Part shown: positions 1-64,000 of the stretch, in pieces
Layout: the number at the start of each line of letters is the position of its first letter
How positions within the stretch are numbered: position 1 is the first letter of the stretch
Assembly (NCBI GenBank): GCA_030065975.1
Contig: JASJCN010000001.1
Location: 4,294 to 68,293, forward strand
Length of the DNA stretch: 64,000 nucleotides
Direction: 5' to 3'
From: Myxococcota bacterium
GTDB lineage: Bacteria; Myxococcota_A; UBA9160; UBA6930
Notes under the pieces: model-generated
What the model saw: the letters and a program-made list of their open reading frames with translations, nothing else
What the model was told of the DNA's origin: nothing
The model's database searches: none
Translations under genes and position numbers: made by a program

Positions 1-1587
1 GCGCTCGACGTCCTTCGGCCCGTCGAACAGGACCCGGCTGTCCTGCTTCTCGACGATGCGCTCGGTGACCCGGCTACCGGCGCGGTCCACCGCCACGTAG
101 CTCTCGCGTACGCCCCACTGGTCGCGCGCCTCGCCGGCGAAGTGGTGGTTGACCTCGGAGTTCGGCGTGAGGCCGATCACCCCCCGCGCCCGCTCGAGGC
201 GCGCCCGGGCCAGGGTGCGTTCGGAGAGGGCGTCTCCGAACACCACGGCGAAGCCCGCCTGCTCGGCGTCGCGGCAGTGTGTGGGATTGCTGTCGACGAA
301 GACCACGCGCGTGTCGTTTCGCCGCAGCCAGTCGCCGAGCAGGAGCGAGAGCGACTCGGCTCCGAGGATCACCCACGAGTGGCGACCTGGCGCGCGGACC
401 CCGAGCGCGCGGGCCACCAGCGGGGCCGTGCCGCCCTGGATCACCACGGTCATGGCGATGGTCAGGAACACGAGGGCGCGCATCTCGGCGGCCTCTTCCG
501 GCTGGCTCTGGGCGAGGAACGCGGCCGAGATCGAGGCGATGGCCGCGGCCACCACGCCGCGGGGCCCCATCCAGGAGAGGAACACCTTCTCGCGGAAGTT
601 CAGGTCCGACTTCGGCGTCGAGATCCACACGTTGATGGGCCGGACGACCAGCGCCAGCGTGACGACGGTCATCAGTCCCGGGAGCCCCAGGGAGAACACC
701 TCGGACAGGCGCACGTCGGCCGCGAGCAGGACGAAGAGCACGCCGATCAGGCCGACGGTCAGGTGCTCCTGGAACTCCCCGAGCTCCTGGGCCACGTGGC
801 GCTCGAAGTTCCCGACCACCACGCCGGCCACGGTCACCGCCAGGATGCCGCTCTCGCCGAGCACCGCCTCGCAGCTGGCGAAGAGCACGAGGGCGCCGGC
901 GAGGGCCACCAGGTTCTCGAGGCCCTCGGGGACGGCGCGGGGGACGCGCAGCAGGCCGACCAGGAAGAAGCCCCCGACCAGCCCGGCGATCAGTCCGAAG
1001 CCACCGCGCTGCAGCAGGCCGAGCGCACCCGTGGCCGCCGCGTCGACACCGGGCGACACCGTGTACTGCAGCACGACCGCGGCCAGGATGGCTCCGACCG
1101 GATCGATGAGTAGGCCCTCGCCTTCGAGCACCGTCGCGAGCCGCGGGCGCAACGGCACGTTGCGCAGCAGCGGCTTGATGACGGTCGGGCCCGTCACCAC
1201 GACGAGGCTGCCGAAGAGCGCGGCGACGCCGGGCGGCCATCCCATCCAGAACCAGGCGGCCAGTCCGGCACCGATGAAGGTGACGACGGCGCCCACGGTG
1301 ACGAGCCTGCGGATGGAGCTCGCCTCGTGGCGCAGGCGTGAGAGGTCGAGGTTGAGGCCGCCCTCGAAGAGGATGATCGCCACCGCGAGGGAGACGAGGG
1401 CGAAGAGCCCGTCCCCGAGCTCCCTCGGCATGACGACGCCGAGCCCGTCCGGGCCGAGCGCCACGCCCACCCCCAGGAGGACGACGATCGAGGGGACGCG
1501 CAGGTGTCGCGCGGCGAGCTGCGCCGCGACGGCGGCGCCCAGCGCGATGGCGAAGGTGAAGCTCGCGTGGGGGGTGTGCGCTTCCAC
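1..1587 (-). CDS. cation:proton antiporter (CPA1/NhaP-type Na+/H+ exchanger) with C-terminal RCK/TrkA-N-like domain; C-terminus runs off the window
   Basis: Hand translation of the minus strand; absent from the ORF track because it is open at the window edge. GTG at 1587 follows an in-frame TAG at 1609-1611. Product begins VEAHTPHASFTFAIALGAAVAAQLAARHLRVPSIVVLLGVGVALGP, has many TM helices, then WVILGAESLSLLLGDWLRRNDTRVVFVDSNP (Rossmann-like). Confidence 0.8.
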   Translation of the reverse strand, partial: MEAHTPHASFTFAIALGAAVAAQLAARHLRVPSIVVLLGVGVALGPDGLGVVMPRELGDGLFALVSLAVAIILFEGGLNLDLSRLRHEASSIRRLVTVGAVVTFIGAGLAAWFWMGWPPGVAALFGSLVVVTGPTVIKPLLRNVPLRPRLATVLEGEGLLIDPVGAILAAVVLQYTVSPGVDAAATGALGLLQRGGFGLIAGLVGGFFLVGLLRVPRAVPEGLENLVALAGALVLFASCEAVLGESGILAVTVAGVVVGNFERHVAQELGEFQEHLTVGLIGVLFVLLAADVRLSEVFSLGLPGLMTVVTLALVVRPINVWISTPKSDLNFREKVFLSWMGPRGVVAAAIASISAAFLAQSQPEEAAEMRALVFLTIAMTVVIQGGTAPLVARALGVRAPGRHSWVILGAESLSLLLGDWLRRNDTRVVFVDSNPTHCRDAEQAGFAVVFGDALSERTLARARLERARGVIGLTPNSEVNHHFAGEARDQWGVRESYVAVDRAGSRVTERIVEKQDSRVLFDGPKDVER

Positions 1588-1630
1588 CGTCTCGGCGATC
1601 CGCGGCGACTAGAGGAGGCGCACGCGCGCG

Positions 1631-2185
1631 CTACTGGCTCGCGCCGGGGGCTTCGGCCTCGGGCACCGGCTCTGCTGCCGGAGCCGGCGCGGACGCGCCC
1701 GGGGGCAGACGGATGTTGGAGACCACCTCGCGCACGCCGAGGATTCCGGAGGCCACCTCCGAGGCGTGGGCTCGCGTCTCCTCGTCCGGAGCGGACCCGG
1801 TCAGGGTGACGATGCCGTCGTCCACCTCGGCCGAGATCGCCGTGGCCGCGAGCTCGCGGTCGTCGAGCAGGGCGGACTGCACCTTGCGGAAGAGCAGGTC
1901 GTCGGTGGCGAGCTGCTGGATCATGCGCTCGAGCTCCTCGACCTTGGCCTGGGCGTCGGCCGCTCGCGTCTTGGCGGCCTCGAGGGCATCGTTGGCCGCG
2001 TCGAGCTCGGTCTGGCGTCGCTCCTGGGCGTCGAGCGCGCGGTCACGCAGGTCTTCGGCGGCCCGCAGCGTCTCTTCGGCCGAGGCCAGCTTCTCCTCGG
2101 CGGTGGGCTCGGAGCAGGCGACCCCGAAGAGGGTCACGAAGATCGCCAGAAGGATGGGCGCCAGAACGGAACGGGGGGTCAGCAT
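1631..2185 (-). CDS. BON-domain lipoprotein with coiled-coil linker
   Basis: Signal peptide plus lipobox (LFGVAC). Ala/Glu-rich coiled coil. C-terminal AISAEVDDGIVTLTGSAPDEETRAHASEVASGILGVREVVSNI resembles a BON domain. GGAGGA RBS upstream of the ATG at 2185. Confidence 0.75.
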   Translation of the reverse strand: MLTPRSVLAPILLAIFVTLFGVACSEPTAEEKLASAEETLRAAEDLRDRALDAQERRQTELDAANDALEAAKTRAADAQAKVEELERMIQQLATDDLLFRKVQSALLDDRELAATAISAEVDDGIVTLTGSAPDEETRAHASEVASGILGVREVVSNIRLPPGASAPAPAAEPVPEAEAPGASQ

Positions 2186-2312
2186 CGTCAGGGGTCCTCC
2201 GGAAGCCAGGTTGGTAGCAGTTTCGGGAGGAGCCCACAGTCGAGCCCAGCACCGGGCATGCGCCGGGCCTCGATGCTTGGCGGAGGCTGCCGAGCCGTGT
2301 CAAGTTCGCGGC

Positions 2313-4808
2313 ATGCCGGACGCTGCGATCTACGAGAAGCTGGGTGCCTTCTACCTCGGGCGCCATCTGGAGCTGACTCCCTCCGGTGAGGCCCGGGCCA
2401 CCGACGAGCCGGTCCTGTACGACGCCAAGGACCTGACCACCCACGGTGTCTGCCTCGGCATGACCGGCAGCGGAAAGACCGGCCTGTGCATCACCCTGCT
2501 CGAAGAGGCGGCGCTCGACGGCATTCCGGCCATCGCGATCGATCCCAAGGGTGATCTCGGCAACCTGCTGCTGACCTTCCCCGATCTCGCCCCCAAGAGC
2601 TTCCGGCCCTGGATCGACGAGGGCGAGGCGGCGCGTGCCGGGCGCACGCCCGACGAGCACGCCCGGGCCATGGCCGAGCTGTGGCGCAAGGGGCTGGCCG
2701 GGGACGGCCAGGATCCCGCCCGCATCCAGCGCCTGCGCGACGCCGTCGAGACCACCATCTACACGCCGGGGAGCGATGCCGGTCGTCAGCTCACGGTGCT
2801 GCGCTCCTTCGACGCGCCGCCCGCAGCCCTGCGAAGCGACGGCGACGCCATGCGGGAGCGGGTGCAGTCGGCGGTGTCGGGGCTCCTCACCCTGCTCGGG
2901 ATCGACGCCGATCCGCTGAAGAGCCGCGAGCACATCCTTCTGTCCAACGTGGTCGAGCAGGCCTGGATGGCGGGGCGCAGCCTCGATCTGCCCTCGCTGA
3001 TCCGCGAGGTCCAGAGCCCGCCCTTCGACAGCGTCGGGGTGTTCGACCTCGAGACCTTCTTCCCGGCCGGCGACCGCATGGGCCTGGCCATGACGCTCAA
3101 CAACGTGCTGGCGTCGCCTTCCTTCGGAGCCTGGCGCGAAGGCGAGCCCCTCGACATCGCGCGCCTGCTCTACACCGAGAGCGGGAAGCCGCGCCTCTCG
3201 ATCGTCTCGATCGCGCATCTCTCCGAGTCCGAGCGGATGTTCTTCGTGACGCTGCTGCTCTCGGAGCTCGTCGCCTGGATGCGCACCCAGCCCGGCACGA
3301 GGAGCCTGCGCGCCCTCCTCTACATGGACGAGGTGTTCGGCTACCTGCCGCCGACCGCGAATCCGCCGTCGAAGGTGCCGCTGCTCACGCTCCTGAAGCA
3401 GGCCCGGGCCTACGGGCTCGGCTGCATGCTGGCGACCCAGAACCCGGTCGACCTCGACTACAAGGCGCTCTCCAACACGGGCACCTGGCTGCTCGGACGC
3501 CTGCAGACGGAGCGCGACAAGGCGCGGGTGCTCGACGGGCTGGAAGGCGCGGCTTCGGCCACCGGCGGCGGCTTCGACCGCCAGCGCATGGATGCCCTGC
3601 TCGCGGGTCTCGGGAGCCGGCAGTTCCTGCTGCACAACGTCCACGAGGACGAGCCCATCCTGATCCAGAGCCGCTTCGCGCTCTCGTACCTGCGCGGGCC
3701 CCTCACCCGAGCGCAGATCGAGCGGCTGACGCAGGAGTCCGACGCGCGCGCCGAGCCGCGCACGGAGCCCGCCCCGAGCCCTGCGCTCGCGGTGCCCGAC
3801 GCGGCGAAGGCCCCGGCCGCGGCGGCCGCGGCGGCCGAGGAGGAGGCGGAGAAGCCGGCGCGTCCGGTGCTGCCGGCGGCGGTGGACGAGGCCTTCGCCC
3901 TGCCCCGCGGTGCGCGGCCGAGTGGCGTGCGCCTCCACTATCGGCCGACGCTCGTGGCCGCCGTGCATCTCCACTACGCCCAGGCCCGCGCCCAGGTGGA
4001 CCACTGGGAGACGGTGGCGTTCCAGGTGACCCTCGAGCAGGATCCGAGCGGCTCGCCGTGGGACGAAGGAGGCGAGATCGACTGGTCGCGCCTCGATCTC
4101 GTGGAGGATCCCGAGGACGACTCCGGCTTCGCGGAGCTGTGTGGCTCGGGGCGCCTCGCGAAGAGCTATCCGCGCTGGGGCAAGATGATCAAGGCCCACG
4201 TGTACCGCGAGCGTCCGCTGCGGCTCTTCAAGTGCCGGGAGCTGAAGCTCGTGGCCGAGCCGGGAGAGCAGGAGGGCGACTTCCGCGTGCGCGTGCGCCA
4301 GGCCCTGCGCGAGAAGCGCGACCTCGCGATCGAGAAGCTCCGCAAGCGCCACGCGCCGAAGCTCGCGCGCCTGCAGGAGCGCATCCGCAAGGCCGACGCG
4401 CGCATCGAGAAGGAGCGCGAGCAGTACGAGGCCAAGAAGCGCGACACCCTGATCTCCGTCGGGGCCACCGTGATCGGCGCGCTGTTCGGGCGCAAGCTCG
4501 CGAGCGCCCGGACCGTCGGCCGCGCGACGACCACGGCGCGGGGTGCCCAGCGCGCGATGCGCGAGCGGGGAGACATCGAGCGCGCCGAGGAGACGGCCGA
4601 GGCCCTGCGCGAGGAGCTCGAGAGCCTCGAGGCACGGTTCGCGGAGGACACGGCCGAGGTCGAGGCGGAGATCGACGACGCGGGGATCGAGCTCGAGGAG
4701 GTCGTCGTGCGCCCGCGCAAGACGGACGTCGAGGTCGAGCGGCTCGCCCTGGTGTGGATGCCGTGGTGGAAGAAGAGCGACGGAGGGCTGATCCCGGGCT
4801 TCGAGTAG
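2313..4808 (+). CDS. HerA/FtsK-like P-loop NTPase (DUF87/DUF853-like) with long C-terminal coiled-coil region
   Basis: Internal ATG of track ORF 1713..4808. Walker A in GVCLGMTGSGKTGLCITLLEEAALDGIPAIAIDPKGDLGNL; Walker B-like LLYMDEVFGYLP; LATQNPVDLDYKALSNTGTWLLGRLQTERD. The C-terminal ~250 aa are Arg/Glu/Lys-rich coiled coil. Confidence 0.8.
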   Translation: MPDAAIYEKLGAFYLGRHLELTPSGEARATDEPVLYDAKDLTTHGVCLGMTGSGKTGLCITLLEEAALDGIPAIAIDPKGDLGNLLLTFPDLAPKSFRPWIDEGEAARAGRTPDEHARAMAELWRKGLAGDGQDPARIQRLRDAVETTIYTPGSDAGRQLTVLRSFDAPPAALRSDGDAMRERVQSAVSGLLTLLGIDADPLKSREHILLSNVVEQAWMAGRSLDLPSLIREVQSPPFDSVGVFDLETFFPAGDRMGLAMTLNNVLASPSFGAWREGEPLDIARLLYTESGKPRLSIVSIAHLSESERMFFVTLLLSELVAWMRTQPGTRSLRALLYMDEVFGYLPPTANPPSKVPLLTLLKQARAYGLGCMLATQNPVDLDYKALSNTGTWLLGRLQTERDKARVLDGLEGAASATGGGFDRQRMDALLAGLGSRQFLLHNVHEDEPILIQSRFALSYLRGPLTRAQIERLTQESDARAEPRTEPAPSPALAVPDAAKAPAAAAAAAEEEAEKPARPVLPAAVDEAFALPRGARPSGVRLHYRPTLVAAVHLHYAQARAQVDHWETVAFQVTLEQDPSGSPWDEGGEIDWSRLDLVEDPEDDSGFAELCGSGRLAKSYPRWGKMIKAHVYRERPLRLFKCRELKLVAEPGEQEGDFRVRVRQALREKRDLAIEKLRKRHAPKLARLQERIRKADARIEKEREQYEAKKRDTLISVGATVIGALFGRKLASARTVGRATTTARGAQRAMRERGDIERAEETAEALREELESLEARFAEDTAEVEAEIDDAGIELEEVVVRPRKTDVEVERLALVWMPWWKKSDGGLIPGFE

Positions 4809-4812
4809 CCGC

Positions 4813-5634
4813 CTAGCTCCCCTTCTTCCCGGAAGCTCGGAACGCGGTCTCGACGGATCGCTCGAGGGTCTCGATCACCGATTCCGGGAGCCCGTCGGGA
4901 AGGTGCGCCCGGTACACGTGGTTGCGGCGGAACTCCACCTCCGCGTCGCGCAGCTTGCGGCCGAGGTTGCGGGCCAGGATGCCGGGCATGTCCGCGCGGT
5001 CCGGCAGCCACTGCATGGGGGCGAGGGCGAGCTGGAGGGGGCTCGTGCCTGCTCGGGCCACGTCCCGGAGCTCGGCCACGGAGTGGCGCAGGTTCGAGTC
5101 GCCCACGTAGGTCACCGGAGTGTCGGCGATCCGGCCGTAGGCGTTGACCATCCCGGGCACCTCCTCGTCGAGGTCCTCGGCGGTCATGCGCAGGCTCGGG
5201 TTGTGCCAGGCGAACACGGGCTGGAGCTCGGGAAGCGCCTCCCGGGTGCGTTCGTAGTCGGCGAGGATCAGGGCGGCGCGCTCGCCGCGGTCGATGGGCT
5301 CCTCGGGGAGGGTCACGTGGAAGGCCAGCCACTGCTCCGCGTCGAGCAGCCTTCGCGCCGCCTCGAGGTTCTCGAACGAGAGCAGGTTGTAGAGCGGGGA
5401 GCGCAGCTGCAGGAAGAAGGTGCCGCGCACGCCCAGGCCTCGATTGCGCTCGGCGAGCTCCACGGCCCACGACAGCGAGTAGTCGATGTCGTGCCGCAGG
5501 TAGACGCAGCGCTCGGGGACCGGGGGCTCGAGGTAGGAGAGGAAGCGGTAGCCCTCGGCCAGGAAGGTCTCGATCAGGCCGTCGTAGGCCTCCGGGGAGT
5601 AGCCCGCGTGGGCCGGGGCTCCCGTCTCAGGCAC
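4813..5634 (-). CDS. polysaccharide deacetylase-like (NodB-fold-like) protein; function tentative
   Basis: 273-aa ORF with protein-like composition. CVYLRHDIDYSLSWAVELAERNRGLGVRGTFFL resembles divergent polysaccharide deacetylases. GTG start overlaps the upstream radical SAM stop by 8 nt. Confidence 0.6.
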   Translation of the reverse strand: MPETGAPAHAGYSPEAYDGLIETFLAEGYRFLSYLEPPVPERCVYLRHDIDYSLSWAVELAERNRGLGVRGTFFLQLRSPLYNLLSFENLEAARRLLDAEQWLAFHVTLPEEPIDRGERAALILADYERTREALPELQPVFAWHNPSLRMTAEDLDEEVPGMVNAYGRIADTPVTYVGDSNLRHSVAELRDVARAGTSPLQLALAPMQWLPDRADMPGILARNLGRKLRDAEVEFRRNHVYRAHLPDGLPESVIETLERSVETAFRASGKKGS

Positions 5635-6727
5635 CCCGGGATTCCGGCGCGGGCTCCAGGAAGTCGCCGGGACGCAGGCGGCTGTACTCGAAGCCCCCGT
5701 CGGGCGTCCGCGTCCACACGTCGGTGTAGGCGTCCCACAGGTCGCAGGTGGAGCAGACCGGGTACTTCTCGAAGTCGAGGCGGCGGTGGGCGTCGCGGAA
5801 CTCCGCGAAGCGGTCGCTGGCCCAGATCTCCTCGAGCGTGGCGTCGTTGATGTTGCCGACGACGAGGTCCTTCGCCTCTTCGTACCAGTGGAACATGTAG
5901 CAGGGCAGCACGTCGCCGTTGGAGCGGATGGCCGTCGAGTACCACGGCGTGATGCAGGGGTAGCGTTCGGCGCTGGGCGTGGCCTCGAAGAGCGGGGTCA
6001 GGCCCTCCACCTCGCGACCGAGGTTGTAGATGGGCCGTACGAAGGCCTGGTCGACGTACTGCGACCACGTCTCGATGAAGCGCTCGGTGGTCTCGTGGGT
6101 CTCCTTCGAGTCCATCATGAACGCCTGGAGGTAGGGCGTCTCCGAGCCCATCTCGCGTCGCACCTCGCTGGCCCGGCGCACGTTCTCGCAGACGCGATCG
6201 AAGGAGCGCGTCTTGGTGATCATCTGGTGGTCCTCTGCGTTCTCGGCGTACATGCTGAGCTGCATGGCGTCGAGCCCGCTCGAGACCAGCGCGCGCATCA
6301 CGTCCTCGCTGAGCAGCAGCGCGTTGGTCGAGATGATCGTGTTGACGAGCGGCCGGTGCTTCTTGGCGTAGGCGATGAAGTCGGCCACCGGCTTGAACTG
6401 GAGGGTCTCGCCGATCGAGGAGATGTCGAAGCTGTAGAAGGGATCGTTCGGGATGCTGTGAACGATGGCCTTGAAGGTGTCGAAGTCCATCTCCGAGCCG
6501 CCGCGGTACATCTCGCGGACGTGGTCCTCGGCGTAGGGGCACATCGAGCACGAGAACATGCAGGTCTTCTCGTTGAACGAGATGTTGATCACGCGCGGCA
6601 GCCGCTCGTTCATCAGGAAGAGCTTCTGTCCCGCCATGCTGTTCAGCAGGAAGTGCGCGGCGAAGCTCTTGATCGAGCGCGTCGTGAAGAGCTTCTCGAT
6701 CGCGGTCTTGGTGCGGCTGTGGGACAC
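5627..6727 (-). CDS. radical SAM enzyme with C-terminal Cys-rich SPASM-like domain
   Basis: CX3CX2C motif (CMFSCSMCPY). C-terminal cysteines in YPCITPWYSTAIRSNGDVLPCYMF and YPVCSTCDLW. I place the start at GTG 6727 (GGAGAG RBS), because the track start at 6892 would overlap the upstream gene by 80 nt. The start remains uncertain. Confidence 0.85.
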   Translation of the reverse strand: MSHSRTKTAIEKLFTTRSIKSFAAHFLLNSMAGQKLFLMNERLPRVINISFNEKTCMFSCSMCPYAEDHVREMYRGGSEMDFDTFKAIVHSIPNDPFYSFDISSIGETLQFKPVADFIAYAKKHRPLVNTIISTNALLLSEDVMRALVSSGLDAMQLSMYAENAEDHQMITKTRSFDRVCENVRRASEVRREMGSETPYLQAFMMDSKETHETTERFIETWSQYVDQAFVRPIYNLGREVEGLTPLFEATPSAERYPCITPWYSTAIRSNGDVLPCYMFHWYEEAKDLVVGNINDATLEEIWASDRFAEFRDAHRRLDFEKYPVCSTCDLWDAYTDVWTRTPDGGFEYSRLRPGDFLEPAPESRGA

Positions 6728-6812
6728 GTCCCTCTCCGGCGCGAAAGCGCGGTTCCCTGGGGGATTCGCGGATCCAGCATAGGCACCGGCTTCCGCGGCT
6801 GGCAAGCGAGGC

Positions 6813-7604
6813 TCAGCGGCGGGTCGCCAGCATCTCGTACACGCCTCGATCGCCGTCGAACTCGCCCGCGAAGAAGGGCGCGACCGGCTCACCGAGGCCG
6901 CGCGCCGAGAGCTCGGCCTCGGCCCCGAGGGCGATGTCCTGGAAGCCGAGCTTCTCGAGCTCGGCGCGCAGCTCCTCGGGCTCGATCAGCACGCCGTAGC
7001 CCTCCTGGATCGACTGCCCGCCCGCGTAGCGCCAGGTGTTGTCGAACACCCGGGCGACGTGCTCCCGCGGCTCGTAGTCCGCGGTGCGGTTGGGCTGCGC
7101 GTACCACATGTGCCGGTACCAGCCGAAGCCGTTGGCGTTCACGTAGAGCCGGCCGCCCGGACGCAGCACCCGCGCGAGATCGGCCAGCGCCTCCCGCCAG
7201 CGCGTCAGGAAGAGTACGCCGTAGCAGAAGACACCGTCGAAGTGCTTCGCCTCGAAGGGCAGGGAGTCGAGCCGGGCCACCTGCGCCTCGAGCTGTGCGA
7301 GCCCGAGCTCCGCGGCGAGCTCCTGCACGAACGCGACGCGCGCCTCTCCCACGTCGATCGACCGGACCTCGGAGTTCGTGCGGGCCAGGGCGGCGCTCCA
7401 CTGTCCGAAGCCGCAGCCGGCATCCAGCACCCGCCCGAGTCCGGCGAAGCCCCAGCCCGAGAGCCGCCGCGCGTAGTCGTCGACCGGGCGGCCGTAGACC
7501 CGGGCGAGGAAGGCGGCGTCGTTCTCGCCGAGTCCTCCGCGGGTGCGGGCGATCAGCGCGGAGAGCGTCTCGGGGTCCATGCCGGACTCCATTCCGGATT
7601 CCAT
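6813..7604 (-). CDS. class I SAM-dependent methyltransferase
   Basis: Motif I VLDAGCGFGQWS and post-I/II LRPGGRLYV. Start taken at the internal ATG 7604 (MESGMESGMDPE); sequence upstream of it is Arg/Ser-rich shadow. Confidence 0.8.
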   Translation of the reverse strand: MESGMESGMDPETLSALIARTRGGLGENDAAFLARVYGRPVDDYARRLSGWGFAGLGRVLDAGCGFGQWSAALARTNSEVRSIDVGEARVAFVQELAAELGLAQLEAQVARLDSLPFEAKHFDGVFCYGVLFLTRWREALADLARVLRPGGRLYVNANGFGWYRHMWYAQPNRTADYEPREHVARVFDNTWRYAGGQSIQEGYGVLIEPEELRAELEKLGFQDIALGAEAELSARGLGEPVAPFFAGEFDGDRGVYEMLATRR

Positions 7605-7737
7605 GGGCCGGCAGTCTCGCAACTTCGCCTCACGAGACCAGAAGCGCGTCCACGCGTCCTTCACCCGCCTTCCCCCGACCACCGCTGCCCCCGAGGGGGT
7701 GTGCATCGGGCCCGGAGGACCGTTACCTCCCTTCCTC

Positions 7738-8736
7738 ATGGACGGGCCCCAGCTCTGGAAGCGGGCGATCGAGCGCTTCGAGCTCGATCTGCGCGGGGAC
7801 GTCGTCCTGACCGAGGCCGCCACCGGCGCCTTCGTGTGCACGCCCCTGGTGGCCGCCCTGGCGGGCGCCGAGCGCGTCATCGCCCTCGGCGCCGACTCGC
7901 GCTTCGGCCCCTTCGCCGAGGTCCGTGAGGGCCTCGCCTCTCTGGCGTCGCGCCTCGGCGTGGCCGACCGGCTGGAGATCCGGAAGGGCCGCCCGCGCGA
8001 GGCCTACGCCGCGGCGGACCTCGTCACGAACCTGGGCTTCGTGCGTCCCCTCGATGCCGAGACGGTCGGTGCGCTCCGACCCGGAACGGTGATCGCGCTC
8101 ATGTGGGAGCCCTGGGAGCTGCGTCCCGAGGAGCTCGACGTCCCGGCCTGCCGCGAGCGGGGCATTGCCGTGATCGGCACCAACGAGCGCGAGCCGCGAC
8201 TGCGGACCTTCGAGGCCGTCGCGCAAAGTGTGGCCAAGCTGCTTCTGGATCACGGCATCGGCCTCTCCGAGGCGCGCGTCCTGGTCCTCGGCCGCGGCGT
8301 CTTCCCCGACGCCACGCTGCCGGCCCTCCGCGCCGCCGGAGCCCGGGCCGAGGCGTACGCCGGGGAGGGCGCGCCGCCCTCGGGCGCCTACGACGCCATC
8401 GTGTGTCTCGAGCATCACGACTGGGAGACGCCGCTGGTGGGAGCGGGAGGCTGGATCGACTCCGACACGGAGGTGGCGACGGAGCTCCTGCTGCACGTCT
8501 GTGGGCGACTCGATCCGGACGCCGTCAGCGGCCGGGGGTGGCGCCTGGTGCCGGCCGAGCCCGCGCCGCCCGGGCGCATGTCCTTCACGACCGCGGTGCT
8601 CGGCCCCGAGCCCGTGGTCGACCTGCACACGGCCGGCCTGCGCGTCGCCTCGGCGTACCGTCGGGGCGAGACCGCCGTGCTCGAGCAGCTGGCCCTTCCG
8701 GTGTGGCCCGAGCGGTTCGAGGAGCGGCTCGCATGA
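7738..8736 (+). CDS. hypothetical protein, Rossmann-like; first gene of the plus-strand unit
   Basis: Internal ATG of ORF 7543..8736 (MDGPQLWKRAIERFELDL). VLVLGRGVFPDATLPALRAAGARAEAY suggests a dinucleotide-binding fold. No family recognised. Confidence 0.6.
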   Translation: MDGPQLWKRAIERFELDLRGDVVLTEAATGAFVCTPLVAALAGAERVIALGADSRFGPFAEVREGLASLASRLGVADRLEIRKGRPREAYAAADLVTNLGFVRPLDAETVGALRPGTVIALMWEPWELRPEELDVPACRERGIAVIGTNEREPRLRTFEAVAQSVAKLLLDHGIGLSEARVLVLGRGVFPDATLPALRAAGARAEAYAGEGAPPSGAYDAIVCLEHHDWETPLVGAGGWIDSDTEVATELLLHVCGRLDPDAVSGRGWRLVPAEPAPPGRMSFTTAVLGPEPVVDLHTAGLRVASAYRRGETAVLEQLALPVWPERFEERLA

Positions 8737-9644
8737 AGACGGAGGGATTCCTCGGCGCGATCGCGGCACGGCTCCACCACTACCGGGCCCGCCGCCTGGG
8801 CCTGCGCGGCGACGTCGAGGCGGCGCTCCGCTGCACGCGCCAGGCCATGGAGGCGGAGCCCCTCGGTACGGATCCCTTCGGCGTGATGGCCCGCCTCGAT
8901 CCGACCCTGCCCGACTGGCAGCAGGCCTTGACGCTGCCGGGCTGCGACGACCTTCCGGCCTCGCTCCGCGAGGAGGCGCGCCGCTACTTCGCGCTCGAGT
9001 CCGAAGAGGCCCAGGAGGCCCTCGACGCTCCGCTCCCCGACGGCTGGAACGCCGACGCCTACGACGAGCAGCAGGTGCAGGATCTCTTCGCTCGAGACCC
9101 CGCCTTCCTCTTCGCCAACCTGCGCGTCGCCGGCACCGACCCCCACGTCCCCGCCCGGCTGGCGGCCGCCCAGGTCTTCCTCGCCCAAGGCGCGCGGCAC
9201 GTGCTCGACTACGGGGCGGGCGTGGGCAACATGGGGCTGTACTTCGCGGCTGCCGGCATCGAGCGGGTCTCCCTCGCGGATCTGTCCAAGCCGATCCTCG
9301 ACCTGGCGAGCTGGCGCTTCGGCGAGCGCGGCCTCGCGCTCCCGGGCTGCCACGTGCTCTCCGGCGAGGCGCTGCCCGAGGGGCGCTTCGATGGCATCGC
9401 CATCTTCGACGTGTTCGAGGTCGTGCCCGACCCGGCCTCCATTCTCGAGGAGTGCCATCGGGCGCTCTCGGAGGGCGGGACGCTGATCATCGCGATCGGG
9501 CTGCCGCCGCCGCTCTCCGGTCGCTCGTGGCTGATCGGCCAGCCCGCCGAGGTCGCGCTGGGCGAGGCCTGCGCACGCTTCGGGGCGCCCTTCGAGGTGG
9601 GGCGGATCCGCCGCCGGGCGCTCTGGATGTTCCGCAAGCCGTGA
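8733..9644 (+). CDS. SAM-dependent methyltransferase with N-terminal extension
   Basis: ATGA start/stop overlap at 8733-8736. VLDYGAGVGNMGLYFAAAG motif I and LSEGGTLII motif. Confidence 0.75.
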   Translation: MKTEGFLGAIAARLHHYRARRLGLRGDVEAALRCTRQAMEAEPLGTDPFGVMARLDPTLPDWQQALTLPGCDDLPASLREEARRYFALESEEAQEALDAPLPDGWNADAYDEQQVQDLFARDPAFLFANLRVAGTDPHVPARLAAAQVFLAQGARHVLDYGAGVGNMGLYFAAAGIERVSLADLSKPILDLASWRFGERGLALPGCHVLSGEALPEGRFDGIAIFDVFEVVPDPASILEECHRALSEGGTLIIAIGLPPPLSGRSWLIGQPAEVALGEACARFGAPFEVGRIRRRALWMFRKP

Positions 9645-9679
9645 GTGGGTGCAGACCGGCCGTTGGAAGGGGAGCTGAT

Positions 9680-10264
9680 ATGCTGGCCGGGGTGAGTGAC
9701 GGCATCCCGCTCGATCTCCCGTTCAAGGGAGGCCGGGACTACCTCCACGGAACCGACCTGTTCCAGAGCCTGGTCGACGTCACCGGGGCCAGGGGCCCAC
9801 TCGCCCTGCGGATCCGCCGGATGATGCGAACCGGCGTGCGCGCGGTCGCGTGCGACGATGCTGCGCGCCTCAAGCGGGCCGCCGCCCAGTTCCGCTTCGA
9901 AGAGGAGGGCGTCGTGCGGCGCCTGGCCGTCGAGGAGGATGGTCGCGCCGTCCTGGGGCGCACCGAGTACGACGAGGACGGCATCACCGAGAAGGCGCGC
10001 TTCGGGTCCGGCTTCGTCGAGCTCGAGCCCCCGGCCGGGCACAGCTGGATCGAGCGGGTGGTGTCCCACCACAAGCAGCTCGTGCGCCGCGAGGTCGCCC
10101 CCGTGGCGTGGCTCTTCACCGGGATCGAGCTCGAACGCTGGCCGGTCGGCGACGATCCCCTGCGCATCGAGCTGGCCCAGAAGCTCGGCACGCGCACGGC
10201 CCGCTCGGACATCCGCCACGCCGGCCAGGTGGTCGGGCGCATCACCTTCACGGTGCGTCAGTGA
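9680..10264 (+). CDS. hypothetical protein (194 aa), no recognised family
   Basis: Internal ATG with GGAAGGGGAG RBS. MLAGVSDGIPLDLPFKGGRDYLHGTDLFQSL. Its stop overlaps the next gene's start (GTGA). Confidence 0.6.
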   Translation: MLAGVSDGIPLDLPFKGGRDYLHGTDLFQSLVDVTGARGPLALRIRRMMRTGVRAVACDDAARLKRAAAQFRFEEEGVVRRLAVEEDGRAVLGRTEYDEDGITEKARFGSGFVELEPPAGHSWIERVVSHHKQLVRREVAPVAWLFTGIELERWPVGDDPLRIELAQKLGTRTARSDIRHAGQVVGRITFTVRQ

Positions 10265-11190
10265 TCGGCATCGGCGAGATCCGATCGGAGATCCCCGAGC
10301 GCCGGCTGGACAACCGGGAGCGCATGGAGGCGCTGGGCGTCGACGCGACCCTGCTCGAGTCGAAGATGGGCGTCGAGCGCGTGGCGAGGCTCCCCGCCGG
10401 CGCCGACACCTCCGACCTGGCGATCGCGGCGGTGGAGCGGCTCTTCGCCACGGGAAGCGTCCGGCCCGAGGAGGTCGAGAGCCTCTTCCTCGTCACCCAG
10501 AATCCGGATGGCCACGGGCTCCCCCACACCTCCGCCATCCTCCACGAGCGGCTCTCGCTTCCGCCCTCGTGCGTGTGCCTCGATCTCTCCCTCGGCTGCT
10601 CCGGATTCGTGGTCGGCGCCTCGGTCCTGCGCGGATTCATGGAGAGCCACGGCCAGACCCGCGGGCTGCTCGTCACGAGCGACCCCTACTCGAAGGTCCT
10701 CGACGAGAGCGATCGCAACACCGCGCTGATCTTCGGCGACGCCGCGGCCGCGACCCTGCTCAGCGATCGGCCGCGCTGGTGGGTGCGCGCCACGGATTTC
10801 GGCAGCGACGGCTCGCGGCGGGACGCCCTCGAGGTGCGCAAGGACGGGCGGCTCTTCATGAATGGCCGGGCCGTGTTCAACTTCTCCGCGACCGTGGTGC
10901 CGCGCAGCATCGAGAGCGCTCTCGAGCGCGCGGGGCTCGGCGTCGACGACGTCGACCGCTTCCTGCTACACCAGGGCAGCCGCTACATCGTGGAGCGGAT
11001 CGCCCAGCGCGTGGGAGCCGGGGACCGGGCCGCGTTCGCGGCCGGCGACTACGGCAACACGGTCTCGTCCTCGGTGCCGATCCTGCTCGAGCGCGAGACG
11101 AAGGACAGCGATCGCGTGGTGGTGGTCAGCGGCTTCGGCGTGGGCCTGAGCTGGGGAACCGCGGTCTTGGAGAGGGCAGATGCTGACTGA
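10261..11190 (+). CDS. 3-oxoacyl-ACP synthase III (KAS III, FabH-like)
   Basis: Cys-His-Asn triad context: LGCSGFVVG, LLHQGSRYIV, YGNTVSSSVPI. GTG start overlaps the upstream stop. Confidence 0.85.
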   Translation: MIGIGEIRSEIPERRLDNRERMEALGVDATLLESKMGVERVARLPAGADTSDLAIAAVERLFATGSVRPEEVESLFLVTQNPDGHGLPHTSAILHERLSLPPSCVCLDLSLGCSGFVVGASVLRGFMESHGQTRGLLVTSDPYSKVLDESDRNTALIFGDAAAATLLSDRPRWWVRATDFGSDGSRRDALEVRKDGRLFMNGRAVFNFSATVVPRSIESALERAGLGVDDVDRFLLHQGSRYIVERIAQRVGAGDRAAFAAGDYGNTVSSSVPILLERETKDSDRVVVVSGFGVGLSWGTAVLERADAD

Positions 11191-11416
11191 AGACGCCGTC
11201 CGCGCGGCCATGGCCGAGCTCGAGACGGACATCGAGGTGGCCGAGGTGGGCGCCGAAGAGGATCTCTTCGACGCGGGGTTCGACTCCCTCGACCTGGCCG
11301 ACCTGCTGCTCTCGCTGCAGGAGTCCCACGGGCTCGAGGTCCCCGACGAAGATCTCGAGCTGTGCCGCTCGATCCGCGCCATCGTCGCCTACGCCGGCCG
11401 CGCCGAGGCCAGCTGA
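11180..11416 (+). CDS. acyl carrier protein
   Basis: 78 aa, acidic, with the phosphopantetheine-attachment motif GFDSLDLADLL. Overlaps the KAS III 3' end by 11 nt. Confidence 0.85.
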   Translation: MLTEDAVRAAMAELETDIEVAEVGAEEDLFDAGFDSLDLADLLLSLQESHGLEVPDEDLELCRSIRAIVAYAGRAEAS

Positions 11417-11521
11417 GCCGCGCCTCTGGTCTCCGTCGTCGTCGACTGCCTGTCGCTCACGCTCTTCGCGGTCGCTCTGCGGCTGGTCGCGACCCTGCGC
11501 CCCTCTTCCGACAACTGGGGC

Positions 11522-13063
11522 GTGATGACGAAGATCGCGAACCAGCGGAAGAGCCGCTGGATCACCTACGAGCTCGGGGACGCGATCCAGCACGGGAACT
11601 TCCCGTACCCGATGCTCCCCCACTACCTGATCTCGCGCCTTCCCAAGAAGCGCTGGCCCCTGGCCGCGGTGGCGCTCAACCTGGCATCGGACGTCTCGAT
11701 CGGGCTCGCTCTCTACGCGCTCTTCCGCTGGCCGGTGCTGCCGACCCTCGAGCTGGCCGGCGGCGACCCGACCCTCCAGCGCGCCCTTGCCCTCGCAGTC
11801 GGCGCCGTGTTCGTGAGCACGCCCCTCCTGGTTCCCCTCACGGCCCGGGTCCGCGCCACCAACGGCCGCGCCCCCTCGCTGCCGCTCGCGACCGCCGTCT
11901 TCGCCGGGATCGCCTGGATCGAGGCGGGAGGCGGCGGGCTCGCGTGGGGCGGAAGCGCCTTCGCCCTCTTCTGCCTGGCGCTCACCTCCTTCTTCGGGCT
12001 CCAGGCCGTCGTGTTCTCGGCCCCGCTGATCGCGCTCTTCACGGGATCCTTCGTGCCGCTGATCCTGGTCGCGGGCGTCGGCGTGCTGGGCTGGCTCGTG
12101 CCGCCGCTGGGCATCCGCGACCTGCTGGTCTTCAAGGTGAACCACTGGGTCTGGTACGCGGGGAACCGCATGCGCCTCGAGAACGTGGCGAAGCGCAACC
12201 TGATCGCGAACACCCTGCGCCTGCCCGCGCTGTTCTTCCGCGACGGCGCCGAGGCCCGCAAGCTCCTCTTCCAGCAGTCGCCGGTGTGGATCGCGGCGTA
12301 CTCGCTTCCGGTGCTCTGGCTCGTGGGCTTTGCCGCCTTCGACGCCGACTTCCGCGAGTCGGTCGCGAGCGCTCCGCTGATGGCGGTGTCGGGTGCGTGC
12401 GTGCTCGCCGCAGCCATCCTCTTCGTCGCTACCAGCATCGACCCCCTGACGATCTTCGGCCAGGCCGAGCGCTACTTCGAGTACGCGACGCCGGCGATGG
12501 CGCTGCTCGCCGGCGCCTGGGCCGCCCAGCACGGCGCCGAAGGGGTCCTGGCCGTGGCGGCGCTCGTGCTTCCCAACGTGAGCGTCCTGCTCCTGATCCA
12601 TCTCCTGTCGGAGACGGCGAACCTGCGACGGCTGACGCGAGGACAGGGGCGCGACCAGCCGGAGAAGGATCTCGCACGACACCTGGCGCAGATCGAAGGC
12701 GAGCTCCGGGTCGCGACCGTCCCGATCAAGCTGCCGGCGCTGCTCTCGTACTACACCAAGCCGAAGCTCAAGGGTCGGCTCCGCTACTACTACCGCTTCA
12801 TCCAGCACCCCGAGCGTCCGCTCGACGCCTTCGACTACTTCACGCAGGACACGGAGGAGCTCGACGTCTTTCGCGGCAGCGTGGACGCCCTGGCCGAGCG
12901 CTACCGCCTGGGCTGGATCATCGCGGACCGATCCTTCGTCGAGAATCGGAAGGCGAGCTCCGAGTTCGTGGCCTCCCTGGCCAAGCGCTCGCCTTGCTAC
13001 GAGAACGAACGCTACGCGCTCTACGCGCTCGATGGGGCGGACGCGTCCGAGGAGCCGCGATGA
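11522..13063 (+). CDS. polytopic integral membrane protein, unknown family (polymerase/glycosyltransferase-C-like topology?)
   Basis: About 10 hydrophobic segments in the first 370 aa, followed by a soluble C-terminal ~140 aa. GTG-ATG start. Confidence 0.7.
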   Translation: MMTKIANQRKSRWITYELGDAIQHGNFPYPMLPHYLISRLPKKRWPLAAVALNLASDVSIGLALYALFRWPVLPTLELAGGDPTLQRALALAVGAVFVSTPLLVPLTARVRATNGRAPSLPLATAVFAGIAWIEAGGGGLAWGGSAFALFCLALTSFFGLQAVVFSAPLIALFTGSFVPLILVAGVGVLGWLVPPLGIRDLLVFKVNHWVWYAGNRMRLENVAKRNLIANTLRLPALFFRDGAEARKLLFQQSPVWIAAYSLPVLWLVGFAAFDADFRESVASAPLMAVSGACVLAAAILFVATSIDPLTIFGQAERYFEYATPAMALLAGAWAAQHGAEGVLAVAALVLPNVSVLLLIHLLSETANLRRLTRGQGRDQPEKDLARHLAQIEGELRVATVPIKLPALLSYYTKPKLKGRLRYYYRFIQHPERPLDAFDYFTQDTEELDVFRGSVDALAERYRLGWIIADRSFVENRKASSEFVASLAKRSPCYENERYALYALDGADASEEPR

Positions 13064-13965
13064 AGTCCTCGTTCCCGCGCGCGCTGCCCCGCCCGCTGAC
13101 CGTGGCCGAGTGCCTGGCCCTCGGCGAGGCCGAAGACGTCGCGCTCCACGGGGACGCGGACCACTCGCTCGTGTCCGTCGCTTCGCCCGACGAGGCGGAC
13201 GCGGGCTCGATCTGCTTCCTGCGCGGACGCGGCCCCGGCGTCGCCAAGGCGGCGGCGCCGCTGCGTGCCGGCCTGTTGTTGGCCGAGACGCCCGTCGAGG
13301 CGCCCGGCGTGGCCGCCGTGGCGATCGTCTCGGATGCCTGCCGCTTCATGGCGTCGGTGCTGACTGCGCTCCTCCCCGAGGAGGAGGCGGCCACGGAGCA
13401 CGACGTCCACCCGGACGCCCGCATCGACGCGAGCGCGCGGCTCGGCCGTCACGTCGTCGTCGAGGCGGACGTCGAGGTCGGCCCCGGCTGCCGCATCGAC
13501 GCCCACGCCGTATTGCATGCCGGAACGCGCCTGGGCCGAGGCTGTCGGATCGGAGCCGGAAGCGTGATCGGGCGCAGCGACGACAGCCCGTATCGGAGCG
13601 CCTATGGCCCCTATCGCCTCCCGAGCGTGGGGCAGACCCGGCTCGAGGACGAGGTGACCGTCGGGGCGCACACCACGATCGTGCGCGGCGTGCTGAGCGA
13701 CACCTGGCTCGGATCCCGGGTGCTGGTGGGCAACCAGGTGAACGTGGGGCGCAACTGTCGCCTCGGCGAAGGCGCGGCCGTCTACGTGGGCGCCATGCTC
13801 TGCGGCAGTGCCGAGCTCGGCGAGAACGCCTCGGTCGGCGCCGGGGCGTGCCTGAACAACGGCGTGCGGGTGGGAGCCGGCGCGCAGATCGGGCTCGGCG
13901 CGGTCGTGACGCGCCACGTCCGAGCGGGCGAGCGCGTGTTCGGCAACCCGGCGCGGAGGCGCTAG
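13060..13965 (+). CDS. LpxD-like hexapeptide-repeat N-acyltransferase
   Basis: ATGA overlap at 13060-13063. Left-handed beta-helix hexapeptide repeats (VHPDARIDASARLGRHVVVEADVEVGPGCRIDAHAVLHAGTRLG...) and an LpxD-like N-terminal domain. Confidence 0.8.
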   Translation: MKSSFPRALPRPLTVAECLALGEAEDVALHGDADHSLVSVASPDEADAGSICFLRGRGPGVAKAAAPLRAGLLLAETPVEAPGVAAVAIVSDACRFMASVLTALLPEEEAATEHDVHPDARIDASARLGRHVVVEADVEVGPGCRIDAHAVLHAGTRLGRGCRIGAGSVIGRSDDSPYRSAYGPYRLPSVGQTRLEDEVTVGAHTTIVRGVLSDTWLGSRVLVGNQVNVGRNCRLGEGAAVYVGAMLCGSAELGENASVGAGACLNNGVRVGAGAQIGLGAVVTRHVRAGERVFGNPARRR

Positions 13966-13985
13966 GCCGCCGGCCGCCGGAGGTT

Positions 13986-16900
13986 CTAGGGCGCGGCCGT
14001 GAAGGTCACGTCCCGCGAGTGCCAGCCGCTTCCGTTCTCGAACCAGAGCCGCGCGTGGATCGTGCTTCCGTCCGTCGGCAGGCCGCTCACCAGGAGGGAG
14101 GTGGTGCCTCCGCCCAGGCGTCCGCTGTTCAGTAGGTCGTAGCCGCCGTTCGAGGTGCCCAGGTTCAGCCACCAGTCCGTGACGCTGGCGGTCGGGTCGG
14201 ACCACTGGAAGGTCACCGTGGCGCCCGGGAGCGTGCTGCCGGGCGTGGGTGCGGTGACCGAGGGGCCCGGAGTCGTGAAGGTGAAGTCCTCGCTCGCCCA
14301 CGAGCCAGAGGCCTTGTACCACAGGCGCGCATGGACGTTGCCGCCACCGACCGGGAGGTCGTTCACCGCGATCGACGTCGTGGCGCCCAGGTTGCCGCTG
14401 TTGAGGATGTCGTGACCGCCCTGGCTCGTGCCCAGGTTGAGCCACCACTCCGTGACCGCGCCGCTCGGATCCGACCACGAGAAGGTCTCGCTGGCGCCGA
14501 TCTGGCTGCCGGGCGTGGGCGACACGAGCGAAGGAGGCGGAGGCGCGGCCACCGTGGCGGCCGTGAAGCTGAAGTCCTCGGAGCGCCAGGACCCGCTGCC
14601 CGAGCGATACCAGAGCCGCGCGTGCACGGTGCTCCCGTCGGTCGGCAGGCCGGCCACGGCGAGGCTGGTGGAGGCGCCGAGGTTGCCGCTGTTCAGGACG
14701 TCGTGGCCCCCAGCCGTCGTTCCCAGGTTGAGCCACCAGTTGGTGGTGGCACCGCTCGGATCCGACCACTGGAAGGTCGTGGCGGCCCCGGGCAGCGTCG
14801 CTCCCGGCGAAGGGGTCACCATCACCGGAGTGGCAGCGGCGATGGTGGCGGCCGTCAAGGAGTAGTCGACGGAGAGCCACTCCCCACCGGACCGTCGGAA
14901 GAAGAGTCGGATGAAGAGCTGCCGTCCGTCCGTCGGGAGGCCATCGACGTCGACGCTGCTGGCACCGCTGATCCGGCCGCTGTTGAACAGGTCGTTGCCG
15001 CCGGACGAGCTCCCGATGTGCACCCAGGCCTCGTCGACGAGGCCGCTGACGTCGTTCCACGAGAGGGTCGTCGAGGCGGCGGTGAGCGTGCTGTCCGCAG
15101 CCGGAGACACGAGGTTCGGCGGGAGCAGGACGGTCGCCGCGGTCACGGAGAAGTCGACGGAGCTCCAGGGGTCGCCCGTCATGCGGTGGAAGATCCGCAC
15201 GTACAGCGTGCGCCCGTCGGTGGGAAGCCCGGTGACGGTCACGGAGCCGCTCGAGCCGAGGGGTCCGCTGTCGAAGACGTCGTTCGCGGCCAGGCTCGAG
15301 CCGACCTGGATCCACCACTCGTCGGCCAGCCCGTTCAGGTCCGACCACTCGAAGGTGAGGTCGCCGGGCGGCAGGACCGAGCCCGGGAGCGGGAAGATCA
15401 GCATGGGCTGCGAGACCGGTGCGTCGTACGCCTGGTAGGAGACGTCCTGGCTGGTCCAGCTGCCGTTCATGTAGGCCCACAGGCGCACGTGGAGGGTGCG
15501 CCCGTCGGACGGGAGCGACGGCACCACCACCGACCGCGTCCCCGCGGCGAGGGAGCCGCTGTTGAAGAGATCGTCCGCACCGGGCTCGGTGCCGACGTAG
15601 ACCCACCAGTCCGAGACGGCGTTCCCATTGTCCACCCAGCCCAGGGTGGCGTCGCTGGCCGGGAGCATGGTGCCCGCGGGCGGCGAGTTGAGATCGGGCG
15701 GCGGAGTCGAGGAGACCTGCGCAGCCCGCCAGCTCGCGATGGTCGGAACCGTCTCGCTCAGCACTCGCCGCACGTCCGCCGAGCTGCTGCCCGTGGCGCG
15801 GCCGGTGTAGGTCGAGTTCGGGTTCGAGATGCGGCCCAGGCGCAGGCAGTATCCGCAGCTCGAGGGGTAGGCCATCAGGGTGTGGAAGCGGTTGGAGGGC
15901 TCGATGTAGCCGAACGCGTAGGGCCGCGTGCGGGCCGCGGCGCTCGAGGTGCTGCCGCCCGAGCTCGTGATCGTGCGGGCGTCGTGGTTGTTGCCCTGGT
16001 TGTGGCCCAGCTCGTGGGCGAGCACCGTCGGGTCGTCGAAGGCCTGCACCGCGACGGCGGAGAAGCCGATGTAGTCGGAGTACGGCATGTAGTCGACGTT
16101 CGGGACCCAGGCGATGCCCGCCGTTCCCGAGTAGGGGTTCGGGCGCACGATGAAGGTCACGAGGTCGGCCCCGTACTGGTTCCGCAGGCCGTGGACGCCG
16201 CTCACGACGCCGTCGGTCACGTCGCGGAGCGCCGCGTCCATGGGATCGCCGCTGCGCTCCGTGTAGGAGACCTCGGCGCTGTGGACGACGCGGACGCGCG
16301 CCGTGGAGCCGCTCTCGCTGTAGAAGCGGTTGATCGAAGCGGCATTGAGGGAGATCAGCGAGTCCATGCCGGAGACGCCGCCCGCCGCCGCGCGTGCGGC
16401 GGGGGAGTAGACGACCAGGAGGTCGAGGGTGTCGCCGGACTGCGAGGCGGCGGCCACGTCGCCGCCACCGCTGCCCGTGTCGCTCCCTCCGCTGCCCGTA
16501 TCGAAGGCCGCGGCCTCGACGTGGTGATCGTGCTCGTCGTTGACGCAGTCGCCGATCGCCTCGCGGTCCACCTCCTTCACCCGCACGAGCCCGTTCTCGA
16601 TGGCGCGGACCTGGTACAGCTCGCCGGTCGGGAGCAGCACGTTCGCCGCGAGGGTGTCGCCGTCGAGGACGGCCACGACGTCGCTGTCCTCGACGCCGAC
16701 CACGCGTCCGGACGCGACCAGCGAGATCCCGGCCGGGTCGTTGCGCTCGACGCGGTCGAAGACGACGGGGAATCCCACGTCGTCGAAGAGGTTCAGCAGC
16801 AGCGAACGGCGCGCGCCGTCGCGGCCGCGCAGGGTGCGCGCCAGCTCGTCGGTGTCGAGTAGTATGCGCTCGCGGCGCGCGTTGTGGAGGGCATCGGGCG

Positions 16901-17210
16901 CGACGCGCGAGGTGGCGTCGCGAGGGGCCGCGGCGAAGGCCGGCGGCAGGTCTCCGTCGTCGACCCGCGGCACGGCGGCGCGCTCGACGGGAGCCGGGGT
17001 GACAGCGGGGATCGGCGCCTCTGCGGGTGCGGTCTCGTCGAGGGAGGCCGGCGCCCCCTCCGGGATCCGATCCCCGGTCTCGGGCAAGGGCGTCGGCGAG
17101 CTCGCGAGCTCGATGGCCGCGGGCTCGTTCGGCGCGTCGACGCCCGCCAGTGCGAAGAAGCCGGCGGCGAGCAGGCAGGGGACGAGGATGAGTAAAGGGC
17201 GGAGGGGCAT
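13986..17210 (-). CDS. secreted zinc metalloprotease (metzincin, reprolysin/M12B-like) with six C-terminal tandem domains
   Basis: Signal peptide MPLRPLLILVPCLLAAGFFALAG. Zinc motif HELGHNQGNNHD (HEXXHXXGXXHD). C-terminal 572 aa made of six ~95-aa repeats. Confidence 0.85.
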   Translation of the reverse strand: MPLRPLLILVPCLLAAGFFALAGVDAPNEPAAIELASSPTPLPETGDRIPEGAPASLDETAPAEAPIPAVTPAPVERAAVPRVDDGDLPPAFAAAPRDATSRVAPDALHNARRERILLDTDELARTLRGRDGARRSLLLNLFDDVGFPVVFDRVERNDPAGISLVASGRVVGVEDSDVVAVLDGDTLAANVLLPTGELYQVRAIENGLVRVKEVDREAIGDCVNDEHDHHVEAAAFDTGSGGSDTGSGGGDVAAASQSGDTLDLLVVYSPAARAAAGGVSGMDSLISLNAASINRFYSESGSTARVRVVHSAEVSYTERSGDPMDAALRDVTDGVVSGVHGLRNQYGADLVTFIVRPNPYSGTAGIAWVPNVDYMPYSDYIGFSAVAVQAFDDPTVLAHELGHNQGNNHDARTITSSGGSTSSAAARTRPYAFGYIEPSNRFHTLMAYPSSCGYCLRLGRISNPNSTYTGRATGSSSADVRRVLSETVPTIASWRAAQVSSTPPPDLNSPPAGTMLPASDATLGWVDNGNAVSDWWVYVGTEPGADDLFNSGSLAAGTRSVVVPSLPSDGRTLHVRLWAYMNGSWTSQDVSYQAYDAPVSQPMLIFPLPGSVLPPGDLTFEWSDLNGLADEWWIQVGSSLAANDVFDSGPLGSSGSVTVTGLPTDGRTLYVRIFHRMTGDPWSSVDFSVTAATVLLPPNLVSPAADSTLTAASTTLSWNDVSGLVDEAWVHIGSSSGGNDLFNSGRISGASSVDVDGLPTDGRQLFIRLFFRRSGGEWLSVDYSLTAATIAAATPVMVTPSPGATLPGAATTFQWSDPSGATTNWWLNLGTTAGGHDVLNSGNLGASTSLAVAGLPTDGSTVHARLWYRSGSGSWRSEDFSFTAATVAAPPPPSLVSPTPGSQIGASETFSWSDPSGAVTEWWLNLGTSQGGHDILNSGNLGATTSIAVNDLPVGGGNVHARLWYKASGSWASEDFTFTTPGPSVTAPTPGSTLPGATVTFQWSDPTASVTDWWLNLGTSNGGYDLLNSGRLGGGTTSLLVSGLPTDGSTIHARLWFENGSGWHSRDVTFTAAP
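13989..15704 (-). repeat. six tandem ~275-295-nt coding repeats (protein repeats of 91-99 aa)
   Basis: Each unit matches P.G..L.....TF.WSD.......WW..LG.S.GG.D..NSG.L.....S..V.GLPTDG.T.H.RLW.......W.S.D..F. Unit lengths by hand count are 99, 95, 97, 98, 91 and 92 aa. Confidence 0.8.
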
Positions 17211-17373
17211 GGGGGCTCGGGGATGGGGGGTCGATGGGGGACATCGGCCCCACATCCGGGTCCTTTAGCCCTCACCTTGGGGGCCCCTGAGCTGCCGACT
17301 TGCGTATCGTCGATCACGGCAGAATCGCTTCCCGCCGCGGCAACGCGCCGGCAGGATCCCAGGAGGCCGCTCG

Positions 17374-17967
17374 GTGCGCTGTGTATTCTCCTCGACGGAG
17401 GAGAGGGCTTTGGGCGGAGAGGGGTCCCGCGGGGCGATCGTGCTGGGTGAGGTGCCGGAGGCACTGCTGGCCGACTTCGAGGCGGCGGTGGGCGACGGAC
17501 ACGACTGGCCGGACAACGGGCGCTCGTCCCGCTTCCGGGCCCAGCGGAACACGCGTTCGCTCGCCTTCCGCGAGGACCCGACCGCGTTCGAGTCGCGCTA
17601 TGCGAAGGCCAGCGCGGCGCCTCGGATCGAGGACACCGAGTGGCGGACGCGCTTCCCCGAGGTCGAGCCGCTGCTCGAGCTCGTCCAGCAGACCGGGATC
17701 GGGAGCGAGTTCGGCAAGGTGCTCGCCGTCTGGCTGAAGGCGCATCGCGGCGTGGGCGTGCACGTCGACGACGGGCCCTACTACGACGCGCACCACCGCG
17801 TGCACGTACCGGTGGTGACCGACCCCGGCGCGACCATGAAGCTCGCCGGCGAGTCGGTGCACCTCGAGCGCGGCAAGATCTACAAGATCGCGAACACCGA
17901 GCCCCACGGCGCCACGAACCGCTCGGATCGGGATCGCCTCCACCTGATCGTCGACGTCTGCCGATGA
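17374..17967 (+). CDS. aspartyl/asparaginyl beta-hydroxylase family (cupin) protein
   Basis: GTG start 7 nt after AGGAGG. HRVHVPVVTDPGATMKLAGESVHLERGKIYKIANTEPHGATNRSDRDRLHLIVD matches the family's C-terminal core. Confidence 0.7.
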   Translation: MRCVFSSTEERALGGEGSRGAIVLGEVPEALLADFEAAVGDGHDWPDNGRSSRFRAQRNTRSLAFREDPTAFESRYAKASAAPRIEDTEWRTRFPEVEPLLELVQQTGIGSEFGKVLAVWLKAHRGVGVHVDDGPYYDAHHRVHVPVVTDPGATMKLAGESVHLERGKIYKIANTEPHGATNRSDRDRLHLIVDVCR

Positions 17968-17994
17968 GCCCGCGCGCTCGGCCGAGGGCGCCTC

Positions 17995-19974
17995 GTGCAC
18001 ACCAGTGAGCAGCTCCTCACGCTGGTGATCCTGATCGGCGCGGCCGCCCTGGGGGCCGCGCTCTTCGAACGGCTGCGCCTGCCCGCCGTCGTCGGCTTCC
18101 TCTTCGCCGGCGCCCTGATCGGGCCCGGCGCACTCGGCCTCGTGTCCGACCCGGAGGTGGTCCTCACCCTGGCCGAGATCGGCGTCGTGTTCCTGCTCTT
18201 CGAGGTCGGGCTCGAGCTGCCCCTCGACCAGCTGCGCCGTCGCTGGTCGTCGCTGCTCCTGGCCGGGGGCATCCAGGTGGGCGCGACCCTCGGTCTGACC
18301 GCCGTCTTCTCGGTGGTGCTCGGCACTTCGTGGCAGACGGGGCTCGTGCTCGGCGCGATGGTGGCGCTCTCGAGCACCGCGGTCGTGATGCGCCTGCTGG
18401 CCGAGCGCGGTGAGCTGGACGCTCCCCACGGCCAGATCTCCGTCGGCATCCTGATCTTCCAGGACCTGTGCATCGTGCCTTTCCTGCTGGCGCTGCCGCT
18501 CCTGGCCGCGGGATCCGATCTGGGCCTCGCGCCGGTCGGCATGGCCGTGGGCCAGGCCGTGCTGGCCCTGGTGATCTTCACGGGGGCCGCCCGCTTCGTG
18601 CTGCCGCCGCTGCTCGACCGCGTCACGCGCGTGGGCTCGCGCGAGGTCTTCACCCTGGTCGCCGTGGTGGTCGTCCTGGGCGGCGCGCTGGTGGCCCAGG
18701 CCATGGGCCTGACCCTGGCGGTCGGCGCCTTCCTGGCCGGCATCATCCTGTCCTCGACGCTCTACGGCACCCAGCTGATCGCGGAGCTGGTCCCGCTCCG
18801 CGGCATCCTGCTCGGAGCCTTCTTCACCGCCGTGGGCATGCTGCTCGAGCCGGACATCCTGGTGTCCCAGACCGACGAGGTGCTGCTCTTCTTCGTCGCG
18901 TCGGTGGCGCTCAAGGCCGCGATCGTGTTCGTGACGGTCTGGGTGCTCGGCAACGGCTCGCGAGTCGCCGTGCTCTCCGCGCTGGCCCTCGCCCAGACCG
19001 GCGAGTTCTCGTTCGTGCTCGCGCGCGCGGCCGGCTCGGCGGGCCTGCTCGACGAAGAGCTCGCCGAGTCCTTCGTCGCGGCTTCGGTGCTCTCGCTGGT
19101 GGCGACGCCGCTCCTCATGCGCCTCGGCCCGACGATCGCCGCGAGGCTGCGGGGAGACGGGGGAGAGTCGGTCTCGGACGACGACGAGGAGGATCGGATC
19201 GTGCTGATCGGCTACGGCATGAGCGGCCAGACCCTGGGCCGCGTGCTGACCGGCATCGGCGTGCCGTGGATCGCGGTCGAGTCCAACGCCGGAAGCGTGC
19301 GCGAGGCGCGGGCGAAGGGCGAGAACGTGGTCTTCGGAGACGCCACTCGCGAGGACCTGCTGCGCCACGTGGGCGTGCCTCGCGCCCGGGCGGCCGTGAT
19401 CGCCATCAACGATCCGACGGCCACGCGCCAGGTGGTGACCCTCACCCGGCGCATCAATCCGACGGCCGCGATCTTCGCGCGCACCCGTTGGGTGCGCGAG
19501 GTCGACCGGCTGGCCATGTCGGGCGCCAACCACGTCGTCGCCGACGAGATGGAGGGCATCTTCGACCTGCTGGCCCAGGTGCTGCGCCGGGAGGGCATCC
19601 CCACGGGCTCGATCGAGCGCTTCCTCGAGGAGTTCCGCGAGGAGGGCTACGGCCTGGTCCAGGCGCTCCCCGATCTCGGCATCGACCCATGGCTGCTCGA
19701 GCTGCTCGAGAGCGTGACCACGGACTGGATCGACGCCGGGCCCCAGGTCGAGGGCCAGACCCTGCTGGGCCTCTCGGTGCGCGCCCGCACCGGGGCCGCG
19801 GTCCTGGCCGTCGAGCGCCGCGGGGCCACCACGCCCAACCCCGAGGCCGAGATGGCGCTCCGCGACGGGGATCGACTGCTCGTGTTCGGCTCCCGTTCGG
19901 CCGTATCAGAGGCGAGGGCATTGCTCGGGACGCCCGAGCCCGATGGGCCTGGAGACCCGGGATCGGGCCATTGA
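17995..19974 (+). CDS. monovalent cation:proton antiporter-2 (CPA2, KefB/KefC-like) with TrkA-N and TrkA-C domains
   Basis: N-terminal Na_H_exchanger-type TM domain, then IVLIGYGMSGQTLGRVL (RCK N) and a C-terminal TrkA-C-like GQTLLGLSVRARTGAAVLAVERRG. Confidence 0.85.
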   Translation: MHTSEQLLTLVILIGAAALGAALFERLRLPAVVGFLFAGALIGPGALGLVSDPEVVLTLAEIGVVFLLFEVGLELPLDQLRRRWSSLLLAGGIQVGATLGLTAVFSVVLGTSWQTGLVLGAMVALSSTAVVMRLLAERGELDAPHGQISVGILIFQDLCIVPFLLALPLLAAGSDLGLAPVGMAVGQAVLALVIFTGAARFVLPPLLDRVTRVGSREVFTLVAVVVVLGGALVAQAMGLTLAVGAFLAGIILSSTLYGTQLIAELVPLRGILLGAFFTAVGMLLEPDILVSQTDEVLLFFVASVALKAAIVFVTVWVLGNGSRVAVLSALALAQTGEFSFVLARAAGSAGLLDEELAESFVAASVLSLVATPLLMRLGPTIAARLRGDGGESVSDDDEEDRIVLIGYGMSGQTLGRVLTGIGVPWIAVESNAGSVREARAKGENVVFGDATREDLLRHVGVPRARAAVIAINDPTATRQVVTLTRRINPTAAIFARTRWVREVDRLAMSGANHVVADEMEGIFDLLAQVLRREGIPTGSIERFLEEFREEGYGLVQALPDLGIDPWLLELLESVTTDWIDAGPQVEGQTLLGLSVRARTGAAVLAVERRGATTPNPEAEMALRDGDRLLVFGSRSAVSEARALLGTPEPDGPGDPGSGH

Positions 19975-19987
19975 AGGAGGAGCCGGC

Positions 19988-20542
19988 ATGGGTTCGTTGA
20001 TCTTCTTGGGAGTCCTCGCCGCGATCGCGGTCTGGGGCGTCGGGATGTACAACCGGCTGGTGCGCCTGCGAAACGGGAGCGAGGGCGCGTGGAGCGACGT
20101 CGACGTCCAGCTCAAGCGCCGCTGGGACCTGATCCCGAACCTGGTCGAGACGGTGAAGGGCTACGCCCAGCACGAGAGCCAGACCTTCGAGGAGGTGACG
20201 AAGGCGCGGGCCCGGGCGATGGACGCGGGCGACGCCGCCTCGAAGTCCGAGGCCGAGGGGGCGCTCTCGCGCGTGCTGGGCAACCTGTTCGCCGTGGCCG
20301 AGGCCTACCCCGAGCTGCGCGCCAACGAGAACTTCCTCTCGCTCCAGGGCGAGCTCACGAAGATCGAAGAGGCGATCCAGAACGCGCGCCGGTACTACAA
20401 CGCCATCGTGCGCGACCTGAATACGGCCTGCGAGGAGTTCCCGAGCAACGTCGTGGCCGGGGTGACGGGCTTCGTGAAGAAGGACTACTTCGAGCTCGAC
20501 ACCGAGGCCGAGCGCTCCGCGCCCCAGGTCTCCTTCTCGTAG
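19988..20542 (+). CDS. lemA: LemA family protein
   Basis: GAAGGAGGAG RBS. N-terminal TM, then YNRLVRLRNGSEGAWSDVDVQLKRRWDLIPNLVETVKGYAQHE and RRYYNAIVRDLN. Confidence 0.9.
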   Translation: MGSLIFLGVLAAIAVWGVGMYNRLVRLRNGSEGAWSDVDVQLKRRWDLIPNLVETVKGYAQHESQTFEEVTKARARAMDAGDAASKSEAEGALSRVLGNLFAVAEAYPELRANENFLSLQGELTKIEEAIQNARRYYNAIVRDLNTACEEFPSNVVAGVTGFVKKDYFELDTEAERSAPQVSFS

Positions 20543-20550
20543 GCCGCGAC

Positions 20551-22257
20551 GTGCGTCTGCGTGTCGCCGCCTGTCTGTGCGGGCTGCTCTGGCTGGCCGG
20601 AGGAGCCGCAGCGGAGCGCATCGAGCGCTTCGACGTCGAGATCCGCGCCGACGGGAGCGATGCCTTCGAGGTGCTCGAGAAGATCCGTTACGACTTCGAG
20701 AGCGCGAGCCGCCACGGCATCTACCGCACCATCCCCGTGCGCTACGGCCGCGGGCGCGCGGCCGACTACCGCATCGCCCTCGACGTGCTCGAGGTGACCG
20801 ATGCCGCGGGAGCCTCGCGCCCCTACCGCGTCCGGAAGGCCGGCTCGGATCTCGAGATCCGCATCGGGAGCGCGGACCGGAAGGTCTCCGGCGTCCAGGA
20901 CTACTGGGTCCGCTACCGGATCCGCCGCGCCGTGCTTTGGTTCGAGGAGCACGACGAGATCTACTGGAACGTCACCGGCAACGCCTGGGGCATCCCCATC
21001 GACTCCGCCTCGGCGCTGGTGATCCTGCCCGAGATCCCGCAGTGGACCGAGACGGCCTGCTTCACGGGAAGGCAGGGGTCGGTGGCTTCTGCCTGCACCA
21101 CCGCTCCCTCCGGCGCGCTGGTCGCCTTCGAGTCCGACGTGCCTCTCGGGCCGGGCGAGGGGCTGACCCTGGTGCTCGGGCTGCCGAAGGGGCTCCTGGC
21201 CGAGCCGTCGGAGCTCTCCCGCTTCCTCGATCGCGTCTCCGACTACGTGAGCGGGTTCAGCCTGATCCCCGTCGCCGTTTTCGCGGCGATGTTCGCCTTC
21301 TGGCGGCGTCACGGCCGCGACGTCGGCGTCGGCGACGCACTGCCGGTGCGCTACGAGCCGCCCGACGGGCTCTCGCCGGCGGAGGTGGGCACCGTCGTCG
21401 ACGAGAAGGTCGACCTCCCCGACATCACTTCCACCATCCTCGACCTCGCGATCCGCGGCTTCCTGCGCATCGAAGAGGAGGAGAGCAGCGGCTTCCTCTT
21501 CCTCGAGACGAAGGACGTGCGCCTGCGCAAGCTGCGCGAGGGAAAGGACCTGAAGCGCCACGAGGCGATCCTCTTCAACCGGCTCTTCTCGGGCGGCATG
21601 GACTCGGTGCTGGTCTCGTCGCTGAAGGACAAGTTCTACACCAACCTTCCCGAGATCCGCGAAGCGCTGTACCTCGAGGTCAGCCACACGAAGGGCTTCT
21701 TCCCCTCGTCGCCGGATAAGGTGCGTCGCAACTGGGGGGCGGGCGGCGTCGTCCTCGGCGTCCTCGCGGTGCTCGCCTTCGTGATGCTGCAGCGGCTCGA
21801 CGCGGCGATCGCGCTCGGGGCGGCCGGTGCCATCGTGCTCGCGTTCTCGCGCTCGATGCCGCGCCGCACGCGGCGGGGCCGCAAGGCGTACGAGGAGATC
21901 CTGGGCTTCCGCGAGTTCCTGCAGCGGGTCGAGGCGGATCGCCTCGAGCGCAGTGGCGGGCGGACCGCGGGCCGCTTCGAGGCCATCCTTCCCCACGCGA
22001 TCGTGCTCGGGGCGGCCGACGAGTGGGCCAACGCCTTCTCGGACGTCTACAGCGAGCCGCCGGACTGGTACGTGAGCCGCCACCGCGGCCCCTTCAATCC
22101 GGTGATCCTCGTGAACGACGTGGGAAGCTCGCTCTCGACCATCGGCAAGAGCGTCTCCTCCCAGCCGGCGCCAAAGGGCGGCTCCGGGAGCAGCGGGCTC
22201 GGCGGCGGGGGCTTCAGCGGGGGCGGCTTCGGCGGTGGAGGCGGAGGCAGCTGGTAG
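20551..22257 (+). CDS. DUF2207-type membrane protein (usual LemA partner)
   Basis: GTG start 9 nt after the lemA stop. Signal peptide, ERIERFDVEIRADGS...YWVRYRIRRAV..YWNVTG, several TM helices, and a Gly-rich tail GGSGSSGLGGGGFSGGGFGGGGGGSW. Confidence 0.85.
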   Translation: MRLRVAACLCGLLWLAGGAAAERIERFDVEIRADGSDAFEVLEKIRYDFESASRHGIYRTIPVRYGRGRAADYRIALDVLEVTDAAGASRPYRVRKAGSDLEIRIGSADRKVSGVQDYWVRYRIRRAVLWFEEHDEIYWNVTGNAWGIPIDSASALVILPEIPQWTETACFTGRQGSVASACTTAPSGALVAFESDVPLGPGEGLTLVLGLPKGLLAEPSELSRFLDRVSDYVSGFSLIPVAVFAAMFAFWRRHGRDVGVGDALPVRYEPPDGLSPAEVGTVVDEKVDLPDITSTILDLAIRGFLRIEEEESSGFLFLETKDVRLRKLREGKDLKRHEAILFNRLFSGGMDSVLVSSLKDKFYTNLPEIREALYLEVSHTKGFFPSSPDKVRRNWGAGGVVLGVLAVLAFVMLQRLDAAIALGAAGAIVLAFSRSMPRRTRRGRKAYEEILGFREFLQRVEADRLERSGGRTAGRFEAILPHAIVLGAADEWANAFSDVYSEPPDWYVSRHRGPFNPVILVNDVGSSLSTIGKSVSSQPAPKGGSGSSGLGGGGFSGGGFGGGGGGSW

Positions 22258-22289
22258 GGCCTCTTGCTCGCCCCGCGCCCCCGGGCTAG

Positions 22290-22311
22290 TTTCCAACTAA
22301 TCGGTTGGGAA
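22290..22311. promoter_or_regulatory. candidate TetR operator TTTCCAAC-N6-GTTGGGAA, immediately upstream of the tetR start
   Basis: Imperfect inverted repeat 6 nt upstream of ATG 22317. Same half-sites and spacing as the perfect site at 22963-22990. Confidence 0.5.
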
Positions 22312-22316
22312 TCCTG

Positions 22317-22913
22317 ATGGCGCGACCCCGCTCATTCGAGCCGGACGAGGTCCTCGATCTGGCCATGCAGCTCTTCTGGCAGAAGGGCTACGAGGCCACG
22401 TCCGTCCAGGACCTCGAGGCCGCCATGGGGATCAACCGCTACTCGCTCTACAACACGTTCGGCGACAAGCACCAGCTCTACCTGGCATGTCTCGACCGCT
22501 ACCGCGACCGCATGGTCGCGGAGATGACCTGCGGCCTGGAGCACGGAAGCGAGGGGCTCCAGGCGATTCGCGACTTCATGAACGCCTTTCGCGGCAAGGC
22601 GCCCGATGCGATGGGCCGCGGCTGCTTCATGGTCAACTGCGCCGTCGAGCAGTCCCACGACGATCCCGAGGCGGCCTCGCGCATCCTGGCCCACGCCGAG
22701 CGTCTCGAGGCCGCGTTCCTCGCGGCCCTCACCCGCGCCCGCGCGTCGGGCGAGCTCGGCAGCGAGCACGACCTCGACGACCTGGCCCGCTACCTGGTCG
22801 TGGCCACGAACGGAATCCTGGTGGGCGTCCGGATGCGCCAGCCGCTCGACGCCCTGGACGCCGGCCTGCGCATGATCGTCTCCCAGGTCGATTCGTGGGA
22901 GCAGGTGGCATGA
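22317..22913 (+). CDS. TetR/AcrR family transcriptional regulator
   Basis: HTH region ATSVQDLEAAMGINRYSLYNTFGDKHQLY. ATG 22317 preferred over the TTG at 22305. Confidence 0.85.
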   Translation: MARPRSFEPDEVLDLAMQLFWQKGYEATSVQDLEAAMGINRYSLYNTFGDKHQLYLACLDRYRDRMVAEMTCGLEHGSEGLQAIRDFMNAFRGKAPDAMGRGCFMVNCAVEQSHDDPEAASRILAHAERLEAAFLAALTRARASGELGSEHDLDDLARYLVVATNGILVGVRMRQPLDALDAGLRMIVSQVDSWEQVA

Positions 22914-22962
22914 CGCCGGAGCGCCGGCGATCCCGGGCCCGACGGGGCCCTTTTCTTTGGCC

Positions 22963-22990
22963 CAGTTTCCAACCGTTTGGTTGGAAACTG
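22963..22990. promoter_or_regulatory. perfect 12-bp inverted repeat CAGTTTCCAACC-N4-GGTTGGAAACTG (core TTTCCAAC-N6-GTTGGAAA)
   Basis: Read directly from the sequence. Lies between the tetR stop (22913) and the small secreted-protein gene (23088). Confidence 0.6.
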
Positions 22991-23087
22991 GTCGATTCCC
23001 GCTGGCCTCGTTCGTCCCCTGGACGAGACCGTCCACCGCTTCACCCGCTTCACCCGGTTCCATGTGCGCCCACACGAGGAGTCCAAG

Positions 23088-23507
23088 ATGCTTCGATTCA
23101 CCACCATCCCGTTGGCCGCCCTGCTGCTCTCGCTCGCGGTTCCCACCGGCTCGTGGGCCCAGCCCGGAGACGCGGCGCTGGCTGCCGTTCGACCCGGCGG
23201 CTCACGCATCGAGCTCGCCAACGAAGGGCCGACCCCCGCGCGCGCGGAGGTTCCCCGAGGTGATCGCTTCACGCTGGTGAACGCCTCGGAGACGTCGGCG
23301 CGCGTGGTCTTCGACAAGAAGGCGGTCAAGCGCGTCACGTGCATGGAGCCCGACGCCCAGACCGGCCGCCGCGGCCAGTACCTGGTTCGCTCGGGCCAGG
23401 TGCTCTCGTGCAGCCTCGAGGGCGGCGACGCCCGCTACTCGGTGTACCGCCAGCTGCCCGGCGGCTCACTCGACGTCACGAAGGGACGCGTCGATCTCGG
23501 GAGCTAG
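23088..23507 (+). CDS. small secreted protein (139 aa), unknown function
   Basis: GAGGAG RBS. Signal peptide MLRFTTIPLAALLLSLAVPTGSWA-QP. Beta-rich mature part with two Cys. Confidence 0.6.
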   Translation: MLRFTTIPLAALLLSLAVPTGSWAQPGDAALAAVRPGGSRIELANEGPTPARAEVPRGDRFTLVNASETSARVVFDKKAVKRVTCMEPDAQTGRRGQYLVRSGQVLSCSLEGGDARYSVYRQLPGGSLDVTKGRVDLGS

Positions 23508-23669
23508 CAGGATGCTGAAGAAGTCTCCCGTCGCCTCGCACGCGCCTGGAACCCGATCTCTGCGTTGCGAAACCATCGCCGTAGCGCCGCTACGGCTCCG
23601 GTGTCGCGCCTTGATCTCGGGCCCCATTCGCGCACGAGGCTCGGTCCGACGTTCTTCAGCAGCCTGCTA
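23505..23669. repeat. ~165-bp imperfect long palindrome between convergent genes
   Basis: Terminal 18-nt arms TAGCAGGATGCTGAAGAA and TTCTTCAGCAGCCTGCTA are complementary with 1 mismatch. Partial arm complementarity continues inward. Central hairpin CCGTAGC-GCC-GCTACGG. Confidence 0.55.
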
Positions 23670-23734
23670 GCGCTGTCCCCGAAACGGCCGCTCCCAGCGG
23701 GCCGGTCGCCACCGCGGCCGGCCCGCATCGCGCC

Positions 23735-23929
23735 TCAGCGCGACGCCATGCTGCGCAGCGCGTCCCGGGTCGGGACCGGCTCGCCCTCCAGCAGGAACTC
23801 CACGCGTGCACCCGAGATCAGCTCGAACTGCTCCCCCACCGGGAGCCCCAGCCACTCGGCCGCAGCGAGGAGGTTGTGGCCCGATCCCATCCGGATCGCC
23901 ACCTGGTCGAACGCGAGCTCGCTCTTCAT
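23735..23929 (-). CDS. small protein (64 aa) translationally coupled to amt; unknown function
   Basis: ATGA start/stop overlap with amt at 23926-23929. MKSELAFDQVAIRMGSGHNLLAAAEWLGLPVGEQFELISGARVEFLLEGEPVPTRDALRSMASR. Confidence 0.5.
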   Translation of the reverse strand: MKSELAFDQVAIRMGSGHNLLAAAEWLGLPVGEQFELISGARVEFLLEGEPVPTRDALRSMASR

Positions 23930-25206
23930 CGACGCGCGGCCTCGCCCAGCAGGGCGCGCAGCTCGTCGGGATCGAGTCCCGTCGGTGCCGAGTTCGCCGC
24001 TTCTTCCTCTCCCGAGAACCCCAGGTGGATGCCCGCGCGCTCCTCTGCAGGGGAGACGCGCAGGCCCACGCTGCGCCGGACGGCCTGGAAGACCAGCCAG
24101 CCGACGGCACCCGCCCAGGCCACGCAGACGCCCGCACCCAGAGCCTGCACCCCCAGCTGGGTGAGTCGGTCGTGGGGAAGCAGATCGGCCCGCCCGAAGA
24201 TCGCGACGCAGAGCACGCCCCAGACTCCGCACACGGCGTGGACCGGGACGGCACCCACCGGGTCATCGATCCGGGCCCGACGCAGGAGCCACTCCGACGC
24301 CAGGTTGTGGAGCACACCGGCGCTCGCACCCACCGCGAGCGCGCCCAAGGGCGATACCACGTTGGCGCAGGCGGTGATGGCCACGAGGCCGCTCAGGAGG
24401 CCACCGACGAGCTTGATCTCGATCTCGCGATTGGCCTGGAAGCGTCGTGCGTGGGCGAAGCCCACGAGCGATCCGGCGCAGGCGGCGAGGTTCGTGTTCA
24501 CGATGATGCCACCGACCGAGCCGTCGAAGGCGAGGGCGCTGCCCCCGTTGAAGCCCCACCAACCCACCCACAAGACGGTTACGCCGAGCAGGCTCAGGGA
24601 GAAGCTGTGAGTGTCCAGGTTTCGCGTCGATCCGTCGGCAGCGAATCGCCCGAGGCGCGGGCCCATGATCCAGGCTCCGACGAGACCCACGACGCCACCC
24701 ACGGCATGGACCACGCTCGAGCCCGCGAAGTCGCGGTAGCCGATCGCCTCGAGCCAACCGGGGCTACCGGTCAACGCACCTCCCCAGACCCAGTGGCCGA
24801 AGACGGGATAGATCAGCAGCGCCATCAACGACGACGCGACCAGGTAGGAGACGATGCTCGCCCGACCCGCGATGGCACCCGACACGATGGTCGCGGCCGT
24901 TGCGGCGAAGCCGAGCTGGAAGAGGAAGAAGAGGGAGTCCCGGCCGCCGACGCCGATGCCGAGCAGTGCGGGCCCACTGCCGATCCAGCCGCCTGCACTC
25001 GCTCCGAACATCAGCCCGAAGCCGACGAGGCTGAACGCGACCCCCACGACCACCCAGTCGAGGGTGTTCTTCATCGCGGTGGCCGTCGCGTGACGGGTCT
25101 GCACCAGGCCGACCTCGAGGCAGAGGAACCCGGCCTGCATCAGGAACACGAGCCCGGCCGCCACCAACAGCCAGAGCTCGTCGGCTCCGAAGGGACCCTC
25201 TTGCAC
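23926..25206 (-). CDS. amt: ammonium transporter (Amt family)
   Basis: LVFLMQAGFLCLEVGLVQTRHATATAMKNTLD, SSVVHAVGGVVGLVGAWIMGPRLGRF, VPVHAVCGVWGVL: typical Amt motifs across 11 TM segments. Confidence 0.9.
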   Translation of the reverse strand: MQEGPFGADELWLLVAAGLVFLMQAGFLCLEVGLVQTRHATATAMKNTLDWVVVGVAFSLVGFGLMFGASAGGWIGSGPALLGIGVGGRDSLFFLFQLGFAATAATIVSGAIAGRASIVSYLVASSLMALLIYPVFGHWVWGGALTGSPGWLEAIGYRDFAGSSVVHAVGGVVGLVGAWIMGPRLGRFAADGSTRNLDTHSFSLSLLGVTVLWVGWWGFNGGSALAFDGSVGGIIVNTNLAACAGSLVGFAHARRFQANREIEIKLVGGLLSGLVAITACANVVSPLGALAVGASAGVLHNLASEWLLRRARIDDPVGAVPVHAVCGVWGVLCVAIFGRADLLPHDRLTQLGVQALGAGVCVAWAGAVGWLVFQAVRRSVGLRVSPAEERAGIHLGFSGEEEAANSAPTGLDPDELRALLGEAARR

Positions 25207-25301
25207 GCGGACACTCCCGGGATCTGAACGGCGCTCAGATCGATCGGTACGTCGGAGTGTCCGCTTGAGCTACAGACCGCCCAATCGTGCCCCAATGAAA
25301 G

Positions 25302-25335
25302 CCCCGGAGTGCGCGGATATACGCACACTCCGGGG
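25302..25335 (-). terminator. hairpin downstream of the hsp20 pair (possible intrinsic terminator)
   Basis: Perfect 10-bp stem CCCCGGAGTG/CACTCCGGGG plus 3 inner pairs, starting 9 nt after the hsp20 stop. Only a weak T-tract (GCTTTCATT) follows on the minus strand. Confidence 0.45.
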
Positions 25336-25343
25336 GGGCAGAC

Positions 25344-25751
25344 TCAGGCTGCGCGCACCTCGATGCTGCGCGGCTTCCGGGCCTCGCTCTTCGGGAGCCG
25401 GAGCTCGAGTACGCCGTTTCGCAGCTCCGCCGTCACCGCGGCGGCGTCGATGCCCTCGGAGATCCGGAACTCGCGGTGGTAGCCACCGGGTCGGTACTCG
25501 GTGTGCAGCGGAGTGGTCACCGCCCCGTCGGGCGCCGGCGCGGGGACGTCGAGGCGCAGCACACCGTCCTCGAGCCGGACGTCCAAGGCCTTCTCGTCGA
25601 CGCCCGGGAGGTCCACGTGGATGAGGTAGCCGTCGCGGCTCTCGAGGATGTCCACGTCGGGCCGGTACACGGGGCCGGGACGCGTGCCCTCACCGGCCAC
25701 GGGCTGCTTCTCGCTCGCAGTGAGCTCCTGCGTCGCTTCTCGGTCGGTCAT
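25344..25751 (-). CDS. Hsp20/alpha-crystallin family small heat-shock protein
   Basis: Internal ATG of ORF 25344..26183. DILESRDGYLIHVDLPGVDEKALDVRLEDGVLRL ... AELRNGVLELRLPK. Confidence 0.85.
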   Translation of the reverse strand: MTDREATQELTASEKQPVAGEGTRPGPVYRPDVDILESRDGYLIHVDLPGVDEKALDVRLEDGVLRLDVPAPAPDGAVTTPLHTEYRPGGYHREFRISEGIDAAAVTAELRNGVLELRLPKSEARKPRSIEVRAA

Positions 25752-25762
25752 CACGTCCTCCT

Positions 25763-26212
25763 CTAGCTGGCCTGCACGTTGATCTGTCGCGGCTGGAACT
25801 CGGGCGCCTTGGGCAGCCGGAGCTCGAGCACGCCGTTGCGGTGGAAGGCCTCGACCTTCTCCGCATCGATGGTCGCCGGCAGCTCGAACGCGCGGCGGAA
25901 GCTCCCGGTGCGACGCTCCCGGCGGTGCACGGCGTGCTCCTCCGGGGTCGCGGGGTGGGGCTTGCGCTCGCCCTGGATCATCACGGTGGCGCCTTCCAGC
26001 GAGACCTGGATGTCCGCGGGGGCCACGCCAGGCAGCTCGGCCGTCAGCACGAAGCCCTCGCTCGTCTCCTCGAGGTTCACCGGCGGGAACACGCCCCGCG
26101 AGCTCGCCACCGGGCGGCCTGCGCCGTAGTGATCGAAGAGCCCGTCCAGGTCGCGACGCAGCTCGTCGAAGAGGCTTCCCCACGGGCGATGGGTTCGGGT
26201 CAAGGTCATCAC
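25763..26212 (-). CDS. Hsp20/alpha-crystallin family small heat-shock protein
   Basis: VNLEETSEGFVLTAELPGVAPADIQVSLEGATVMIQGER ... AFHRNGVLELRLPK. Confidence 0.9.
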   Translation of the reverse strand: MMTLTRTHRPWGSLFDELRRDLDGLFDHYGAGRPVASSRGVFPPVNLEETSEGFVLTAELPGVAPADIQVSLEGATVMIQGERKPHPATPEEHAVHRRERRTGSFRRAFELPATIDAEKVEAFHRNGVLELRLPKAPEFQPRQINVQAS

Positions 26213-26273
26213 ACGTCTCCTCTTGCCAGGCGGTCCTTCGCCGCCGTTGGAAGAGGGCTCGTCACCCCGGCGC

Positions 26274-26317
26274 GGCTGTCAAACGCCGGGCACCGCACGG
26301 AGCTGCGCTTGACAGCC
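26274..26317. promoter_or_regulatory. inverted repeat GGCTGTCAAACG-N20-CGCTTGACAGCC upstream of the hsp20 operon
   Basis: 12-nt arms complementary with 1 mismatch, 62-105 nt upstream of ATG 26212. Each arm carries a TTGACA-like hexamer on one strand. Confidence 0.35.
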
Positions 26318-26349
26318 CCGGAGGCGTGCACAGACATAGGGGTCGAGCG

Positions 26350-27438
26350 CTAGTCGGGGATCGCGGCCAGCGAATCCCAGTCGATCGCGTGAGCGCAGTG
26401 CCGAGACGCCATGGCCATGAACATGTCGTCGCCACGTTTGCTCTGCCCGACGATCATCGACGCGACGACGGCCATCACCACGCCTCCGAAGGCGAAGGTG
26501 CGATAGTCGGCGTGCAACGTCTCGAGGTCGTAGCCCGAGACCCCCCGCTTCTCGAGCTCCCGATGGTAGTGAGCGAGCAGGGCGCGTTCGTGCTCGCGGC
26601 GATCTTCCGGCAAGAGACCCGCACCGAGGAAGTACGACGCGTCTCCCGCCGGATGCCCGAGGCCCGGCGTCTGCCAGTCGACGACGGCGAGCGGTGCGGC
26701 TCCCGAGCCTTCCCCGAAGAGCATGTTGTCGAGCCGGTAGTCGCCATGGGTCACGGCGCGCGGGCCCTTGAATCCCGCGCGCACGAAGGCACCGGCCTTG
26801 GGTGCGAAGTCCTGGATCAGCGCGATCGCCTCGGCGTCGAGGCGCGCCTCGTAGCGCTCGCGGAAGCCCCCGAGGACGCTGCCGTAGAGCACCTGGAGCA
26901 GATTCGCCGAATCCTCGCTGCCGCGTTGCAGCCACGCGATCTCGCCGAGCGCGGGATCGTTCCAGCGCGGCGCATGCAGCGCCGCCAGCTCCGAGAGCGC
27001 GAGCGCGGCCTGGTCGACGTCACAGCCGCGGATCTGGTCGCCCTGGACGGCGGGCGCCATGTCCTCCATCACGAGCACGAAGTTCGACGTGTCGGGATCG
27101 AAGGCCGCGTAGTGGCAGGCGGGCGTGCGGATGTCCACGGTGTGGACGAGCTCTCGATAGAAGCGCACCTCGCGCAGGTAGTTCCCCTGGGCCACGCCCG
27201 TGGCGCGGCTCACCGGATCGTCCGAGGGGAACTTCGCGACCAGGGATCCGGGGGTCGCCTCGCTCGCTCCTTCGAGCTGGAGCGCGAAGCGCACGTTGCG
27301 GCCCACCTGTCCGGTGCCCACGTCCGTGGCGTCGAAGTCGACGACGCGGGCCGCGGGGTCACCGCCGTGGCGCAGGCAGGCCGTGAGCCAGTCGGCGTCG
27401 ACGGCGTCGGGGGAAGCGGGGATGCCGGGCTCGCTCAT
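26350..27438 (-). CDS. phosphotransferase family protein (APH/choline-kinase-like)
   Basis: Catalytic-loop THGDYRLDNMLF and VVDWQT motifs. Confidence 0.8.
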   Translation of the reverse strand: MSEPGIPASPDAVDADWLTACLRHGGDPAARVVDFDATDVGTGQVGRNVRFALQLEGASEATPGSLVAKFPSDDPVSRATGVAQGNYLREVRFYRELVHTVDIRTPACHYAAFDPDTSNFVLVMEDMAPAVQGDQIRGCDVDQAALALSELAALHAPRWNDPALGEIAWLQRGSEDSANLLQVLYGSVLGGFRERYEARLDAEAIALIQDFAPKAGAFVRAGFKGPRAVTHGDYRLDNMLFGEGSGAAPLAVVDWQTPGLGHPAGDASYFLGAGLLPEDRREHERALLAHYHRELEKRGVSGYDLETLHADYRTFAFGGVVMAVVASMIVGQSKRGDDMFMAMASRHCAHAIDWDSLAAIPD

Positions 27439-28349
27439 CCCTCGACCGGCTCGGGCTCGGCGCCCTTCGCGACCTGCTCGTCGTGGACGCGCTTCGCCTC
27501 CACCAGCTTCGGCATCAGCTCGTCGAGCTGGTCGAGGCGAAAGACATCCTCGCTCTTGAAGGCCCGGATCACGGCCGGCTGCTGCATGATGCCGAGCTCG
27601 CCCCGCATGATGTTGAAGATCTGCCCGGTCACCTCCTGGGCGGCCGGGCTCGCGAGCCAGGCGACCACCGGTGCCACCTGCTGGGGGCCACGCTTCGGGT
27701 CGTTCGGGTCCACGGTCTCGCCGCGTCCCTCGGCGAGGGGGATGGTCATGCGCGTCGCCGCGCCCGGGGAGATGGTGTTGACGGTGCAGCCGTACTTCTC
27801 GAGCTCGAGGGCGAGCACCCGGCTGAAGCCGGCGATGCCGGCCTTGGCGGCGCCGTAGTTGCTCTGGCCGAAGTTGCCGAGGAGCCCCGAGACCGAGGAG
27901 AAGTTGATGATCCGGCAGCCCGGGCGGCTCGTCTCGCGGATGTACTGGGCGAAGGGGCGGCTGCAGCAGTAGTGCCCCTTCAGGTGCACGTCCTGCACGA
28001 GGTCCCAGTCCTCCTCCTCCATCTTGAAGAGCGTGCGGTCGCGCAGGATGCCGGCGTTGTTGACCAGGACGTCGAGCCCGCCGAAGGCATCGAGAGCCGT
28101 CTGGAAGATCGCGCGCCCGCCCTCGACGGTGGCGACACTGTCCAGGTTCGCAACGGCGCGTCCGCCCGCGGCCTCGATCTCGGCCACGACGTCGTGGGCC
28201 ACGCCCCCCGAGCCGCTGCCGTCGAAGTCGCCGCCCAGGTCGTTCACCACCACCTGGGCGCCCTCGCGGGCGAAGAGGAGGGCGATCTCGCGGCCGATCC
28301 CGCGGCCGGCTCCCGTGACGGCCGCGATCCGGCCTTCCAGTGCGCTCAT
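27435..28349 (-). CDS. SDR family oxidoreductase
   Basis: TGAGRGIGREIA cofactor motif, NNAG, and YGAAKAG catalytic Tyr-Lys. ATGA overlap with the downstream gene. Confidence 0.85.
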   Translation of the reverse strand: MSALEGRIAAVTGAGRGIGREIALLFAREGAQVVVNDLGGDFDGSGSGGVAHDVVAEIEAAGGRAVANLDSVATVEGGRAIFQTALDAFGGLDVLVNNAGILRDRTLFKMEEEDWDLVQDVHLKGHYCCSRPFAQYIRETSRPGCRIINFSSVSGLLGNFGQSNYGAAKAGIAGFSRVLALELEKYGCTVNTISPGAATRMTIPLAEGRGETVDPNDPKRGPQQVAPVVAWLASPAAQEVTGQIFNIMRGELGIMQQPAVIRAFKSEDVFRLDQLDELMPKLVEAKRVHDEQVAKGAEPEPVEG

Positions 28350-28456
28350 GGCGTCTCCTTCATGGGGATCGCCATGCTACCGCGGATCCCGCCGGCTAGA
28401 ATGCCGCGCCTCGCGCGCGCCGGCCCGATGCGGCCGCGCCGAACTCCGGAGGATCC

Positions 28457-29590
28457 GTGGAGAGGCTGCGAAGCCTGGCATTGAATCTGCTGCTCGCGGG
28501 CATGGCCGTGCTGCTGACGATCGGGCTCTTCGAGCTCGGGGCGCGTCTGCTCGTGCCCGAGTGGACCCCGAAGCACGCGGCCCGGAACTTCTGGACCCAC
28601 GACGCGCTGCTCGGCTGGGTGCACGTGCCCGGAGCGTCGGGCGTCCAGGACCATCGCGACTTCAGCGTGCGGATCGAGAACAACGACCACGGTCTGCGCG
28701 ACGACGACTACTCCTTCGAGCGCGTCCCCGGCAAGCGCCGCCTGCTGCTGCTCGGCGACTCCTTCGGCTGGGGCTTCGGGGTCGAGTTCGAAGAGAACAT
28801 GATCGAGATCCTGGACGAGCGTCATCCCGACTGGGAGATGATCAACGCGTCGGTGGCGGGCTACGGCACCGACCAGCAGCTGCTCTACTACCGGGAGACG
28901 GGCCACCGCTACCAGCCCGACGTCGTCCTGCTGCTCTTCCATCCCAACGACATCGAAGACAACAACGACGACTACCGTTACCGCTACTACAAGCCGCACT
29001 TCGAGCTCGGCCCCGAGGGCGAGCTCGTCCTCACCAAGGTGCCGGTTCGCGAGCTGACCCGACGACAGACGATCGAGCGCTTCCTGCACCAGCGCACCTT
29101 CGTGCTGATCCGCATCTGGGAGCTCTTCGAGGACGTCGAGGGCGCGCTGCGCGACGCCCTCCGCGGCGGCGCGGCGAACGCGGCCGCGCTCGACGGGGAG
29201 CCTTCCTCCGATCGCTCGGGCGAGCTGGTGCTCGTGCCGCCGGAGCTGCCGCCCCCGCCGCCGGCCGAGGAGCTCCCCAAGGGCCGCGAGGGGCGTGACG
29301 TGGATCTGCGTCGGACTCGGGCCCTGGTGTCGCTGCTCGCCGAGGAGGTGCGCGACGATGGCGCCGAGTTCGCCGTCATAACGATCCCGGGCTGGCCCGA
29401 CCCGGAGCGTGCGCTCTCGGACGTGCTCGAACAGCAGGGCATTCCCTACCTGAGCCTCGCCCCCTCGTTCCGCGGCGTGCCGCGTGAGGAGTCGAAGTTC
29501 GAGCACGACCCGCACTGGAACGCGGGAGGGCACGCGATCGCCGCCGAGGCGGTGGACGACTTCCTCGAGGAGCGCGGTCTGCTCGACTGA
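28457..29590 (+). CDS. SGNH/GDSL-like hydrolase with N-terminal membrane anchor
   Basis: N-terminal TM, then RRLLLLGDSFGWG (GDS block), SVAGYGTDQ, DPHWNAGGH (DxxH-like). Confidence 0.75.
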   Translation: MERLRSLALNLLLAGMAVLLTIGLFELGARLLVPEWTPKHAARNFWTHDALLGWVHVPGASGVQDHRDFSVRIENNDHGLRDDDYSFERVPGKRRLLLLGDSFGWGFGVEFEENMIEILDERHPDWEMINASVAGYGTDQQLLYYRETGHRYQPDVVLLLFHPNDIEDNNDDYRYRYYKPHFELGPEGELVLTKVPVRELTRRQTIERFLHQRTFVLIRIWELFEDVEGALRDALRGGAANAAALDGEPSSDRSGELVLVPPELPPPPPAEELPKGREGRDVDLRRTRALVSLLAEEVRDDGAEFAVITIPGWPDPERALSDVLEQQGIPYLSLAPSFRGVPREESKFEHDPHWNAGGHAIAAEAVDDFLEERGLLD

Positions 29591-29683
29591 ACTGCGTTCT
29601 CCAGAAACCCGCGACCCTCCGCGAACGTAGGCGCATCCAACCCGAAGGGGGGCACGCCTGCCCCGCGTTGAGGAGCCCGTGAG

Positions 29684-30796
29684 ATGGCGTGGTTGCTGGT
29701 GTGTTCCGCGTTGCTGCTCGCCTTCGTGAACGGCGCCAACGACAACCTGAAGGGCGTCGCGACGCTGTATGGCTCGGGCACGCTGAGCTACCGGCAGTCC
29801 CTGTGGCTCGCCACGGTCTCGACGGCGCTGGGGTCGCTGCTCTCGGTGGTGCTCGCCACGGCTCTGGTCGCGGCCTTCTCCGCCAAGGGCGTGGTCCCGA
29901 CCGAATGGCTCGACACGAGCTTCCTGGCCAGCGTGGCCACGGCCGCGGCCGCCACGGTGCTGGTGGCCACGGCGATCGGCATGCCCATCTCCACCACCCA
30001 CGCACTGCTCGGTGGCATCGTCGGTGCCGGAGTGATCACGGCGGGTTCGGCGGTCGACTTCGCGGCGCTGGCATCGGGCTTCGCCCTCCCTCTCCTGGCA
30101 AGCCCCTTCCTCTCGGTGGCCCTGGCGTTCGCGCTGCATCGCGGGGGGACGTCCGTGGGACGCCAGACCGGCGTGCACGAGGACACCTGCGTCTGCGTCG
30201 CGTCGGGCGCGACCCCCGCGCCCCAGCCGGGTGCGTTGGCGGGCGGAGCGCTGGCGCGCTCGGTGCTCGAGGGGCCCGAGTGGGTCCTCGATCGCGCCGA
30301 GGCTTGTCGGGTTCACGGCCATCGTGGCGTCCAGGTGCGCCAGGCCGTTGCCGCCGGGCACCTGCTCAGCGGAAGCCTGCTCGGCTTCGCGCGGGGTCTG
30401 AACGACACCCCGAAGATCGTGGGCCTGCTGGTCGGCGCCTCCCTCGTGGCGCCGTTGCCGGCGGCCATCGGGGTCGGCGCCTGCATGGCGCTGGGCGGCC
30501 TGCTCGCGGCAAGGCGGGTGACGCACACCATCGCCAAGCGGCTCACGAAGATGACGCCCGGCGAGGGCCTGGCCGGAAACCTGACGGCGTCGTTCCTGGT
30601 GATCGGGGCGTCGAACCTGGGGCTTCCGGTCTCGACGACCCACGTCTCCGTCGGCGGGGTCTTCGGTGTGGGGGCGGCGAACGGGGGCCTCCAGCGGAGG
30701 GCCACCGGCGAGGTCCTGGGCGCCTGGCTGGTGACGCTGCCCTGCTCCGGGCTGCTGGCCGCCGCGCTGGCCTGGGCACTCGGGGCCCACGCCTAG
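29684..30796 (+). CDS. inorganic phosphate transporter, PiT family
   Basis: FVNGANDNLKGVAT and a second GLNDTPKIVG signature; polytopic. Confidence 0.85.
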   Translation: MAWLLVCSALLLAFVNGANDNLKGVATLYGSGTLSYRQSLWLATVSTALGSLLSVVLATALVAAFSAKGVVPTEWLDTSFLASVATAAAATVLVATAIGMPISTTHALLGGIVGAGVITAGSAVDFAALASGFALPLLASPFLSVALAFALHRGGTSVGRQTGVHEDTCVCVASGATPAPQPGALAGGALARSVLEGPEWVLDRAEACRVHGHRGVQVRQAVAAGHLLSGSLLGFARGLNDTPKIVGLLVGASLVAPLPAAIGVGACMALGGLLAARRVTHTIAKRLTKMTPGEGLAGNLTASFLVIGASNLGLPVSTTHVSVGGVFGVGAANGGLQRRATGEVLGAWLVTLPCSGLLAAALAWALGAHA

Positions 30797-31755
30797 CTTC
30801 GATCCACGCGCGCCTGGATGCGGCCCATCTCGCCGGCGGCGCCCCGCGCGCTGGCGCGCGCCGCCACGCCGATCGCCTCGCGCAGGGCTGCCGCCGCGGG
30901 AGTGGGCGTCCGGCCCTGCAGGCTCAACACGGCGTAGGCGGTCTCCAAGGGGAACGGGAAGGGGATGAGCGAGACCCCGCCGCGGGCCTCGGCCCGGCTC
31001 CCGACCGAGAGAGGCGCCCCCGACAGGACGTCGCTCTCTTCGACCAGCTGGATGCAGGCGGACAGGCTCTCGAGCCGGAGCTGCGGGATCCCGCGTCTTC
31101 GCATCTCTCCGGCAAAGGGCTCTGGGAAGCGCGCGTACGCGTCACTTGCGAGACGCGGCGCCGCCCAGGGGAAGTCGAGCCAGGCCTCCGACGGGGCATC
31201 GGAGACGACCAGCGGGTGGTCCGTCCGCGCGAGGATCACCGCGGGCTCGGCGGGCAGGCGCTGGATCGCGATCTCGTCGACGAAGGGGATCTCGTCGAAG
31301 GCGACGCCGCCGATCACCGCGAAGTCGAGCCGCCGGGAGAGCAGATCCTCCACGAGGCCCTCCTGGGGTCCGGACCGCGCCTCGACTCCCACGCCGGGGT
31401 TCGAGGTGGCGAAGGCGATGAGCGCCGGCGCGACCAGGGAGTCGAGGGGGAGCGGCGAGGCGCCGACCGCGACCGTCCCGGACTCGGCCCCGCCCAGGAG
31501 CCGGGCCTCCCGCGCCAGCGCGTCGGCCTGGCCGAGGAGCGAGAGGGCCGGGCCCAGCAGCGCATCGCCCGCGGGCGTGGGGGACACGGAGCGGGTGGTG
31601 CGGTCGAAGAGCCGCAGCCCCAGCTGCTCTTCCAGGCGCTGCACGCTGCGGGTGATCGCGGACTGGGTGATGGCCTGCTCCTCTGCCGCCCGTCGGAACG
31701 AGCGCAGCCGGTGGACGGCCTCGAAGTGGCGCAGCGGGCGGAGCTCCAGGGTCAC
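30793..31755 (-). CDS. LysR family transcriptional regulator
   Basis: LRHFEAVHRLRSFRRAAEEQAITQSAITRSVQRLEEQLGLRLFDR HTH. GTG start. Confidence 0.9.
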   Translation of the reverse strand: MTLELRPLRHFEAVHRLRSFRRAAEEQAITQSAITRSVQRLEEQLGLRLFDRTTRSVSPTPAGDALLGPALSLLGQADALAREARLLGGAESGTVAVGASPLPLDSLVAPALIAFATSNPGVGVEARSGPQEGLVEDLLSRRLDFAVIGGVAFDEIPFVDEIAIQRLPAEPAVILARTDHPLVVSDAPSEAWLDFPWAAPRLASDAYARFPEPFAGEMRRRGIPQLRLESLSACIQLVEESDVLSGAPLSVGSRAEARGGVSLIPFPFPLETAYAVLSLQGRTPTPAAAALREAIGVAARASARGAAGEMGRIQARVDRS

Positions 31756-31839
31756 TCTGCGATCATGAACTCATTCTCATAAATCATCAATACTGCACGA
31801 AAAATTCTCGATACTGATCGCACTTCGAAGGAGCGATCC
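31756..31839. promoter_or_regulatory. AT-rich divergent promoter region (LysR gene / hydroxylase gene)
   Basis: The only strongly AT-rich intergenic stretch in the window. GCGATCA...TGATCGC 7-bp inverted repeat, repeated ATACTG and TCAT motifs, and a GAAGGAG RBS before ATG 31840. Confidence 0.45.
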
Positions 31840-32775
31840 ATGAACCCGACCGACCTGCCCGACGTCTCCGTGCTCGCCGCCCCGCTCTACCTGGCGCTCA
31901 TCGGCCTCGAGGCCCTGCGCATCCGGGCCGGCCGCTGGAAGGGCCGCTACGAGGCCCGCGATACCGCCACCAGCCTGACCATGGGGGCCGGCAGCGTCGT
32001 CGCGGGCGGGCTCTTCGGCGGGATCGCGGCGTCGGTGCTCTTCGCCGCCTGGGAGGCCCGCCTCGCCACGATCCCGGTGAGCATCGGGTCGCTGCTCGCG
32101 GCGTTCGTGCTCGGCGACCTCGTCTACTACTGGCAGCATCGCCTGGGGCACCGGGTGCGCTGGTTCTGGGCCGCCCACGTGACCCACCACTCGAGCACCC
32201 ACTACAACCTCGGCACGGCGCTGCGCCAGAGCTGGATGGGCCCGCTCACCGGGCTCTTCGCGCTCAACCTGCCCCTGGTCTGGATCGGCTTCCACCCGGG
32301 CATGCTGGCCTTCGTCTCCGGCCTGAACCTCGTCTACCAGTTCTGGATCCACACCGAGGCGATCGATCGCCTGCCGCGCTGGTTCGAGGCCGTGTTCAAC
32401 ACGCCCTCCCACCACCGCGTGCACCACGCGAAGAACCCCCGCTACCTGGACGCCAACTACGCGGGGACGCTGATCGTGTGGGATCGCTGGTTCGGCACCT
32501 TCGTTCCGGAGCAGGAAGCGGAGCCCGTCTGCTACGGGCTCGTGCACGACCTCGATTCGTACAACCCGCTCTGGGTGGCGTACCACGAGGTCATCGCGAT
32601 CGCGCGCGATCTCGTTCGCCCGGGGCTCATGCCGGGCGAGCGCCTCCGCTACCTGCTCGCACCGCCGGGGTGGAGCCACGACGGCTCGCGCCAGACCAGC
32701 GACGAGCTGAAGCGCGCCTCTGGTATCGTCGCGCCGTGTCCGACCCCACTCCGACCGTCACCCGCCACTACCTGA
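31840..32775 (+). CDS. fatty acid hydroxylase / sterol desaturase superfamily membrane enzyme
   Basis: Histidine boxes HRLGH, HVTHH, and HHRVHH followed by NYAGTLIVWDRWFGTF. Confidence 0.85.
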   Translation: MNPTDLPDVSVLAAPLYLALIGLEALRIRAGRWKGRYEARDTATSLTMGAGSVVAGGLFGGIAASVLFAAWEARLATIPVSIGSLLAAFVLGDLVYYWQHRLGHRVRWFWAAHVTHHSSTHYNLGTALRQSWMGPLTGLFALNLPLVWIGFHPGMLAFVSGLNLVYQFWIHTEAIDRLPRWFEAVFNTPSHHRVHHAKNPRYLDANYAGTLIVWDRWFGTFVPEQEAEPVCYGLVHDLDSYNPLWVAYHEVIAIARDLVRPGLMPGERLRYLLAPPGWSHDGSRQTSDELKRASGIVAPCPTPLRPSPATT

Positions 32776-33695
32776 ACCACCACCTGGACTCGAAGCGCTG
32801 GCGGGTGTTCGAGCCGCGCGACGGCGACGTCGTCGTCACCACGTCGTACAAGTCCGGCACGACCTGGATGCAGGGGATCCTGCACGCGCTGATCTACGAC
32901 GGGGATCCCGAAGCACCGGCGGTACGCGAGGTCTCGCCCTGGCTCGACGCGCGCTACCACGCGCCCCTAGAGGACGTCGAGGCGCTGCTGCGGGCCCAGA
33001 CCCATCGCCGCTTCATCAAGTCCCACCTGCCCCTCGACGGGCTCCCCTGGTACCCGAACGTCCACTACGTGATCGTCGGCCGCGACGCGCGCGACGTCTT
33101 CATGTCGTTCTGGAACCACTACTCGAACTACACCGACGCGATGTACGCGCGGCTCAACGACCGGCCCCCCGAGGCCGGGCCGGAGCTGCCCCGCGCCGAC
33201 GGCGATCTCGAGGGTACGTTCCGGCGCTGGATGACCCGGGGCTGGTTCCCCTGGGAGAGCGAGGGCTGGCCCTTCTGGAGCAACCTCCACCACACCCAGA
33301 GCTACTGGGAGTTTCGGCAGCTCCCGAACCTCTTCTTCGTCCACTACGCGGACCTCCTGCGGGATCCCCACGGACAGGTGCGCCGCCTGGCCGACGCGCT
33401 CTCGATGGAGGCCGACGACGCCCTCGTCGATCGCGTGGTCGAGGCGACGCGCTTCACCACCATGCAGCAGAGGAACAAGGCCGCCTTCGACGAGCACATC
33501 CGCGAATCGTTCCAGGGCGGAGCCGAGGCGTTCTTCTTCAAGGGCACGAACGGCCGCTGGCGCGACGTGCTCGGCGAGGAGGAGCTCGCGCTCTACGAAG
33601 AGGCCAAGCGTCGGGTGCTGGATCCCGACTGCGCGGACTGGCTCGAGAACGGCTGGCTCCCGGCTTCCGGCTCCGGGAGCAGCACGGCCCGGTAG
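32736..33695 (+). CDS. sulfotransferase (PAPS-dependent, cytosolic ST-like)
   Basis: GTG start inside track ORF 32478..33695. 5'-PSB motif TSYKSGTTWMQ, 3'-PB motif VGRDARDVFMS, and FFFKGTNGRWRD. Confidence 0.8.
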   Translation: MSDPTPTVTRHYLNHHLDSKRWRVFEPRDGDVVVTTSYKSGTTWMQGILHALIYDGDPEAPAVREVSPWLDARYHAPLEDVEALLRAQTHRRFIKSHLPLDGLPWYPNVHYVIVGRDARDVFMSFWNHYSNYTDAMYARLNDRPPEAGPELPRADGDLEGTFRRWMTRGWFPWESEGWPFWSNLHHTQSYWEFRQLPNLFFVHYADLLRDPHGQVRRLADALSMEADDALVDRVVEATRFTTMQQRNKAAFDEHIRESFQGGAEAFFFKGTNGRWRDVLGEEELALYEEAKRRVLDPDCADWLENGWLPASGSGSSTAR

Positions 33696-34834
33696 CGCGC
33701 CACCGCGGACGCCAGCGAGAAGTGCGCCGCACGGGCACGCTGCCGTTCCGGATCGGCCGGCGCGTCCAGGCTCGCGGCGAGGGCCCTGCCGAGGGCCGCG
33801 GGGTCGTTCGTCGGCACCAGCCGGCCATGGCGTCCGCCCTCGAGGATCTCGGCGGGGCCGCTCGGGCAGTCGGTGGCGACGATGGTGGCACCACATGCGA
33901 GCGCCTCGATCAGCACGTTGGGAAGCCCCTCCCGTTCCGAGGGAAGGGCGAAGGCCGACGCCCGGGCCATGAAGGGCATGGGGTTCTCGACGAATCCCGG
34001 AAGCCCGACGTCCGCGGCGATGCCGAGCTCCGCCGCAAGCGCCTCGAGCTCGCCGCGTTCGGGGCCCTCGCCGAGGATCAGCAGTCGTGCGGGCCGCTCC
34101 GCACGCAGCCGCGAGAAGGCGCGGAGCAGGACGTCGAATCCCTTGCGCGCCTTGAGCTTGCCGACGGCGAGGACCACCGGCGGCGCGCCTCGGCGAAGCC
34201 ACGGGTGGTCGATCGGCGCGCGCGCCTGGAGTGCCAGGTGGGCGCCGTCGATCGGGTTGTAGATCGTCTGGATGCGCCCGCTCTCGATGCCGACCACGTC
34301 GCCGAGGTCGCCCGCCACGCCTTCGGAGACGGCGACGAACGCGTCGGCGTCCGCGTAGAGCCGGCGGGCCATGCGGAGCTTCCAGTGCTTCGAGCGTCGC
34401 TCGACCTTGGCCGAGAGATGCGTGCGCTGGCTCAGCACCAGGCGGAACGCGTGCGGAGAAGCCCGCCTTCCGAGGACGCCCAGGTAGTTGGCGTAGCTCG
34501 CGGCGCACAAGACGGCGTCGGGACGGCGCCGCTCGAGGTAGGAGAGCAGGGCCGGCAGCGCGCGCGCGTAGTGGAAGCGGTGCCAGGGGGCCTTCGGGTC
34601 GCGGAGCAGCCCGTGGCGGATCAGCGGAGTGGGCCAGCGCGCGCCCCACGGCAGGGTGTGGAGTGCAACGTCGCGGGGGATCTCGGCGGCGTGCTCCCCG
34701 CCGCCGAGGGTCACCACCACGTCGACGTCGACCCCGCTGCGCCGGAGCCCGCCGGCCAGGCGCAGCGTGGCGCGGGCGACGCCGCTCGCGGCCAGGGAGG
34801 TCAGGAACAGCGAGATGCGCGGCCGGGGCGGCAT
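33593..34834 (-). CDS. glycosyltransferase family 4 (GT-B, GT1 domain)
   Basis: LPSEREGLPNVLIEALACGATIVATD (EX7E region). N-terminal SGVARATLRLAGGL. Confidence 0.85.
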   Translation of the reverse strand: MPPRPRISLFLTSLAASGVARATLRLAGGLRRSGVDVDVVVTLGGGEHAAEIPRDVALHTLPWGARWPTPLIRHGLLRDPKAPWHRFHYARALPALLSYLERRRPDAVLCAASYANYLGVLGRRASPHAFRLVLSQRTHLSAKVERRSKHWKLRMARRLYADADAFVAVSEGVAGDLGDVVGIESGRIQTIYNPIDGAHLALQARAPIDHPWLRRGAPPVVLAVGKLKARKGFDVLLRAFSRLRAERPARLLILGEGPERGELEALAAELGIAADVGLPGFVENPMPFMARASAFALPSEREGLPNVLIEALACGATIVATDCPSGPAEILEGGRHGRLVPTNDPAALGRALAASLDAPADPERQRARAAHFSLASAVARYRAVLLPEPEAGSQPFSSQSAQSGSSTRRLASS

Positions 34835-34899
34835 GGAGGGACCATGCTACGGGCGCGAGCCGCCCGGCGCAGGGGGCCGCGCTCGAAAACCCGGGAATA

Positions 34900-35445
34900 T
34901 CAGCGTTCGGTGCCGAGGGGATCGAAGCCGTAGTGGACGGCGACCCGCCCCGCCGCCGAGTGCGCGAGCTCGTCTGGGAGGATCTCCCAGATCAGGCCGG
35001 TGCGAAGCTCGCCGTCGACGCCCGGGCGGTGGTTCGGGCGCGTCTCGCGCAGGCGATAGCCGAGCTTCCTCGGAACGGCCGCGCTGGCTGCGTTGCGCGG
35101 ATCGCAGTGGATCTCGATCCGGCTCGCCGCCTCGCACTCGAAGCCCATGCGCGTGAGCGCGGCGGAGAGCTCGGTCGCGAGCCCCCGGTTCACGAAGCCG
35201 ACGTCGATCCAGTAGCCGATCTCGCGCACGCCCGGCTCTTCGCCGCGATCGTGGAGCCCGCAGGCGCCGAGCATGCGCCCGCTCTCGCGCTCGAAGACGC
35301 CGTAGCGGAGGTCGGTCCCGGACTCGAACTCGCGGCGGCCGGCGCGGATCCGGTCGAGCTTCTTCTCCGCTCCTTCGGGCTCGTGCAGTGCCCAGGGCAG
35401 CCAGCGCCGCAGGTGCTCGAGGTTGTCCACGACGAGCCGCTGCAA
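34900..35445 (-). CDS. GNAT family N-acetyltransferase (RimJ/RimL-like); true start probably upstream
   Basis: IGYWIDVGFVNRGLATE acetyl-CoA region. The family-typical N-terminal IETPRLVLRPF lies upstream of the first ATG/GTG/TTG (see finding). Confidence 0.75.
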   Translation of the reverse strand: MQRLVVDNLEHLRRWLPWALHEPEGAEKKLDRIRAGRREFESGTDLRYGVFERESGRMLGACGLHDRGEEPGVREIGYWIDVGFVNRGLATELSAALTRMGFECEAASRIEIHCDPRNAASAAVPRKLGYRLRETRPNHRPGVDGELRTGLIWEILPDELAHSAAGRVAVHYGFDPLGTER

Positions 35446-35544
35446 CGCCTCCGCCTCGTCCTCGCGGAAGGGTCGCAGGACGAGGCGCGGGGTCTCGATT
35501 CGCGTCGCGCGTCCCAGATCGGCCAGTCCCGGTCGAGCCGGACC

Positions 35545-36323
35545 TCAGCGGCCCGAGTAGCGCGGCGCGCGCTTCTCGAGGAAGGCGCGCACGCCCTCGC
35601 GGTGGTCCTCGGTGCGGAACAGCTCGGCCAGCGAGCCCGAGACCCACGCGCCGAGCTGCTGCCAGTCGGGGTCGAGGGCCTCGCGCAGGCCGGCCTTCAG
35701 GCGCTGCACGGCGAGGGGCGGGTTCGCAGCGATGCGCTCGGCCAGGGCCATCGCTTCGGCGAGCAGCTCCTCGTGCGCCACCACGCGCGAGACGAGGCCG
35801 ATTCGTCGGGCCTCGGCGGCGTCGATGACGTCGCCGGTGAAGAGCAGCTCGGCCGCCTTCTCCCGCCCGACCAGCGAGGCCAGCCGCGCCAGGCCCGGCA
35901 CGTCGCAACACAGCCCGCGCAGCACGAAGAGCTCGCCGAAGCGCGCGCGCTCGGATGCGACGCGCAGGTCGGCCATGAGGCAGAGCTCCATTCCCCAGCC
36001 GACGGCGGCGCCGTTGATCGCGGCGATCACGGGGACGTCGGTGTGCAGCAGCGCATCCGCGGCCGGCGTGAGTCGCGGCTTCGCCGCGAGGCTCTCGGCG
36101 GGCGGCCCCTTCGGTCCCGCCATGATCTGCTTCACGTCGTCGCCGGAGCAGAAGGCCGGGTCGTCGCCCGTGATCACGAGGCAGCGCGCCCCGGTCTTCC
36201 GGACGGCCTCCTCGAGCTCGCGATAGGTCTGCCAGGTGAGGGCGTTGCGCGCCTCCGGCCGCGCCAGGGTCAGGAGCTCGACGTCCCCGCGGCGCTCGAC
36301 CCGGATCTCGGCGGGGGCGTCGC

Positions 36324-36327
<4 letters not shown>
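35545..36327 (-). CDS. enoyl-CoA hydratase/isomerase (crotonase) family
   Basis: TTG start overlapping the GT2 stop (TTGA). ITGDDPAFCSGDD and AAINGAAVGWGMELCLMADLRVA. Confidence 0.85.
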
Positions 36328-37010
<683 letters not shown>

Positions 37011-37151
37011 GCGGGCAGGGTAGCGCAGCGACCCATTCGGAAGCGCGAGGGTCGAGGATCTCCCATGGGCTCCGAAGGCCTGTGGCGGAACCTGCGCGCC
37101 AGTGAGCCGTGTACCATGGCGGCGGGTGGCTCTCGGAACCTTGGGGGATGC

Positions 37152-38750
37152 ATGTCGGATTGGGAGCGCTGGGTCCAGGTCGCCACCCTGATCGTCCTGC
37201 TGGCGATGTTCGTGGTGCCGCCTGCCTTCCTGTTCTTCCTGTATTGGCGCGACCGCGGACAGCAGCAGCACGCCGTGCTGCGCAACTTCCCGATCCTCGG
37301 GCGCGTGCGCTACGCGCTCGAGCACATCGGCCCCGAGCTGCGCCAGTACCTCTTCGACGCCGACCGGAGCGGCAAGCCCTACTCGCGGGACGAGTACCGG
37401 AACCTCGTCTTCGCCCAGAAGTACCTGAAGACGCTGATCTCCTTCGGGTCCAAGCGCGACTACCAGAAGCCGGGCTGGTACCTGCGCAACGCCCTCCTGC
37501 CCACCTTGATGTCCGACATGCGCGTGGACTCGGCGCCCTCCATCACCAGCATGCGCTACAAGGTCGCCCACGAAGGGCTGTTCCGGCGCGAAGAGGCACG
37601 GGAGCCCGTGCAGGTGGCTCCTTGGACGCTGCTTCCGGGTGCCCGGCCCGTGATCGGCCCGGGACTCGCCGAGCCCTGGGAGCTCTCGGGGCTGATCGGG
37701 ATGAGCGCCATGTCCTACGGCGCGCTCGGGCGTCACGCCATCCGCGCGCTCTCCGAGGGGCTCGCGATCGCCACGGGCAGCTGGGTCAACACCGGCGAGG
37801 GCGGGCTCTCCGAGCACCACCAGGTGGGAGGGGGCGACGTCGTGTTCCAGATCGGCCCCGGGCTCTTCGGCGTGCGCGACGAGTCCGGGGCGTTCTGCTG
37901 GGATCGCTTCCAGGAGCATGCTCGCAATCCCCTCGTGCGCGCTTTCGAGCTCAAGTTCCACCAGGGCGCGAAGATCCGGGGCGGTCACGTCGAGGGCGTC
38001 AAGGTGACGCCGGAGATCGCCGCGATTCGCGGCGTGCCGGTCGGCAAGCCGATCGACTCACCCAACCGCTTTCCCATGTTCTCGACGCTGGACCAGGCCT
38101 TCGACCACGTGGCACGCATGCGGGAGCTGGGCGGCAAGCCGGTCGGCATCAAGATCGTGGTCGGTGCTCCGGGATCCGTGGATCCCCTGGCCGAGGCCCT
38201 GGCGCGCCGCGGCGATGGCCCGGACTTCCTGACGATCGACGGAGGCGAGGGCGGCTCGGGAGCGACCTATCAGGAGATGGCGGACTCCATGGGGCTTCCC
38301 ATCGAGAGCGCCATCGTCCTGGTCGACGATGCACTGCGCCGCGCGGGTGTGCGCGATCACGTCAAGCTGATGGCATCGGGCAAGCTGTCGTCGGCGGACC
38401 GCGTGGCGGTGGCCCTGGCGCTCGGGGCCGACGCCGTGAACGTGGCTCGAGGGCTGATGATCTCCGTGGGCTGCATCCAGGCCCAGAAGTGCCACACCAA
38501 CGAGTGTCCCGTGGGCGTCGCGACGACCGACGAGGAGCTGATGAAGGCGCTGGTCGTGGAGGAGAAGCGCCACCGGGTCGCCAACTACGTCATCACGCTC
38601 CGGGCGGGCCTCACCTCCCTCTCGGCCGCGGCCGGGCTGACGGCCCCGACCCAGCTCGAGCGCCAGCACGCGGTCTGGCGCGACGCCATGGGCCGGGTCA
38701 TCCGGGCCGATCAGCTGTTCCCACTGCCCGAGCCTCGCGGGTCCTCCTAG
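37152..38750 (+). CDS. FMN-binding glutamate synthase family protein (GltB central-domain-like) with N-terminal TM
   Basis: SAMSYGALG, TGEGG, LKFHQGAKIRGGH, IDGGEGGSGA, CHTNECPVGVATTD. Confidence 0.85.
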   Translation: MSDWERWVQVATLIVLLAMFVVPPAFLFFLYWRDRGQQQHAVLRNFPILGRVRYALEHIGPELRQYLFDADRSGKPYSRDEYRNLVFAQKYLKTLISFGSKRDYQKPGWYLRNALLPTLMSDMRVDSAPSITSMRYKVAHEGLFRREEAREPVQVAPWTLLPGARPVIGPGLAEPWELSGLIGMSAMSYGALGRHAIRALSEGLAIATGSWVNTGEGGLSEHHQVGGGDVVFQIGPGLFGVRDESGAFCWDRFQEHARNPLVRAFELKFHQGAKIRGGHVEGVKVTPEIAAIRGVPVGKPIDSPNRFPMFSTLDQAFDHVARMRELGGKPVGIKIVVGAPGSVDPLAEALARRGDGPDFLTIDGGEGGSGATYQEMADSMGLPIESAIVLVDDALRRAGVRDHVKLMASGKLSSADRVAVALALGADAVNVARGLMISVGCIQAQKCHTNECPVGVATTDEELMKALVVEEKRHRVANYVITLRAGLTSLSAAAGLTAPTQLERQHAVWRDAMGRVIRADQLFPLPEPRGSS

Positions 38751-38760
38751 TCTCCTACCG

Positions 38761-41067
38761 ATGTCGAGCTGGACCCGCTGGTGCCTGCGTTCGCCGCGAG
38801 TCGCAACGGCGTGTCTGCTACTGGCGACCATCGCGTTCGCGGCCGGCATTCCCCGGGTCCGGAGCGAGGCCGGCTACCGCGCCTTCCTCGGCCCGGATCA
38901 TCCCGCGATCGAGCGCCTCGACGCGCTCACCGAGCGCTTCGGCGGCGGGCTGCCCTTCGCCGCGGTCTTTAGCTGCGTCGAGTCCACCGCCTGCGACAGC
39001 GCCCTCGATCCCGTCTCCCTCGCCATGGCCTACGACGTGGCGCGCAAGCTCGAAGCCGTCCCCGGCGTCACCCGGGTGGACGGGCCCGCGACCAGTCCAC
39101 TGCTGGTGCAGCCGGCGCTCGGGCTCCCCGAGGCGCGGTTCCTGGCTCCCGACGGCGAGCCGGCCCGCGACCTGGCCGCGCTCGCGCGTCGCGCGGTGAA
39201 GGACGCGACCTGGGTCGGGCAGATCCTCTCCGCCGACGCCCGGGCCGGGGCGCTCGTGATCTCCCTCGAGAGCTCGGACCCCGACCTCGGCGTCCGCGCG
39301 CTCGAGACCTTGCGCTCCGCCCTGCGTCCCGCCGAGGCGCGCGGGTTCGTCTTCCATCTGGTGGGAGGCCCCGTCGAGTTCGTCGTGGCCGGCGGGGAGC
39401 TCGAGCGCGCGACCGCGCAGATGGTGCCCGTGATGGTGGCGCTCGCCGGGCTCGTGCTGGCGCTCCTGTTCCGAAGGCCCGCTCCCGCACTGGCCTCGCT
39501 GCTCGGCGTGGGCGTGGCGGTCGTCTGGACCCAGGGAGCTCTCGGGTGGTTCGGCTTCGCGCAGAACAGCCTGACCCAGGTGCTGCCTCCCCTCGTCCTG
39601 GTGATCGGAGTCTGCGACACGATCCACCTGCTCACGGCCTACACGGCCCGGGTCGGCGACGACGCCGATCGCGCCGGGCGCGAGGACGCGCTCGTCGCCG
39701 CCGCAAGGGCGGTCGGGCGCCCGTGTCTCTTCACCACCCTCACGACCGTGGCCGGCTTCCTCTCCTTCCTCGCGAGCGATCTCGAGAGCTTCGCCCGCTT
39801 CGGGGTGATCGCGGCGTTCGGCGTCTCCGCCGCCCTGGTCGCGAGCTTCAGCGCGGTCCCGCTGCTCGTCGCGGCCGTGCCCGCGCGCTGGATCCGCTGG
39901 GCGGAGGGCGAAGCGCGCTTCGCCGCCGTGCTCGGGCGCGTCGCCACCCTCTCGCCGCGGGCGGCGCTCGGGATCGTCGGGACGGCGGTCGTGGTGGCGG
40001 GGCTCGGCGGGGTCGGGATGGCGCGACTCGAGGTCGACGCGCGCTTCGAGGATCTCTACGGCGAGCAGTCCCAGGTGGTGCAGTGGGTCCGCGGCGCCGC
40101 GCGCCACCTGCGCGAGGCCGAGACCCTGGAGATCGCCCTCGAGCTTCCCGAAGGCGTCGGCGTCGACGACGCCCGAGCGCTCGCGGTGCTCTCGCGGCTC
40201 GAGCCGCTCGCCGAGGTTCCGGGCCTGGGAGCGAGCCTCTCGATCCTCGACCCCATGCGCGACCTGAACCGGATGCTCCACGGCGACGAGCTCCGCTTCG
40301 ACGACGGGCTCGACCCGCGTCGCCCGGGGCAGCTGTTCCGGCTGCTGCGCGCCCAGGCTCCGGGCTTCACGGCCCTTCTCGCGGACGGCGAAGGCGGTGC
40401 GCTGCGGCTCTCGCTCCAGGCTGGCAAGAGCCCGATGGAGCGCCTGCGGGAGATCTTGCGCGAGGTGGACACGCATCTCGAGCGGGAGCTACCCGAGGGC
40501 TACCGGGCGGTGGTCACGGGCCCGCTGGCCACGGTGACCGTCATGATCGAGGACATCCGCGCCACCCAGCTCTCGAGCTTCGCCGTGGCGGCGGGGCTGA
40601 TCCTGCTGCTGGTCATGGTCTTCTTCCGCTCCGCGACGATCGGGGCGTTGGCCCTGGTTCCCACCGCATTGCCGGTGATCGGGACCCTCGGCGCCATGGG
40701 CTGGCTCGGCCTCGCCCTCGACGTCGGCAGCGCGATGGTGGCCGCCGTGGTGCTCGGCCTCGCCGTCGACGACGCCATCCACCTGCTCGACGCCGTGGAC
40801 CGGCGCCGGAAGGACGGCGAGACCCTCGAGCAGGCGTTGGGTCATGCCGTGGGTGACGTCGGCCGCGCGCTGGTGACCACCTCGCTGGCGCTCACCGTCG
40901 GGTTCACGGCGCTGTCGCTCTCGCCCTGGAATACGGTGGCGAGCTTCGGTCAGGTGACGGCGATCGCGATCCTCGGCGCCCTCGCCTCGGTGCTGCTCGT
41001 GCTCCCCGCGCTGCTCAAGGTCGGGGCGGGGCCGGGTCGTCGAAGCGAAGCGCCCCCTCGGCCGTGA
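38761..41067 (+). CDS. RND-superfamily exporter, MMPL/HpnN-like (two 6-TM bundles)
   Basis: 768 aa with a duplicated TM-bundle architecture and sterol-sensing-like segments (VLVIGVCDTIHL / VLGLAVDDAIHL). Confidence 0.85.
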   Translation: MSSWTRWCLRSPRVATACLLLATIAFAAGIPRVRSEAGYRAFLGPDHPAIERLDALTERFGGGLPFAAVFSCVESTACDSALDPVSLAMAYDVARKLEAVPGVTRVDGPATSPLLVQPALGLPEARFLAPDGEPARDLAALARRAVKDATWVGQILSADARAGALVISLESSDPDLGVRALETLRSALRPAEARGFVFHLVGGPVEFVVAGGELERATAQMVPVMVALAGLVLALLFRRPAPALASLLGVGVAVVWTQGALGWFGFAQNSLTQVLPPLVLVIGVCDTIHLLTAYTARVGDDADRAGREDALVAAARAVGRPCLFTTLTTVAGFLSFLASDLESFARFGVIAAFGVSAALVASFSAVPLLVAAVPARWIRWAEGEARFAAVLGRVATLSPRAALGIVGTAVVVAGLGGVGMARLEVDARFEDLYGEQSQVVQWVRGAARHLREAETLEIALELPEGVGVDDARALAVLSRLEPLAEVPGLGASLSILDPMRDLNRMLHGDELRFDDGLDPRRPGQLFRLLRAQAPGFTALLADGEGGALRLSLQAGKSPMERLREILREVDTHLERELPEGYRAVVTGPLATVTVMIEDIRATQLSSFAVAAGLILLLVMVFFRSATIGALALVPTALPVIGTLGAMGWLGLALDVGSAMVAAVVLGLAVDDAIHLLDAVDRRRKDGETLEQALGHAVGDVGRALVTTSLALTVGFTALSLSPWNTVASFGQVTAIAILGALASVLLVLPALLKVGAGPGRRSEAPPRP

Positions 41068-41632
41068 AGGTCACGCGCAGCGTGTCGTCGACCCGCAGCA
41101 CGAAGTTCGAGAGGTCGCGCATGCCCCACGCGACGTAGGGGACGTCGAAGGCGCCGCTCACCCGCCCGCGCCCCGGCCCCGTGCGGACGGCCTCCAGGGG
41201 GAAGCGCAGACCCTGGCGACCCCCGTGGATCTCGATCGCTCCCACGAGCTCGCCCGCGAGCCGATCCTCTTCGCGCTCGCTGATCACGATGCGTTCGGGG
41301 AGCAGGACGATCTCGGGATGACGTTCGCTCTCGAGCACCTGCTCGTGCATGTTGGCGTCGCGGGTGCCGTTGCCCGTGTCTCCGCTGCGGGCATCGACGA
41401 CCACCCGTCCCGTGAGCGCTCCCGTCTCGAGGTCGAGGGCGAGCTCGGCCCGGTCCAGCTCGAAGCGGCCTCGGACGGTGTGCAGGGTGGCACCCAGCTC
41501 GAACTCGATTCGCGTGGTCGCGGGCTTGAGCTCGAGGTGCACGGTCTCGGCGGCCGAAGCCACCGGGAGCCAGAGCGCGCTCAGGAGGAGCCCGATCCAC
41601 GCCCCGAGGTCACCCCCTCGACGCCCCGTCAT
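41015..41632 (-). CDS. YceI-like periplasmic lipid/polyisoprenoid-binding protein
   Basis: Signal peptide, then TRIEFELGATLHTVRGRF and DARSGDTGNGTRDANMHEQVLESERHPEI. Confidence 0.8.
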   Translation of the reverse strand: MTGRRGGDLGAWIGLLLSALWLPVASAAETVHLELKPATTRIEFELGATLHTVRGRFELDRAELALDLETGALTGRVVVDARSGDTGNGTRDANMHEQVLESERHPEIVLLPERIVISEREEDRLAGELVGAIEIHGGRQGLRFPLEAVRTGPGRGRVSGAFDVPYVAWGMRDLSNFVLRVDDTLRVTFTAEGALRFDDPAPPRP

Positions 41633-41675
41633 CTGCGTTACGATCACCATGCGCTCACAATGTATTGGAGAAAGC

Positions 41676-42923
41676 ATGTCGGCTGCGCCCTTCGAGGGTC
41701 TCAACATGATCCATCCCGAGACCTATGCCAAGCACGGCTATCCCCACGAGCTGTGGAAGTGGCTGCGGCACAACGATCCCGTCCACTTCGTCGAGCAGCC
41801 CGAGGGCGCGGGCCCCTCCTACTGGGCGATCACCCGCCACGCCGACATCACCGAGATCTCGAAGCAGCCCGACAAGTTCCTGAACAACCCTCGGCTCACG
41901 ATCGGGCACCTGCCCGAGGATCGCACCGACGAGTTCCCCGACACGCTGATCCAGATGGACAACCCGCGTCACCGGGTCTTTCGTCGGCTGATCGCCCATC
42001 GCTTCCAGCCCGCCGCCCTGCGGCGCATGCACGCGGACATCGAGGACATCGGCAAGGAGATCGTCGACGCCCTGGTGCAGAACGACTACGGCGAGTGCGA
42101 CTTCGTCGAGAAGGTGAGCGCCCCGCTTCCCATCGCGGTGCTCGGCTGGCTCCTCGGCGCGCCCAAGTCCGACTGGCCGCTGCTCTTCGACTGGACCAAT
42201 CGCATCATCGGAGCCGGGGATCCGGACTTCCAGGCCGAGGGGTCGACCCCGGTCGAGGCGGCGCGGGCCACCATGGTCGAGCTCTTCACCTACTTCGCCA
42301 AGCAGCTCGAGGAGAAGAAGAAGAACCCGGCCGACGACCTGATGACGCTCTTCACGCAGATGGAGGTCGACGGCAAGAAGCTCGAGCTGATGGACCAGCT
42401 GGCCTGGTGCCTGATCATCGTGGTGGCCGGCAACGAGACGACCCGCAACGGGACGAGCGGCGGCATGCTCGCCTTCGTCGAGAACCCCGACCAGATCCGC
42501 CGGCTGCAGGAGGACCCGTCGCTCCTGGCCCCCGCCGTCGAGGAGTGCGTGCGCTGGAGCACGCCGATCATCCACTTCGCCCGCACGGCGGCCTGCGACT
42601 ACGAGCTGCGCGGCAAGCAGATCCGGGAAGGCGACCCGCTCGCGCTCTTCTACGGCTCGGGCAACCGGGACGAGGACGTCTTCGACGATCCCTACTCCTT
42701 CCGCATCGACCGCAATCCCAACCGGCACCTGGGCTTCGGCGTTGGCGAGCATTTCTGCGTGGGCTCCCACCTCGCTCGACTCGAGATGCAGATCGCCTAC
42801 AAGAACCTGCTGCCGCGAATCGAGGAGGTGGAGCTCGCCGGCCCCGTCGAGCGACTCCACTCGAGCCTGGTCGGCGGCGTGAAGAAGCTGCCGATCCGCT
42901 ACAAGCTGAAGCCGATCGCCTGA
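41676..42923 (+). CDS. cytochrome P450
   Basis: GGAG RBS. AGNETTRN (I-helix), EECVRW (ExxR), and heme loop FGVGEHFCVGSHLA. Confidence 0.9.
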   Translation: MSAAPFEGLNMIHPETYAKHGYPHELWKWLRHNDPVHFVEQPEGAGPSYWAITRHADITEISKQPDKFLNNPRLTIGHLPEDRTDEFPDTLIQMDNPRHRVFRRLIAHRFQPAALRRMHADIEDIGKEIVDALVQNDYGECDFVEKVSAPLPIAVLGWLLGAPKSDWPLLFDWTNRIIGAGDPDFQAEGSTPVEAARATMVELFTYFAKQLEEKKKNPADDLMTLFTQMEVDGKKLELMDQLAWCLIIVVAGNETTRNGTSGGMLAFVENPDQIRRLQEDPSLLAPAVEECVRWSTPIIHFARTAACDYELRGKQIREGDPLALFYGSGNRDEDVFDDPYSFRIDRNPNRHLGFGVGEHFCVGSHLARLEMQIAYKNLLPRIEEVELAGPVERLHSSLVGGVKKLPIRYKLKPIA

Positions 42924-43150
42924 ACACCGTCGGGGTCGCTGCCCCGATGCCGGCCTCGAGCGCGCGTGCGCGATGACGTGTGAAGTTGATTCGCGCGCAA
43001 GAATCACACCGGCCAAGGGTGGCAAGTACCTCCAACAGATCCCGAGCGCGACAATGCGGGCGGTCAATCAGAATCTCCGATCGCGGAGACTGCCAGGCAG
43101 CTCCTGGCGCGTTCAAGATCCCGGCCACCTTCACATTCGGCGGTAGACGC

Positions 43151-43639
43151 ATGATTCGGGAGCTGGCAGAGCGGCTCGATGATACAGAGAGGGCAGTGGT
43201 CCAGGCGGTCTTCGACATCTCGCCTGAGACAATCGACGGCGCGCGGTCAAGCTGTGAGGAGCGAAACAATTTCCTGATCTGCAGGGTGGTTAGCTCCGAT
43301 GATTCCAGATGCCCGTTCGAGTTCCACTTTGGGCAAGACAACGAACGGGGGCGATTCAACTTCTTCTTTGGGCTGGGCGCAGAGCTCCACAACTACGAGA
43401 GCCTTGAGGATCCCGAGGAAAGCGAAGAGTTGGCTGAGGATGTGAGTCGATTCCTCAGGTCTACGATCTCATGCGAACGCACCGTGTCTGGGAAAGGCGA
43501 CGTGATTTCCGAGAGGTACTCACCAGACCAGTTCGTCGTTGGCGGAGTCCAAACCCATTTCTGGTACAGGTCTTCCATGCGGGGATGGGTTCGGCGCAAG
43601 AAGGAGATGTCTTCGTACCGACCCTGGATGGGGGAGTAG
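43151..43639 (+). CDS. hypothetical protein (162 aa) in the lower-GC islet
   Basis: Codon-like periodicity and protein-like composition (MIRELAERLDDTERAVVQAVFDISPE...FEFHFGQDNERGRFNFFFG). No signal peptide. Start uncertain. Confidence 0.5.
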   Translation: MIRELAERLDDTERAVVQAVFDISPETIDGARSSCEERNNFLICRVVSSDDSRCPFEFHFGQDNERGRFNFFFGLGAELHNYESLEDPEESEELAEDVSRFLRSTISCERTVSGKGDVISERYSPDQFVVGGVQTHFWYRSSMRGWVRRKKEMSSYRPWMGE

Positions 43640-43763
43640 AGTCACTGACCGGGCAAAGTCCCAGAGTGGTGGCTCGCAGCTGCTCGAGTTGATTGCTCAC
43701 TCGCGCCCGTCCGATTCGCTCGATCTATGGCGGCGGCAAGTTTGTCTACGAGGGGCAGCAGCC

Positions 43764-44123
43764 GTGCCGTCGCTTGAGTACTACCAGATGGGAGAGATGG
43801 TTGCGTCGACGCTGCCGGAACTCGCCGAACAGATGGATAGGTGTCTCGCCGAGTGGGATCCCGAGTTGCCGGGAGCGGTCAACGTCGCTGATGAGGTGCT
43901 GACCGCGGCTCTAGAGGCTTGGCTGGATCTGCGAGCAGGTGACGAACTGCTAGGTCGCGCGTTTCGCCTCATTGAGACGCTTGCGTCACATGCGGACCCG
44001 GACATCAGGGACGCGATCCAAGTAGGCGTGGTGAACTGGTTGGCTGGCGATCCCGATCGACTACAGAAGGCAAAGCCCTTTATGGGGGCTCGCACGGCGG
44101 AAATGCTCGACGCATTGGGCTAG
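43764..44123 (+). CDS. hypothetical small helical protein (119 aa) in the lower-GC islet
   Basis: GTG with a GAGGGG RBS 9 nt upstream. ...LPELAEQMDRCLAEWDPELPGAVNVADEVLTAALEAWLDL...DIRDAIQVGVVNWLAGDPD. Confidence 0.5.
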   Translation: MPSLEYYQMGEMVASTLPELAEQMDRCLAEWDPELPGAVNVADEVLTAALEAWLDLRAGDELLGRAFRLIETLASHADPDIRDAIQVGVVNWLAGDPDRLQKAKPFMGARTAEMLDALG

Positions 44124-44124
44124 G

Positions 44125-44385
44125 TATCTTGAGCTGGAGGAGCACGAGAAGGTGGCGGAGGCGCGTGGGGATCTCGCGGAACGCGGGAATGAGGGGTCGG
44201 ACTGCTTGCATCAGTGACGGGCCACGGCCCCGAGGCCGAGGTCGCAGTCCTCGTGGACGATCCGACGCAGGACGTCGAGGGCCCCGGCTGGACGTCAGCC
44301 TTTCCGAATAGGACGGGGCATGTCACCGCGGAGGCAGTCGATCTCCTCGTCGACACAAAGCTCGAGGAGGCGGCCGCGAAGGGCT
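44125..44385 (-). pseudogene. decayed fragment paralogous to the 44903..45454 gene
   Basis: Minus-strand translation across three frames gives LLELCVDEEIDCLRGDM, ALDVLRRIVHEDCDLGLGAVARH(stop) and IPAFREIPTRLRHLLV. These match FIELCVGAEFACPRDAM, PRVLAILNQIIHDDGDVDLSAIAHH and LPAFHEIPTRFRDFLV in the intact gene, in the same order. Confidence 0.5.
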
Positions 44386-44389
44386 AGCC

Positions 44390-44857
44390 ATGCATTGTGG
44401 CATCTCGATCGAGACCGACGCAGAGGCGGATCGGCGGTCGCAATTGGTTCAGCAGGTCTCGGACTCCCTCGCTGGACACCTCGTTGGTCAGGACTTCGGA
44501 GGCGGTGTCAGGAGTCTGTTTATCGGATTCATCTGCGAGAGGGTGGTTCCGGGATTCGAGTCCTTCGCGCGCGAAGTGAGGTCCCCGCAGTACGAGCGGG
44601 TTCAACGAGTCGAGCTCATCGGAGGTGGGTTCCGCGACCTGCAGAACACCTTCACCTTCGACGCGAAGCTCGACGAGGATCAGTACGAACGATTCGTCGG
44701 TGGCACCGAGCAGGAGGCCCTCGGCGTCCTCGTGCATGCCTTGCTCGAGTCGCTCGTGGCCCTGGACCAGATGCCGGAGGAAGTCACGGACTTCGACCGC
44801 GATGCGTTTCGATCGGCTGTGGCGGCCCACCTTCGCAGCCTCGAAGAAGGCTGTTAG
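44390..44857 (+). CDS. hypothetical acidic cytoplasmic protein (155 aa)
   Basis: GAAGGG RBS. MHCGISIETDAEADRRSQLVQQVSDSLAGHLVGQDFGGGVRSLFIGFICERVVPGFESFAREV... No recognised family. Confidence 0.5.
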   Translation: MHCGISIETDAEADRRSQLVQQVSDSLAGHLVGQDFGGGVRSLFIGFICERVVPGFESFAREVRSPQYERVQRVELIGGGFRDLQNTFTFDAKLDEDQYERFVGGTEQEALGVLVHALLESLVALDQMPEEVTDFDRDAFRSAVAAHLRSLEEGC

Positions 44858-44902
44858 GCGACGAACGCTGGCGACGGGCCGCTGTCCGTAGACAACGTCC
44901 CC

Positions 44903-45454
44903 TCAGGTCGCGCCCACCGAAGAGGGCGCGAGTTCTCGGATCGTGGAACGTCGCCACGGCGCAGCCAGCGCCGACACGCCCTCCGGCAGGTCCAGGATCT
45001 GGTCCCAATCGGCTCGGCAGCCGAGCTTCTTCGCGGCGTTGCGCCGCGTGCTGGTGACCGCCTGGAGCAGGGTGCGGCTCTCGGGGTCCGCGATCGCCAG
45101 GTCGCGGACGAGGAAGTCGCGGAAGCGTGTGGGGATCTCGTGGAAGGCCGGCAGCGCGCCGGCCGCCTCGCGCCAGTGGTGGGCGATGGCGGACAGGTCG
45201 ACGTCGCCGTCGTCGTGGATGATCTGGTTCAGGATCGCGAGCACGCGAGGGCTCACCCCCACTCGTGCGAAGAGATCGTGCATGGCGTCGCGCGGGCACG
45301 CAAACTCCGCTCCGACGCAGAGCTCGATGAAGCGCTGGACCCGGTCGGGGGTCAGCCCGTCGGGAAGACAGAGCCGGCCGTCGTCGTCGATGCTGACGCC
45401 CTGGGCGACGAAGGTGCCCATGGCTCTTCCCATCAGCCTGTTGAGGAGCCTCAT
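44903..45454 (-). CDS. hypothetical protein (183 aa)
   Basis: ATG preceded by AGGAAAGG. Protein-like composition. Has a decayed paralog at 44125-44385. Confidence 0.6.
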   Translation of the reverse strand: MRLLNRLMGRAMGTFVAQGVSIDDDGRLCLPDGLTPDRVQRFIELCVGAEFACPRDAMHDLFARVGVSPRVLAILNQIIHDDGDVDLSAIAHHWREAAGALPAFHEIPTRFRDFLVRDLAIADPESRTLLQAVTSTRRNAAKKLGCRADWDQILDLPEGVSALAAPWRRSTIRELAPSSVGAT

Positions 45455-45521
45455 GGTCGCGCCGCCTTTCCTGAGGGGGCGGGAGACTAGCCGACGGGAG
45501 CCTCACGAGTGCCCACGGGGT

Positions 45522-46070
45522 TCATGCGCGCTTCAGCGACAGCTGGACCCGCTCCTCGCAGTCGGGGCAGACGACGTGGGTCAGCTGCGGCTGGGGGACC
45601 CGGTCGAGGAGGTCTCCGCTCACGATCGCGGCCTCGAGATCGAGCCAGCTCTCGTCGTTGGCCCGGAGGCGCTTGCAGAAGCTGCAGGCCTCGACCGTGT
45701 CGGCGGAGCGCGGTGAGCTCGGGTCGAGGAGTGGGTGCGCGGCGCGCTCTTCTTCGCGTAGCAACCGGCAGCGGAGACGGATGAAGTCGTTCCGCCCGGG
45801 CTCGATCTCGAGCTCCATGAACCGGCGCCGCCAGGGGGAGTCGCAGCGCATGGGCAGGACGAAGCGGCGACCCCGCGAGCGCACCTCGTCGAACAGGAGC
45901 TCGTAGAGATGGCGCGTCGAGGTGCCCACGATGAACCTCCAGAGGGGCTCGTCGAGCACGGCTTCGCGGGTCAGGGCCGCGGCCTGGTTGTCGCGAGCGA
46001 AGGCGAGCCACGCATCGCTGACGGCCGTGAGTCGATCGTCGGCGTCGATCTCGTAGTCGAAGCTCAGCAC
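45522..46070 (-). CDS. PAS-like domain protein with C-terminal CxxC...CxxC zinc-ribbon-like motif
   Basis: GTG start overlapping the response-regulator stop by 7 nt. FDYEIDADDRLTAVSDAWLAFARDN...; C-terminal CSFCKR...CPDCEE. Confidence 0.6.
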   Translation of the reverse strand: MLSFDYEIDADDRLTAVSDAWLAFARDNQAAALTREAVLDEPLWRFIVGTSTRHLYELLFDEVRSRGRRFVLPMRCDSPWRRRFMELEIEPGRNDFIRLRCRLLREEERAAHPLLDPSSPRSADTVEACSFCKRLRANDESWLDLEAAIVSGDLLDRVPQPQLTHVVCPDCEERVQLSLKRA

Positions 46071-46468
46071 GGGAGTCGGGCAGCCGGCGGATCCGGGAGC
46101 GCATCGGCCTCCGGGAGCAGGCCGAACAGATCCTCGAGCGCGAAGGGTTTGTGCAGGAACACGGCATCCCGGGGCACCAGCCCCTCCTGCTTCACGTTTC
46201 GCTCGGTGAGGCCGGAGATGTAGATCACCCGGAGCGTCGGAAGACGCGCGCGGAGTCGCTCGGCCAGCTCGGGGCCTCCCATCTCGGGCATGACGACGTC
46301 GGTCACGACCCAATCGAGGGGGCCCTCGTGAGCGTCCACCAGTCGCAGGGCCTCCGCCCCGCTCTCCGCCGCCAGCACCCGGTAGCCGAGGCTTCCGATC
46401 GCGTCGGCGAGCATCTCGCGGAAGGCCCGGTCGTCCTCGACCAGAAGGACCGTCACCTGCGTCGTCAT
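46064..46468 (-). CDS. single-domain response regulator (CheY-like receiver)
   Basis: VLLVEDD, phospho-acceptor context VVTDVVMPEMGG, and a C-terminal LHKPF motif. GAGGA RBS. Confidence 0.85.
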   Translation of the reverse strand: MTTQVTVLLVEDDRAFREMLADAIGSLGYRVLAAESGAEALRLVDAHEGPLDWVVTDVVMPEMGGPELAERLRARLPTLRVIYISGLTERNVKQEGLVPRDAVFLHKPFALEDLFGLLPEADALPDPPAARLPC

Positions 46469-46504
46469 GGGGGAGTCCTCACGGACGGCATGGTTCCGGG
46501 TGGT

Positions 46505-46520
46505 TGCATATCCGGTGCCA
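46505..46520 (-). promoter_or_regulatory. candidate sigma-54 promoter TGGCACCGGATATGCA
   Basis: Minus-strand match to TGGCAC-N5-TTGCW with correct GG/GC spacing. The -12 GC lies ~38 nt upstream of ATG 46468. Confidence 0.5.
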
Positions 46521-46658
46521 GCGACCAACGACGCTCTGGCGGGGAGCTGGGCGGACGGAAGCGGGCGTTCCGCCCCAGGCACCGTGGCTCATGGGGACCC
46601 AGGCACCGGGGCCTTCACGCCATCGGGCGCGGCCCGCAGCCGCGACGTGGAACGCGGG

Positions 46659-48326
46659 CTAGAGCAGGCCCTGGATCCGGCCGTCCCGGAGGTCGATGCG
46701 CTCGGCGCGGGGGCGTCGCGGGAGCCCGGGCATTCGCATCACGTCGCCGGTCAGCACCACGATGAAGCCGGCGCCGAGGTTCGGCACCAGCTCGCGGACC
46801 ACCACGTCGAAGCCTTCGGGTCGGCCCAGCAGCCGGGGGTCGTCCGAGAGCGAGCCGGGGATCTTGGCGACGCAGATCGGCAGATCCTCCCAGCCGTGCT
46901 TGCGGATCCGGCGCAGGTCGGACTCGGCCGACTTGGTGAGCTGCACGTCCTTCGCGCCGTACATGCCGCAGGCCACGGCCCGGATCTTCTCGGGAAGGGG
47001 ATCGCTCCAGTCGTAGAGCGGTCGGAACGGCTTCTCGCTGCGTTCGGCGTGCTCGAGCACCGCCCGGGCGAGCTCGAGAGCGCCTTCCCCGCCGCGCGCG
47101 TGGTGGTCCGAGACGGCGAAGGGGAGACCCCGGGCCTCGCAGTGGCCTCGCACCGCCTCGACCTCGGCATCGGTGTCCACGTCGAAGCGGTTCAGCGCGA
47201 CGACCGGCCGTTCTCCGAAGAGGCCGATGCTCTCGGCATGCTTGTCCAGGTTGGGGAGGCCCCGCACGACGGCCTCGACGTCGGGCGTTCCGAGATCCCG
47301 GATCGCCATGCCGCCGTGCATCTTGAGGGCACGGACGGTGGCGACCAGCACGACCGCCGCGGTGTCGAGGCCGGCGCCCGCACACTTGATGTCGAAGAAC
47401 TTCTCGGCGCCGAGGTCGAAGCCGAAGCCCGCCTCGGTCACGGCCCAGTCGGCGCAGTGGAGCGCCATGCGCGTGGCGAGCACGCTGTTGCAGCCGTGAG
47501 CGATGTTGGCGAAGGGGCCGCCGTGGACCCATGCCGGTGTTCCTTCCAGGGTCTGGACGAGGTTGGGACGAAGGGCGTCGGCCAGCAGGGCCAGCATCGC
47601 GCCCGTGGCCTCGAGGTCGCCGGCCAGGACCGGGCGACGGTCGTGCGTGAAGGCCACGAGCGTGCGGCTCAGGCGCGTGCGCAGATCCTCGGCATCCCTG
47701 GCCAGGCACAGCATCGCCATCACCTCGGAGGCCGCCGTGATGTCGAAGCCCGTCTCTCGGGGTACGCCCTGGCCGGGACCCCCCAGGCCGATGGTCACGT
47801 TGCGCAGGGCGCGGTCGTTCAAGTCCAGCACCCGCCGCCACACCACGCGTCGGGGGTCGATGCCGAGCGCGTTTCCCTGGTGCAGGTGGTTGTCGAGCAG
47901 GGCCGCCAGCAGGTTGTTGGCGCTGGTGATCGCGTGGAAGTCGCCCGTGAAGTGGAGGTCGATGCGCTCGGCCGGCACCAGCTGGCTGCGCCCGCCCCCG
48001 GTGGCGCCCCCCTTCATGCCGAAGCTCGGTCCCAGGGAGGGCTCGCGAAGGGCGAGACAGGCCGACTCGCCGAGTCGCGCCAATCCCTGGGCCAGGCCGA
48101 TCGAGGTGGTGGTCTTGCCTTCGCCCGCCGGCGTCGGGGTGATCGCGGAGACCAGGACGAGGCGACCCTTTCCGGGACGGAGACGCGGGCCGTCGAGGAC
48201 GTCGAGATCGACCTTGGCCATGTCCCGCCCGTAGGGATGCAGGGACTCCGGGGCGAGACCGAGATCGGCCGCGACGTCGGTGATGGGTCGCGGCTTGGCT
48301 GCGCGCTGGATTTCGAGATCGCTCAT
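46659..48326 (-). CDS. fhs: formate--tetrahydrofolate ligase
   Basis: ITPTPAGEGKTTTSIGL P-loop, GGPFANIAHGCNS, and full-length (555 aa) similarity to Fhs from memory. Confidence 0.95.
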   Translation of the reverse strand: MSDLEIQRAAKPRPITDVAADLGLAPESLHPYGRDMAKVDLDVLDGPRLRPGKGRLVLVSAITPTPAGEGKTTTSIGLAQGLARLGESACLALREPSLGPSFGMKGGATGGGRSQLVPAERIDLHFTGDFHAITSANNLLAALLDNHLHQGNALGIDPRRVVWRRVLDLNDRALRNVTIGLGGPGQGVPRETGFDITAASEVMAMLCLARDAEDLRTRLSRTLVAFTHDRRPVLAGDLEATGAMLALLADALRPNLVQTLEGTPAWVHGGPFANIAHGCNSVLATRMALHCADWAVTEAGFGFDLGAEKFFDIKCAGAGLDTAAVVLVATVRALKMHGGMAIRDLGTPDVEAVVRGLPNLDKHAESIGLFGERPVVALNRFDVDTDAEVEAVRGHCEARGLPFAVSDHHARGGEGALELARAVLEHAERSEKPFRPLYDWSDPLPEKIRAVACGMYGAKDVQLTKSAESDLRRIRKHGWEDLPICVAKIPGSLSDDPRLLGRPEGFDVVVRELVPNLGAGFIVVLTGDVMRMPGLPRRPRAERIDLRDGRIQGLL

Positions 48327-48357
48327 CGCCCCATGATATGTGCCCGCGAGGGGTGGG

Positions 48358-49122
48358 CTAGAGGCGATCGGCGGAAAGCCGCTCCTGCTCGGCGTCGATG
48401 CGGTCGAGCTCGGCCTGCCAGGCGTCCTGATTCCGCTTCGCGTCCTTGATGTAGGGGCTCATCTGGATGGCGCCGAGGAAGGTCTTGCCCAGCAGCCGGC
48501 CACGCAGCTTGAGTGGGCGGTGGATGTGCATCAGGAGGACGACGCGCTCCTGGTCGGTGTCGTTCCACACCTCGTGCTTGAAGGTGTCGTCGAAGACGAA
48601 CATGCGTCCCTCTTCCCAGCGGTACACCTTGCCCATCACGTCGATCCGGCAGCCCGGATCGTCGGGAACGAACAGGGGCAGGTGGGCGGTGACGATGGCC
48701 TTGCTCACGCCCTTGTGGCGGGGCAGATGGGTGCCCGGCGCCATCACCGAGAAGAACGCGGTCATCAGGCCGGGGATCTGCTCGAGCACGGCCATCGTCT
48801 CGGGGCAGCGGGCGCAGTTCTTCTCCACCGGAACGCCGTAGCCGCGCAGGAAGAAGGAGCGCCAGTGGTCGTCCGCGATGCGCTTGTGGTCGGGAGAGAT
48901 CTTGTAGAGCGGCGGCAGCCGGTCGCGGGCCGCCAGGATCTCTCCCGCCTCCTTCTTGATGGCCGGGTAGGCCCCCTCGAGGAGCTTCGCCCAGGGGAAG
49001 ACGTGGGGATCGAAGACCTCGGGGTCGCCGACCAGTGAGTCCTTCGAGAGGACGCCGTTGATGGGCTTGCGCACGCGCTTGCCGATGCGCATCAGCGTGC
49101 GCCGGAACCAGGAGTCGGCCAT
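48358..49122 (-). CDS. aspartyl/asparaginyl beta-hydroxylase family, LpxO-like
   Basis: APGTHLPRHKGVSKAIVTAHLPLFVP...MFVFDDTFKHEVWNDTDQERVVLLMHI. Confidence 0.85.
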   Translation of the reverse strand: MADSWFRRTLMRIGKRVRKPINGVLSKDSLVGDPEVFDPHVFPWAKLLEGAYPAIKKEAGEILAARDRLPPLYKISPDHKRIADDHWRSFFLRGYGVPVEKNCARCPETMAVLEQIPGLMTAFFSVMAPGTHLPRHKGVSKAIVTAHLPLFVPDDPGCRIDVMGKVYRWEEGRMFVFDDTFKHEVWNDTDQERVVLLMHIHRPLKLRGRLLGKTFLGAIQMSPYIKDAKRNQDAWQAELDRIDAEQERLSADRL

Positions 49123-49126
49123 CGAG

Positions 49127-50308
49127 CTAGATCACACCCACTTCGCGGCCGACCTTGCGCAGCGCGTCGAGGCACTGGTCGAGGTGCTCGCGCGTGTGGG
49201 TGGCCATGTAGGAGGTGCGCACCATGCAGCGCCCCTCCTCGACGGCGGGGGGGATCACCGCGTTGGCGAAGACGCCCTCTCGCAGCAGGCCCGCGACGAC
49301 GTGGAGGACGGGCTCCTCCTCCTGCAGCACCAGCGGGATCACCGGCGACTCGGCGGCCCCGGTGTCGAAGCCCAGGGTCTGGAGCTCGCGCATCATGTAG
49401 TGCGTGTTCTCCCACAGCTGCTTCCGCCGCTCGGGCTCGCGCTCGAGGATGTCGAGCGCGGCCAGCACGGCGGCGGCCGCTGCGGGCGGCATGGCCGCGG
49501 AGAAGATCTCGGTGCGCGCGTGGTGCTTGATGTACTCGATCACCTGGGCGTCGCCGGCCACGAAGCCACCGATGGAGGCCAGGCTCTTCGAGAAGGTCCC
49601 CATCACCAGGTCGATCTGGCCCTCGACGCCGAAGTGCTCGCCGACCCCGCGGCCGTGCTCGCCGAACACGCCGAGGCCGTGGGCGTCGTCCACCATCAGC
49701 CGCGCGTCGTACTGGTCGCGCAGCCTCGTCACCTCGGGCAGCGGGCAGAGATCGCCTTCCATCGAGTACACGCCGTCGACCACGATGAGCCGGCCGCGGT
49801 TCTCGGGTGCGGCCTTCAGCCGCTGCTCCAGATGGGCGGTGTCGTTGTGCCGGAACTTCCACACCTTGCTGAAGCCGAGCCGGGCGCCGTCCATGATGCA
49901 GGCGTGGTCGAGGGAGTCGAGCAGGGCCACGTCGTGGCGGCCGAGCAGGCAGGAGAGCACGCCGACGTTGACCTGGAATCCGGTCGGGAAGGTGAGCGCG
50001 GCCTCGCGCCGCATGAAGACGGCGAGGCGCTCCTCGAGCTCGACGTGGAGGTCGAGGGTGCCGTTCAGGAAGCGCGAGCCGGCGCAGCCGGTGCCGTACT
50101 GGGCGATGGCCTCCTGGGCGGCCTGCTTCACGAGGGGATGGCTGGCCAGCCCCAGGTAGTTGTTGGAGCCGAGCATGACCACCCGCTTTCCGTCCATCTC
50201 GACCACCGGGTCCTGCCCGGAGGAGATGGCTCGGAAGTAGGGGTACAGGCCCAGCGCTCGAGCCATGGCCGGTCGCTCGAAGCCTCGGCACTTGTCGAAG
50301 ACGTCCAT
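49127..50308 (-). CDS. alpha-oxoamine synthase family PLP enzyme (serine palmitoyltransferase / 8-amino-7-oxononanoate synthase-like)
   Basis: Internal ATG (MDVFDKCRGF). SNNYLGL, DDAHGLGV, and the PLP lysine in GTFSKSLASIGGF. Confidence 0.85.
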   Translation of the reverse strand: MDVFDKCRGFERPAMARALGLYPYFRAISSGQDPVVEMDGKRVVMLGSNNYLGLASHPLVKQAAQEAIAQYGTGCAGSRFLNGTLDLHVELEERLAVFMRREAALTFPTGFQVNVGVLSCLLGRHDVALLDSLDHACIMDGARLGFSKVWKFRHNDTAHLEQRLKAAPENRGRLIVVDGVYSMEGDLCPLPEVTRLRDQYDARLMVDDAHGLGVFGEHGRGVGEHFGVEGQIDLVMGTFSKSLASIGGFVAGDAQVIEYIKHHARTEIFSAAMPPAAAAAVLAALDILEREPERRKQLWENTHYMMRELQTLGFDTGAAESPVIPLVLQEEEPVLHVVAGLLREGVFANAVIPPAVEEGRCMVRTSYMATHTREHLDQCLDALRKVGREVGVI

Positions 50309-50405
50309 CGGGTCCCCCGTCTTCCGGGCGCGCCACGCACGCCGAAAGGCTCGCAGAGTCGATCGCAAGAACGCCTGGATCGCAAGGCTTTCGGGTTTTC
50401 GAGGG

Positions 50406-52241
50406 TCAGTCGGACTTCATGCGAGCGGGCCCGGGGCCGCTCAGCGTGGATCCCCGCGGGGCAACCGCGGCCTCGGCGGGCTGGGCCGGTTCCTGCACGC
50501 GCACCAGCCAGATCTCGCGCTCGCGCAGCCGCCAGAGCACCCGCCCCCGCACCGTCTCCAGGTGCTCGAGCTCGATCGGGTCCTCGGCCAGGAGCCGGTC
50601 CAGCCGGGGCTTCCGCTCGGAGTTGGGGACGATCAGGAGCGCCGGCTCGCTCCGGAGCCGGGGCACCACGTCCCGGGGGCGCCGCAGGAGCTCGGGCCGC
50701 ACCGGGAGGGCGTAGCCCACGCTGGCCGGCTGGAAGTCGTGGAGCAGGAGGGTCTCGCCCGGCCGCAGGTGGCGGGCCACGGCCTCGGCAAGCGGGCCCG
50801 CGATGCGGACGCGCTCGAGGGTGGGGAAGAGCGCTCCGAAGGCGCCGAGGTAGAGCACGACCGCGCCCGCGGCGAGGCGCCGGAAGATCCGCGCCGGGGT
50901 CCCGCCGCGCAGCACGCGCACCATGACGCCGGCCACGCCGAGGGCCAGGAGCGCGTAGCCGATGGCCACCGCGCGCACCGCCGTGTCCTCGATGGCGACG
51001 GCCAGCACGATGCTGCCGATCGCCAGAGCGGCGGGCAGCAGGGCACCGACCAGGGCCTCGGCATGGCGCAGCCGGATCGGGATCGGCTCCTCGCTGTCCT
51101 CGCGGAAGCGGAGCTCGAGCGCCACCACGAGCGCCAGTGCCGGGAAGGTGACCAGCATGTAGTGGGGCAGCTTCGAGGTGACCAGCTCGAGCATCACGAA
51201 GCAGCCGACGATCCAGGCGACGGGCAGGAGCAGGCGCCGGTCCCGGTTGCGCTTGCGGAACGCGCGCACGACGGCGGCCGGGAGCAGGGCGCCCCACGGC
51301 GCGAAGATCAGGAGCGTCGTGGCGACGTAGTAGCCCGGGATGCCCCAGTGGCCCTCGAAGCCGCGGGTGGTGCGGCCCAGCATGTCTTCCTGCACGCCCT
51401 TGGTGAAGAAGGCGCCCTCGGTCTCGAGGACGGCTGGAACGCCCCACGCCGCGAAGATCGCGACGGCGAGCGGCGCTCCCCACACGATCCCGAGCGAGGG
51501 CTCGAGGCGCTCGGAGCGCTGCCAGGCTCGGAGCGCCGCGGTGCCGGCGAGCGCGATCATCACCACGACGCCCACGCTGCCGAAGCCCGGGATCGCGACC
51601 GCGAGCGCGCCGACTCCGCACAGCGCCAGCAGGGTTCGCGTCTCGCTGTCGGAACGCCGCCCCCGCACCAGCTCGAGGGCCACCGCTGCGGCGATCAGGA
51701 AGCCCACGTTCACGAGCTTCGCGAGGGCACCCCACGCGACCGCGAGCCAGAAGAGGAGCTGCACCCAGCCCGGCCGTTCGGTGCCCTCGCGCAGCTTCTC
51801 CCACGCGAGGAAGGAGACCGTGGTGCCGAGGAGCAGGGCCGCGTCCGCGGTGAAGGCGTGGGCCTCGATCACGAGCATCACCGACGTCGCGAGGATCACG
51901 CCCGCACGGAATCCCACGTCGGGACCGAAGCGGCGCGCGAAGGCGAAGGCGGAGAGCAGCACGACCGCGAGGCTCGAGAGCGCCGAGGGCAGGCGCAGCC
52001 CGAAGGGCGTCTCTCCCAGGGCGGACCACGAGGCGCCCGCCAGCCAGTACACGAGGATCGGCTTCTGGAAGCGCAGCTCGTCCCAGTTGGTGGGGACGAT
52101 CCAGTCGCCGCGCTCGGCCATCTCGCGCACGGCCAGAGCGAAGCGCGCCTCGTCGCGGTCGACCACGCCGATCGAGGCGCTTCCCACGAGGAAGAGGGCG
52201 AGACCGCCCAGGGCAAGGAGTGCGACGCGGCGGGCCTCCAC
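50406..52241 (-). CDS. glycosyltransferase family 39 (ArnT/PMT-like lipid-linked sugar transferase)
   Basis: GTG start 76 nt from the divergent PAP2 gene. DRDEARFALAVREMAERGDWIVPT..FQKPILVYW. About 12 TM segments plus a C-terminal soluble domain. Confidence 0.8.
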   Translation of the reverse strand: MEARRVALLALGGLALFLVGSASIGVVDRDEARFALAVREMAERGDWIVPTNWDELRFQKPILVYWLAGASWSALGETPFGLRLPSALSSLAVVLLSAFAFARRFGPDVGFRAGVILATSVMLVIEAHAFTADAALLLGTTVSFLAWEKLREGTERPGWVQLLFWLAVAWGALAKLVNVGFLIAAAVALELVRGRRSDSETRTLLALCGVGALAVAIPGFGSVGVVVMIALAGTAALRAWQRSERLEPSLGIVWGAPLAVAIFAAWGVPAVLETEGAFFTKGVQEDMLGRTTRGFEGHWGIPGYYVATTLLIFAPWGALLPAAVVRAFRKRNRDRRLLLPVAWIVGCFVMLELVTSKLPHYMLVTFPALALVVALELRFREDSEEPIPIRLRHAEALVGALLPAALAIGSIVLAVAIEDTAVRAVAIGYALLALGVAGVMVRVLRGGTPARIFRRLAAGAVVLYLGAFGALFPTLERVRIAGPLAEAVARHLRPGETLLLHDFQPASVGYALPVRPELLRRPRDVVPRLRSEPALLIVPNSERKPRLDRLLAEDPIELEHLETVRGRVLWRLREREIWLVRVQEPAQPAEAAVAPRGSTLSGPGPARMKSD

Positions 52242-52317
52242 GCGCGCGAGGCTAACGGCGCGGGCCGCCGGCCGCGAGCATCCCCGCAGAGCCGAACCCG
52301 CTATCGTGCCCCCGCCC

Positions 52318-53004
52318 ATGACAGCCAGCGAGACACAGCGCATCCCCGGCCGCGGGCGCGTGATCGCGGGCCTCTTCGTCGGAGCCGCCTGTACGGCGGG
52401 GGTGCTCCCCTTCGACGTCGCGGGGATCGAGCTCGGGCGTACGCTCGAGGCGGCGTGGGCTGCGCAGTCGCCCGGCTGGAACGACGCGGGGAAGCAGTGG
52501 ACCCAGGCCTTCGGTCGGATCGAGGGCGGCATCGTTTCGGGCGTGCTGCTGCTCTTGCTCGGCCGCCGGAAGCGGGCGGGCCTGCGCCGGGTGGTGACCC
52601 TGGCCCTGGCCCTGCTGCTGATCGGTGCCTACGTCGCGGCCTTCAAGATCGCGGTCGGGCGCGCGCGCCCCGGCCCGGCGCTGCGCGCCACGGGCAGCTA
52701 CGAGACGCTGATCGAGGGCCCGGCCGTGGCGCTTCGCGACCCGCAGTACCGCTCGTTCCCCTCCGGCCATACCGCGAGCGCGGCGGCGGCGGCGGCCGTG
52801 GTGTCGGCGTACCATCCGGCGCTGCTGCCCATCGGCTTCTCGCTCACGGCGATCGTGGCTGCCGAGCGCGTCTACGACGCGAAGCACTACCCGAGCGACG
52901 TGGTCGCCGGGGGGTTCCTCGGCTGGTGGGTCGGCTGGTACGCGGTGGCGATGCGGGCGCGGGGGCTGCGGATGCCCTGGGAGGCGCCGGAGGAATTCGA
53001 GTGA
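52318..53004 (+). CDS. PAP2 superfamily phosphatase
   Basis: KIAVGRARP, SFPSGHTA and ERVYDAKHYPSDVVAG: the three acid-phosphatase motifs. Confidence 0.85.
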   Translation: MTASETQRIPGRGRVIAGLFVGAACTAGVLPFDVAGIELGRTLEAAWAAQSPGWNDAGKQWTQAFGRIEGGIVSGVLLLLLGRRKRAGLRRVVTLALALLLIGAYVAAFKIAVGRARPGPALRATGSYETLIEGPAVALRDPQYRSFPSGHTASAAAAAAVVSAYHPALLPIGFSLTAIVAAERVYDAKHYPSDVVAGGFLGWWVGWYAVAMRARGLRMPWEAPEEFE

Positions 53005-54014
53005 CCGATCCGTTGACCATGGTCGGAGCCCCGGGCTCGCCCTACAGCCGCAAGCTCCGCGCCGTGCTCCGCTATCGCCGCATCCCCTACGTGTGGGTGA
53101 CGCGCGGCTGGCCCGGGAGCGACGACATCCCGCCCGCGCGGGTCCCGGTGATTCCCTACGTGCAGTTCCCGGGGGAGCAGCGCTCGGTCGCCGACACCAC
53201 GCCGCTGATCCGTCGCCTCGAGGACCTGCACGAAGGGCGCTCGGTGATCCCCGACGATCCGGTGATCGCCATGCTCGACGCCCTGCTCGAGGACTATGGC
53301 GACGAGTGGCTGACCAAGTGCATGTTCCACTACCGCTGGGCGTTCCAGGCGGACATCGACAAGGCCGCGGCGGTGCTCCCGCGTTGGAGCAAGATCCACG
53401 CCACCGACGAGCAGGTGGCGCCCTTCTCGAAGATGTTCTCCGAGCGCCAGATCGAGCGGCTCTGGGTGGTGGGGTCCAACGAGACCACCGGGCCCGTGAT
53501 CGAGGAGAGCTACACGCGCTTCCTCGACCTCCTGGACGCGCGGCTCACGGAGGCGCCCTTCGTGCTCGGCGAGCGGCCTGCCTCGAGCGACTTCGCGCTG
53601 TACGGCCAGCTGACGCAGCTCGCGCTCTTCGATCCCACGCCCGCCGCGATCACCATCGGGCGCGCGCCCCGTGTCTACGCCTGGGTCGAGTCGATGGAAG
53701 AGCTCTCGGGCTGGGCGCCCTCCCAGAGCGGCTGGATCGACCGCGACGCGATCCCGGAGACCCTCACGGCCTTCCTCTCCGAAGTCGGGCGGGTGTACGC
53801 CCCGGCCATGCTCGCCAACGCCGCCGCTCTCGACGCGAACGCCGATCAGGTGGAGTGCGAGATCGACGGAAAGCCGTGGGTGCAGAAGCCCTTCCCCTAC
53901 CAGGGGAAGTGCCTGGCCGAGCTCCGCACGGCGCACGCGGCCCTTGCGCCGGGGGACCGCAGCGCCTTCGATGCGATCGTCGCGGGTACCGGATGCGAGG
54001 CGCTCTTCGCCTAA
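53001..54014 (+). CDS. glutathione S-transferase-like protein
   Basis: GTGA overlap with the PAP2 stop (alternative ATG at 53019). Thioredoxin-like N-terminus SPYSRKLRAVLRYRRIPY; C-terminal SDFALYGQL. Confidence 0.7.
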   Translation: MTDPLTMVGAPGSPYSRKLRAVLRYRRIPYVWVTRGWPGSDDIPPARVPVIPYVQFPGEQRSVADTTPLIRRLEDLHEGRSVIPDDPVIAMLDALLEDYGDEWLTKCMFHYRWAFQADIDKAAAVLPRWSKIHATDEQVAPFSKMFSERQIERLWVVGSNETTGPVIEESYTRFLDLLDARLTEAPFVLGERPASSDFALYGQLTQLALFDPTPAAITIGRAPRVYAWVESMEELSGWAPSQSGWIDRDAIPETLTAFLSEVGRVYAPAMLANAAALDANADQVECEIDGKPWVQKPFPYQGKCLAELRTAHAALAPGDRSAFDAIVAGTGCEALFA

Positions 54015-54089
54015 CTCTTCGCGAGGAGTCCTGGTTGACAGCGTCGACCCGGCTGTGGTCTCATGCCCCCGGGAAGGACGGAGGACGCG

Positions 54090-55547
54090 ATGTCCCGGAC
54101 CCCTTCCCGTTGCGCCCTGCTCGTCGCCCTGATCCTCCTGACGGCCGGCGCGAGCCACGCGGGCACCTTCGACCTGATCGCCACACTGGAGGTCGGCGCG
54201 ATCGGGACCCACAAGAGCTACCTCGTCACGGGCTCCGGGTCGCGAGTCACGAGCGTCGGAGGAGGCGTCGCCCAGATACCGGCCGGCCTCTTCCCCGCCA
54301 CTCTCGCCGGCTTGATCTCGCCGCCCGACTTCGGCCTCGACAACGTCCAGGTCGTCGGTGGAGGGCTTCCCGCCGGAACCCTGGACGCAGGGGCGCCGAC
54401 GAACGTGCTTCCGCTGCTGGGCATTCAGCAGCTGCGGCAAGGGACCCGCACCGACCTCACGGTCGCGCAGTCTCCCATCGGCGGTGGCGGAACCGCGATG
54501 GGAAGCCTGCTGGATGCGTTTGCGGTGACCCTGAGCGGCTCGCCCTGGCTCCTCGGCGTTCACACGGTGACGGGCACCGGTCTGGGCGCCCGCACGCAGG
54601 TGCTGAGCGGCTTCGATGCACGGACGGAGGCGGGAAGGGGCGTTGTGCGGTTCGTCTCTCCCGGGTCGACCCGCATCCCCGGGTTTCCGGTCCAGATCCC
54701 GACCGGAGGCATCCTCACGCTCGAGTACGTGACCGCCGCCGACGAGCCCGGTGCGCTGTGGCTCGGAGCCTTGCTGCTGCTCTTGCTCCTCGGCTTCGTA
54801 CGATCCTCGCGCCTGTCTCCTGCTCTTCGCAGTGTTCTGCTCGGAGTCGCCGTGTCGATCGTGCCTGCGACGACGAGCCACGCGGGCACATTCGACCTGG
54901 TCGCGACCCTGGATGTCGGACCGATCGGGGGAGTCGGCGGCTACCAGGTCACCGGGTCCGCGTCGGGGGTGACGAGCATCGGCGGCGGTGTCGCCCAGAT
55001 TCCCGCCGGCCTGTTTCCGGCGACGATCGCGGGGATCCTGTCGCCGGTGGACTCCGGCTTCGACAACTTCCGTGTCGTCGGAGGAGGCCTGCCCGCCGGA
55101 ACGCTGAACGCGGCCCTCTCGACGAACGCACTTCCCCTGCAAGGGACGCATCAGGTCCTGGCCGGCGCGATCCAGGGCGGCTTCATGGCGCAGACCCCCA
55201 TCGGCGGTGGGGGGACGGCCATGGGGATCTTCGGTGGTCTCCTGCCGGTCACGCTGAGTGGGTCCCCTTGGCTACTGGGCATCCACACCGTGGTGGGCGC
55301 CGGGCTGGCAAGCGGGGTCGAGCAGGTCCTCAGCGGTTTCGATGCGCGGACGGCATCCGGAGCGGGCGTCGTGCAATTCGTGTCTCCCGCGACGGCTCGC
55401 GTCGCGGCGCTTCCCGTGCTCCTCCCTACCGGCTCGACACTGACCCTCGAGTATCTGGCCGCCGCCACCGAACCGATGCCCGTCGTCCTGCTGAGCGTGG
55501 TGCTGTTCCTCACGGCGGCGCGAGTGCGGAGTGCTCGACCCCTGTAG
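54090..55547 (+). CDS. secreted protein made of two tandem copies of an unrecognised ~215-aa domain, each followed by a PEP-CTERM-like xEP-TM-basic signal
   Basis: GGAGGA RBS. Signal peptide ending SHA-GTFDL. Copy 1 ends DEPGALWLGALLLLLLLGFVRSSR (54741-54812). A second signal-peptide-like stretch and second copy follow in frame, ending TEPMPVVLLSVVLFLTAARVRSARPL. Confidence 0.7.
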   Translation: MSRTPSRCALLVALILLTAGASHAGTFDLIATLEVGAIGTHKSYLVTGSGSRVTSVGGGVAQIPAGLFPATLAGLISPPDFGLDNVQVVGGGLPAGTLDAGAPTNVLPLLGIQQLRQGTRTDLTVAQSPIGGGGTAMGSLLDAFAVTLSGSPWLLGVHTVTGTGLGARTQVLSGFDARTEAGRGVVRFVSPGSTRIPGFPVQIPTGGILTLEYVTAADEPGALWLGALLLLLLLGFVRSSRLSPALRSVLLGVAVSIVPATTSHAGTFDLVATLDVGPIGGVGGYQVTGSASGVTSIGGGVAQIPAGLFPATIAGILSPVDSGFDNFRVVGGGLPAGTLNAALSTNALPLQGTHQVLAGAIQGGFMAQTPIGGGGTAMGIFGGLLPVTLSGSPWLLGIHTVVGAGLASGVEQVLSGFDARTASGAGVVQFVSPATARVAALPVLLPTGSTLTLEYLAAATEPMPVVLLSVVLFLTAARVRSARPL

Positions 55548-56634
55548 GCGCGGGGCCATCGCCCTCGTCTTCGCGCTGATGGCCCACTGCGCTTGCGGCC
55601 GAGCACCCGAGCCGCTGCTCTCGGGCGTGCTCGTCCGCGCGAGCGAGCCTGCACCGGGCCTTCCCGTCCTGTCGGACCTCACGGTGTTCCGCGACCGGCT
55701 CTACGTGGCGGCCTCCCGCAACCCCCTCGTCGAGCGTGGCGCAGCCGTTCTGGCGAGCCGGGACGGGCGGGAGTTCACGCGTCTGCTGGATCAGCCCTTG
55801 GCCGACGGGTTCGCCCGCATCCGCGTGATCGATGACGTGCTCTTCGTGCCCGGGCTCGACCCGCCCGGGACGGCCCCGGGTCGGGTGTGGATCAGCGAGG
55901 ACGGCGGGACCTTCCGCTCCACGCTCGTGCCCGGTGCGGTTCACGCCTACGACGTCGCCGCGCACGAAGGCGCGGTGGTCCTCTCGGGGGCGCTCGAAGG
56001 AGGCCGGCTCGGGGCGTTGTTCGTCCGCGAGGGGCTCGCGTGGCGGGAGATCCTGCGGCAGCCCTACTCGCGGCTCAAGTTCCTGCTGCCCGTGGGAAAC
56101 GCGCTGCTCGTCGCGAAGACCGACGTGGGGACAGCCGTCGACTACCTCGTGTTGCGCGGCCCCGTCGACGCGATCGAGGCCGAGCCCCGGGACGTGGTCG
56201 CCGGCGAGGCGATCACGTTCCGTTGGTTCACCTCCTCGCGCGGCGTGCTCTTCTGGTCCCTCCGGGACGAGACGGGTCTCCGTTGCCTGACGAGCGACGA
56301 CGCCGAGAGTTGGTCGCCCGTGCCCGGACTCGATGGCCGGTTCGTGTCCGACTTCGCGGAGCTTCGGGGGAATCTCTATGCCCTCGCGCAGGACGGCGTT
56401 CACGGCTCGACGGACCACCGGACGTTCCGGCCGGTGGCCGCGGACCCCGAGGGTGCCCCCTTCGACCCGGTGCCCGCCGAGGGTGTCTACAACGCCGACG
56501 CGACGGCCAGCATGGTGGCGTTTCGCGGCGAGCTGCTGGCCGGAAGCAGCCGCAACGGCATGCTCTACGCACTGATTCCCGAGGGGAGCCGGGAGGAACC
56601 GGTTGCTAGGCGGGAGAGCGCTGTGGTTGAATGA
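55531..56634 (+). CDS. secreted/lipoprotein-like repeat protein (possible beta-propeller), unknown function
   Basis: GTG start. N-terminal AIALVFALMAHCACG. Recurrent ~45-aa segments with G/D...L.A...G motifs. No catalytic motif recognised. Confidence 0.6.
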   Translation: MLDPCRRGAIALVFALMAHCACGRAPEPLLSGVLVRASEPAPGLPVLSDLTVFRDRLYVAASRNPLVERGAAVLASRDGREFTRLLDQPLADGFARIRVIDDVLFVPGLDPPGTAPGRVWISEDGGTFRSTLVPGAVHAYDVAAHEGAVVLSGALEGGRLGALFVREGLAWREILRQPYSRLKFLLPVGNALLVAKTDVGTAVDYLVLRGPVDAIEAEPRDVVAGEAITFRWFTSSRGVLFWSLRDETGLRCLTSDDAESWSPVPGLDGRFVSDFAELRGNLYALAQDGVHGSTDHRTFRPVAADPEGAPFDPVPAEGVYNADATASMVAFRGELLAGSSRNGMLYALIPEGSREEPVARRESAVVE

Positions 56635-56653
56635 CCCGGGGGAGGGACACGTC

Positions 56654-57352
56654 ATGAAGCGGCTGTTCATTGCTGCACTCTTTCTGTTCTCCGGACCTCC
56701 TGCCTGGGCAGGCACGTTCAACCTCAAGGCGACCCTCGAGGTGCCGCTCTTCCTGGAGAGCCCCCTGCAGCTCTCCGGGTCGGCGACGGGAGTGACGAGC
56801 ATCGGAGGCGGGGTGGCCCAGGTCCCGGGCGGCTTGTTCCAGTCCCAGATCTCGACCCCGATCTCCCCGCCCCAGTCCGGGCTGAACAAGCTCACGATCA
56901 CGAACTTCGGCCTTCCGGCCGGGACGCTCGACGCGGCGCAGCCGCTGAACCAGCTCGGCCTCCAGGGCACGGTGAACATCTTCGCCGGAGCGAACTTGGG
57001 GGGCTCGTGGACGCTGGGTCCGATCGGATCGGGAGGCACCTCGACCAGCCTCATCCTGGGGATCTTCCCGCTGGTGCTCAGTGCCGAGGCCTGGCAGATC
57101 GGGACCTTCGTGATCTCGGGCCCGCTCGGAACGCAGACCCTCGTCGGCATCGATGCGCGAACGCCGGCGGGCGAGGGCCTGGTCCAGTTCGTCGCCCCCG
57201 GGACCTTCAGTGACGCCCTGGGGATCATCGGCGGCGGGGCGGCGTTCCCGGCCGGGTCCACGCTCACGCTGCGCTACGTCGCCGTCGGCGAGCCGGTCGT
57301 CTGGGCGCTCCTGACCGGAGCCCTCTGCGTAATCGGTCGTCGTCGCCGCTAG
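56654..57352 (+). CDS. PEP-CTERM-like sorting-signal protein, paralog A (232 aa)
   Basis: GGGGGAGGG RBS. MKRLFIAALFLFSGPPAWA-GTFNL ... TLTLRYVAVGEPVVWALLTGALCVIGRRRR. Confidence 0.75.
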   Translation: MKRLFIAALFLFSGPPAWAGTFNLKATLEVPLFLESPLQLSGSATGVTSIGGGVAQVPGGLFQSQISTPISPPQSGLNKLTITNFGLPAGTLDAAQPLNQLGLQGTVNIFAGANLGGSWTLGPIGSGGTSTSLILGIFPLVLSAEAWQIGTFVISGPLGTQTLVGIDARTPAGEGLVQFVAPGTFSDALGIIGGGAAFPAGSTLTLRYVAVGEPVVWALLTGALCVIGRRRR

Positions 57353-57364
57353 CGGCGCGCCGGA

Positions 57365-57439
57365 TCAGATCTCGATGCCGGGGTTCGCCGGGTCGTCGTA
57401 GCGCTGATGCAGGAAGGGGAGGAGCCACTCGCCGGGCAT
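57365..57439 (-). pseudogene. duplicated 3' fragment (25 codons) of the acetoacetate decarboxylase-family gene
   Basis: Near-identical (2 mismatches by eye) to 58403-58476. Encodes PGEWLLPFLHQRYDDPANPGIEI(stop) with no upstream body. Confidence 0.7.
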
Positions 57440-57674
57440 TCACGGCTCGACGGACCACCGGACGTTCCGGCCGGTGGCCGCGGACCCCGAGGGTGCCCCC
57501 TTCGACCCGGTGCCCGCCGAGGGTGTCTACAATGCCGACGCGACGGCCAGCATGGTGGCGTTACGCGGCGAGCTGCTGGCCGGAAGCAGCCGCAACGGCG
57601 TGCTCTACGCACTGATGCCCGAGGGGAGCCGGGAGGAACCGGTTGCTAGGCGGGAGAGCGCTGTGGTTGAATGA
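57439..57674 (+). pseudogene. duplicated 3' fragment (78 codons) of the 55531..56634 gene
   Basis: 56401-56640 vs 57441-57680 shows 4 mismatches in 240 nt by hand alignment. Lacks the 5' ~870 nt of the parent gene. Track ORF 57474..57674 lies within it. Confidence 0.7.
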
Positions 57675-57691
57675 CCCGGGGCGGAGGCACC

Positions 57692-58390
57692 ATGAAGCGA
57701 ATCCTCGTTGCCGCACTCTTCCTGCTCGCCGGGCCTCCTGCCTGGGCCGGCACCTTCAACCTGAACGCCACCCTGGTGGTTCCCATGTTCGTTCTGGAGG
57801 AGGTGCAGTTCTCCGGCTCGGCCGTGGGCGTGACGAGTGTCGGGGGAGGGATCGCGCAGGTCCCGGGCGGCTTGTTCCCGTCGCAGATCTCGACTCCGAT
57901 CTCCCCGCCCCAGTCCGGCCTCAACAAGCTGACGGTGATGAACTTCGGACTGCAAGGCGGAACTCTCGACGCCGGACAGGCCACGAGCCCGCTCGGCCTC
58001 CAGGGAACGGTGAACCTTCTCGCTGGCGCCAATCCGGCCGGTGGCTTCGGTCTGGGTCCGATCGGCGCGGGCGGAACCACGGCCGGGTTGATCTTCGGGA
58101 TCTTCCCCATCACGCTGAGCGCCGAACCCTGGCAGCTCGGCACCTTCATGATCCCGTCGCCCTTCGGGCCCTCGCAGACGCTCGTCGGGTTCGACGCACG
58201 CACGCCCAACGGCGCAGGCCTGATCCAGTTCGTGTCGCCCGGAACCTTCTCGGACTTCTTCGGTGTCGGCTCCGGAACTCCGTTCCCGGCCGGCTCGACG
58301 CTCACGCTCCAGTACGTGGCCGTCGCCGAGCCGGTCGTCTGGGCCCTCCTGACTGGAGCCCTCTGCGTGATCGGTCGTCGTCGCCGCTAG
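57692..58390 (+). CDS. PEP-CTERM-like sorting-signal protein, paralog B (232 aa)
   Basis: GGCGGAGG RBS. MKRILVAALFLLAGPPAWA-GTFNL ... TLTLQYVAVAEPVVWALLTGALCVIGRRRR. Confidence 0.75.
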   Translation: MKRILVAALFLLAGPPAWAGTFNLNATLVVPMFVLEEVQFSGSAVGVTSVGGGIAQVPGGLFPSQISTPISPPQSGLNKLTVMNFGLQGGTLDAGQATSPLGLQGTVNLLAGANPAGGFGLGPIGAGGTTAGLIFGIFPITLSAEPWQLGTFMIPSPFGPSQTLVGFDARTPNGAGLIQFVSPGTFSDFFGVGSGTPFPAGSTLTLQYVAVAEPVVWALLTGALCVIGRRRR

Positions 58391-58402
58391 CGGCGCGCCG
58401 GA

Positions 58403-59200
58403 TCAGATCTCGATGCCGGGGTTCGCCGGGTCGTCGTAGCGCTGGTGCAGGAAGGGGAGGAGCCACTCGCCGGGCACCGGGCGCAGCACGCGGCCGTTGG
58501 ACTCGGTGGTGCCCTCCTCGGCCTCCATGCGGACGATGCGCAGGACCGGGAGGTCGGCCACGGGGTCGAAGGGCGACTCGCGCAGCAGGATCTCGCCGTC
58601 CTCGATGCGGTTCACCTTGCGGTGCCGATGGCGCCACTCGAGGCGCACCAGCAGCGGGTCGCCGTCGAAGTCGCGCTCCTTCTCGCAGGAGGGCAGGGCC
58701 TTGAAGCAGAAGCCGAGCTCGGTCATCTCGCGCTCGGGAAGCGCCTCTCCGATGCGGCCCCCGGCCTCCATGTAGGCGACGCCCAGCCGGGTCACGCTGC
58801 CGCGCGCCTTCTCGTCGTCCATGTCGAATGCGATGTCGGCGATCTTCTTGGGCTCGCCGAAGGTCTCACGGCCCGGCACCACCGCCTGCTCGGTCGTCAT
58901 CGGCATCGTGACCAGGTAGATGCCCTCCTCGCCGTCGTAGCGGGCCTTCACGCCGAAGACGCCGGACCCGATCTCGATCGTGAGCTCGGGCGTCACGTGC
59001 ATCGATACGTGGGAGAGGGTCATGCACACGAGCGGCTCGTCGGCGGGCTCGAGGGGGCGGGGGATCACGGCGCGGGCGAGGGCCGGATCCGTCTCGTACT
59101 CGCAGCGGATCGAGCGCACGGTGCTGTCCAGGAACTCGGGGTTCGACTCCCGGGCGGCCTTCACCTGCTCGAGGGTCTTCACGTAGCGGAGACGGGCCAT
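58403..59200 (-). CDS. acetoacetate decarboxylase (ADC) family protein
   Basis: Internal ATG of ORF 58403..60220, overlapping the upstream stop by 1 nt (TGATG). 265 aa with beta-cone-like ADC family features (GVFGVKARYDGEEGIYLVTMPMT, CFKALPS). Confidence 0.75.
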   Translation of the reverse strand: MARLRYVKTLEQVKAARESNPEFLDSTVRSIRCEYETDPALARAVIPRPLEPADEPLVCMTLSHVSMHVTPELTIEIGSGVFGVKARYDGEEGIYLVTMPMTTEQAVVPGRETFGEPKKIADIAFDMDDEKARGSVTRLGVAYMEAGGRIGEALPEREMTELGFCFKALPSCEKERDFDGDPLLVRLEWRHRHRKVNRIEDGEILLRESPFDPVADLPVLRIVRMEAEEGTTESNGRVLRPVPGEWLLPFLHQRYDDPANPGIEI

Positions 59201-60396
59201 CAGGACTCCTTGGTCGTGGAAGCGAAAGCCGCGGGGTTCGGGCCGATGCGCGCGGCAAGGGGTGCCAGCTTCTCGGTGTCGAAGCCGTACAGGGCGGCGG
59301 CGTTGCCGCCGAGCATCGCCCGCAGGTCGGCCTCGGGGATGCCGTCGAAGCTCTCGTGCAGCTGCTTGCTCGTCTCGGGCCAGCTGCCTTCGGGATGGGG
59401 GTAGTCGGTGCCCCACATGATGTTCCCGATGCCGATGCGCTCCCGGTCGACGACCTCGGTGCGCGGCATGCACGAGGCCCCGAGGAAGACGTGCTCGTGG
59501 AAGTACTCGCTCGGCTTCTTCGAGAGGTGGCTCTGGTAGTCGCCGAGCTTGGCCTGGTAGTGGGCCTCGCTGTAGCGGAAGTCGTGGAGCGTGAGCGCCT
59601 CGGGCACCCACACGCAGGTCGACTCGGTGATGGCGAGACGCAGCTTGGGATGCCGCTCGAAGACGCCGCCCCAGATCAGGAACCAGATCGGCCGGGCCGA
59701 CCACCAGACGACCTCGGAGATGTAGAGGCCCATCATCCCCTGGTGGTCGTCGTAGTCGCTCATCGGCGCGGCGCCGGAGTGGAGGTGCATCACCATCCCG
59801 GTGTCCTCGCACGCCGACCAGACGGGCTCGTACTTGGGGTGGTGGTAGGGATCCTGGCTGCCCCACATCGAGGGGATGAGGATGCCGCGCAGCCCGTTCT
59901 CCCGGGCCCACTCGATCTCCTTCACGGCCTCCTCGACGCTCCAGAGAATCGGCACGATCGCGAGCCCCGCACGCCGCTCGGGCGCCATCTGACAGAACTC
60001 CGCGATCCAGCGGTTGTGGGCGCGCGCGCCGGCCCACTGGAGCTTCGGGTCGATGCCCTCGGTGGGCAGCGAGAGGCCGGCGCCGAAGGGCGGGAGGTTC
60101 ATCTCGGTGATGCCGTCGGGGAAGATCACCTCGCCGGCCACGCCGTCGGCATCGAGCACCTGGTTGCGCATGTCCGAGTCCCAGGCGCCGGTCAGCTGCT
60201 GCTCGTGTCCCTTGCGCCACTCGACGTTGAAGTCCTCGACCAGGAACTTCTTCGAGGCCTTCTTCACCTCCTCGATCTGGATCGGGAGGGCCACGTCGAA
60301 GATCTCGCGGTACTCGGGATCGACGTAGTCGCGGTAGCGCTCGGGCGGAAGCCCGGCGTGACAGTCGCTCGAGATGATCAGGATCGGATCGCTCAT
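59200..60396 (-). CDS. amidohydrolase-2 family (ACMSD-like metal-dependent hydrolase/decarboxylase)
   Basis: GGAGGAG RBS and ATGA overlap with the Rieske gene. ISSDCHAG, MHLHSG, WGTDYPHPEG. Confidence 0.85.
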   Translation of the reverse strand: MSDPILIISSDCHAGLPPERYRDYVDPEYREIFDVALPIQIEEVKKASKKFLVEDFNVEWRKGHEQQLTGAWDSDMRNQVLDADGVAGEVIFPDGITEMNLPPFGAGLSLPTEGIDPKLQWAGARAHNRWIAEFCQMAPERRAGLAIVPILWSVEEAVKEIEWARENGLRGILIPSMWGSQDPYHHPKYEPVWSACEDTGMVMHLHSGAAPMSDYDDHQGMMGLYISEVVWWSARPIWFLIWGGVFERHPKLRLAITESTCVWVPEALTLHDFRYSEAHYQAKLGDYQSHLSKKPSEYFHEHVFLGASCMPRTEVVDRERIGIGNIMWGTDYPHPEGSWPETSKQLHESFDGIPEADLRAMLGGNAAALYGFDTEKLAPLAARIGPNPAAFASTTKES

Positions 60397-61397
60397 GCGT
60401 TCTCCTCCGAGGGCGTCGGGTCGTCGCCCTCGTCGACTTCGTCGAGGGGGTGATGGCTGTAGAACTGGCGCGTCCATTTCCGGAACGCGGCGAGATGCTC
60501 GTCGGCCTCGCAGAAGACGGGCCGGGCGCGATGGATCTTGTTCTTCCAGATGCGCAGGTCCTGCTTCACGCCCTCGGTCATGCCCTTGATGAAGGGCTCG
60601 CCGGCGACGTCGGCGAGGTTGCGGCTCACCGTGAAGGCCCAGCGCGAATGGGTGGTGTGGGTGTCGATGGGCGTGGTCGACGAGAAGAAGAGCAGGCCGG
60701 CTTCGCCCATGCCCTTCATGCGCACCGAGGTGACGCCCAGGCTCCAGCTGTCGCGCTCGAGGTCGACGCGATGGGTTCCGAAGGGCGTCTCCGCCTCCTG
60801 CCAGCTCGTCATGCGGAAGAAGCGGCCGTTCTCGTGGATCTGCATCTCCGAATCGGGGATGTGCGGATTGCCGTGCACCGTCGCGAAGTGCGCCGGGTCG
60901 CAGTTGTTCTCGGCCATCTCCTGCATGTGCACGGGCATCTCGATGTCGAAGAAGCGCGGCTCGGTGTAGCTCGGGTCGTCGAACTCGGGGAGGCTCGGCA
61001 CCTCCCAGTCCGGCGGCTTCCCCTCCGCGTGGCGCCACACGAAGATCATGTGGTTGCGCTCCACGCACTCCCAGGGGCGGGTGCGCGCCCGGGCCGGGAT
61101 GCGCTTGCAGTAGGGGATCTCGACGCAGGTCCCGCTCTCGTCGAAGCGCCAGCCGTGGAAGGGGCAGCGGATGCCGTCACCCACCACCATGCCGCCTTCA
61201 GCCAGGTGCGCGCCCATGTGCGGGCAGAAGGCGTCGAGCACGATCGGCTTCCCGCTGCGCCCGCGGAAGAGCACGAGCTCCTCCTCGAAGGCGTCGACGC
61301 GCTGCACCTGCCCCTCGGCGAGGTCCTTGCTCCACGCCACGGCGAACCACCCGTTCGGAATGGGAAGCTCGGTGTGCTCCCGCTCTCGCTTGCTCAT
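60393..61397 (-). CDS. Rieske [2Fe-2S] non-heme iron oxygenase, KshA-like
   Basis: CPHMGAHL...CPFHGWRF Rieske motif. NNCDPAHFATVHG mononuclear iron region. Confidence 0.9.
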   Translation of the reverse strand: MSKREREHTELPIPNGWFAVAWSKDLAEGQVQRVDAFEEELVLFRGRSGKPIVLDAFCPHMGAHLAEGGMVVGDGIRCPFHGWRFDESGTCVEIPYCKRIPARARTRPWECVERNHMIFVWRHAEGKPPDWEVPSLPEFDDPSYTEPRFFDIEMPVHMQEMAENNCDPAHFATVHGNPHIPDSEMQIHENGRFFRMTSWQEAETPFGTHRVDLERDSWSLGVTSVRMKGMGEAGLLFFSSTTPIDTHTTHSRWAFTVSRNLADVAGEPFIKGMTEGVKQDLRIWKNKIHRARPVFCEADEHLAAFRKWTRQFYSHHPLDEVDEGDDPTPSEENA

Positions 61398-62032
61398 CGG
61401 GGCTCCTCCGTCCGACCGGACGTTCCGTCCTCCGGCGGCTTGGAGATGCTGTCGCCGAGCAGGCGGGCCAGGGCCTCGGCGCGCTCGGCGATGGGGTGCT
61501 GCTCCAGGTGGGCATGATCGAAGGCCAGGGTGTAGAACGCCCCCAGCACGAGCTCGGTCAGCGTCTCGTCGTCGTGGTCGGGCGTGAGCTCGCCGGCGTC
61601 GCGCCCCTCGCGGATCAGCGCACCGAAGGCCGCGTGCATGCGTCGGGTCTCCTCGGCCCCCTGCCGCTGTCCGAGCTGGATGAACTCGTTGATCAGCTCG
61701 CGGTGCATGCGCCCCGCCGCCTGGACCTCGGCGGCGAGGGACTGGAAGAGGATGGCCAGGCGCTCGCGCGTCGTGCCGGGGCGCTTGCGGACGTCCTCGA
61801 CGCGTTCGAGCAGCTGGGACAGCCCGGCGTCCGCGATCTCCCGCAGCAGGTGGGCCTTGGAGGGGAAGTGGTTGAAGAACGTCTTCTCCGCCACGTCGGC
61901 CCGCTCGCAGATCTCCCCGACCCGCGTGTCCTCGACGCCGCGCGCCTCGAACAGCGCGATGGCCGCCTCGAGGATCCGCTCGCGGCGGGCCGCCTTCTTG
62001 CGCTCACGTCGATTGGGGACGGACTCGCTCAC
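61394..62032 (-). CDS. TetR/AcrR family transcriptional regulator
   Basis: ILEAAIALFEARGVEDTRVGEICERADVAEKTFFNHFPSK. ATGA overlap with the Rieske gene. Confidence 0.9.
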   Translation of the reverse strand: MSESVPNRRERKKAARRERILEAAIALFEARGVEDTRVGEICERADVAEKTFFNHFPSKAHLLREIADAGLSQLLERVEDVRKRPGTTRERLAILFQSLAAEVQAAGRMHRELINEFIQLGQRQGAEETRRMHAAFGALIREGRDAGELTPDHDDETLTELVLGAFYTLAFDHAHLEQHPIAERAEALARLLGDSISKPPEDGTSGRTEEPR

Positions 62033-62046
62033 CCCGGAACGGGTAG

Positions 62047-62056
62047 CACGTCTTTA
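62047..62056. promoter_or_regulatory. perfect 10-bp palindrome CAGTCGACTG upstream of tetR (candidate operator)
   Basis: 15 nt upstream of the TetR start codon. Partially extendable to TTACAGTCGACTGCAA. Confidence 0.4.
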
Positions 62057-62084
62057 CAGTCGACTGCAACTTTGCGTGACGCTG

Positions 62085-62112
62085 TACACAGGGGAGAAAA
62101 GCCCCGTATTGG
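62085..62112 (-). terminator. rho-independent terminator of the aldo/keto reductase gene
   Basis: Minus strand reads AAGCCCCCGCCAATACGGGGCTTTTCTCCCC: a GC-rich 7-8-bp stem followed by TTTTCT, 16 nt after the stop at 62128. Confidence 0.7.
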
Positions 62113-62127
62113 CGGGGGCTTATCCCG

Positions 62128-63033
62128 TCACGGGAGGGGCGCGCCCTCCGAGGCCTCGACGATCCGGTAGACGTCCGCCCGATCGAGGCGGACCTCCAGT
62201 GCGCGGGGTGCCGCGGCGATCCGCTCGGGGTTCGTGGTGCCGACGATGGCGATGGGGCGGGCGGCGAAGGCGAGCACGAAGGCCGTACACAGGGTGGCCC
62301 GGTCGACCCCCTCGCGCTTGGCGAGGTCGTCGAGCACGGCGAGGAGCTCGGGCCGGACGCCCTCGCCGCTGGCGAGCCGACCGCCGGCGAGCGGGCTCCA
62401 GGCCAATGCGGTGATGCGAAGCCGCGCACACAGGTCGAGGGTGCCGTCGCGCAGCGCAGAGAGCTCGAGCGCCGAGATCTCGGGCTGGCTCGTGGCCAGG
62501 GGGAACGAGAGCGCCGCGGCGAGCGCCTCGGTCTGGGCGGGCGTGTAGTTGGAGACGCCGACCTCGCGCACCTTGCCCGACTCGTGCAGGCGCGTGAGCC
62601 CGGCCGCCACCTCGTCGGGGTGGGCGAAGAGGTCGGGCCGGTGGATCTGGTAGAGATCCACGTGGTCGACGCCGAGGCGGGTGAGAGAGGCGTTGCAGGC
62701 CTCCTCCAGGTACGCGGCGCTCGAGTCGTAGGGCGTGCCCGGGATGATCCCGCCCTTGGTGGCGAGGATCATCTGGCCGCGCAGGCCGGGGCCGTCGGCC
62801 AGCACCTCGCCGAGCAAGCTCTCGGCGGCGCCGAAGCCCGAGCCGCCCCAGTCGAGGCCGTAGACGTCGGCGTTGTCGACGAGACCGAGGCCGGCCTCGA
62901 GGGCGGTCTCCACGCGCTGTCGCGCCTCCTTCACCGACATCGCGACGAGGCGCCAGCAGCCGAAGGCCAGCGGGCCGGTGCGCAGCTCGGGGCCGATCTT
63001 GCGGGGCTCGGAGTCGACGAGGGAGTGCGGCAT
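62128..63033 (-). CDS. aldo/keto reductase
   Basis: FGCWRL, DNADVYG, ILATKGG and HRPD motifs. Confidence 0.9.
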   Translation of the reverse strand: MPHSLVDSEPRKIGPELRTGPLAFGCWRLVAMSVKEARQRVETALEAGLGLVDNADVYGLDWGGSGFGAAESLLGEVLADGPGLRGQMILATKGGIIPGTPYDSSAAYLEEACNASLTRLGVDHVDLYQIHRPDLFAHPDEVAAGLTRLHESGKVREVGVSNYTPAQTEALAAALSFPLATSQPEISALELSALRDGTLDLCARLRITALAWSPLAGGRLASGEGVRPELLAVLDDLAKREGVDRATLCTAFVLAFAARPIAIVGTTNPERIAAAPRALEVRLDRADVYRIVEASEGAPLP

Positions 63034-63106
63034 CCGAGCAGTCTAGAGGCGCAGCGTCCGATCGGGCTAGTCTTGCCGGTTCCCTCGAGACGGGAAGGAG
63101 GCTCCC

Positions 63107-64000
63107 ATGGGCGACACGGTCCGCTTCGGAATCATCGGCACCGGCATGATGGGCCAGGAGCACCTGCGCATGATCAAGCTGCTGCCGGGCGCCGAGCTCA
63201 CCGCCTTCGCGGATCCCGACTCGGGCTCGCGCTTCTGGGCCCGCTCCGTATCGGACGACTCGGTGCAGGAGTACTCGGACACGGCAGAGCTGCTGAAGAA
63301 GGCTCCGGTGGACGCGCTCGTGATCGCGTCGCCCAACCACACCCACGAGGAGGTGCTCGAGCCGGTGTTCGAGAGCGGGATCCCGGTGTTGTGCGAGAAG
63401 CCGCTGTGCACGACGGTCGAGGCCTCGAAGCGCGTGGTCGAGCGGGCGGAGAAGCATCCCGGCCTCTTCTGGGTGGGCATGGAGTACCGCTACATGCCGC
63501 CGCTGCAGCGCATGCTGCAGGAGCTGCGCGCGGGCACCATCGGCTCGCTCCGCATGCTGGCCCTGCGCGAGCACCGCTTCCCCTTCCTGCCCAAAGTGGG
63601 CAACTGGAACCGCTTCAACCGGAACACCGGAGGCACCCTGGTCGAGAAGTGCTGTCACTTCTTCGACCTGATGCGGCTCATCACCGAGGACGAGGCGGTG
63701 CGCGTGTACGCCTCGGGCGCGCAGGACGTGAACCACCTCGACGAGGAGTACGACGGCGAGACGCCGGACATCCTCGACAACGCCTACGTGATCGTCGACT
63801 TCGCGAGCGGCAAGCGCGCCCTCCTCGACCTGTGCATGTTCGCCGAGGCGTCGCGAAACCACGAGGAGATCGCAGCGGTCGGTGACGCCGGCAAGCTCGA
63901 GTGCTTCGTCCCGAACTCGACGGTCTTGATCGGCCGGCGCAATCCGCACTCGGTGGAGGAGGTCGAGGTCCCCGTCGAGGAGGCGGTGATGAAGGCCGGC
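63107..64000 (+). CDS. Gfo/Idh/MocA family oxidoreductase; 3' end beyond the window
   Basis: Hand translation; open at the window edge, so not in the track. GGAAGGAGG RBS. MGDTVRFGIIGTGMMGQEHLRMI, VLCEKPL, and open reading to position 64000. Confidence 0.85.
   Translation, partial: MGDTVRFGIIGTGMMGQEHLRMIKLLPGAELTAFADPDSGSRFWARSVSDDSVQEYSDTAELLKKAPVDALVIASPNHTHEEVLEPVFESGIPVLCEKPLCTTVEASKRVVERAEKHPGLFWVGMEYRYMPPLQRMLQELRAGTIGSLRMLALREHRFPFLPKVGNWNRFNRNTGGTLVEKCCHFFDLMRLITEDEAVRVYASGAQDVNHLDEEYDGETPDILDNAYVIVDFASGKRALLDLCMFAEASRNHEEIAAVGDAGKLECFVPNSTVLIGRRNPHSVEEVEVPVEEAVMKAG

Follow-up and report, generated by a model that had tools for sequence, protein, structure and literature searches.

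In sediment and biofilm bacteria, a large part of the exported proteome consists of PEP-CTERM cargo, and almost all of this cargo is uncharacterised. To our knowledge, very few of these proteins have an assigned role, PepA being one of them. The genes for the exosortases usually do not lie next to those for their cargo.

In the PEP-CTERM/exosortase system (EpsH, XrtA), a cargo protein carries a signal peptide and a tripartite tail in which a near-invariant Pro-Glu-Pro motif comes first, then some 17 hydrophobic residues and finally a cluster of basic ones. The cargo is characteristically without known domains and expands as paralogues, sediment is a typical habitat, and the genes form single-gene operons with long upstream regions (Haft 2006, PMC1569441). 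PepA (NF033554), described from Zoogloea and Aquincola, has experimental support for its role as a matrix and floc factor (PMC9850573). The same tripartite C-terminal architecture is found in MYXO-CTERM/myxosortase and other Cys-containing signals, and the MYXO-CTERM signature motif has an invariant Cys (PMC11980579).

Here, we describe a locus that we think fairly likely to encode three precursors carrying four paralogous domains of a rare, uncatalogued cargo family of PEP-CTERM type, exported and cleaved by an exosortase. The four copies add an example to a kind of surface or matrix protein that is already known and are not a new system; with them, one more cargo family joins a sorting system already described, and the current understanding stays in place.

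Four paralogous domains share one plan

The locus lies in a 64-kb window (the whole stretch of DNA analysed) from a marine sediment sample. The source bacterium is uncultured, and the housekeeping genes of the window have their best matches in Myxococcota or "delta proteobacterium" MAGs.

Within 54090-58390, four paralogous domains of about 196 aa each follow the order signal sequence, domain, xEP, hydrophobic helix and Arg (Table 1), so that the copies resemble PEP-CTERM cargo in signal peptide, tripartite tail, a domain without known homology, paralogous expansion and a sediment organism. Alignment and BLASTP bear out the four paralogues placed here by the original prediction: pairwise identity is 42 to 73% over about 210 to 240 aa, with E values of 1e-39 to 1e-116 that put paralogy far beyond chance. 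The conserved blocks that it had listed are all present (GGG(V/I)AQ(I/V)P, PIGxGGT, the W at LSxxxW, G(F/I)DART and TLTLxY), as are the AxA-GTF(D/N)L signal ends and the D/T/G/A-EP tails with hydrophobic helix and Arg; no such tail was found in other ORFs of the 64-kb window. By inspection, the n-region, h-region and AxA site followed by G align across the family, copy 1 having a basic n-region and a hydrophobic core. A GC3 of 0.83 to 0.88 and a dN/dS of about 0.3 show that the copies are real coding genes, and ribosome-binding sites lie upstream of the ATG at 54090 (GGAGGA), of copy 3 (GGGAGGG) and of copy 4 (GGAGG).

Table 1. Features of the locus and its flanks (positions in the window)
Feature	Position	Strand	Basis
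GST-like gene, conserved upstream neighbour	53040..54014	+	Pfam GST_N_3/GST_C_2
Single 485-aa ORF, copies 1 and 2 in frame (two-domain precursor)	54090..55547	+	No stop between copies
Copy 1 signal peptide, MSRTPSRCALLVALILLTAGASHA followed by GTFDL	54090..54161	+	Read from sequence, aligned with family
Mature domain 1, about 196 aa, all-beta, ends DEP	54162..54749	+	Alignments A1, A2
Tail 1, DEP, 17-residue hydrophobic helix, RSSR; ORF-internal	54741..54812	+	Alignment
Copy 2 internal signal-like segment, LSPALRSVLLGVAVSIVPATTSHA followed by GTFDL, without own start codon	54813..54884	+	Alignment
Mature domain 2, ends TEP	54885..55475	+	Alignments A1, A2
Tail 2, TEP, hydrophobic helix, RVRSARPL, stop	55467..55547	+	Read from sequence
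367-aa exported protein, probably lipoprotein, with four SxDxxx[F/W] motifs seen by eye	55531..56634	+	Homologues with Cys at signal-peptide end
Copy 3 (P0001), 232 aa: signal peptide, domain, GEP-VVWALLTGALCVIG-RRRR	56654..57352	+	Alignment
Duplicated 3'-end fragment of ADC-like gene	57353..57438	-	92-98% identity to 58391-58476
Pseudogene fragment, last ~80 codons of 367-aa gene	57439..57674	+	96-100% identity to 56395-56634
Copy 4 (P0002), 232 aa: signal peptide, domain, AEP-VVWALLTGALCVIG-RRRR	57692..58390	+	Alignment
ADC-like gene, true 3' end at 58391-58476	58403-59179	-	Pfam ADC

Copies 1 and 2 are fused in frame

The four-copy plan stood with a correction for copies 1 and 2. They form a single ORF with no intervening stop or usable start: tail 1, DEP-GALWLGALLLLLLLGFV-RSSR, leads directly into the signal-like segment of copy 2, where the sole in-frame GTG (54852) would leave neither n-region nor h-region. 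The 485-aa product (P0004) is called identically on two contigs, and an independent Logan contig covers 54608-56264, including the fusion point, with 0 differences. The family profile matches the ORF in two stretches (E 1.2e-181), and the two copies are 60 to 62% identical with a dN/dS of 0.32. A second in-frame two-domain fusion is present in P0011, an unrelated family member. Two independent fusions of this kind raise the question of how processing works where a signal peptide comes after a tail.

The tails keep Glu-Pro and align with canonical PEP-CTERM tails

The motifs of copies 1 to 4 are DEP, TEP, GEP and AEP, which retain the Glu and second Pro but not the first Pro; at the C termini of copies 2, 3 and 4, 14 to 18 hydrophobic residues and then RVRSARPL or RRRR follow. 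The PEP-CTERM models TIGR02595 (curated cut-off, 16 bits) and PF07589 gave no match to the four window tails even at E<=10, a result that takes the PEP-CTERM-like tail of the original prediction halfway to refutation. The likeness holds instead by homology to the tails of relatives, most of which match these models. At E<=0.01, 27 of 42 relatives match PF07589 and 24 of 42 match TIGR02595, and five that were checked individually score 18.4 to 24.9 bits, above the TIGR02595 cut-off.

Most relatives have a canonical VPEP-TM-RRR ending in the same alignment register as the window xEP. In an alignment of 54 family sequences (A4), the columns that come after the last beta strand (LTLxF/Y) read V-P-E-P in the relatives and x-E-P in the window copies. 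The Glu is invariant, the following Pro occurs in 53/54 sequences and the preceding Pro in 49/54; the five that lack the latter are the window's four copies and P0003, which is their orthologue by synteny, and no others. From this alignment, the motif appears to have drifted in this lineage from PEP to D/T/G/A-EP. The copies differ from PEP-CTERM proteins in the residue at the first Pro, in being missed by the HMMs and in having one internal tail. They differ from MYXO-CTERM proteins in lacking the signature Cys and in having E-P as their signature.

Loss of the first Pro could instead mean that the tail is now a plain C-terminal membrane anchor and that the copies are no longer exosortase substrates. 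The beta domain would then face the periplasm from its tether in the inner membrane, with the adjacent lipoprotein as a possible working partner. This possibility accounts for the failure of the PEP-CTERM HMMs on all four tails and for a Pro loss specific to the clade of the four copies and P0003. It also agrees with the ORF-internal position of tail 1, since a PEP-CTERM signal lies "virtually without exception" near the C terminus (Haft 2006, PMC1569441), and with the finding, correctly anticipated in the original prediction, of no exosortase among about 50 ORFs scanned in the 64-kb window. Even so, we regard a plain anchor as unlikely, because it would not need the E-P that is strictly kept in four diverged copies and the orthologue. 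Conservation along the entire tail of copies 3 and 4 also lies far above that of the domain: their tails are identical as protein and 95% identical as DNA while the domains differ by 27%, which indicates that the tail is constrained. Moreover, the relative P0007 has PEA, showing that motif drift occurs elsewhere in the family as well. The clade that keeps E-P without the first Pro is a natural experiment on which residues an exosortase needs.

The proposed export pathway and its genomic setting

Under the exosortase reading, each copy would be exported by the Sec system and cleaved by signal peptidase I between AxA and G. The C-terminal helix would then hold it transiently in the inner membrane with the Arg cluster in the cytoplasm, until an exosortase encoded elsewhere in the genome cleaves at the (x)EP motif. 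Cleavage would free or re-attach a compact, all-beta, Gly-rich and almost uncharged domain of ~196 aa, predicted to sit in the exopolysaccharide matrix or on the cell surface. For the fused ORF, the expected structure is a helical hairpin, made up of tail 1 and the signal-like segment next to it, with a loop of basic residues in the cytoplasm; the two domains would then both end up on the periplasmic side, each releasable by the same two proteases.

No exosortase was found within 10 kb of the relatives examined, and no EPS locus, PrsK/PrsR pair or sigma-54 promoter was found at the copies. The copy genes are packed in a tight operon with a lipoprotein-like gene, unlike PEP-CTERM genes that stand alone behind a sigma-54 promoter.

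The mature domain belongs to a rare, uncatalogued family

A full HMMER scan of 1.84 billion protein representatives identified about 59 relatives at E<=1e-3, nearly all of 230 to 270 aa, and the family is rare and uncatalogued. Among GTDB species representatives, none was seen to encode a close relative. As had been proposed, the mature domain matches no known family: it has no model in Pfam or NCBIfam and no PDB sequence match. An AlphaFold model of the copy 3 domain (56708 to 57295) is all-beta with a pLDDT of 93.7 and has no structural match in the PDB or BFVD, so the family adds a compact, confidently modelled domain without structural neighbour in either. Mature domain 1 is 17.8% Gly and contains no Cys. 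The top Foldseek matches were OmpA and phage OMP barrels, but with E values of 0.015 to 0.03 and TM scores of 0.13 to 0.20. The copies end in a helix and Arg, not in an aromatic residue, and we rejected an OmpA-like outer-membrane beta-barrel.

PepA has the same plan as this family (signal peptide, uncharacterised domain, VPEP tail) and a similar length, its model spanning 261 positions. Its experimental support as a matrix and floc factor makes PepA a functional analogue of the family. The NF033554 alignment reaches past the tail into the domain in P0012 (residues 63-242) and P0010 (residues 101-240). However, relatives score 20 to 31.5 bits against a cut-off of 80, mostly from the tail, and the window copies do not match NF033554; domain homology to PepA is therefore not established, and we rejected membership in the PepA family. 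Other NCBIfam PEP-CTERM cargo families are likewise small exported proteins with an uncharacterised domain and a tail. Relatives match EDSAP-1 NF041538, THxN NF038125, NF038129, XDP1 NF041927 and others. These matches span the last ~25 to 30 residues only and fall far below the cut-offs, and none of the models describes the mature domain.

Copies 3 and 4 arose by tandem duplication

Copies 3 and 4 are 73% identical, with a dS of 0.72 and a dN of 0.21 between their mature domains. They are the product of a 1040-bp tandem duplication (56395-57438 versus 57435-58476) that took along fragments of both flanking genes, the remnants of which lie at 57353-57674. The pseudogene fragment among them matches positions 296-373 of the family profile of the 367-aa protein.

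It could be argued that two co-existing strains each contributed an allele of one gene and that the assembler concatenated them. The NCBI assembly of this sample splits copies 3 and 4 over two contigs (1151 and 1039 bp), and the depth of the junction unitig is 4.8, against about 9 to 12 around it. We nevertheless consider such a concatenation very improbable. The duplication junction is present in the reads: a 60-nt unitig crosses 57438/57439, joining the ADC 3' fragment to the 367-aa-gene 3' fragment without mismatch, and this novel junction can arise only in a tandem arrangement. In addition, the shared right flank is at about double depth (19.2), and tandem pairs are the rule among relatives (L007, L012, L099, L104).

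The copies are under purifying selection

Between copies, omega is 0.30 to 0.32 at a dS of 0.7 to 0.8. In 40-codon windows, dN/dS lies between 0.13 and 0.40 throughout and never exceeds 1; purifying selection acts on the copies. The original prediction of a rapidly evolving surface family is thus weakened by an omega of about 0.3, and what stands of it is that the family outpaces the neighbouring GST-like gene in divergence: in comparison with the related locus L001, the copies are 54% identical and the GST-like gene at the same position 81%.

That difference would also be expected if the copies were diversifying cassettes, in which recombination at the conserved signal and tail ends and the flanks swaps a variable surface core, in the manner of antigenic or phage-receptor variation. 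The copy 3 and 4 units are indeed mosaic, with 97 to 100% identity in the flanks (including non-functional fragments), 95% in the tail and 60 to 80% in the core. Copy number varies too, as L001 has the order GST-like gene, one family member and 367-aa orthologue, whereas two copies lie between these genes in the window. Such cassettes are nonetheless improbable given that no dN/dS window exceeds 1 and that a core dS of 0.7 marks the cores as old and under purifying selection, not recently diversified. The substitution spectrum is without adenine-specific (DGR-like) bias, and there is no recombinase, reverse transcriptase or silent cassette nearby.

Gene neighbourhoods and the adjacent 367-aa protein

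The lipid-remodelling and catabolic genes that the original prediction had singled out are not conserved partners of the family. The genes that recur are those for the 367-aa protein and, at other loci, sulfatase-family, fused MFS/spermidine-synthase and PrsT-like TPR genes, a neighbourhood that could guide functional work. Taken jointly with the tails and the fusions, these neighbourhoods would allow a broader reading, doubtful as a whole, in which an envelope or matrix module not yet described has this family as its signature cargo. Such a module would combine a beta domain whose fold is absent from the PDB with the 367-aa lipoprotein, a membrane-anchored alkaline-phosphatase-superfamily ("sulfatase") enzyme, giant fused MFS/spermidine-synthase-like proteins and PrsT-like TPR proteins. 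In this lineage, the xEP tails would then mark a changed exosortase specificity, and the copy 1-2 ORF and P0011 would be polyprotein precursors cut by signal peptidase and exosortase.

At its start, the 367-aa gene overlaps the stop of the ORF with copies 1 and 2, and 19 nt separate its own stop from copy 3; the gene is probably co-transcribed with the copies. Only 4 homologues of its product were found in 5.8 billion clusters. All four carry a Cys where the signal peptide ends, and the protein is probably a lipoprotein. Homologues adjoin family members in L001, L099 and L104, and the partnership of the 367-aa protein with the family is conserved in four loci. The propeller-like fold that the original prediction gave it is a candidate only. 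Searches of Pfam, NCBIfam and PDB sequences returned no match to it, and one homologue has a weak match to a KIB1-4 beta-propeller (E 0.11).

Four predicted exported domains and the family they belong to

The plus strand between 54090 and 58390 carries four copies (copies 1 to 4) of a domain of ~196 aa in a window of ~70% G+C. A signal-type segment ending in AxA-GTF(D/N)L stands before each of them, and behind each come D/T/G/A-E-P, 14 to 18 hydrophobic residues, and then Arg residues; the conserved blocks quoted in the original prediction are all found in them. No other tail of this type was located elsewhere in the 64 kb by a regex scan of all six frames. Identity is 60 to 62% between copies 1 and 2, 73% between copies 3 and 4, and 42 to 47% between the two pairs (E-values of copy pairs, 1e-39 to 1e-116). 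The GC3 of the copies (0.83 to 0.88) and their dN/dS (0.30 to 0.32) show that they are genuine protein-coding genes under purifying selection.

Searches of Pfam and NCBIfam at E ≤ 10, including the PEP-CTERM models TIGR02595 and PF07589, gave no relevant match to the copies. A word-indexed search of 5.8 billion clusters returned only the window's own proteins and a single relative, the syntenic orthologue P0003, and little was gained from a second such search using a broad family alignment (A3). With a profile built from five sequences, HMMER was run in full over 1.84 billion representatives and identified 59 proteins at E ≤ 1e-3, 13 of them at E ≤ 1e-10; nearly all are 230 to 270 aa in length. 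The family is real but rare. All members traced come from metagenome assemblies or MAG-type records, those that are named are called "hypothetical protein," and a scan of GTDB species representatives with the family profile recovered no close relative.

These relatives share the plan of the window copies, but most end in a canonical VPEP-G-T-LLLLG-G-GL-GRRR, with matches to PF07589 in 27 and to TIGR02595 in 24 of 42 members. When 54 sequences were aligned (alignment A4), the Glu was invariant, the Pro following it was present in 53, and the Pro preceding it was present in 49; the five sequences without this preceding Pro are P0003 and all four of the window copies. This pattern of conservation indicates that the window tails are homologous to PEP-CTERM tails, the first Pro having been lost in one lineage. 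Their proposed PEP-CTERM-like character is thus borne out in that they are homologous, in register, to the VPEP tails of relatives; it does not extend to a match with either model.

Taken as a whole, the family falls within the PEP-CTERM class. Two defining properties, the HMM score and the PEP tripeptide, are lacking in the window copies, and all three other PEP-CTERM properties that could be tested are present; for this reason we describe the copies not as confirmed PEP-CTERM proteins but as divergent members of a family that bears PEP-CTERM tails. The named NCBIfam PEP-CTERM families match the relatives over the last ~25 residues only, with the exception of the flocculation protein PepA, for which weak alignments (20 to 31 bits, against a cutoff of 80) reach into the domain. 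We treat this as a lead, not a relationship. By function, the locus resembles PEP-CTERM/exosortase cargo, with PepA as its nearest studied functional analogue.

A mature domain with no counterpart in Pfam, NCBIfam, or the PDB

As originally predicted, the mature domain is Gly-rich (17 to 19%) and free of Cys; it has 9 to 21 charged residues in 196. It is undescribed in Pfam, NCBIfam, and the PDB, in keeping with the prediction that it could be assigned to no family, and a profile search of PDB sequences with the family found nothing. AlphaFold modeling, which had been proposed at the outset, gave a poor result from 5 sequences (pLDDT 52), and AlphaFold2 with 54 sequences gave a confident model (pLDDT 93.7, pTM 0.89). 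The model is all-beta and has a single short helix besides ~16 strands, of which the first begins at the signal-peptidase site and the last (TLTLxY) lies directly against the EP motif. Foldseek comparison of the model returned no convincing hit, the best E being 0.015 in the PDB and 0.026 in BFVD and the TM never above 0.26. Barrel matches to OmpA, PsbO, and LolA were dismissed as noise. Judged against the PDB and BFVD, the modeled domain would provisionally have no known fold. Residues D149, R151, and G157 of the GFDxRT block and the G107/G109/G110 loop (PIGGGGT) are invariant across the family, and since they sit in loops between strands of the model, they may contribute to a binding site.

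Copies 1 and 2 are fused in frame

Copies 1 and 2 constitute a single ORF of 485 aa, a point missed in the original prediction. The tail of copy 1 (DEP-GALWLGALLLLLLLGFV-RSSR) runs in frame into LSPALRSVLLGVAVSIVPATTSHA-GTFDL of copy 2, with no stop between the two copies and no start codon able to give copy 2 its own signal peptide. The 485-aa product is recorded from two contigs. The fusion is not an assembler artifact, because a Logan contig, from an independent assembly of the same sequencing run, spans 54608 to 56264 with 0 differences. Another, unrelated member of the family, P0011 (528 aa), likewise has two domains in one frame.

The fused product could adopt a workable topology. Tail helix 1 (N-out, C-in) and the signal-like helix 2 (N-in, C-out), joined by an 11-residue loop that contains four basic residues, would form a hairpin, which would leave the domains of copies 1 and 2 both periplasmic and each still flanked by cleavage sites.

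P0011 is a second, independent in-frame fusion (JGI sample 3300078620; gene 3468 to 5054 of a 5965-bp contig). Its gene ends a run of four genes of ~250 to 270 aa and precedes a 203-aa gene, and the genes around it are probably a paralogue array.

Copies 3 and 4 are a mosaic tandem duplication

Copies 3 and 4, in another feature previously unnoticed, derive from a 1040-bp tandem duplication that carried along fragments of two neighboring genes (see the table). We checked the reality of this tandem because the NCBI assembly of the same sample places copies 3 and 4 on separate contigs (JAAUYD010019585.1 and JAAUYD010078755.1; 1151 and 1039 bp), each as long as a single repeat unit. The novel junction at 57438/57439 is crossed without a mismatch by a 60-nt unitig, and depth roughly doubles over the shared right flank. 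The tandem is therefore real, and the junction unitig contradicts a mis-assembly of strain alleles, which we regard as very improbable. The split contigs exemplify the fragmentation that this tandem duplication causes in short-read assemblies.

Identity is distributed as a mosaic along the two units. The flanks are 97 to 100% identical, nonfunctional fragments included, and the tail is 95% identical, while identity across the signal peptide and mature domain is only 60 to 80%. With a dS of 0.72 and a dN of 0.21, the cores are old paralogues, not recently diversified ones. The gene fragments are 96 to 100% identical to their functional originals, against a dS of ~0.7 in the duplicated coding cores, which points to homogenized flanks or a replaced core: either gene conversion has kept the flanks alike, or a recent duplicate has had its core replaced by recombination.

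Such mosaicism might suggest that the copies are a diversifying cassette system. The omega of ~0.3 and the old dS contradict this reading, and we consider it improbable. The same values, together with an omega of at most 0.40 in every 40-codon window, do not sustain the earlier description of the copies as rapidly evolving. An adenine-specific mutation bias of the DGR type was looked for and is absent from the copies.

Genomic neighborhood in the window and in relatives

The GST-like gene, the copy 1-2 ORF, the 367-aa gene, copy 3, the gene fragments, and copy 4 follow one another in this order. These genes likely form an operon, as judged from their single strand, their overlaps or very short spacers, and their good ribosome-binding sites. 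No sigma-54 promoter pattern occurs near the copies (window-wide counts equal chance expectation), and sigma-70 promoter and terminator scans were both empty. A search for RNA sequencing runs likewise returned none. Upstream, on the opposite strand, are genes for a formate-tetrahydrofolate ligase, an LpxO-like hydroxylase, a class I/II aminotransferase, and an ArnT-like glycosyltransferase, followed by a PAP2 gene on the plus strand; downstream are ADC-like, amidohydrolase, KshA-like Rieske, and TetR genes. The lipid-remodeling and catabolic flanks noted originally are not conserved partners of the family. The ligase is most similar to those of "delta proteobacterium"/Myxococcota MAGs (68 to 69%), with 66% to Acidobacteriota. 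The sample is a marine sediment metagenome (assembly GCA_013332805.1, with matching ENA and Logan assemblies), and the contig with the locus is 85 kb long. The source can be placed only roughly, in an uncultured lineage of diderm type and high G+C.

Locations of the copies, their neighbors, and the recurrent gene set (coordinates of the window or of the locus named)
Feature	Sequence	Positions	Strand	Remark
GST-like gene	window	53040-54014	plus	first in gene order
Copy 1-2 ORF	window	54090-55547	plus	
367-aa protein gene	window	55531-56634	plus	
Unit with copy 3	window	56395-57438		
ADC-like gene fragment	window	57353-57438		last ~25 codons of minus-strand downstream gene; carried along by duplication
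Unit with copy 4	window	57435-58476		
367-aa gene fragment	window	57439-57674		pseudogene, last ~80 codons; carried along by duplication
ADC-like gene	window	58403-59179	minus	
Recurrent set	L007	5255-11439		"sulfatase" 7203-8696
Recurrent set	L011	1-3771		"sulfatase" 576-1988
Recurrent set	L012	389-11663		"sulfatase" 389-1834
Recurrent set	L014	788-10738		"sulfatase" 8210-9619
Recurrent set	L099	388-11331		

The 367-aa protein is a conserved partner of the family. It has no relevant Pfam or NCBIfam match at E ≤ 10, its profile found nothing among PDB sequences, and no fold could be assigned to it from these searches. The word-indexed search yielded just four homologues, in each of which a Cys closes the signal peptide, so that they look like lipoproteins. 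By eye only, four SxDxxx(F/W) motifs in the protein are reminiscent of Asp-boxes. A homologue adjoins a family member at the syntenic orthologue locus L001 (identity to the window: GST-like, 81%; family, 54%; 367-aa protein, 59%), is divergent from two tandem members on a 25-kb contig of the same sample (L104), and lies <8 kb from two members at relative locus L099. A 350-aa gene upstream of family protein P0005 (locus L004) proved not to be a homologue, and the L104 regulators, considered as PrsK/PrsR, are instead NtrB/NtrC.

At five independent loci (L007-10, L011, L012/13, L014/15, and L099), family members, often in tandem pairs, lie beside "sulfatase"-family proteins that are mutually orthologous (45 to 62% identical). 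Four of the five also encode 900- to 1000-aa Spermine_synth-domain proteins and/or multi-TPR proteins of ~800 aa; L011 (3.8 kb) has the sulfatase only. Both Spermine_synth proteins checked exceed the cutoff of NF037959 (fused MFS/spermidine synthase). The best NCBIfam match of the TPR proteins is PrsT, and we did not assign them to it because their scores (232 and 188 bits) are below the cutoff of 312. An N-terminal membrane anchor and a conserved DTLRAD...SWTKTSMAS region are common to the "sulfatases," in which the C/SxPxR formylglycine motif is absent; these proteins may instead be phosphotransferases or phosphodiesterases of the alkaline-phosphatase superfamily. The set looks like a conserved, undescribed gene module, and a full-text literature search for a sulfatase/spermidine-synthase/TPR/PEP-CTERM neighborhood returned nothing relevant. 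The window contains no homologue of the sulfatase-family, Spermine_synth, or TPR gene types.

Probable role of the copies

On balance, the copies are probably Sec-exported exosortase-type cargo with a drifted (x)EP signal, bound for the cell surface or polysaccharide matrix and acting with the adjacent lipoprotein-like protein. In favor of this reading are the tail homology, the way E-P and indeed the entire tail have been strictly kept while the domain diverged, the family context, the habitat, and what is generally characteristic of PEP-CTERM cargo (Haft 2006, PMC1569441). Against it are the failing HMMs, the lost first Pro, the atypical operon organization, and the lack of an exosortase in reach, none having been found within 10 kb at any relative locus examined. 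The main alternative, that the tail is now a mere inner-membrane anchor, seems to us unlikely, if less so than the other alternatives. The kind of cargo is known; the xEP clade, the in-frame fusions, the mosaic tandem duplication, and the recurrent neighborhood are unusual features of this example. Uncharacterized PEP-CTERM cargo families are common, and nothing in the locus conflicts with current understanding.

Other genes of the window

Two Asp/Arg beta-hydroxylases (LpxO-like), a class I/II aminotransferase (possibly serine-palmitoyltransferase-like or Kbl-like), an ArnT-like PMT_2 glycosyltransferase, and a PAP2 phosphatase (48358 to 53004 and 17374 to 17967) suggest envelope-lipid modification; this cluster is not conserved beside family members elsewhere. 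A sulfotransferase, a GT4 glycosyltransferase, a radical-SAM/SPASM protein, and a methyltransferase are scattered over 32478 to 34834 and 4813 to 7880; these glycan and modification genes form no recognizable EPS export locus, in line with the original statement that the window has none. A secreted 1089-aa reprolysin-like (M12B) metalloprotease without a C-terminal sorting tail is encoded at 13986 to 17255 (minus strand). A 513-aa multi-pass membrane protein with no Pfam or NCBIfam match (11522 to 13063, plus strand) lies between a FabH-like (KAS III) gene (10303 to 11190) and a hexapeptide acyltransferase gene (13063 to 13965). Just after a cytochrome P450-like gene (~41700 to 42923, by eye), G+C falls to 63% between 42001 and 44000, against ~70% elsewhere; this stretch has several small ORFs and may be an inserted segment.

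Follow-up and report, generated by a model that had tools for sequence, protein, structure and literature searches.

Introduction

Partial concerted evolution, in which one segment of a duplicated gene is homogenised by conversion and another, under selection, remains divergent, is established population-genetic theory with many known examples. Antigenic-variation loci of the pilE/pilS type place variable cores between conserved borders that can be used as recombination handles. The lpl cluster of Staphylococcus aureus (Tsuru and Kobayashi 2008, PMC2568036) consists of tandem lipoprotein paralogues for exported proteins that are mosaics of conserved and variable segments; the conserved segments are the sites of recombination, and the evolutionary unit is not the open reading frame (ORF). 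Natural transformation yields tandem merodiploids with two different alleles (Johnston et al. 2013, PMC3784515), and homology-facilitated illegitimate recombination (HFIR) has also been described (e.g., PMC3240628). In such events incoming DNA uses a homologous anchor, the recipient allele is kept and a donor allele is gained in tandem, and one end may be illegitimate.

Here we describe a locus, C-D, that resembles each of these systems in part and is instructive as a case of a familiar phenomenon without being a new kind of system. Our results show that recombination brought together edges and bodies of different age in its two tandem units. The locus lies in a 64-kb stretch of DNA from an uncultured Myxococcota bacterium, the whole stretch being referred to as the window.

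Results

Exact alignment identified a head-to-tail tandem of unit 1 (56399-57438, 1,040 nt) and unit 2 (57439-58476, 1,038 nt). Each unit contains the last 236 nt of a propeller gene, P (stop codon at 56632-56634), one of the genes C and D, and the last 74 nt of an acetoacetate-decarboxylase-family gene (ADC). This is the layout, with its junction at 57438/57439, that an earlier note on this DNA had proposed from a hand alignment. The features are as follows.

55531 to 56634, plus strand: beta-propeller gene P; its last 236 nt are the upstream flank of unit 1
56399 to 56641, plus strand: upstream flank, copy 1; the functional 3' end of P plus 7 nt
56642 to 57288, plus strand: divergent core, copy 1; ribosome-binding-site region and codons 1 to 211 of gene C
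56654 to 57352, plus strand: gene C, 232 aa; signal peptide, Gly-rich beta domain, GEP-TM-RRRR tail
57289 to 57438, plus strand: downstream flank, copy 1; C tail (64 nt), 12-nt spacer, ADC 3' fragment
57365 to 57438, minus strand: truncated ADC 3' fragment, 74 nt, non-functional; 1 mismatch to 58403-58476
57438 to 57439, no strand: novel junction GGGCA/TTCACGG, found once in the window
57439 to 57674, plus strand: truncated propeller 3' fragment, 236 nt, last blade and tail, non-functional; 4 substitutions relative to its parent, 3 of them nonsynonymous
57682 to 58326, plus strand: divergent core, copy 2, defined by alignment
57692 to 58390, plus strand: gene D, 232 aa; C paralogue with 73.6% amino acid identity
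58327 to 58476, plus strand: downstream flank, copy 2; D tail, spacer, functional ADC 3' end
58403 to 59200, minus strand: ADC, convergent with D

The two bordering genes had been labelled from their sequences, and both labels agree with our analyses. The AlphaFold (AF2) model of P (pLDDT 86.9, pTM 0.85) is a predicted beta-propeller whose top Foldseek matches are the propellers of LGI1 EPTP, BamB, and Ycf48 (E = 1e-8), and ADC matches PF06314 (E = 4e-35). ADC terminates a TetR-KshA-amidohydrolase-ADC block that is conserved in Myxococcota metagenome-assembled genomes. A genome scan with the neighbouring amidohydrolase recovered 42 loci that keep this block, mostly annotated as Myxococcota or Deltaproteobacteria. 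None of the 42 carries the block of C/D-family and propeller genes, so there is no orthologous locus to compare. A mobile element as the cause of the arrangement was rejected, as no integrase or transposase was present among the scanned ORFs.

Divergence along the unit is far from uniform. The upstream flanks (56399-56641 versus 57439-57681) differ at 4 of 243 nt (56493, 56523, 56560, and 56577) with no indels, and the downstream flanks (57289-57438 versus 58327-58476) at 4 of 150 nt (57307, 57316, 57331, and 57407); all three mismatches that fall in the C/D coding tail are synonymous. Pooled, the flanks differ at 8 of 393 nt (2.0%), whereas 174 of the 650 alignment columns of the core differ (73% identity, 26.8% divergent; Fisher p = 3.6e-30). 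The earlier note had counted four upstream mismatches, about five in about 149 nt downstream, and about 63 differences in about 233 residues with two 1-residue indels; the exact alignment differs little from these counts, giving 73.6% identity over 231 aligned residues and two compensating indels. Its argument that simple duplication and drift cannot account for the pattern holds.

The maximum-likelihood breakpoints lie at 56642 on the left (2-lnL support, 56636-56642) and at 57289 on the right (support, 57275-57295). The left boundary is abrupt, with 64 identical nt followed by core-level divergence and an indel, and the right boundary is graded, identity rising from 84-86% to 93% and then 99%. 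The longest identical run within the core is 23 nt, compared with a permutation 95th percentile of 25 nt; the core interior contains no recent conversion patches.

C and D are both complete ORFs of 232 aa, each with an ATG, a purine-rich stretch upstream, a signal peptide, and a tail, and their 20-aa membrane tails are identical. Synonymous divergence in the core is about 40 times the flank divergence (pS 0.45, dS 0.69; 78 differences at 174 synonymous sites), which indicates that core and flanks differ in age. It is also near the saturation level of the family (pS of about 0.53), as seen in the old pairs A-B (59% identical, pS 0.53) and X18a-b (pS 0.53), so the cores pre-date the flanks by a large factor. 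With a dN/dS of 0.30 across the whole core and values of 0.27-0.31 for its individual thirds, both cores are under purifying selection. These values bear directly on one of the three explanations that had been offered, strong diversifying selection on an exposed domain following a single recent duplication. The proteins are predicted to be exported and surface associated, and the divergent block matches the gene body, as such selection would have it. Nevertheless, the dN/dS values speak against it, and selection on amino acids is unable to raise synonymous divergence 40-fold over flanks that differ by about 2%. Diversifying selection alone can thus be practically dismissed as the cause. The other two explanations, replacement of the core by a different allele and gene conversion of the flanks, are both possible, and the former is the one we favour.

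At the junction, ADC position 74 is joined to propeller position -236. The parental sequences share 0 bases there, the nearest parental match is GGC, one base off the joint, and the junction has no k-mer in common with either parent sequence. The locus has a head-to-tail repeat, a single novel junction, and truncated copies of the bordering genes, as expected of tandem duplication by illegitimate recombination. This shows that a single illegitimate (non-homologous) join produced the arrangement P-C-a/p-D-ADC, with a denoting the 3' fragment of ADC and p that of the propeller gene. The gene fragments lacking function (329 nt in total) contain no indels and are similarly divergent (1/86 and 4/243), which fits one recent event. 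The join therefore appears to be recent, at about 1 to 2% sequence divergence.

Support for the junction comes from assembled contigs. Contig L001 (GCA_013332805.1), which also encodes the exact C protein, matches window positions 56399-57549 with 1 mismatch and crosses the junction; the exact D protein is found on contigs L002 and L003. The related contigs L001 to L004 all represent essentially one population (at least 99.9% identical). The p fragment has the haplotype T-A-G-G in the window, C-T-G-G in GCA_013332805.1, and C-T-A-T in the parent P, and a mutation-only tree fits all three. Between assemblies, sites 57533 and 57563 of this fragment vary, and the alternative state, that of GCA_013332805.1, is the parental one; the other approximately 10 kb compared contain just 3 differences away from a contig end. 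Homologues were uninformative on the polarity of the four substitutions in the propeller fragment, these positions being variable.

Because the sequence derives from a metagenome, two co-occurring strains with different alleles might have been threaded into one contig. Short-read assemblies do break within the repeat, L001 is a 1,040-nt graph cycle with a 111-nt terminal overlap, and a European Nucleotide Archive (ENA) scaffold bridges the repeat with 100 N and contains D only. However, a graph overlap requires bases in common, which the joined sequences lack, and therefore cannot make the junction; the junction also occurs in two assemblies that are distinguishable by single nucleotide polymorphisms. 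Neither L001 through the junction nor L003, which continues past 58476, branches. Moreover, the p-specific alleles at 57533 and 57563 follow the junction and precede the D-linked alleles at 57600 and 57617, giving an unbroken chain from junction to D in the window. An independent contig thus speaks against the assembly chimerism considered in the earlier note, and we regard an artefact as very improbable. The ENA scaffold was also considered as a single-copy strain and rejected; its gap sits exactly inside the repeated flank and says nothing on copy number.

C and D probably are co-transcribed genes for exported PEP-CTERM-type proteins; a promoter and terminator scan gave nothing above shuffled expectation. 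Like the exosortase substrates described by Haft et al. 2006 (PMC1569441), they have a signal peptide, a low-complexity Gly/Thr/Ser-rich beta domain, a C-terminal motif, a membrane helix, and a basic cluster. Unlike these, they carry GEP or AEP in place of PEP, and no exosortase (EpsH/Xrt) was present among the approximately 45 ORFs scanned in the window. The label PEP-CTERM-like given to them earlier stands by full-length homology and not by a direct match: PF07589 does not match C, D, or A-B even at E <= 1, whereas the homologues P0010, P0014, P0015, and P0016 pass its gathering threshold, and the tails of the C/D proteins align with the PEP-TM-basic tail of the homologues, with (G/A/P)EP, a hydrophobic stretch, and Arg-rich residues. 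Searches of C, D, A-B, and the propeller with Pfam and NCBIfam gave no match, and in this respect the mature domain of C/D differs from known PEP-CTERM proteins. With a 5-sequence alignment as input, AlphaFold gave a model of C at pLDDT 52, which is of insufficient quality for fold searching and shows only an all-beta body between N- and C-terminal helices.

A profile search with the C/D family returned 110 representatives; the profile found no relative in 185,579 species genomes, and in a metagenome scan all matching contigs came from the same NCBI metagenome. The family is an unannotated PEP-CTERM-type family that repeatedly forms tandem sister pairs, which recur in most of its loci. One such pair lies upstream of the propeller gene.

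54063 to 55547, plus strand: A-B, two older C/D paralogues fused in a 494-aa ORF; 42-47% identity to C/D by tblastn

Conversion of C or D by A or B as an internal donor was rejected in view of this low identity and the lack of a further copy. A third C/D-like gene was absent from the window, the same metagenome, and 5.8e9 proteins/clusters, which makes an internal donor unlikely.

All five tandem pairs of the family, C-D included, consist of sister genes, and their depths are broadly similar. Besides C-D, three pairs have DNA available; in these, cores are 60-85% identical, and tails, spacers, and flanks have decayed to background (35-50% identity), the opposite of C-D. Long-term homogenisation of flanks is therefore no habit of the C/D family.

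Discussion

The reading that we favour, with a confidence that divides about evenly between it and everything else, is that of a young junction, one of the two cores having been acquired from a diverged haplotype through recombination at the conserved borders. The two units would not have been identical at the start. One core would derive from another haplotype at this locus, probably carried on DNA of a related strain, and would have entered by homologous recombination anchored in the borders, the propeller 3' end on the left and the sorting-signal tail plus ADC on the right. This may have occurred in one step, by HFIR or as a transformation-type merodiploid, or in two, by duplication followed by allelic replacement of one core. 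The donor and the number of steps are both inferred. The young-junction reading has a precedent in the tandem merodiploids of transformation and is consistent with the difference between flanks (8/393) and core (174/650) at sharp breakpoints, with C/D tails that are identical where those of other pairs, whose membrane tails diverge freely, are not, with the absence of conversion patches in the core and of a third C/D-like copy, and with the junction on an independent contig. Several observations count against it. A single-copy P-C-ADC or P-D-ADC strain was not seen among contigs that represent one population, the similar depth of the five sister pairs suits C-D as an old retained pair, and the joint lacks the 3-10 nt of microhomology typical of HFIR, there being no shared bases at all instead of a short G+C-rich match. 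A haplotype difference between assemblies that is confined to the p fragment could also mean active gene conversion between the flanks.

The main competing history, which we consider less likely, is an old tandem duplication with concerted evolution of its flanks. The a/p junction would be as old as the C/D duplication, repeated RecA-dependent conversion would keep the borders near-identical, with the intact propeller and ADC ends as donors and with exchange between the two sorting-signal tails, and the cores, having escaped conversion once diverged, would be held distinct by selection. An old retained C-D pair is natural among recurrent sister pairs of similar depth, and no foreign donor is needed, none having been observed. 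The graded right boundary and a p fragment with parental states at 57533 and 57563 and little variation elsewhere are compatible with this history, the latter as a recent conversion tract, and flanks at 2.0% beside a core at 26.8% with a dS of 0.69 are what it predicts. A young junction also fits these last values, however, and the three p haplotypes can be explained by a simple tree of mutations without conversion. Concerted evolution would also require unbroken homogenisation of non-functional segments of 86 and 243 nt until synonymous sites neared saturation, with no indel or deletion in 329 nt of junk throughout. The 650-nt core should also, early on, have been an easier target for conversion than the shorter flanks. 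The abrupt left boundary and the lack of flank and tail homogenisation in the three other old pairs argue against it as well.

Remodelling of an older pair would likewise dispense with foreign DNA and leave C-D as an old pair like the others. An ancestral P-C-spacer-D-ADC pair would have been duplicated whole recently, and two short-homology deletions, of the first D core and the second C, would have left P-C-a/p-D-ADC; short identical runs at the boundaries (CCCGGGG at 56635-56641 and 11-13-nt runs in 57243-57270) could have mediated them. Since this requires three independent events with no obvious selective reason, and intermediate forms were not seen, we consider it improbable.

Compared with the systems described above, pneumococcal merodiploids span 100-900 kb and are bordered by pre-existing IS repeats, whereas the C-D unit is 1 kb, its junction is without homology or clear microhomology, and its donor is postulated. 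In partial concerted evolution the homogenised parts are functional gene ends, but here they are mostly non-functional fragments, and the other family pairs show no such homogenisation. The lpl genes have a central conserved segment and variable ends, with shuffling documented in many genomes; C-D has conserved borders and is known from one population. Unlike pilE/pilS, C-D comprises two copies only, both complete genes with start codon, ribosome-binding-site region, and sorting tail. We found no silent, promoterless, or truncated donor cassettes beside a single expression locus and no sign of switching.

The C-D locus is a clean natural example of a tandem duplication whose junction and cargo demonstrably differ in age. 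If the favoured reading is true, a bacterium keeps two old surface-protein alleles side by side after recombination with a relative, a route to paralogue pairs that bypasses the slow phase of divergence. If concerted evolution is the true history, gene conversion maintains non-functional gene fragments for a very long time. Under either history, the locus is predicted to be unstable, its direct repeats of 243 and 150 nt, 1 kb apart, making it prone to loss or amplification of a unit by RecA recombination. It is also one that short-read metagenome assemblies collapse, as the single copy over the gap of the ENA scaffold illustrates.

A more speculative possibility, to which we give little weight, is that the borders act as recombination handles by which strains of this Myxococcota lineage swap, accumulate, lose, or multiply strongly divergent forms of a surface PEP-CTERM protein, so that the surface locus would be polymorphic and cassette-like. 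In that case the tandem would represent a trapped "heterozygote," and by loose analogy with the polymorphic TraA it might have a use in cell-cell recognition. The locus also draws attention to an unannotated PEP-CTERM family with recurrent tandem pairs, several of which lie close to beta-propeller genes.

Organization of the locus

The genes lie in the order A-B, P, C, D, ADC, and two head-to-tail repeat units span the right part of the locus.

Genes and repeat units of the locus (window positions)
54063-55547, A-B, two older paralogues of C and D in one ORF, first in gene order
55531-56634, P, beta-propeller gene (AlphaFold model and PDB matches), same strand as C and D
56654-57352, C, putative PEP-CTERM-type gene
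57692-58390, D, paralogue of C
58403-59200, ADC-family gene (PF06314, E = 4e-35), convergent with D
56399-57438, unit 1, 1040 nt
57439-58476, unit 2, 1038 nt, head to tail with unit 1

The product of P matched no Pfam model; its AlphaFold model was confident (pLDDT 86.9, pTM 0.85), the best PDB matches being the LGI1 EPTP, BamB, and Ycf48 propellers. P, C, and D are likely cotranscribed, being closely spaced on one strand: 19 nt separate P from C, and P itself overlaps the A-B ORF by 17 nt. A scan of the locus for promoter and terminator motifs found none that stood out. A and B are two complete family units, each with a signal peptide, a domain, and an EP-TM-basic tail, apparently joined, with no intervening stop in their 494-aa ORF; a similar fused pair occurs in P0014, a homologous protein of 528 aa from another organism.

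Each unit begins with the final 236 nt of P and a further 7 nt. The ribosome-binding region and the body of the gene come next, then 64 nt of coding tail and a 12-nt spacer, and the final 74 nt of the ADC gene close the unit. Global alignment of the units gave 182 differing columns, spread very unevenly: 4 mismatches in the first 243 nt and 4 in the last 150 nt, with no indels in either flank, versus 174 differences in the 650 columns of the core (Fisher p = 3.6e-30). The near-identical flanks and diverged core described in the earlier note are thus confirmed, and exact alignment recovered all of its coordinates, counts, and gene assignments for the units to within one mismatch. A two-breakpoint likelihood scan placed the core at 56642-57288, with narrow 2-lnL support intervals (left, 56636-56642; right, 57275-57295).

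C and D and their relatives

C and D are each 232 aa long and 73.6% identical. Both have a signal-peptide-like N terminus, a body rich in Gly, Ser, and Thr (predicted, in a low-confidence model, to be all-beta), and a tail consisting of (G/A)EP, a hydrophobic helix, and RRRR. Neither matched a Pfam or NCBIfam model, and only 110 relatives emerged when 1.84 billion representatives were searched with a profile. Several score as PEP-CTERM proteins with model PF07589; by sequence, C and D therefore appear to belong to an unannotated PEP-CTERM-type family.

At most of the loci seen, members stand in tandem pairs. Five pairs were available: A-B and C-D in the window, one on contig L018 (8001-8693 and 8743-9444), one on contig L007 (9600-10418 and 10519-11331), and P0014. 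A neighbor-joining tree resolved all five as sister pairs of similar depth. A beta-propeller homolog is present on the contigs of four of the five, adjacent in the window and L018 and about 8 kb away in L007. Such an arrangement points either to recurrent duplication or to two genes that work as a pair and are periodically homogenized. In the three other pairs with DNA (A-B, L018, and L007), cores are 60 to 85% identical and tails, spacers, and flanks 35 to 50%. Conserved cores with decayed tails and flanks are the normal pattern, and C-D shows the reverse.

Reality of the tandem structure

The junction, GGGCA|TTCACGG, has no k-mer in common with either parent, and an assembler cannot invent it; we therefore regard an assembly artefact as very improbable. 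At the join the parental sequences have no bases in common, as is characteristic of illegitimate joining. Contig L001 of GCA_013332805.1 (1151 nt) matches window 56399-57549 with one mismatch and crosses the junction. Its termini overlap by 111 nt, so that it closes into a cycle of 1040 nt in an assembly graph of k = 111, as expected for a tandem repeat identical over at least its first 111 nt. In the same assembly, contig L003 begins exactly 110 nt ahead of the first base specific to copy 2 and reads on across D into the unique part of ADC. Neither contig shows a branch where the repeat ends. The assemblies would fit either a single C unit or an array in the population.

An ENA scaffold (ERZ23486730 scaffold_7138) reads only P-D-ADC. 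It was considered as a single-copy strain and rejected as a collapsed repeat: its 100 N lie exactly inside the repeated flank, the flanking contigs stopping at window positions 56453 and 57627. Outside the repeat, scaffold and window disagree at 8 of 8,244 positions, and five of the eight fall at a contig end; with so few differences, all assemblies sample one population. In the scaffold's annotation, the propeller position is occupied by a 302-aa ORF called on the opposite strand, which is why the host's propeller protein is absent from the protein collection.

Age of the core and history of the junction

The core has a pS of 0.45, a dS of 0.69, and a dN of 0.21, giving a dN/dS of 0.30 (Nei-Gojobori), with 0.27 to 0.31 in each third. 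In this 70% G+C genome synonymous sites saturate near a pS of 0.5 to 0.6, and a pS of 0.53 is seen in both A-B and X18a-b, which are clearly old pairs. The C and D cores thus diverged long ago and are under purifying selection. Strong diversifying selection, offered by the earlier note as one explanation, does not fit these values alongside flanks only about 2% divergent. Positive selection has no power to raise synonymous divergence. The contrast in divergence therefore means that core and flanks have different coalescence times, and hence that recombination has occurred.

Old cores beside a young junction would arise if one core had been imported from a diverged haplotype through conserved borders. 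The import could have been a single step, with an anchor in the ADC gene and an illegitimate join, or a duplication followed by allelic replacement. Transformation-made merodiploids carrying two alleles offer a comparison for the one-step route (PMC3784515). We give a young junction with one imported core about an even chance. In its favor, the truncated ADC and propeller fragments (329 nt of nonfunctional DNA) contain no indels and are equally little diverged, the left core boundary is abrupt, and no conversion patches were found inside the core. The C and D membrane tails are identical over 20 aa, and in other pairs such tails diverge freely. Most tellingly, C-D reverses the pattern of A-B, L018, and L007. 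An internal source for the core is unlikely: searches of the window, the metagenome, and the protein collection yielded no third C/D-like copy.

That no donor lineage was observed favors an old junction whose flanks are continually homogenized by gene conversion, as does the similar depth of the five sister pairs. Moreover, the assemblies disagree at two sites of the propeller fragment, 57533 and 57563: the window has T and A, and L001 and L003 have C and T, as does the functional propeller gene. Away from contig ends, the remaining roughly 10 kb compared holds only 3 differences. These two sites may mark a gene-conversion tract that is polymorphic, or the pseudogene fragment may have gained two fresh mutations; a mutation-only tree fits them too. 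We consider an old junction rather unlikely, and a remodeling of an old pair in three events, by duplication and deletion, improbable. Mosaic paralogues made by recombination are well known; the C-D case is a tidy example of a known phenomenon in an undescribed gene family. With direct repeats of 243 and 150 nt, the locus is predicted to lose C or D, or to amplify the unit, by RecA-dependent recombination.

Host and neighborhood

The host is an uncultured member of the Myxococcota, and the amidohydrolase beside the locus reaches 81% identity to its counterparts in Myxococcota MAGs. The TetR-KshA-amidohydrolase-ADC block (58403-62032; the KshA-like protein is a Rieske oxygenase) is kept in many such MAGs (L019-L060), which lack the block of P and family gene X. 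The GST/A-B/propeller/C-D block is lineage specific. Synteny with these MAGs breaks at the ADC 3' end, the exact end of the duplicated unit. A more distant relative, with a propeller 57% identical (contigs L005, SRR24495969, and L014, SRR24495970), has GST, a single X in place of A-B, and the propeller gene in the window's order; both contigs stop before the region downstream of the propeller gene.
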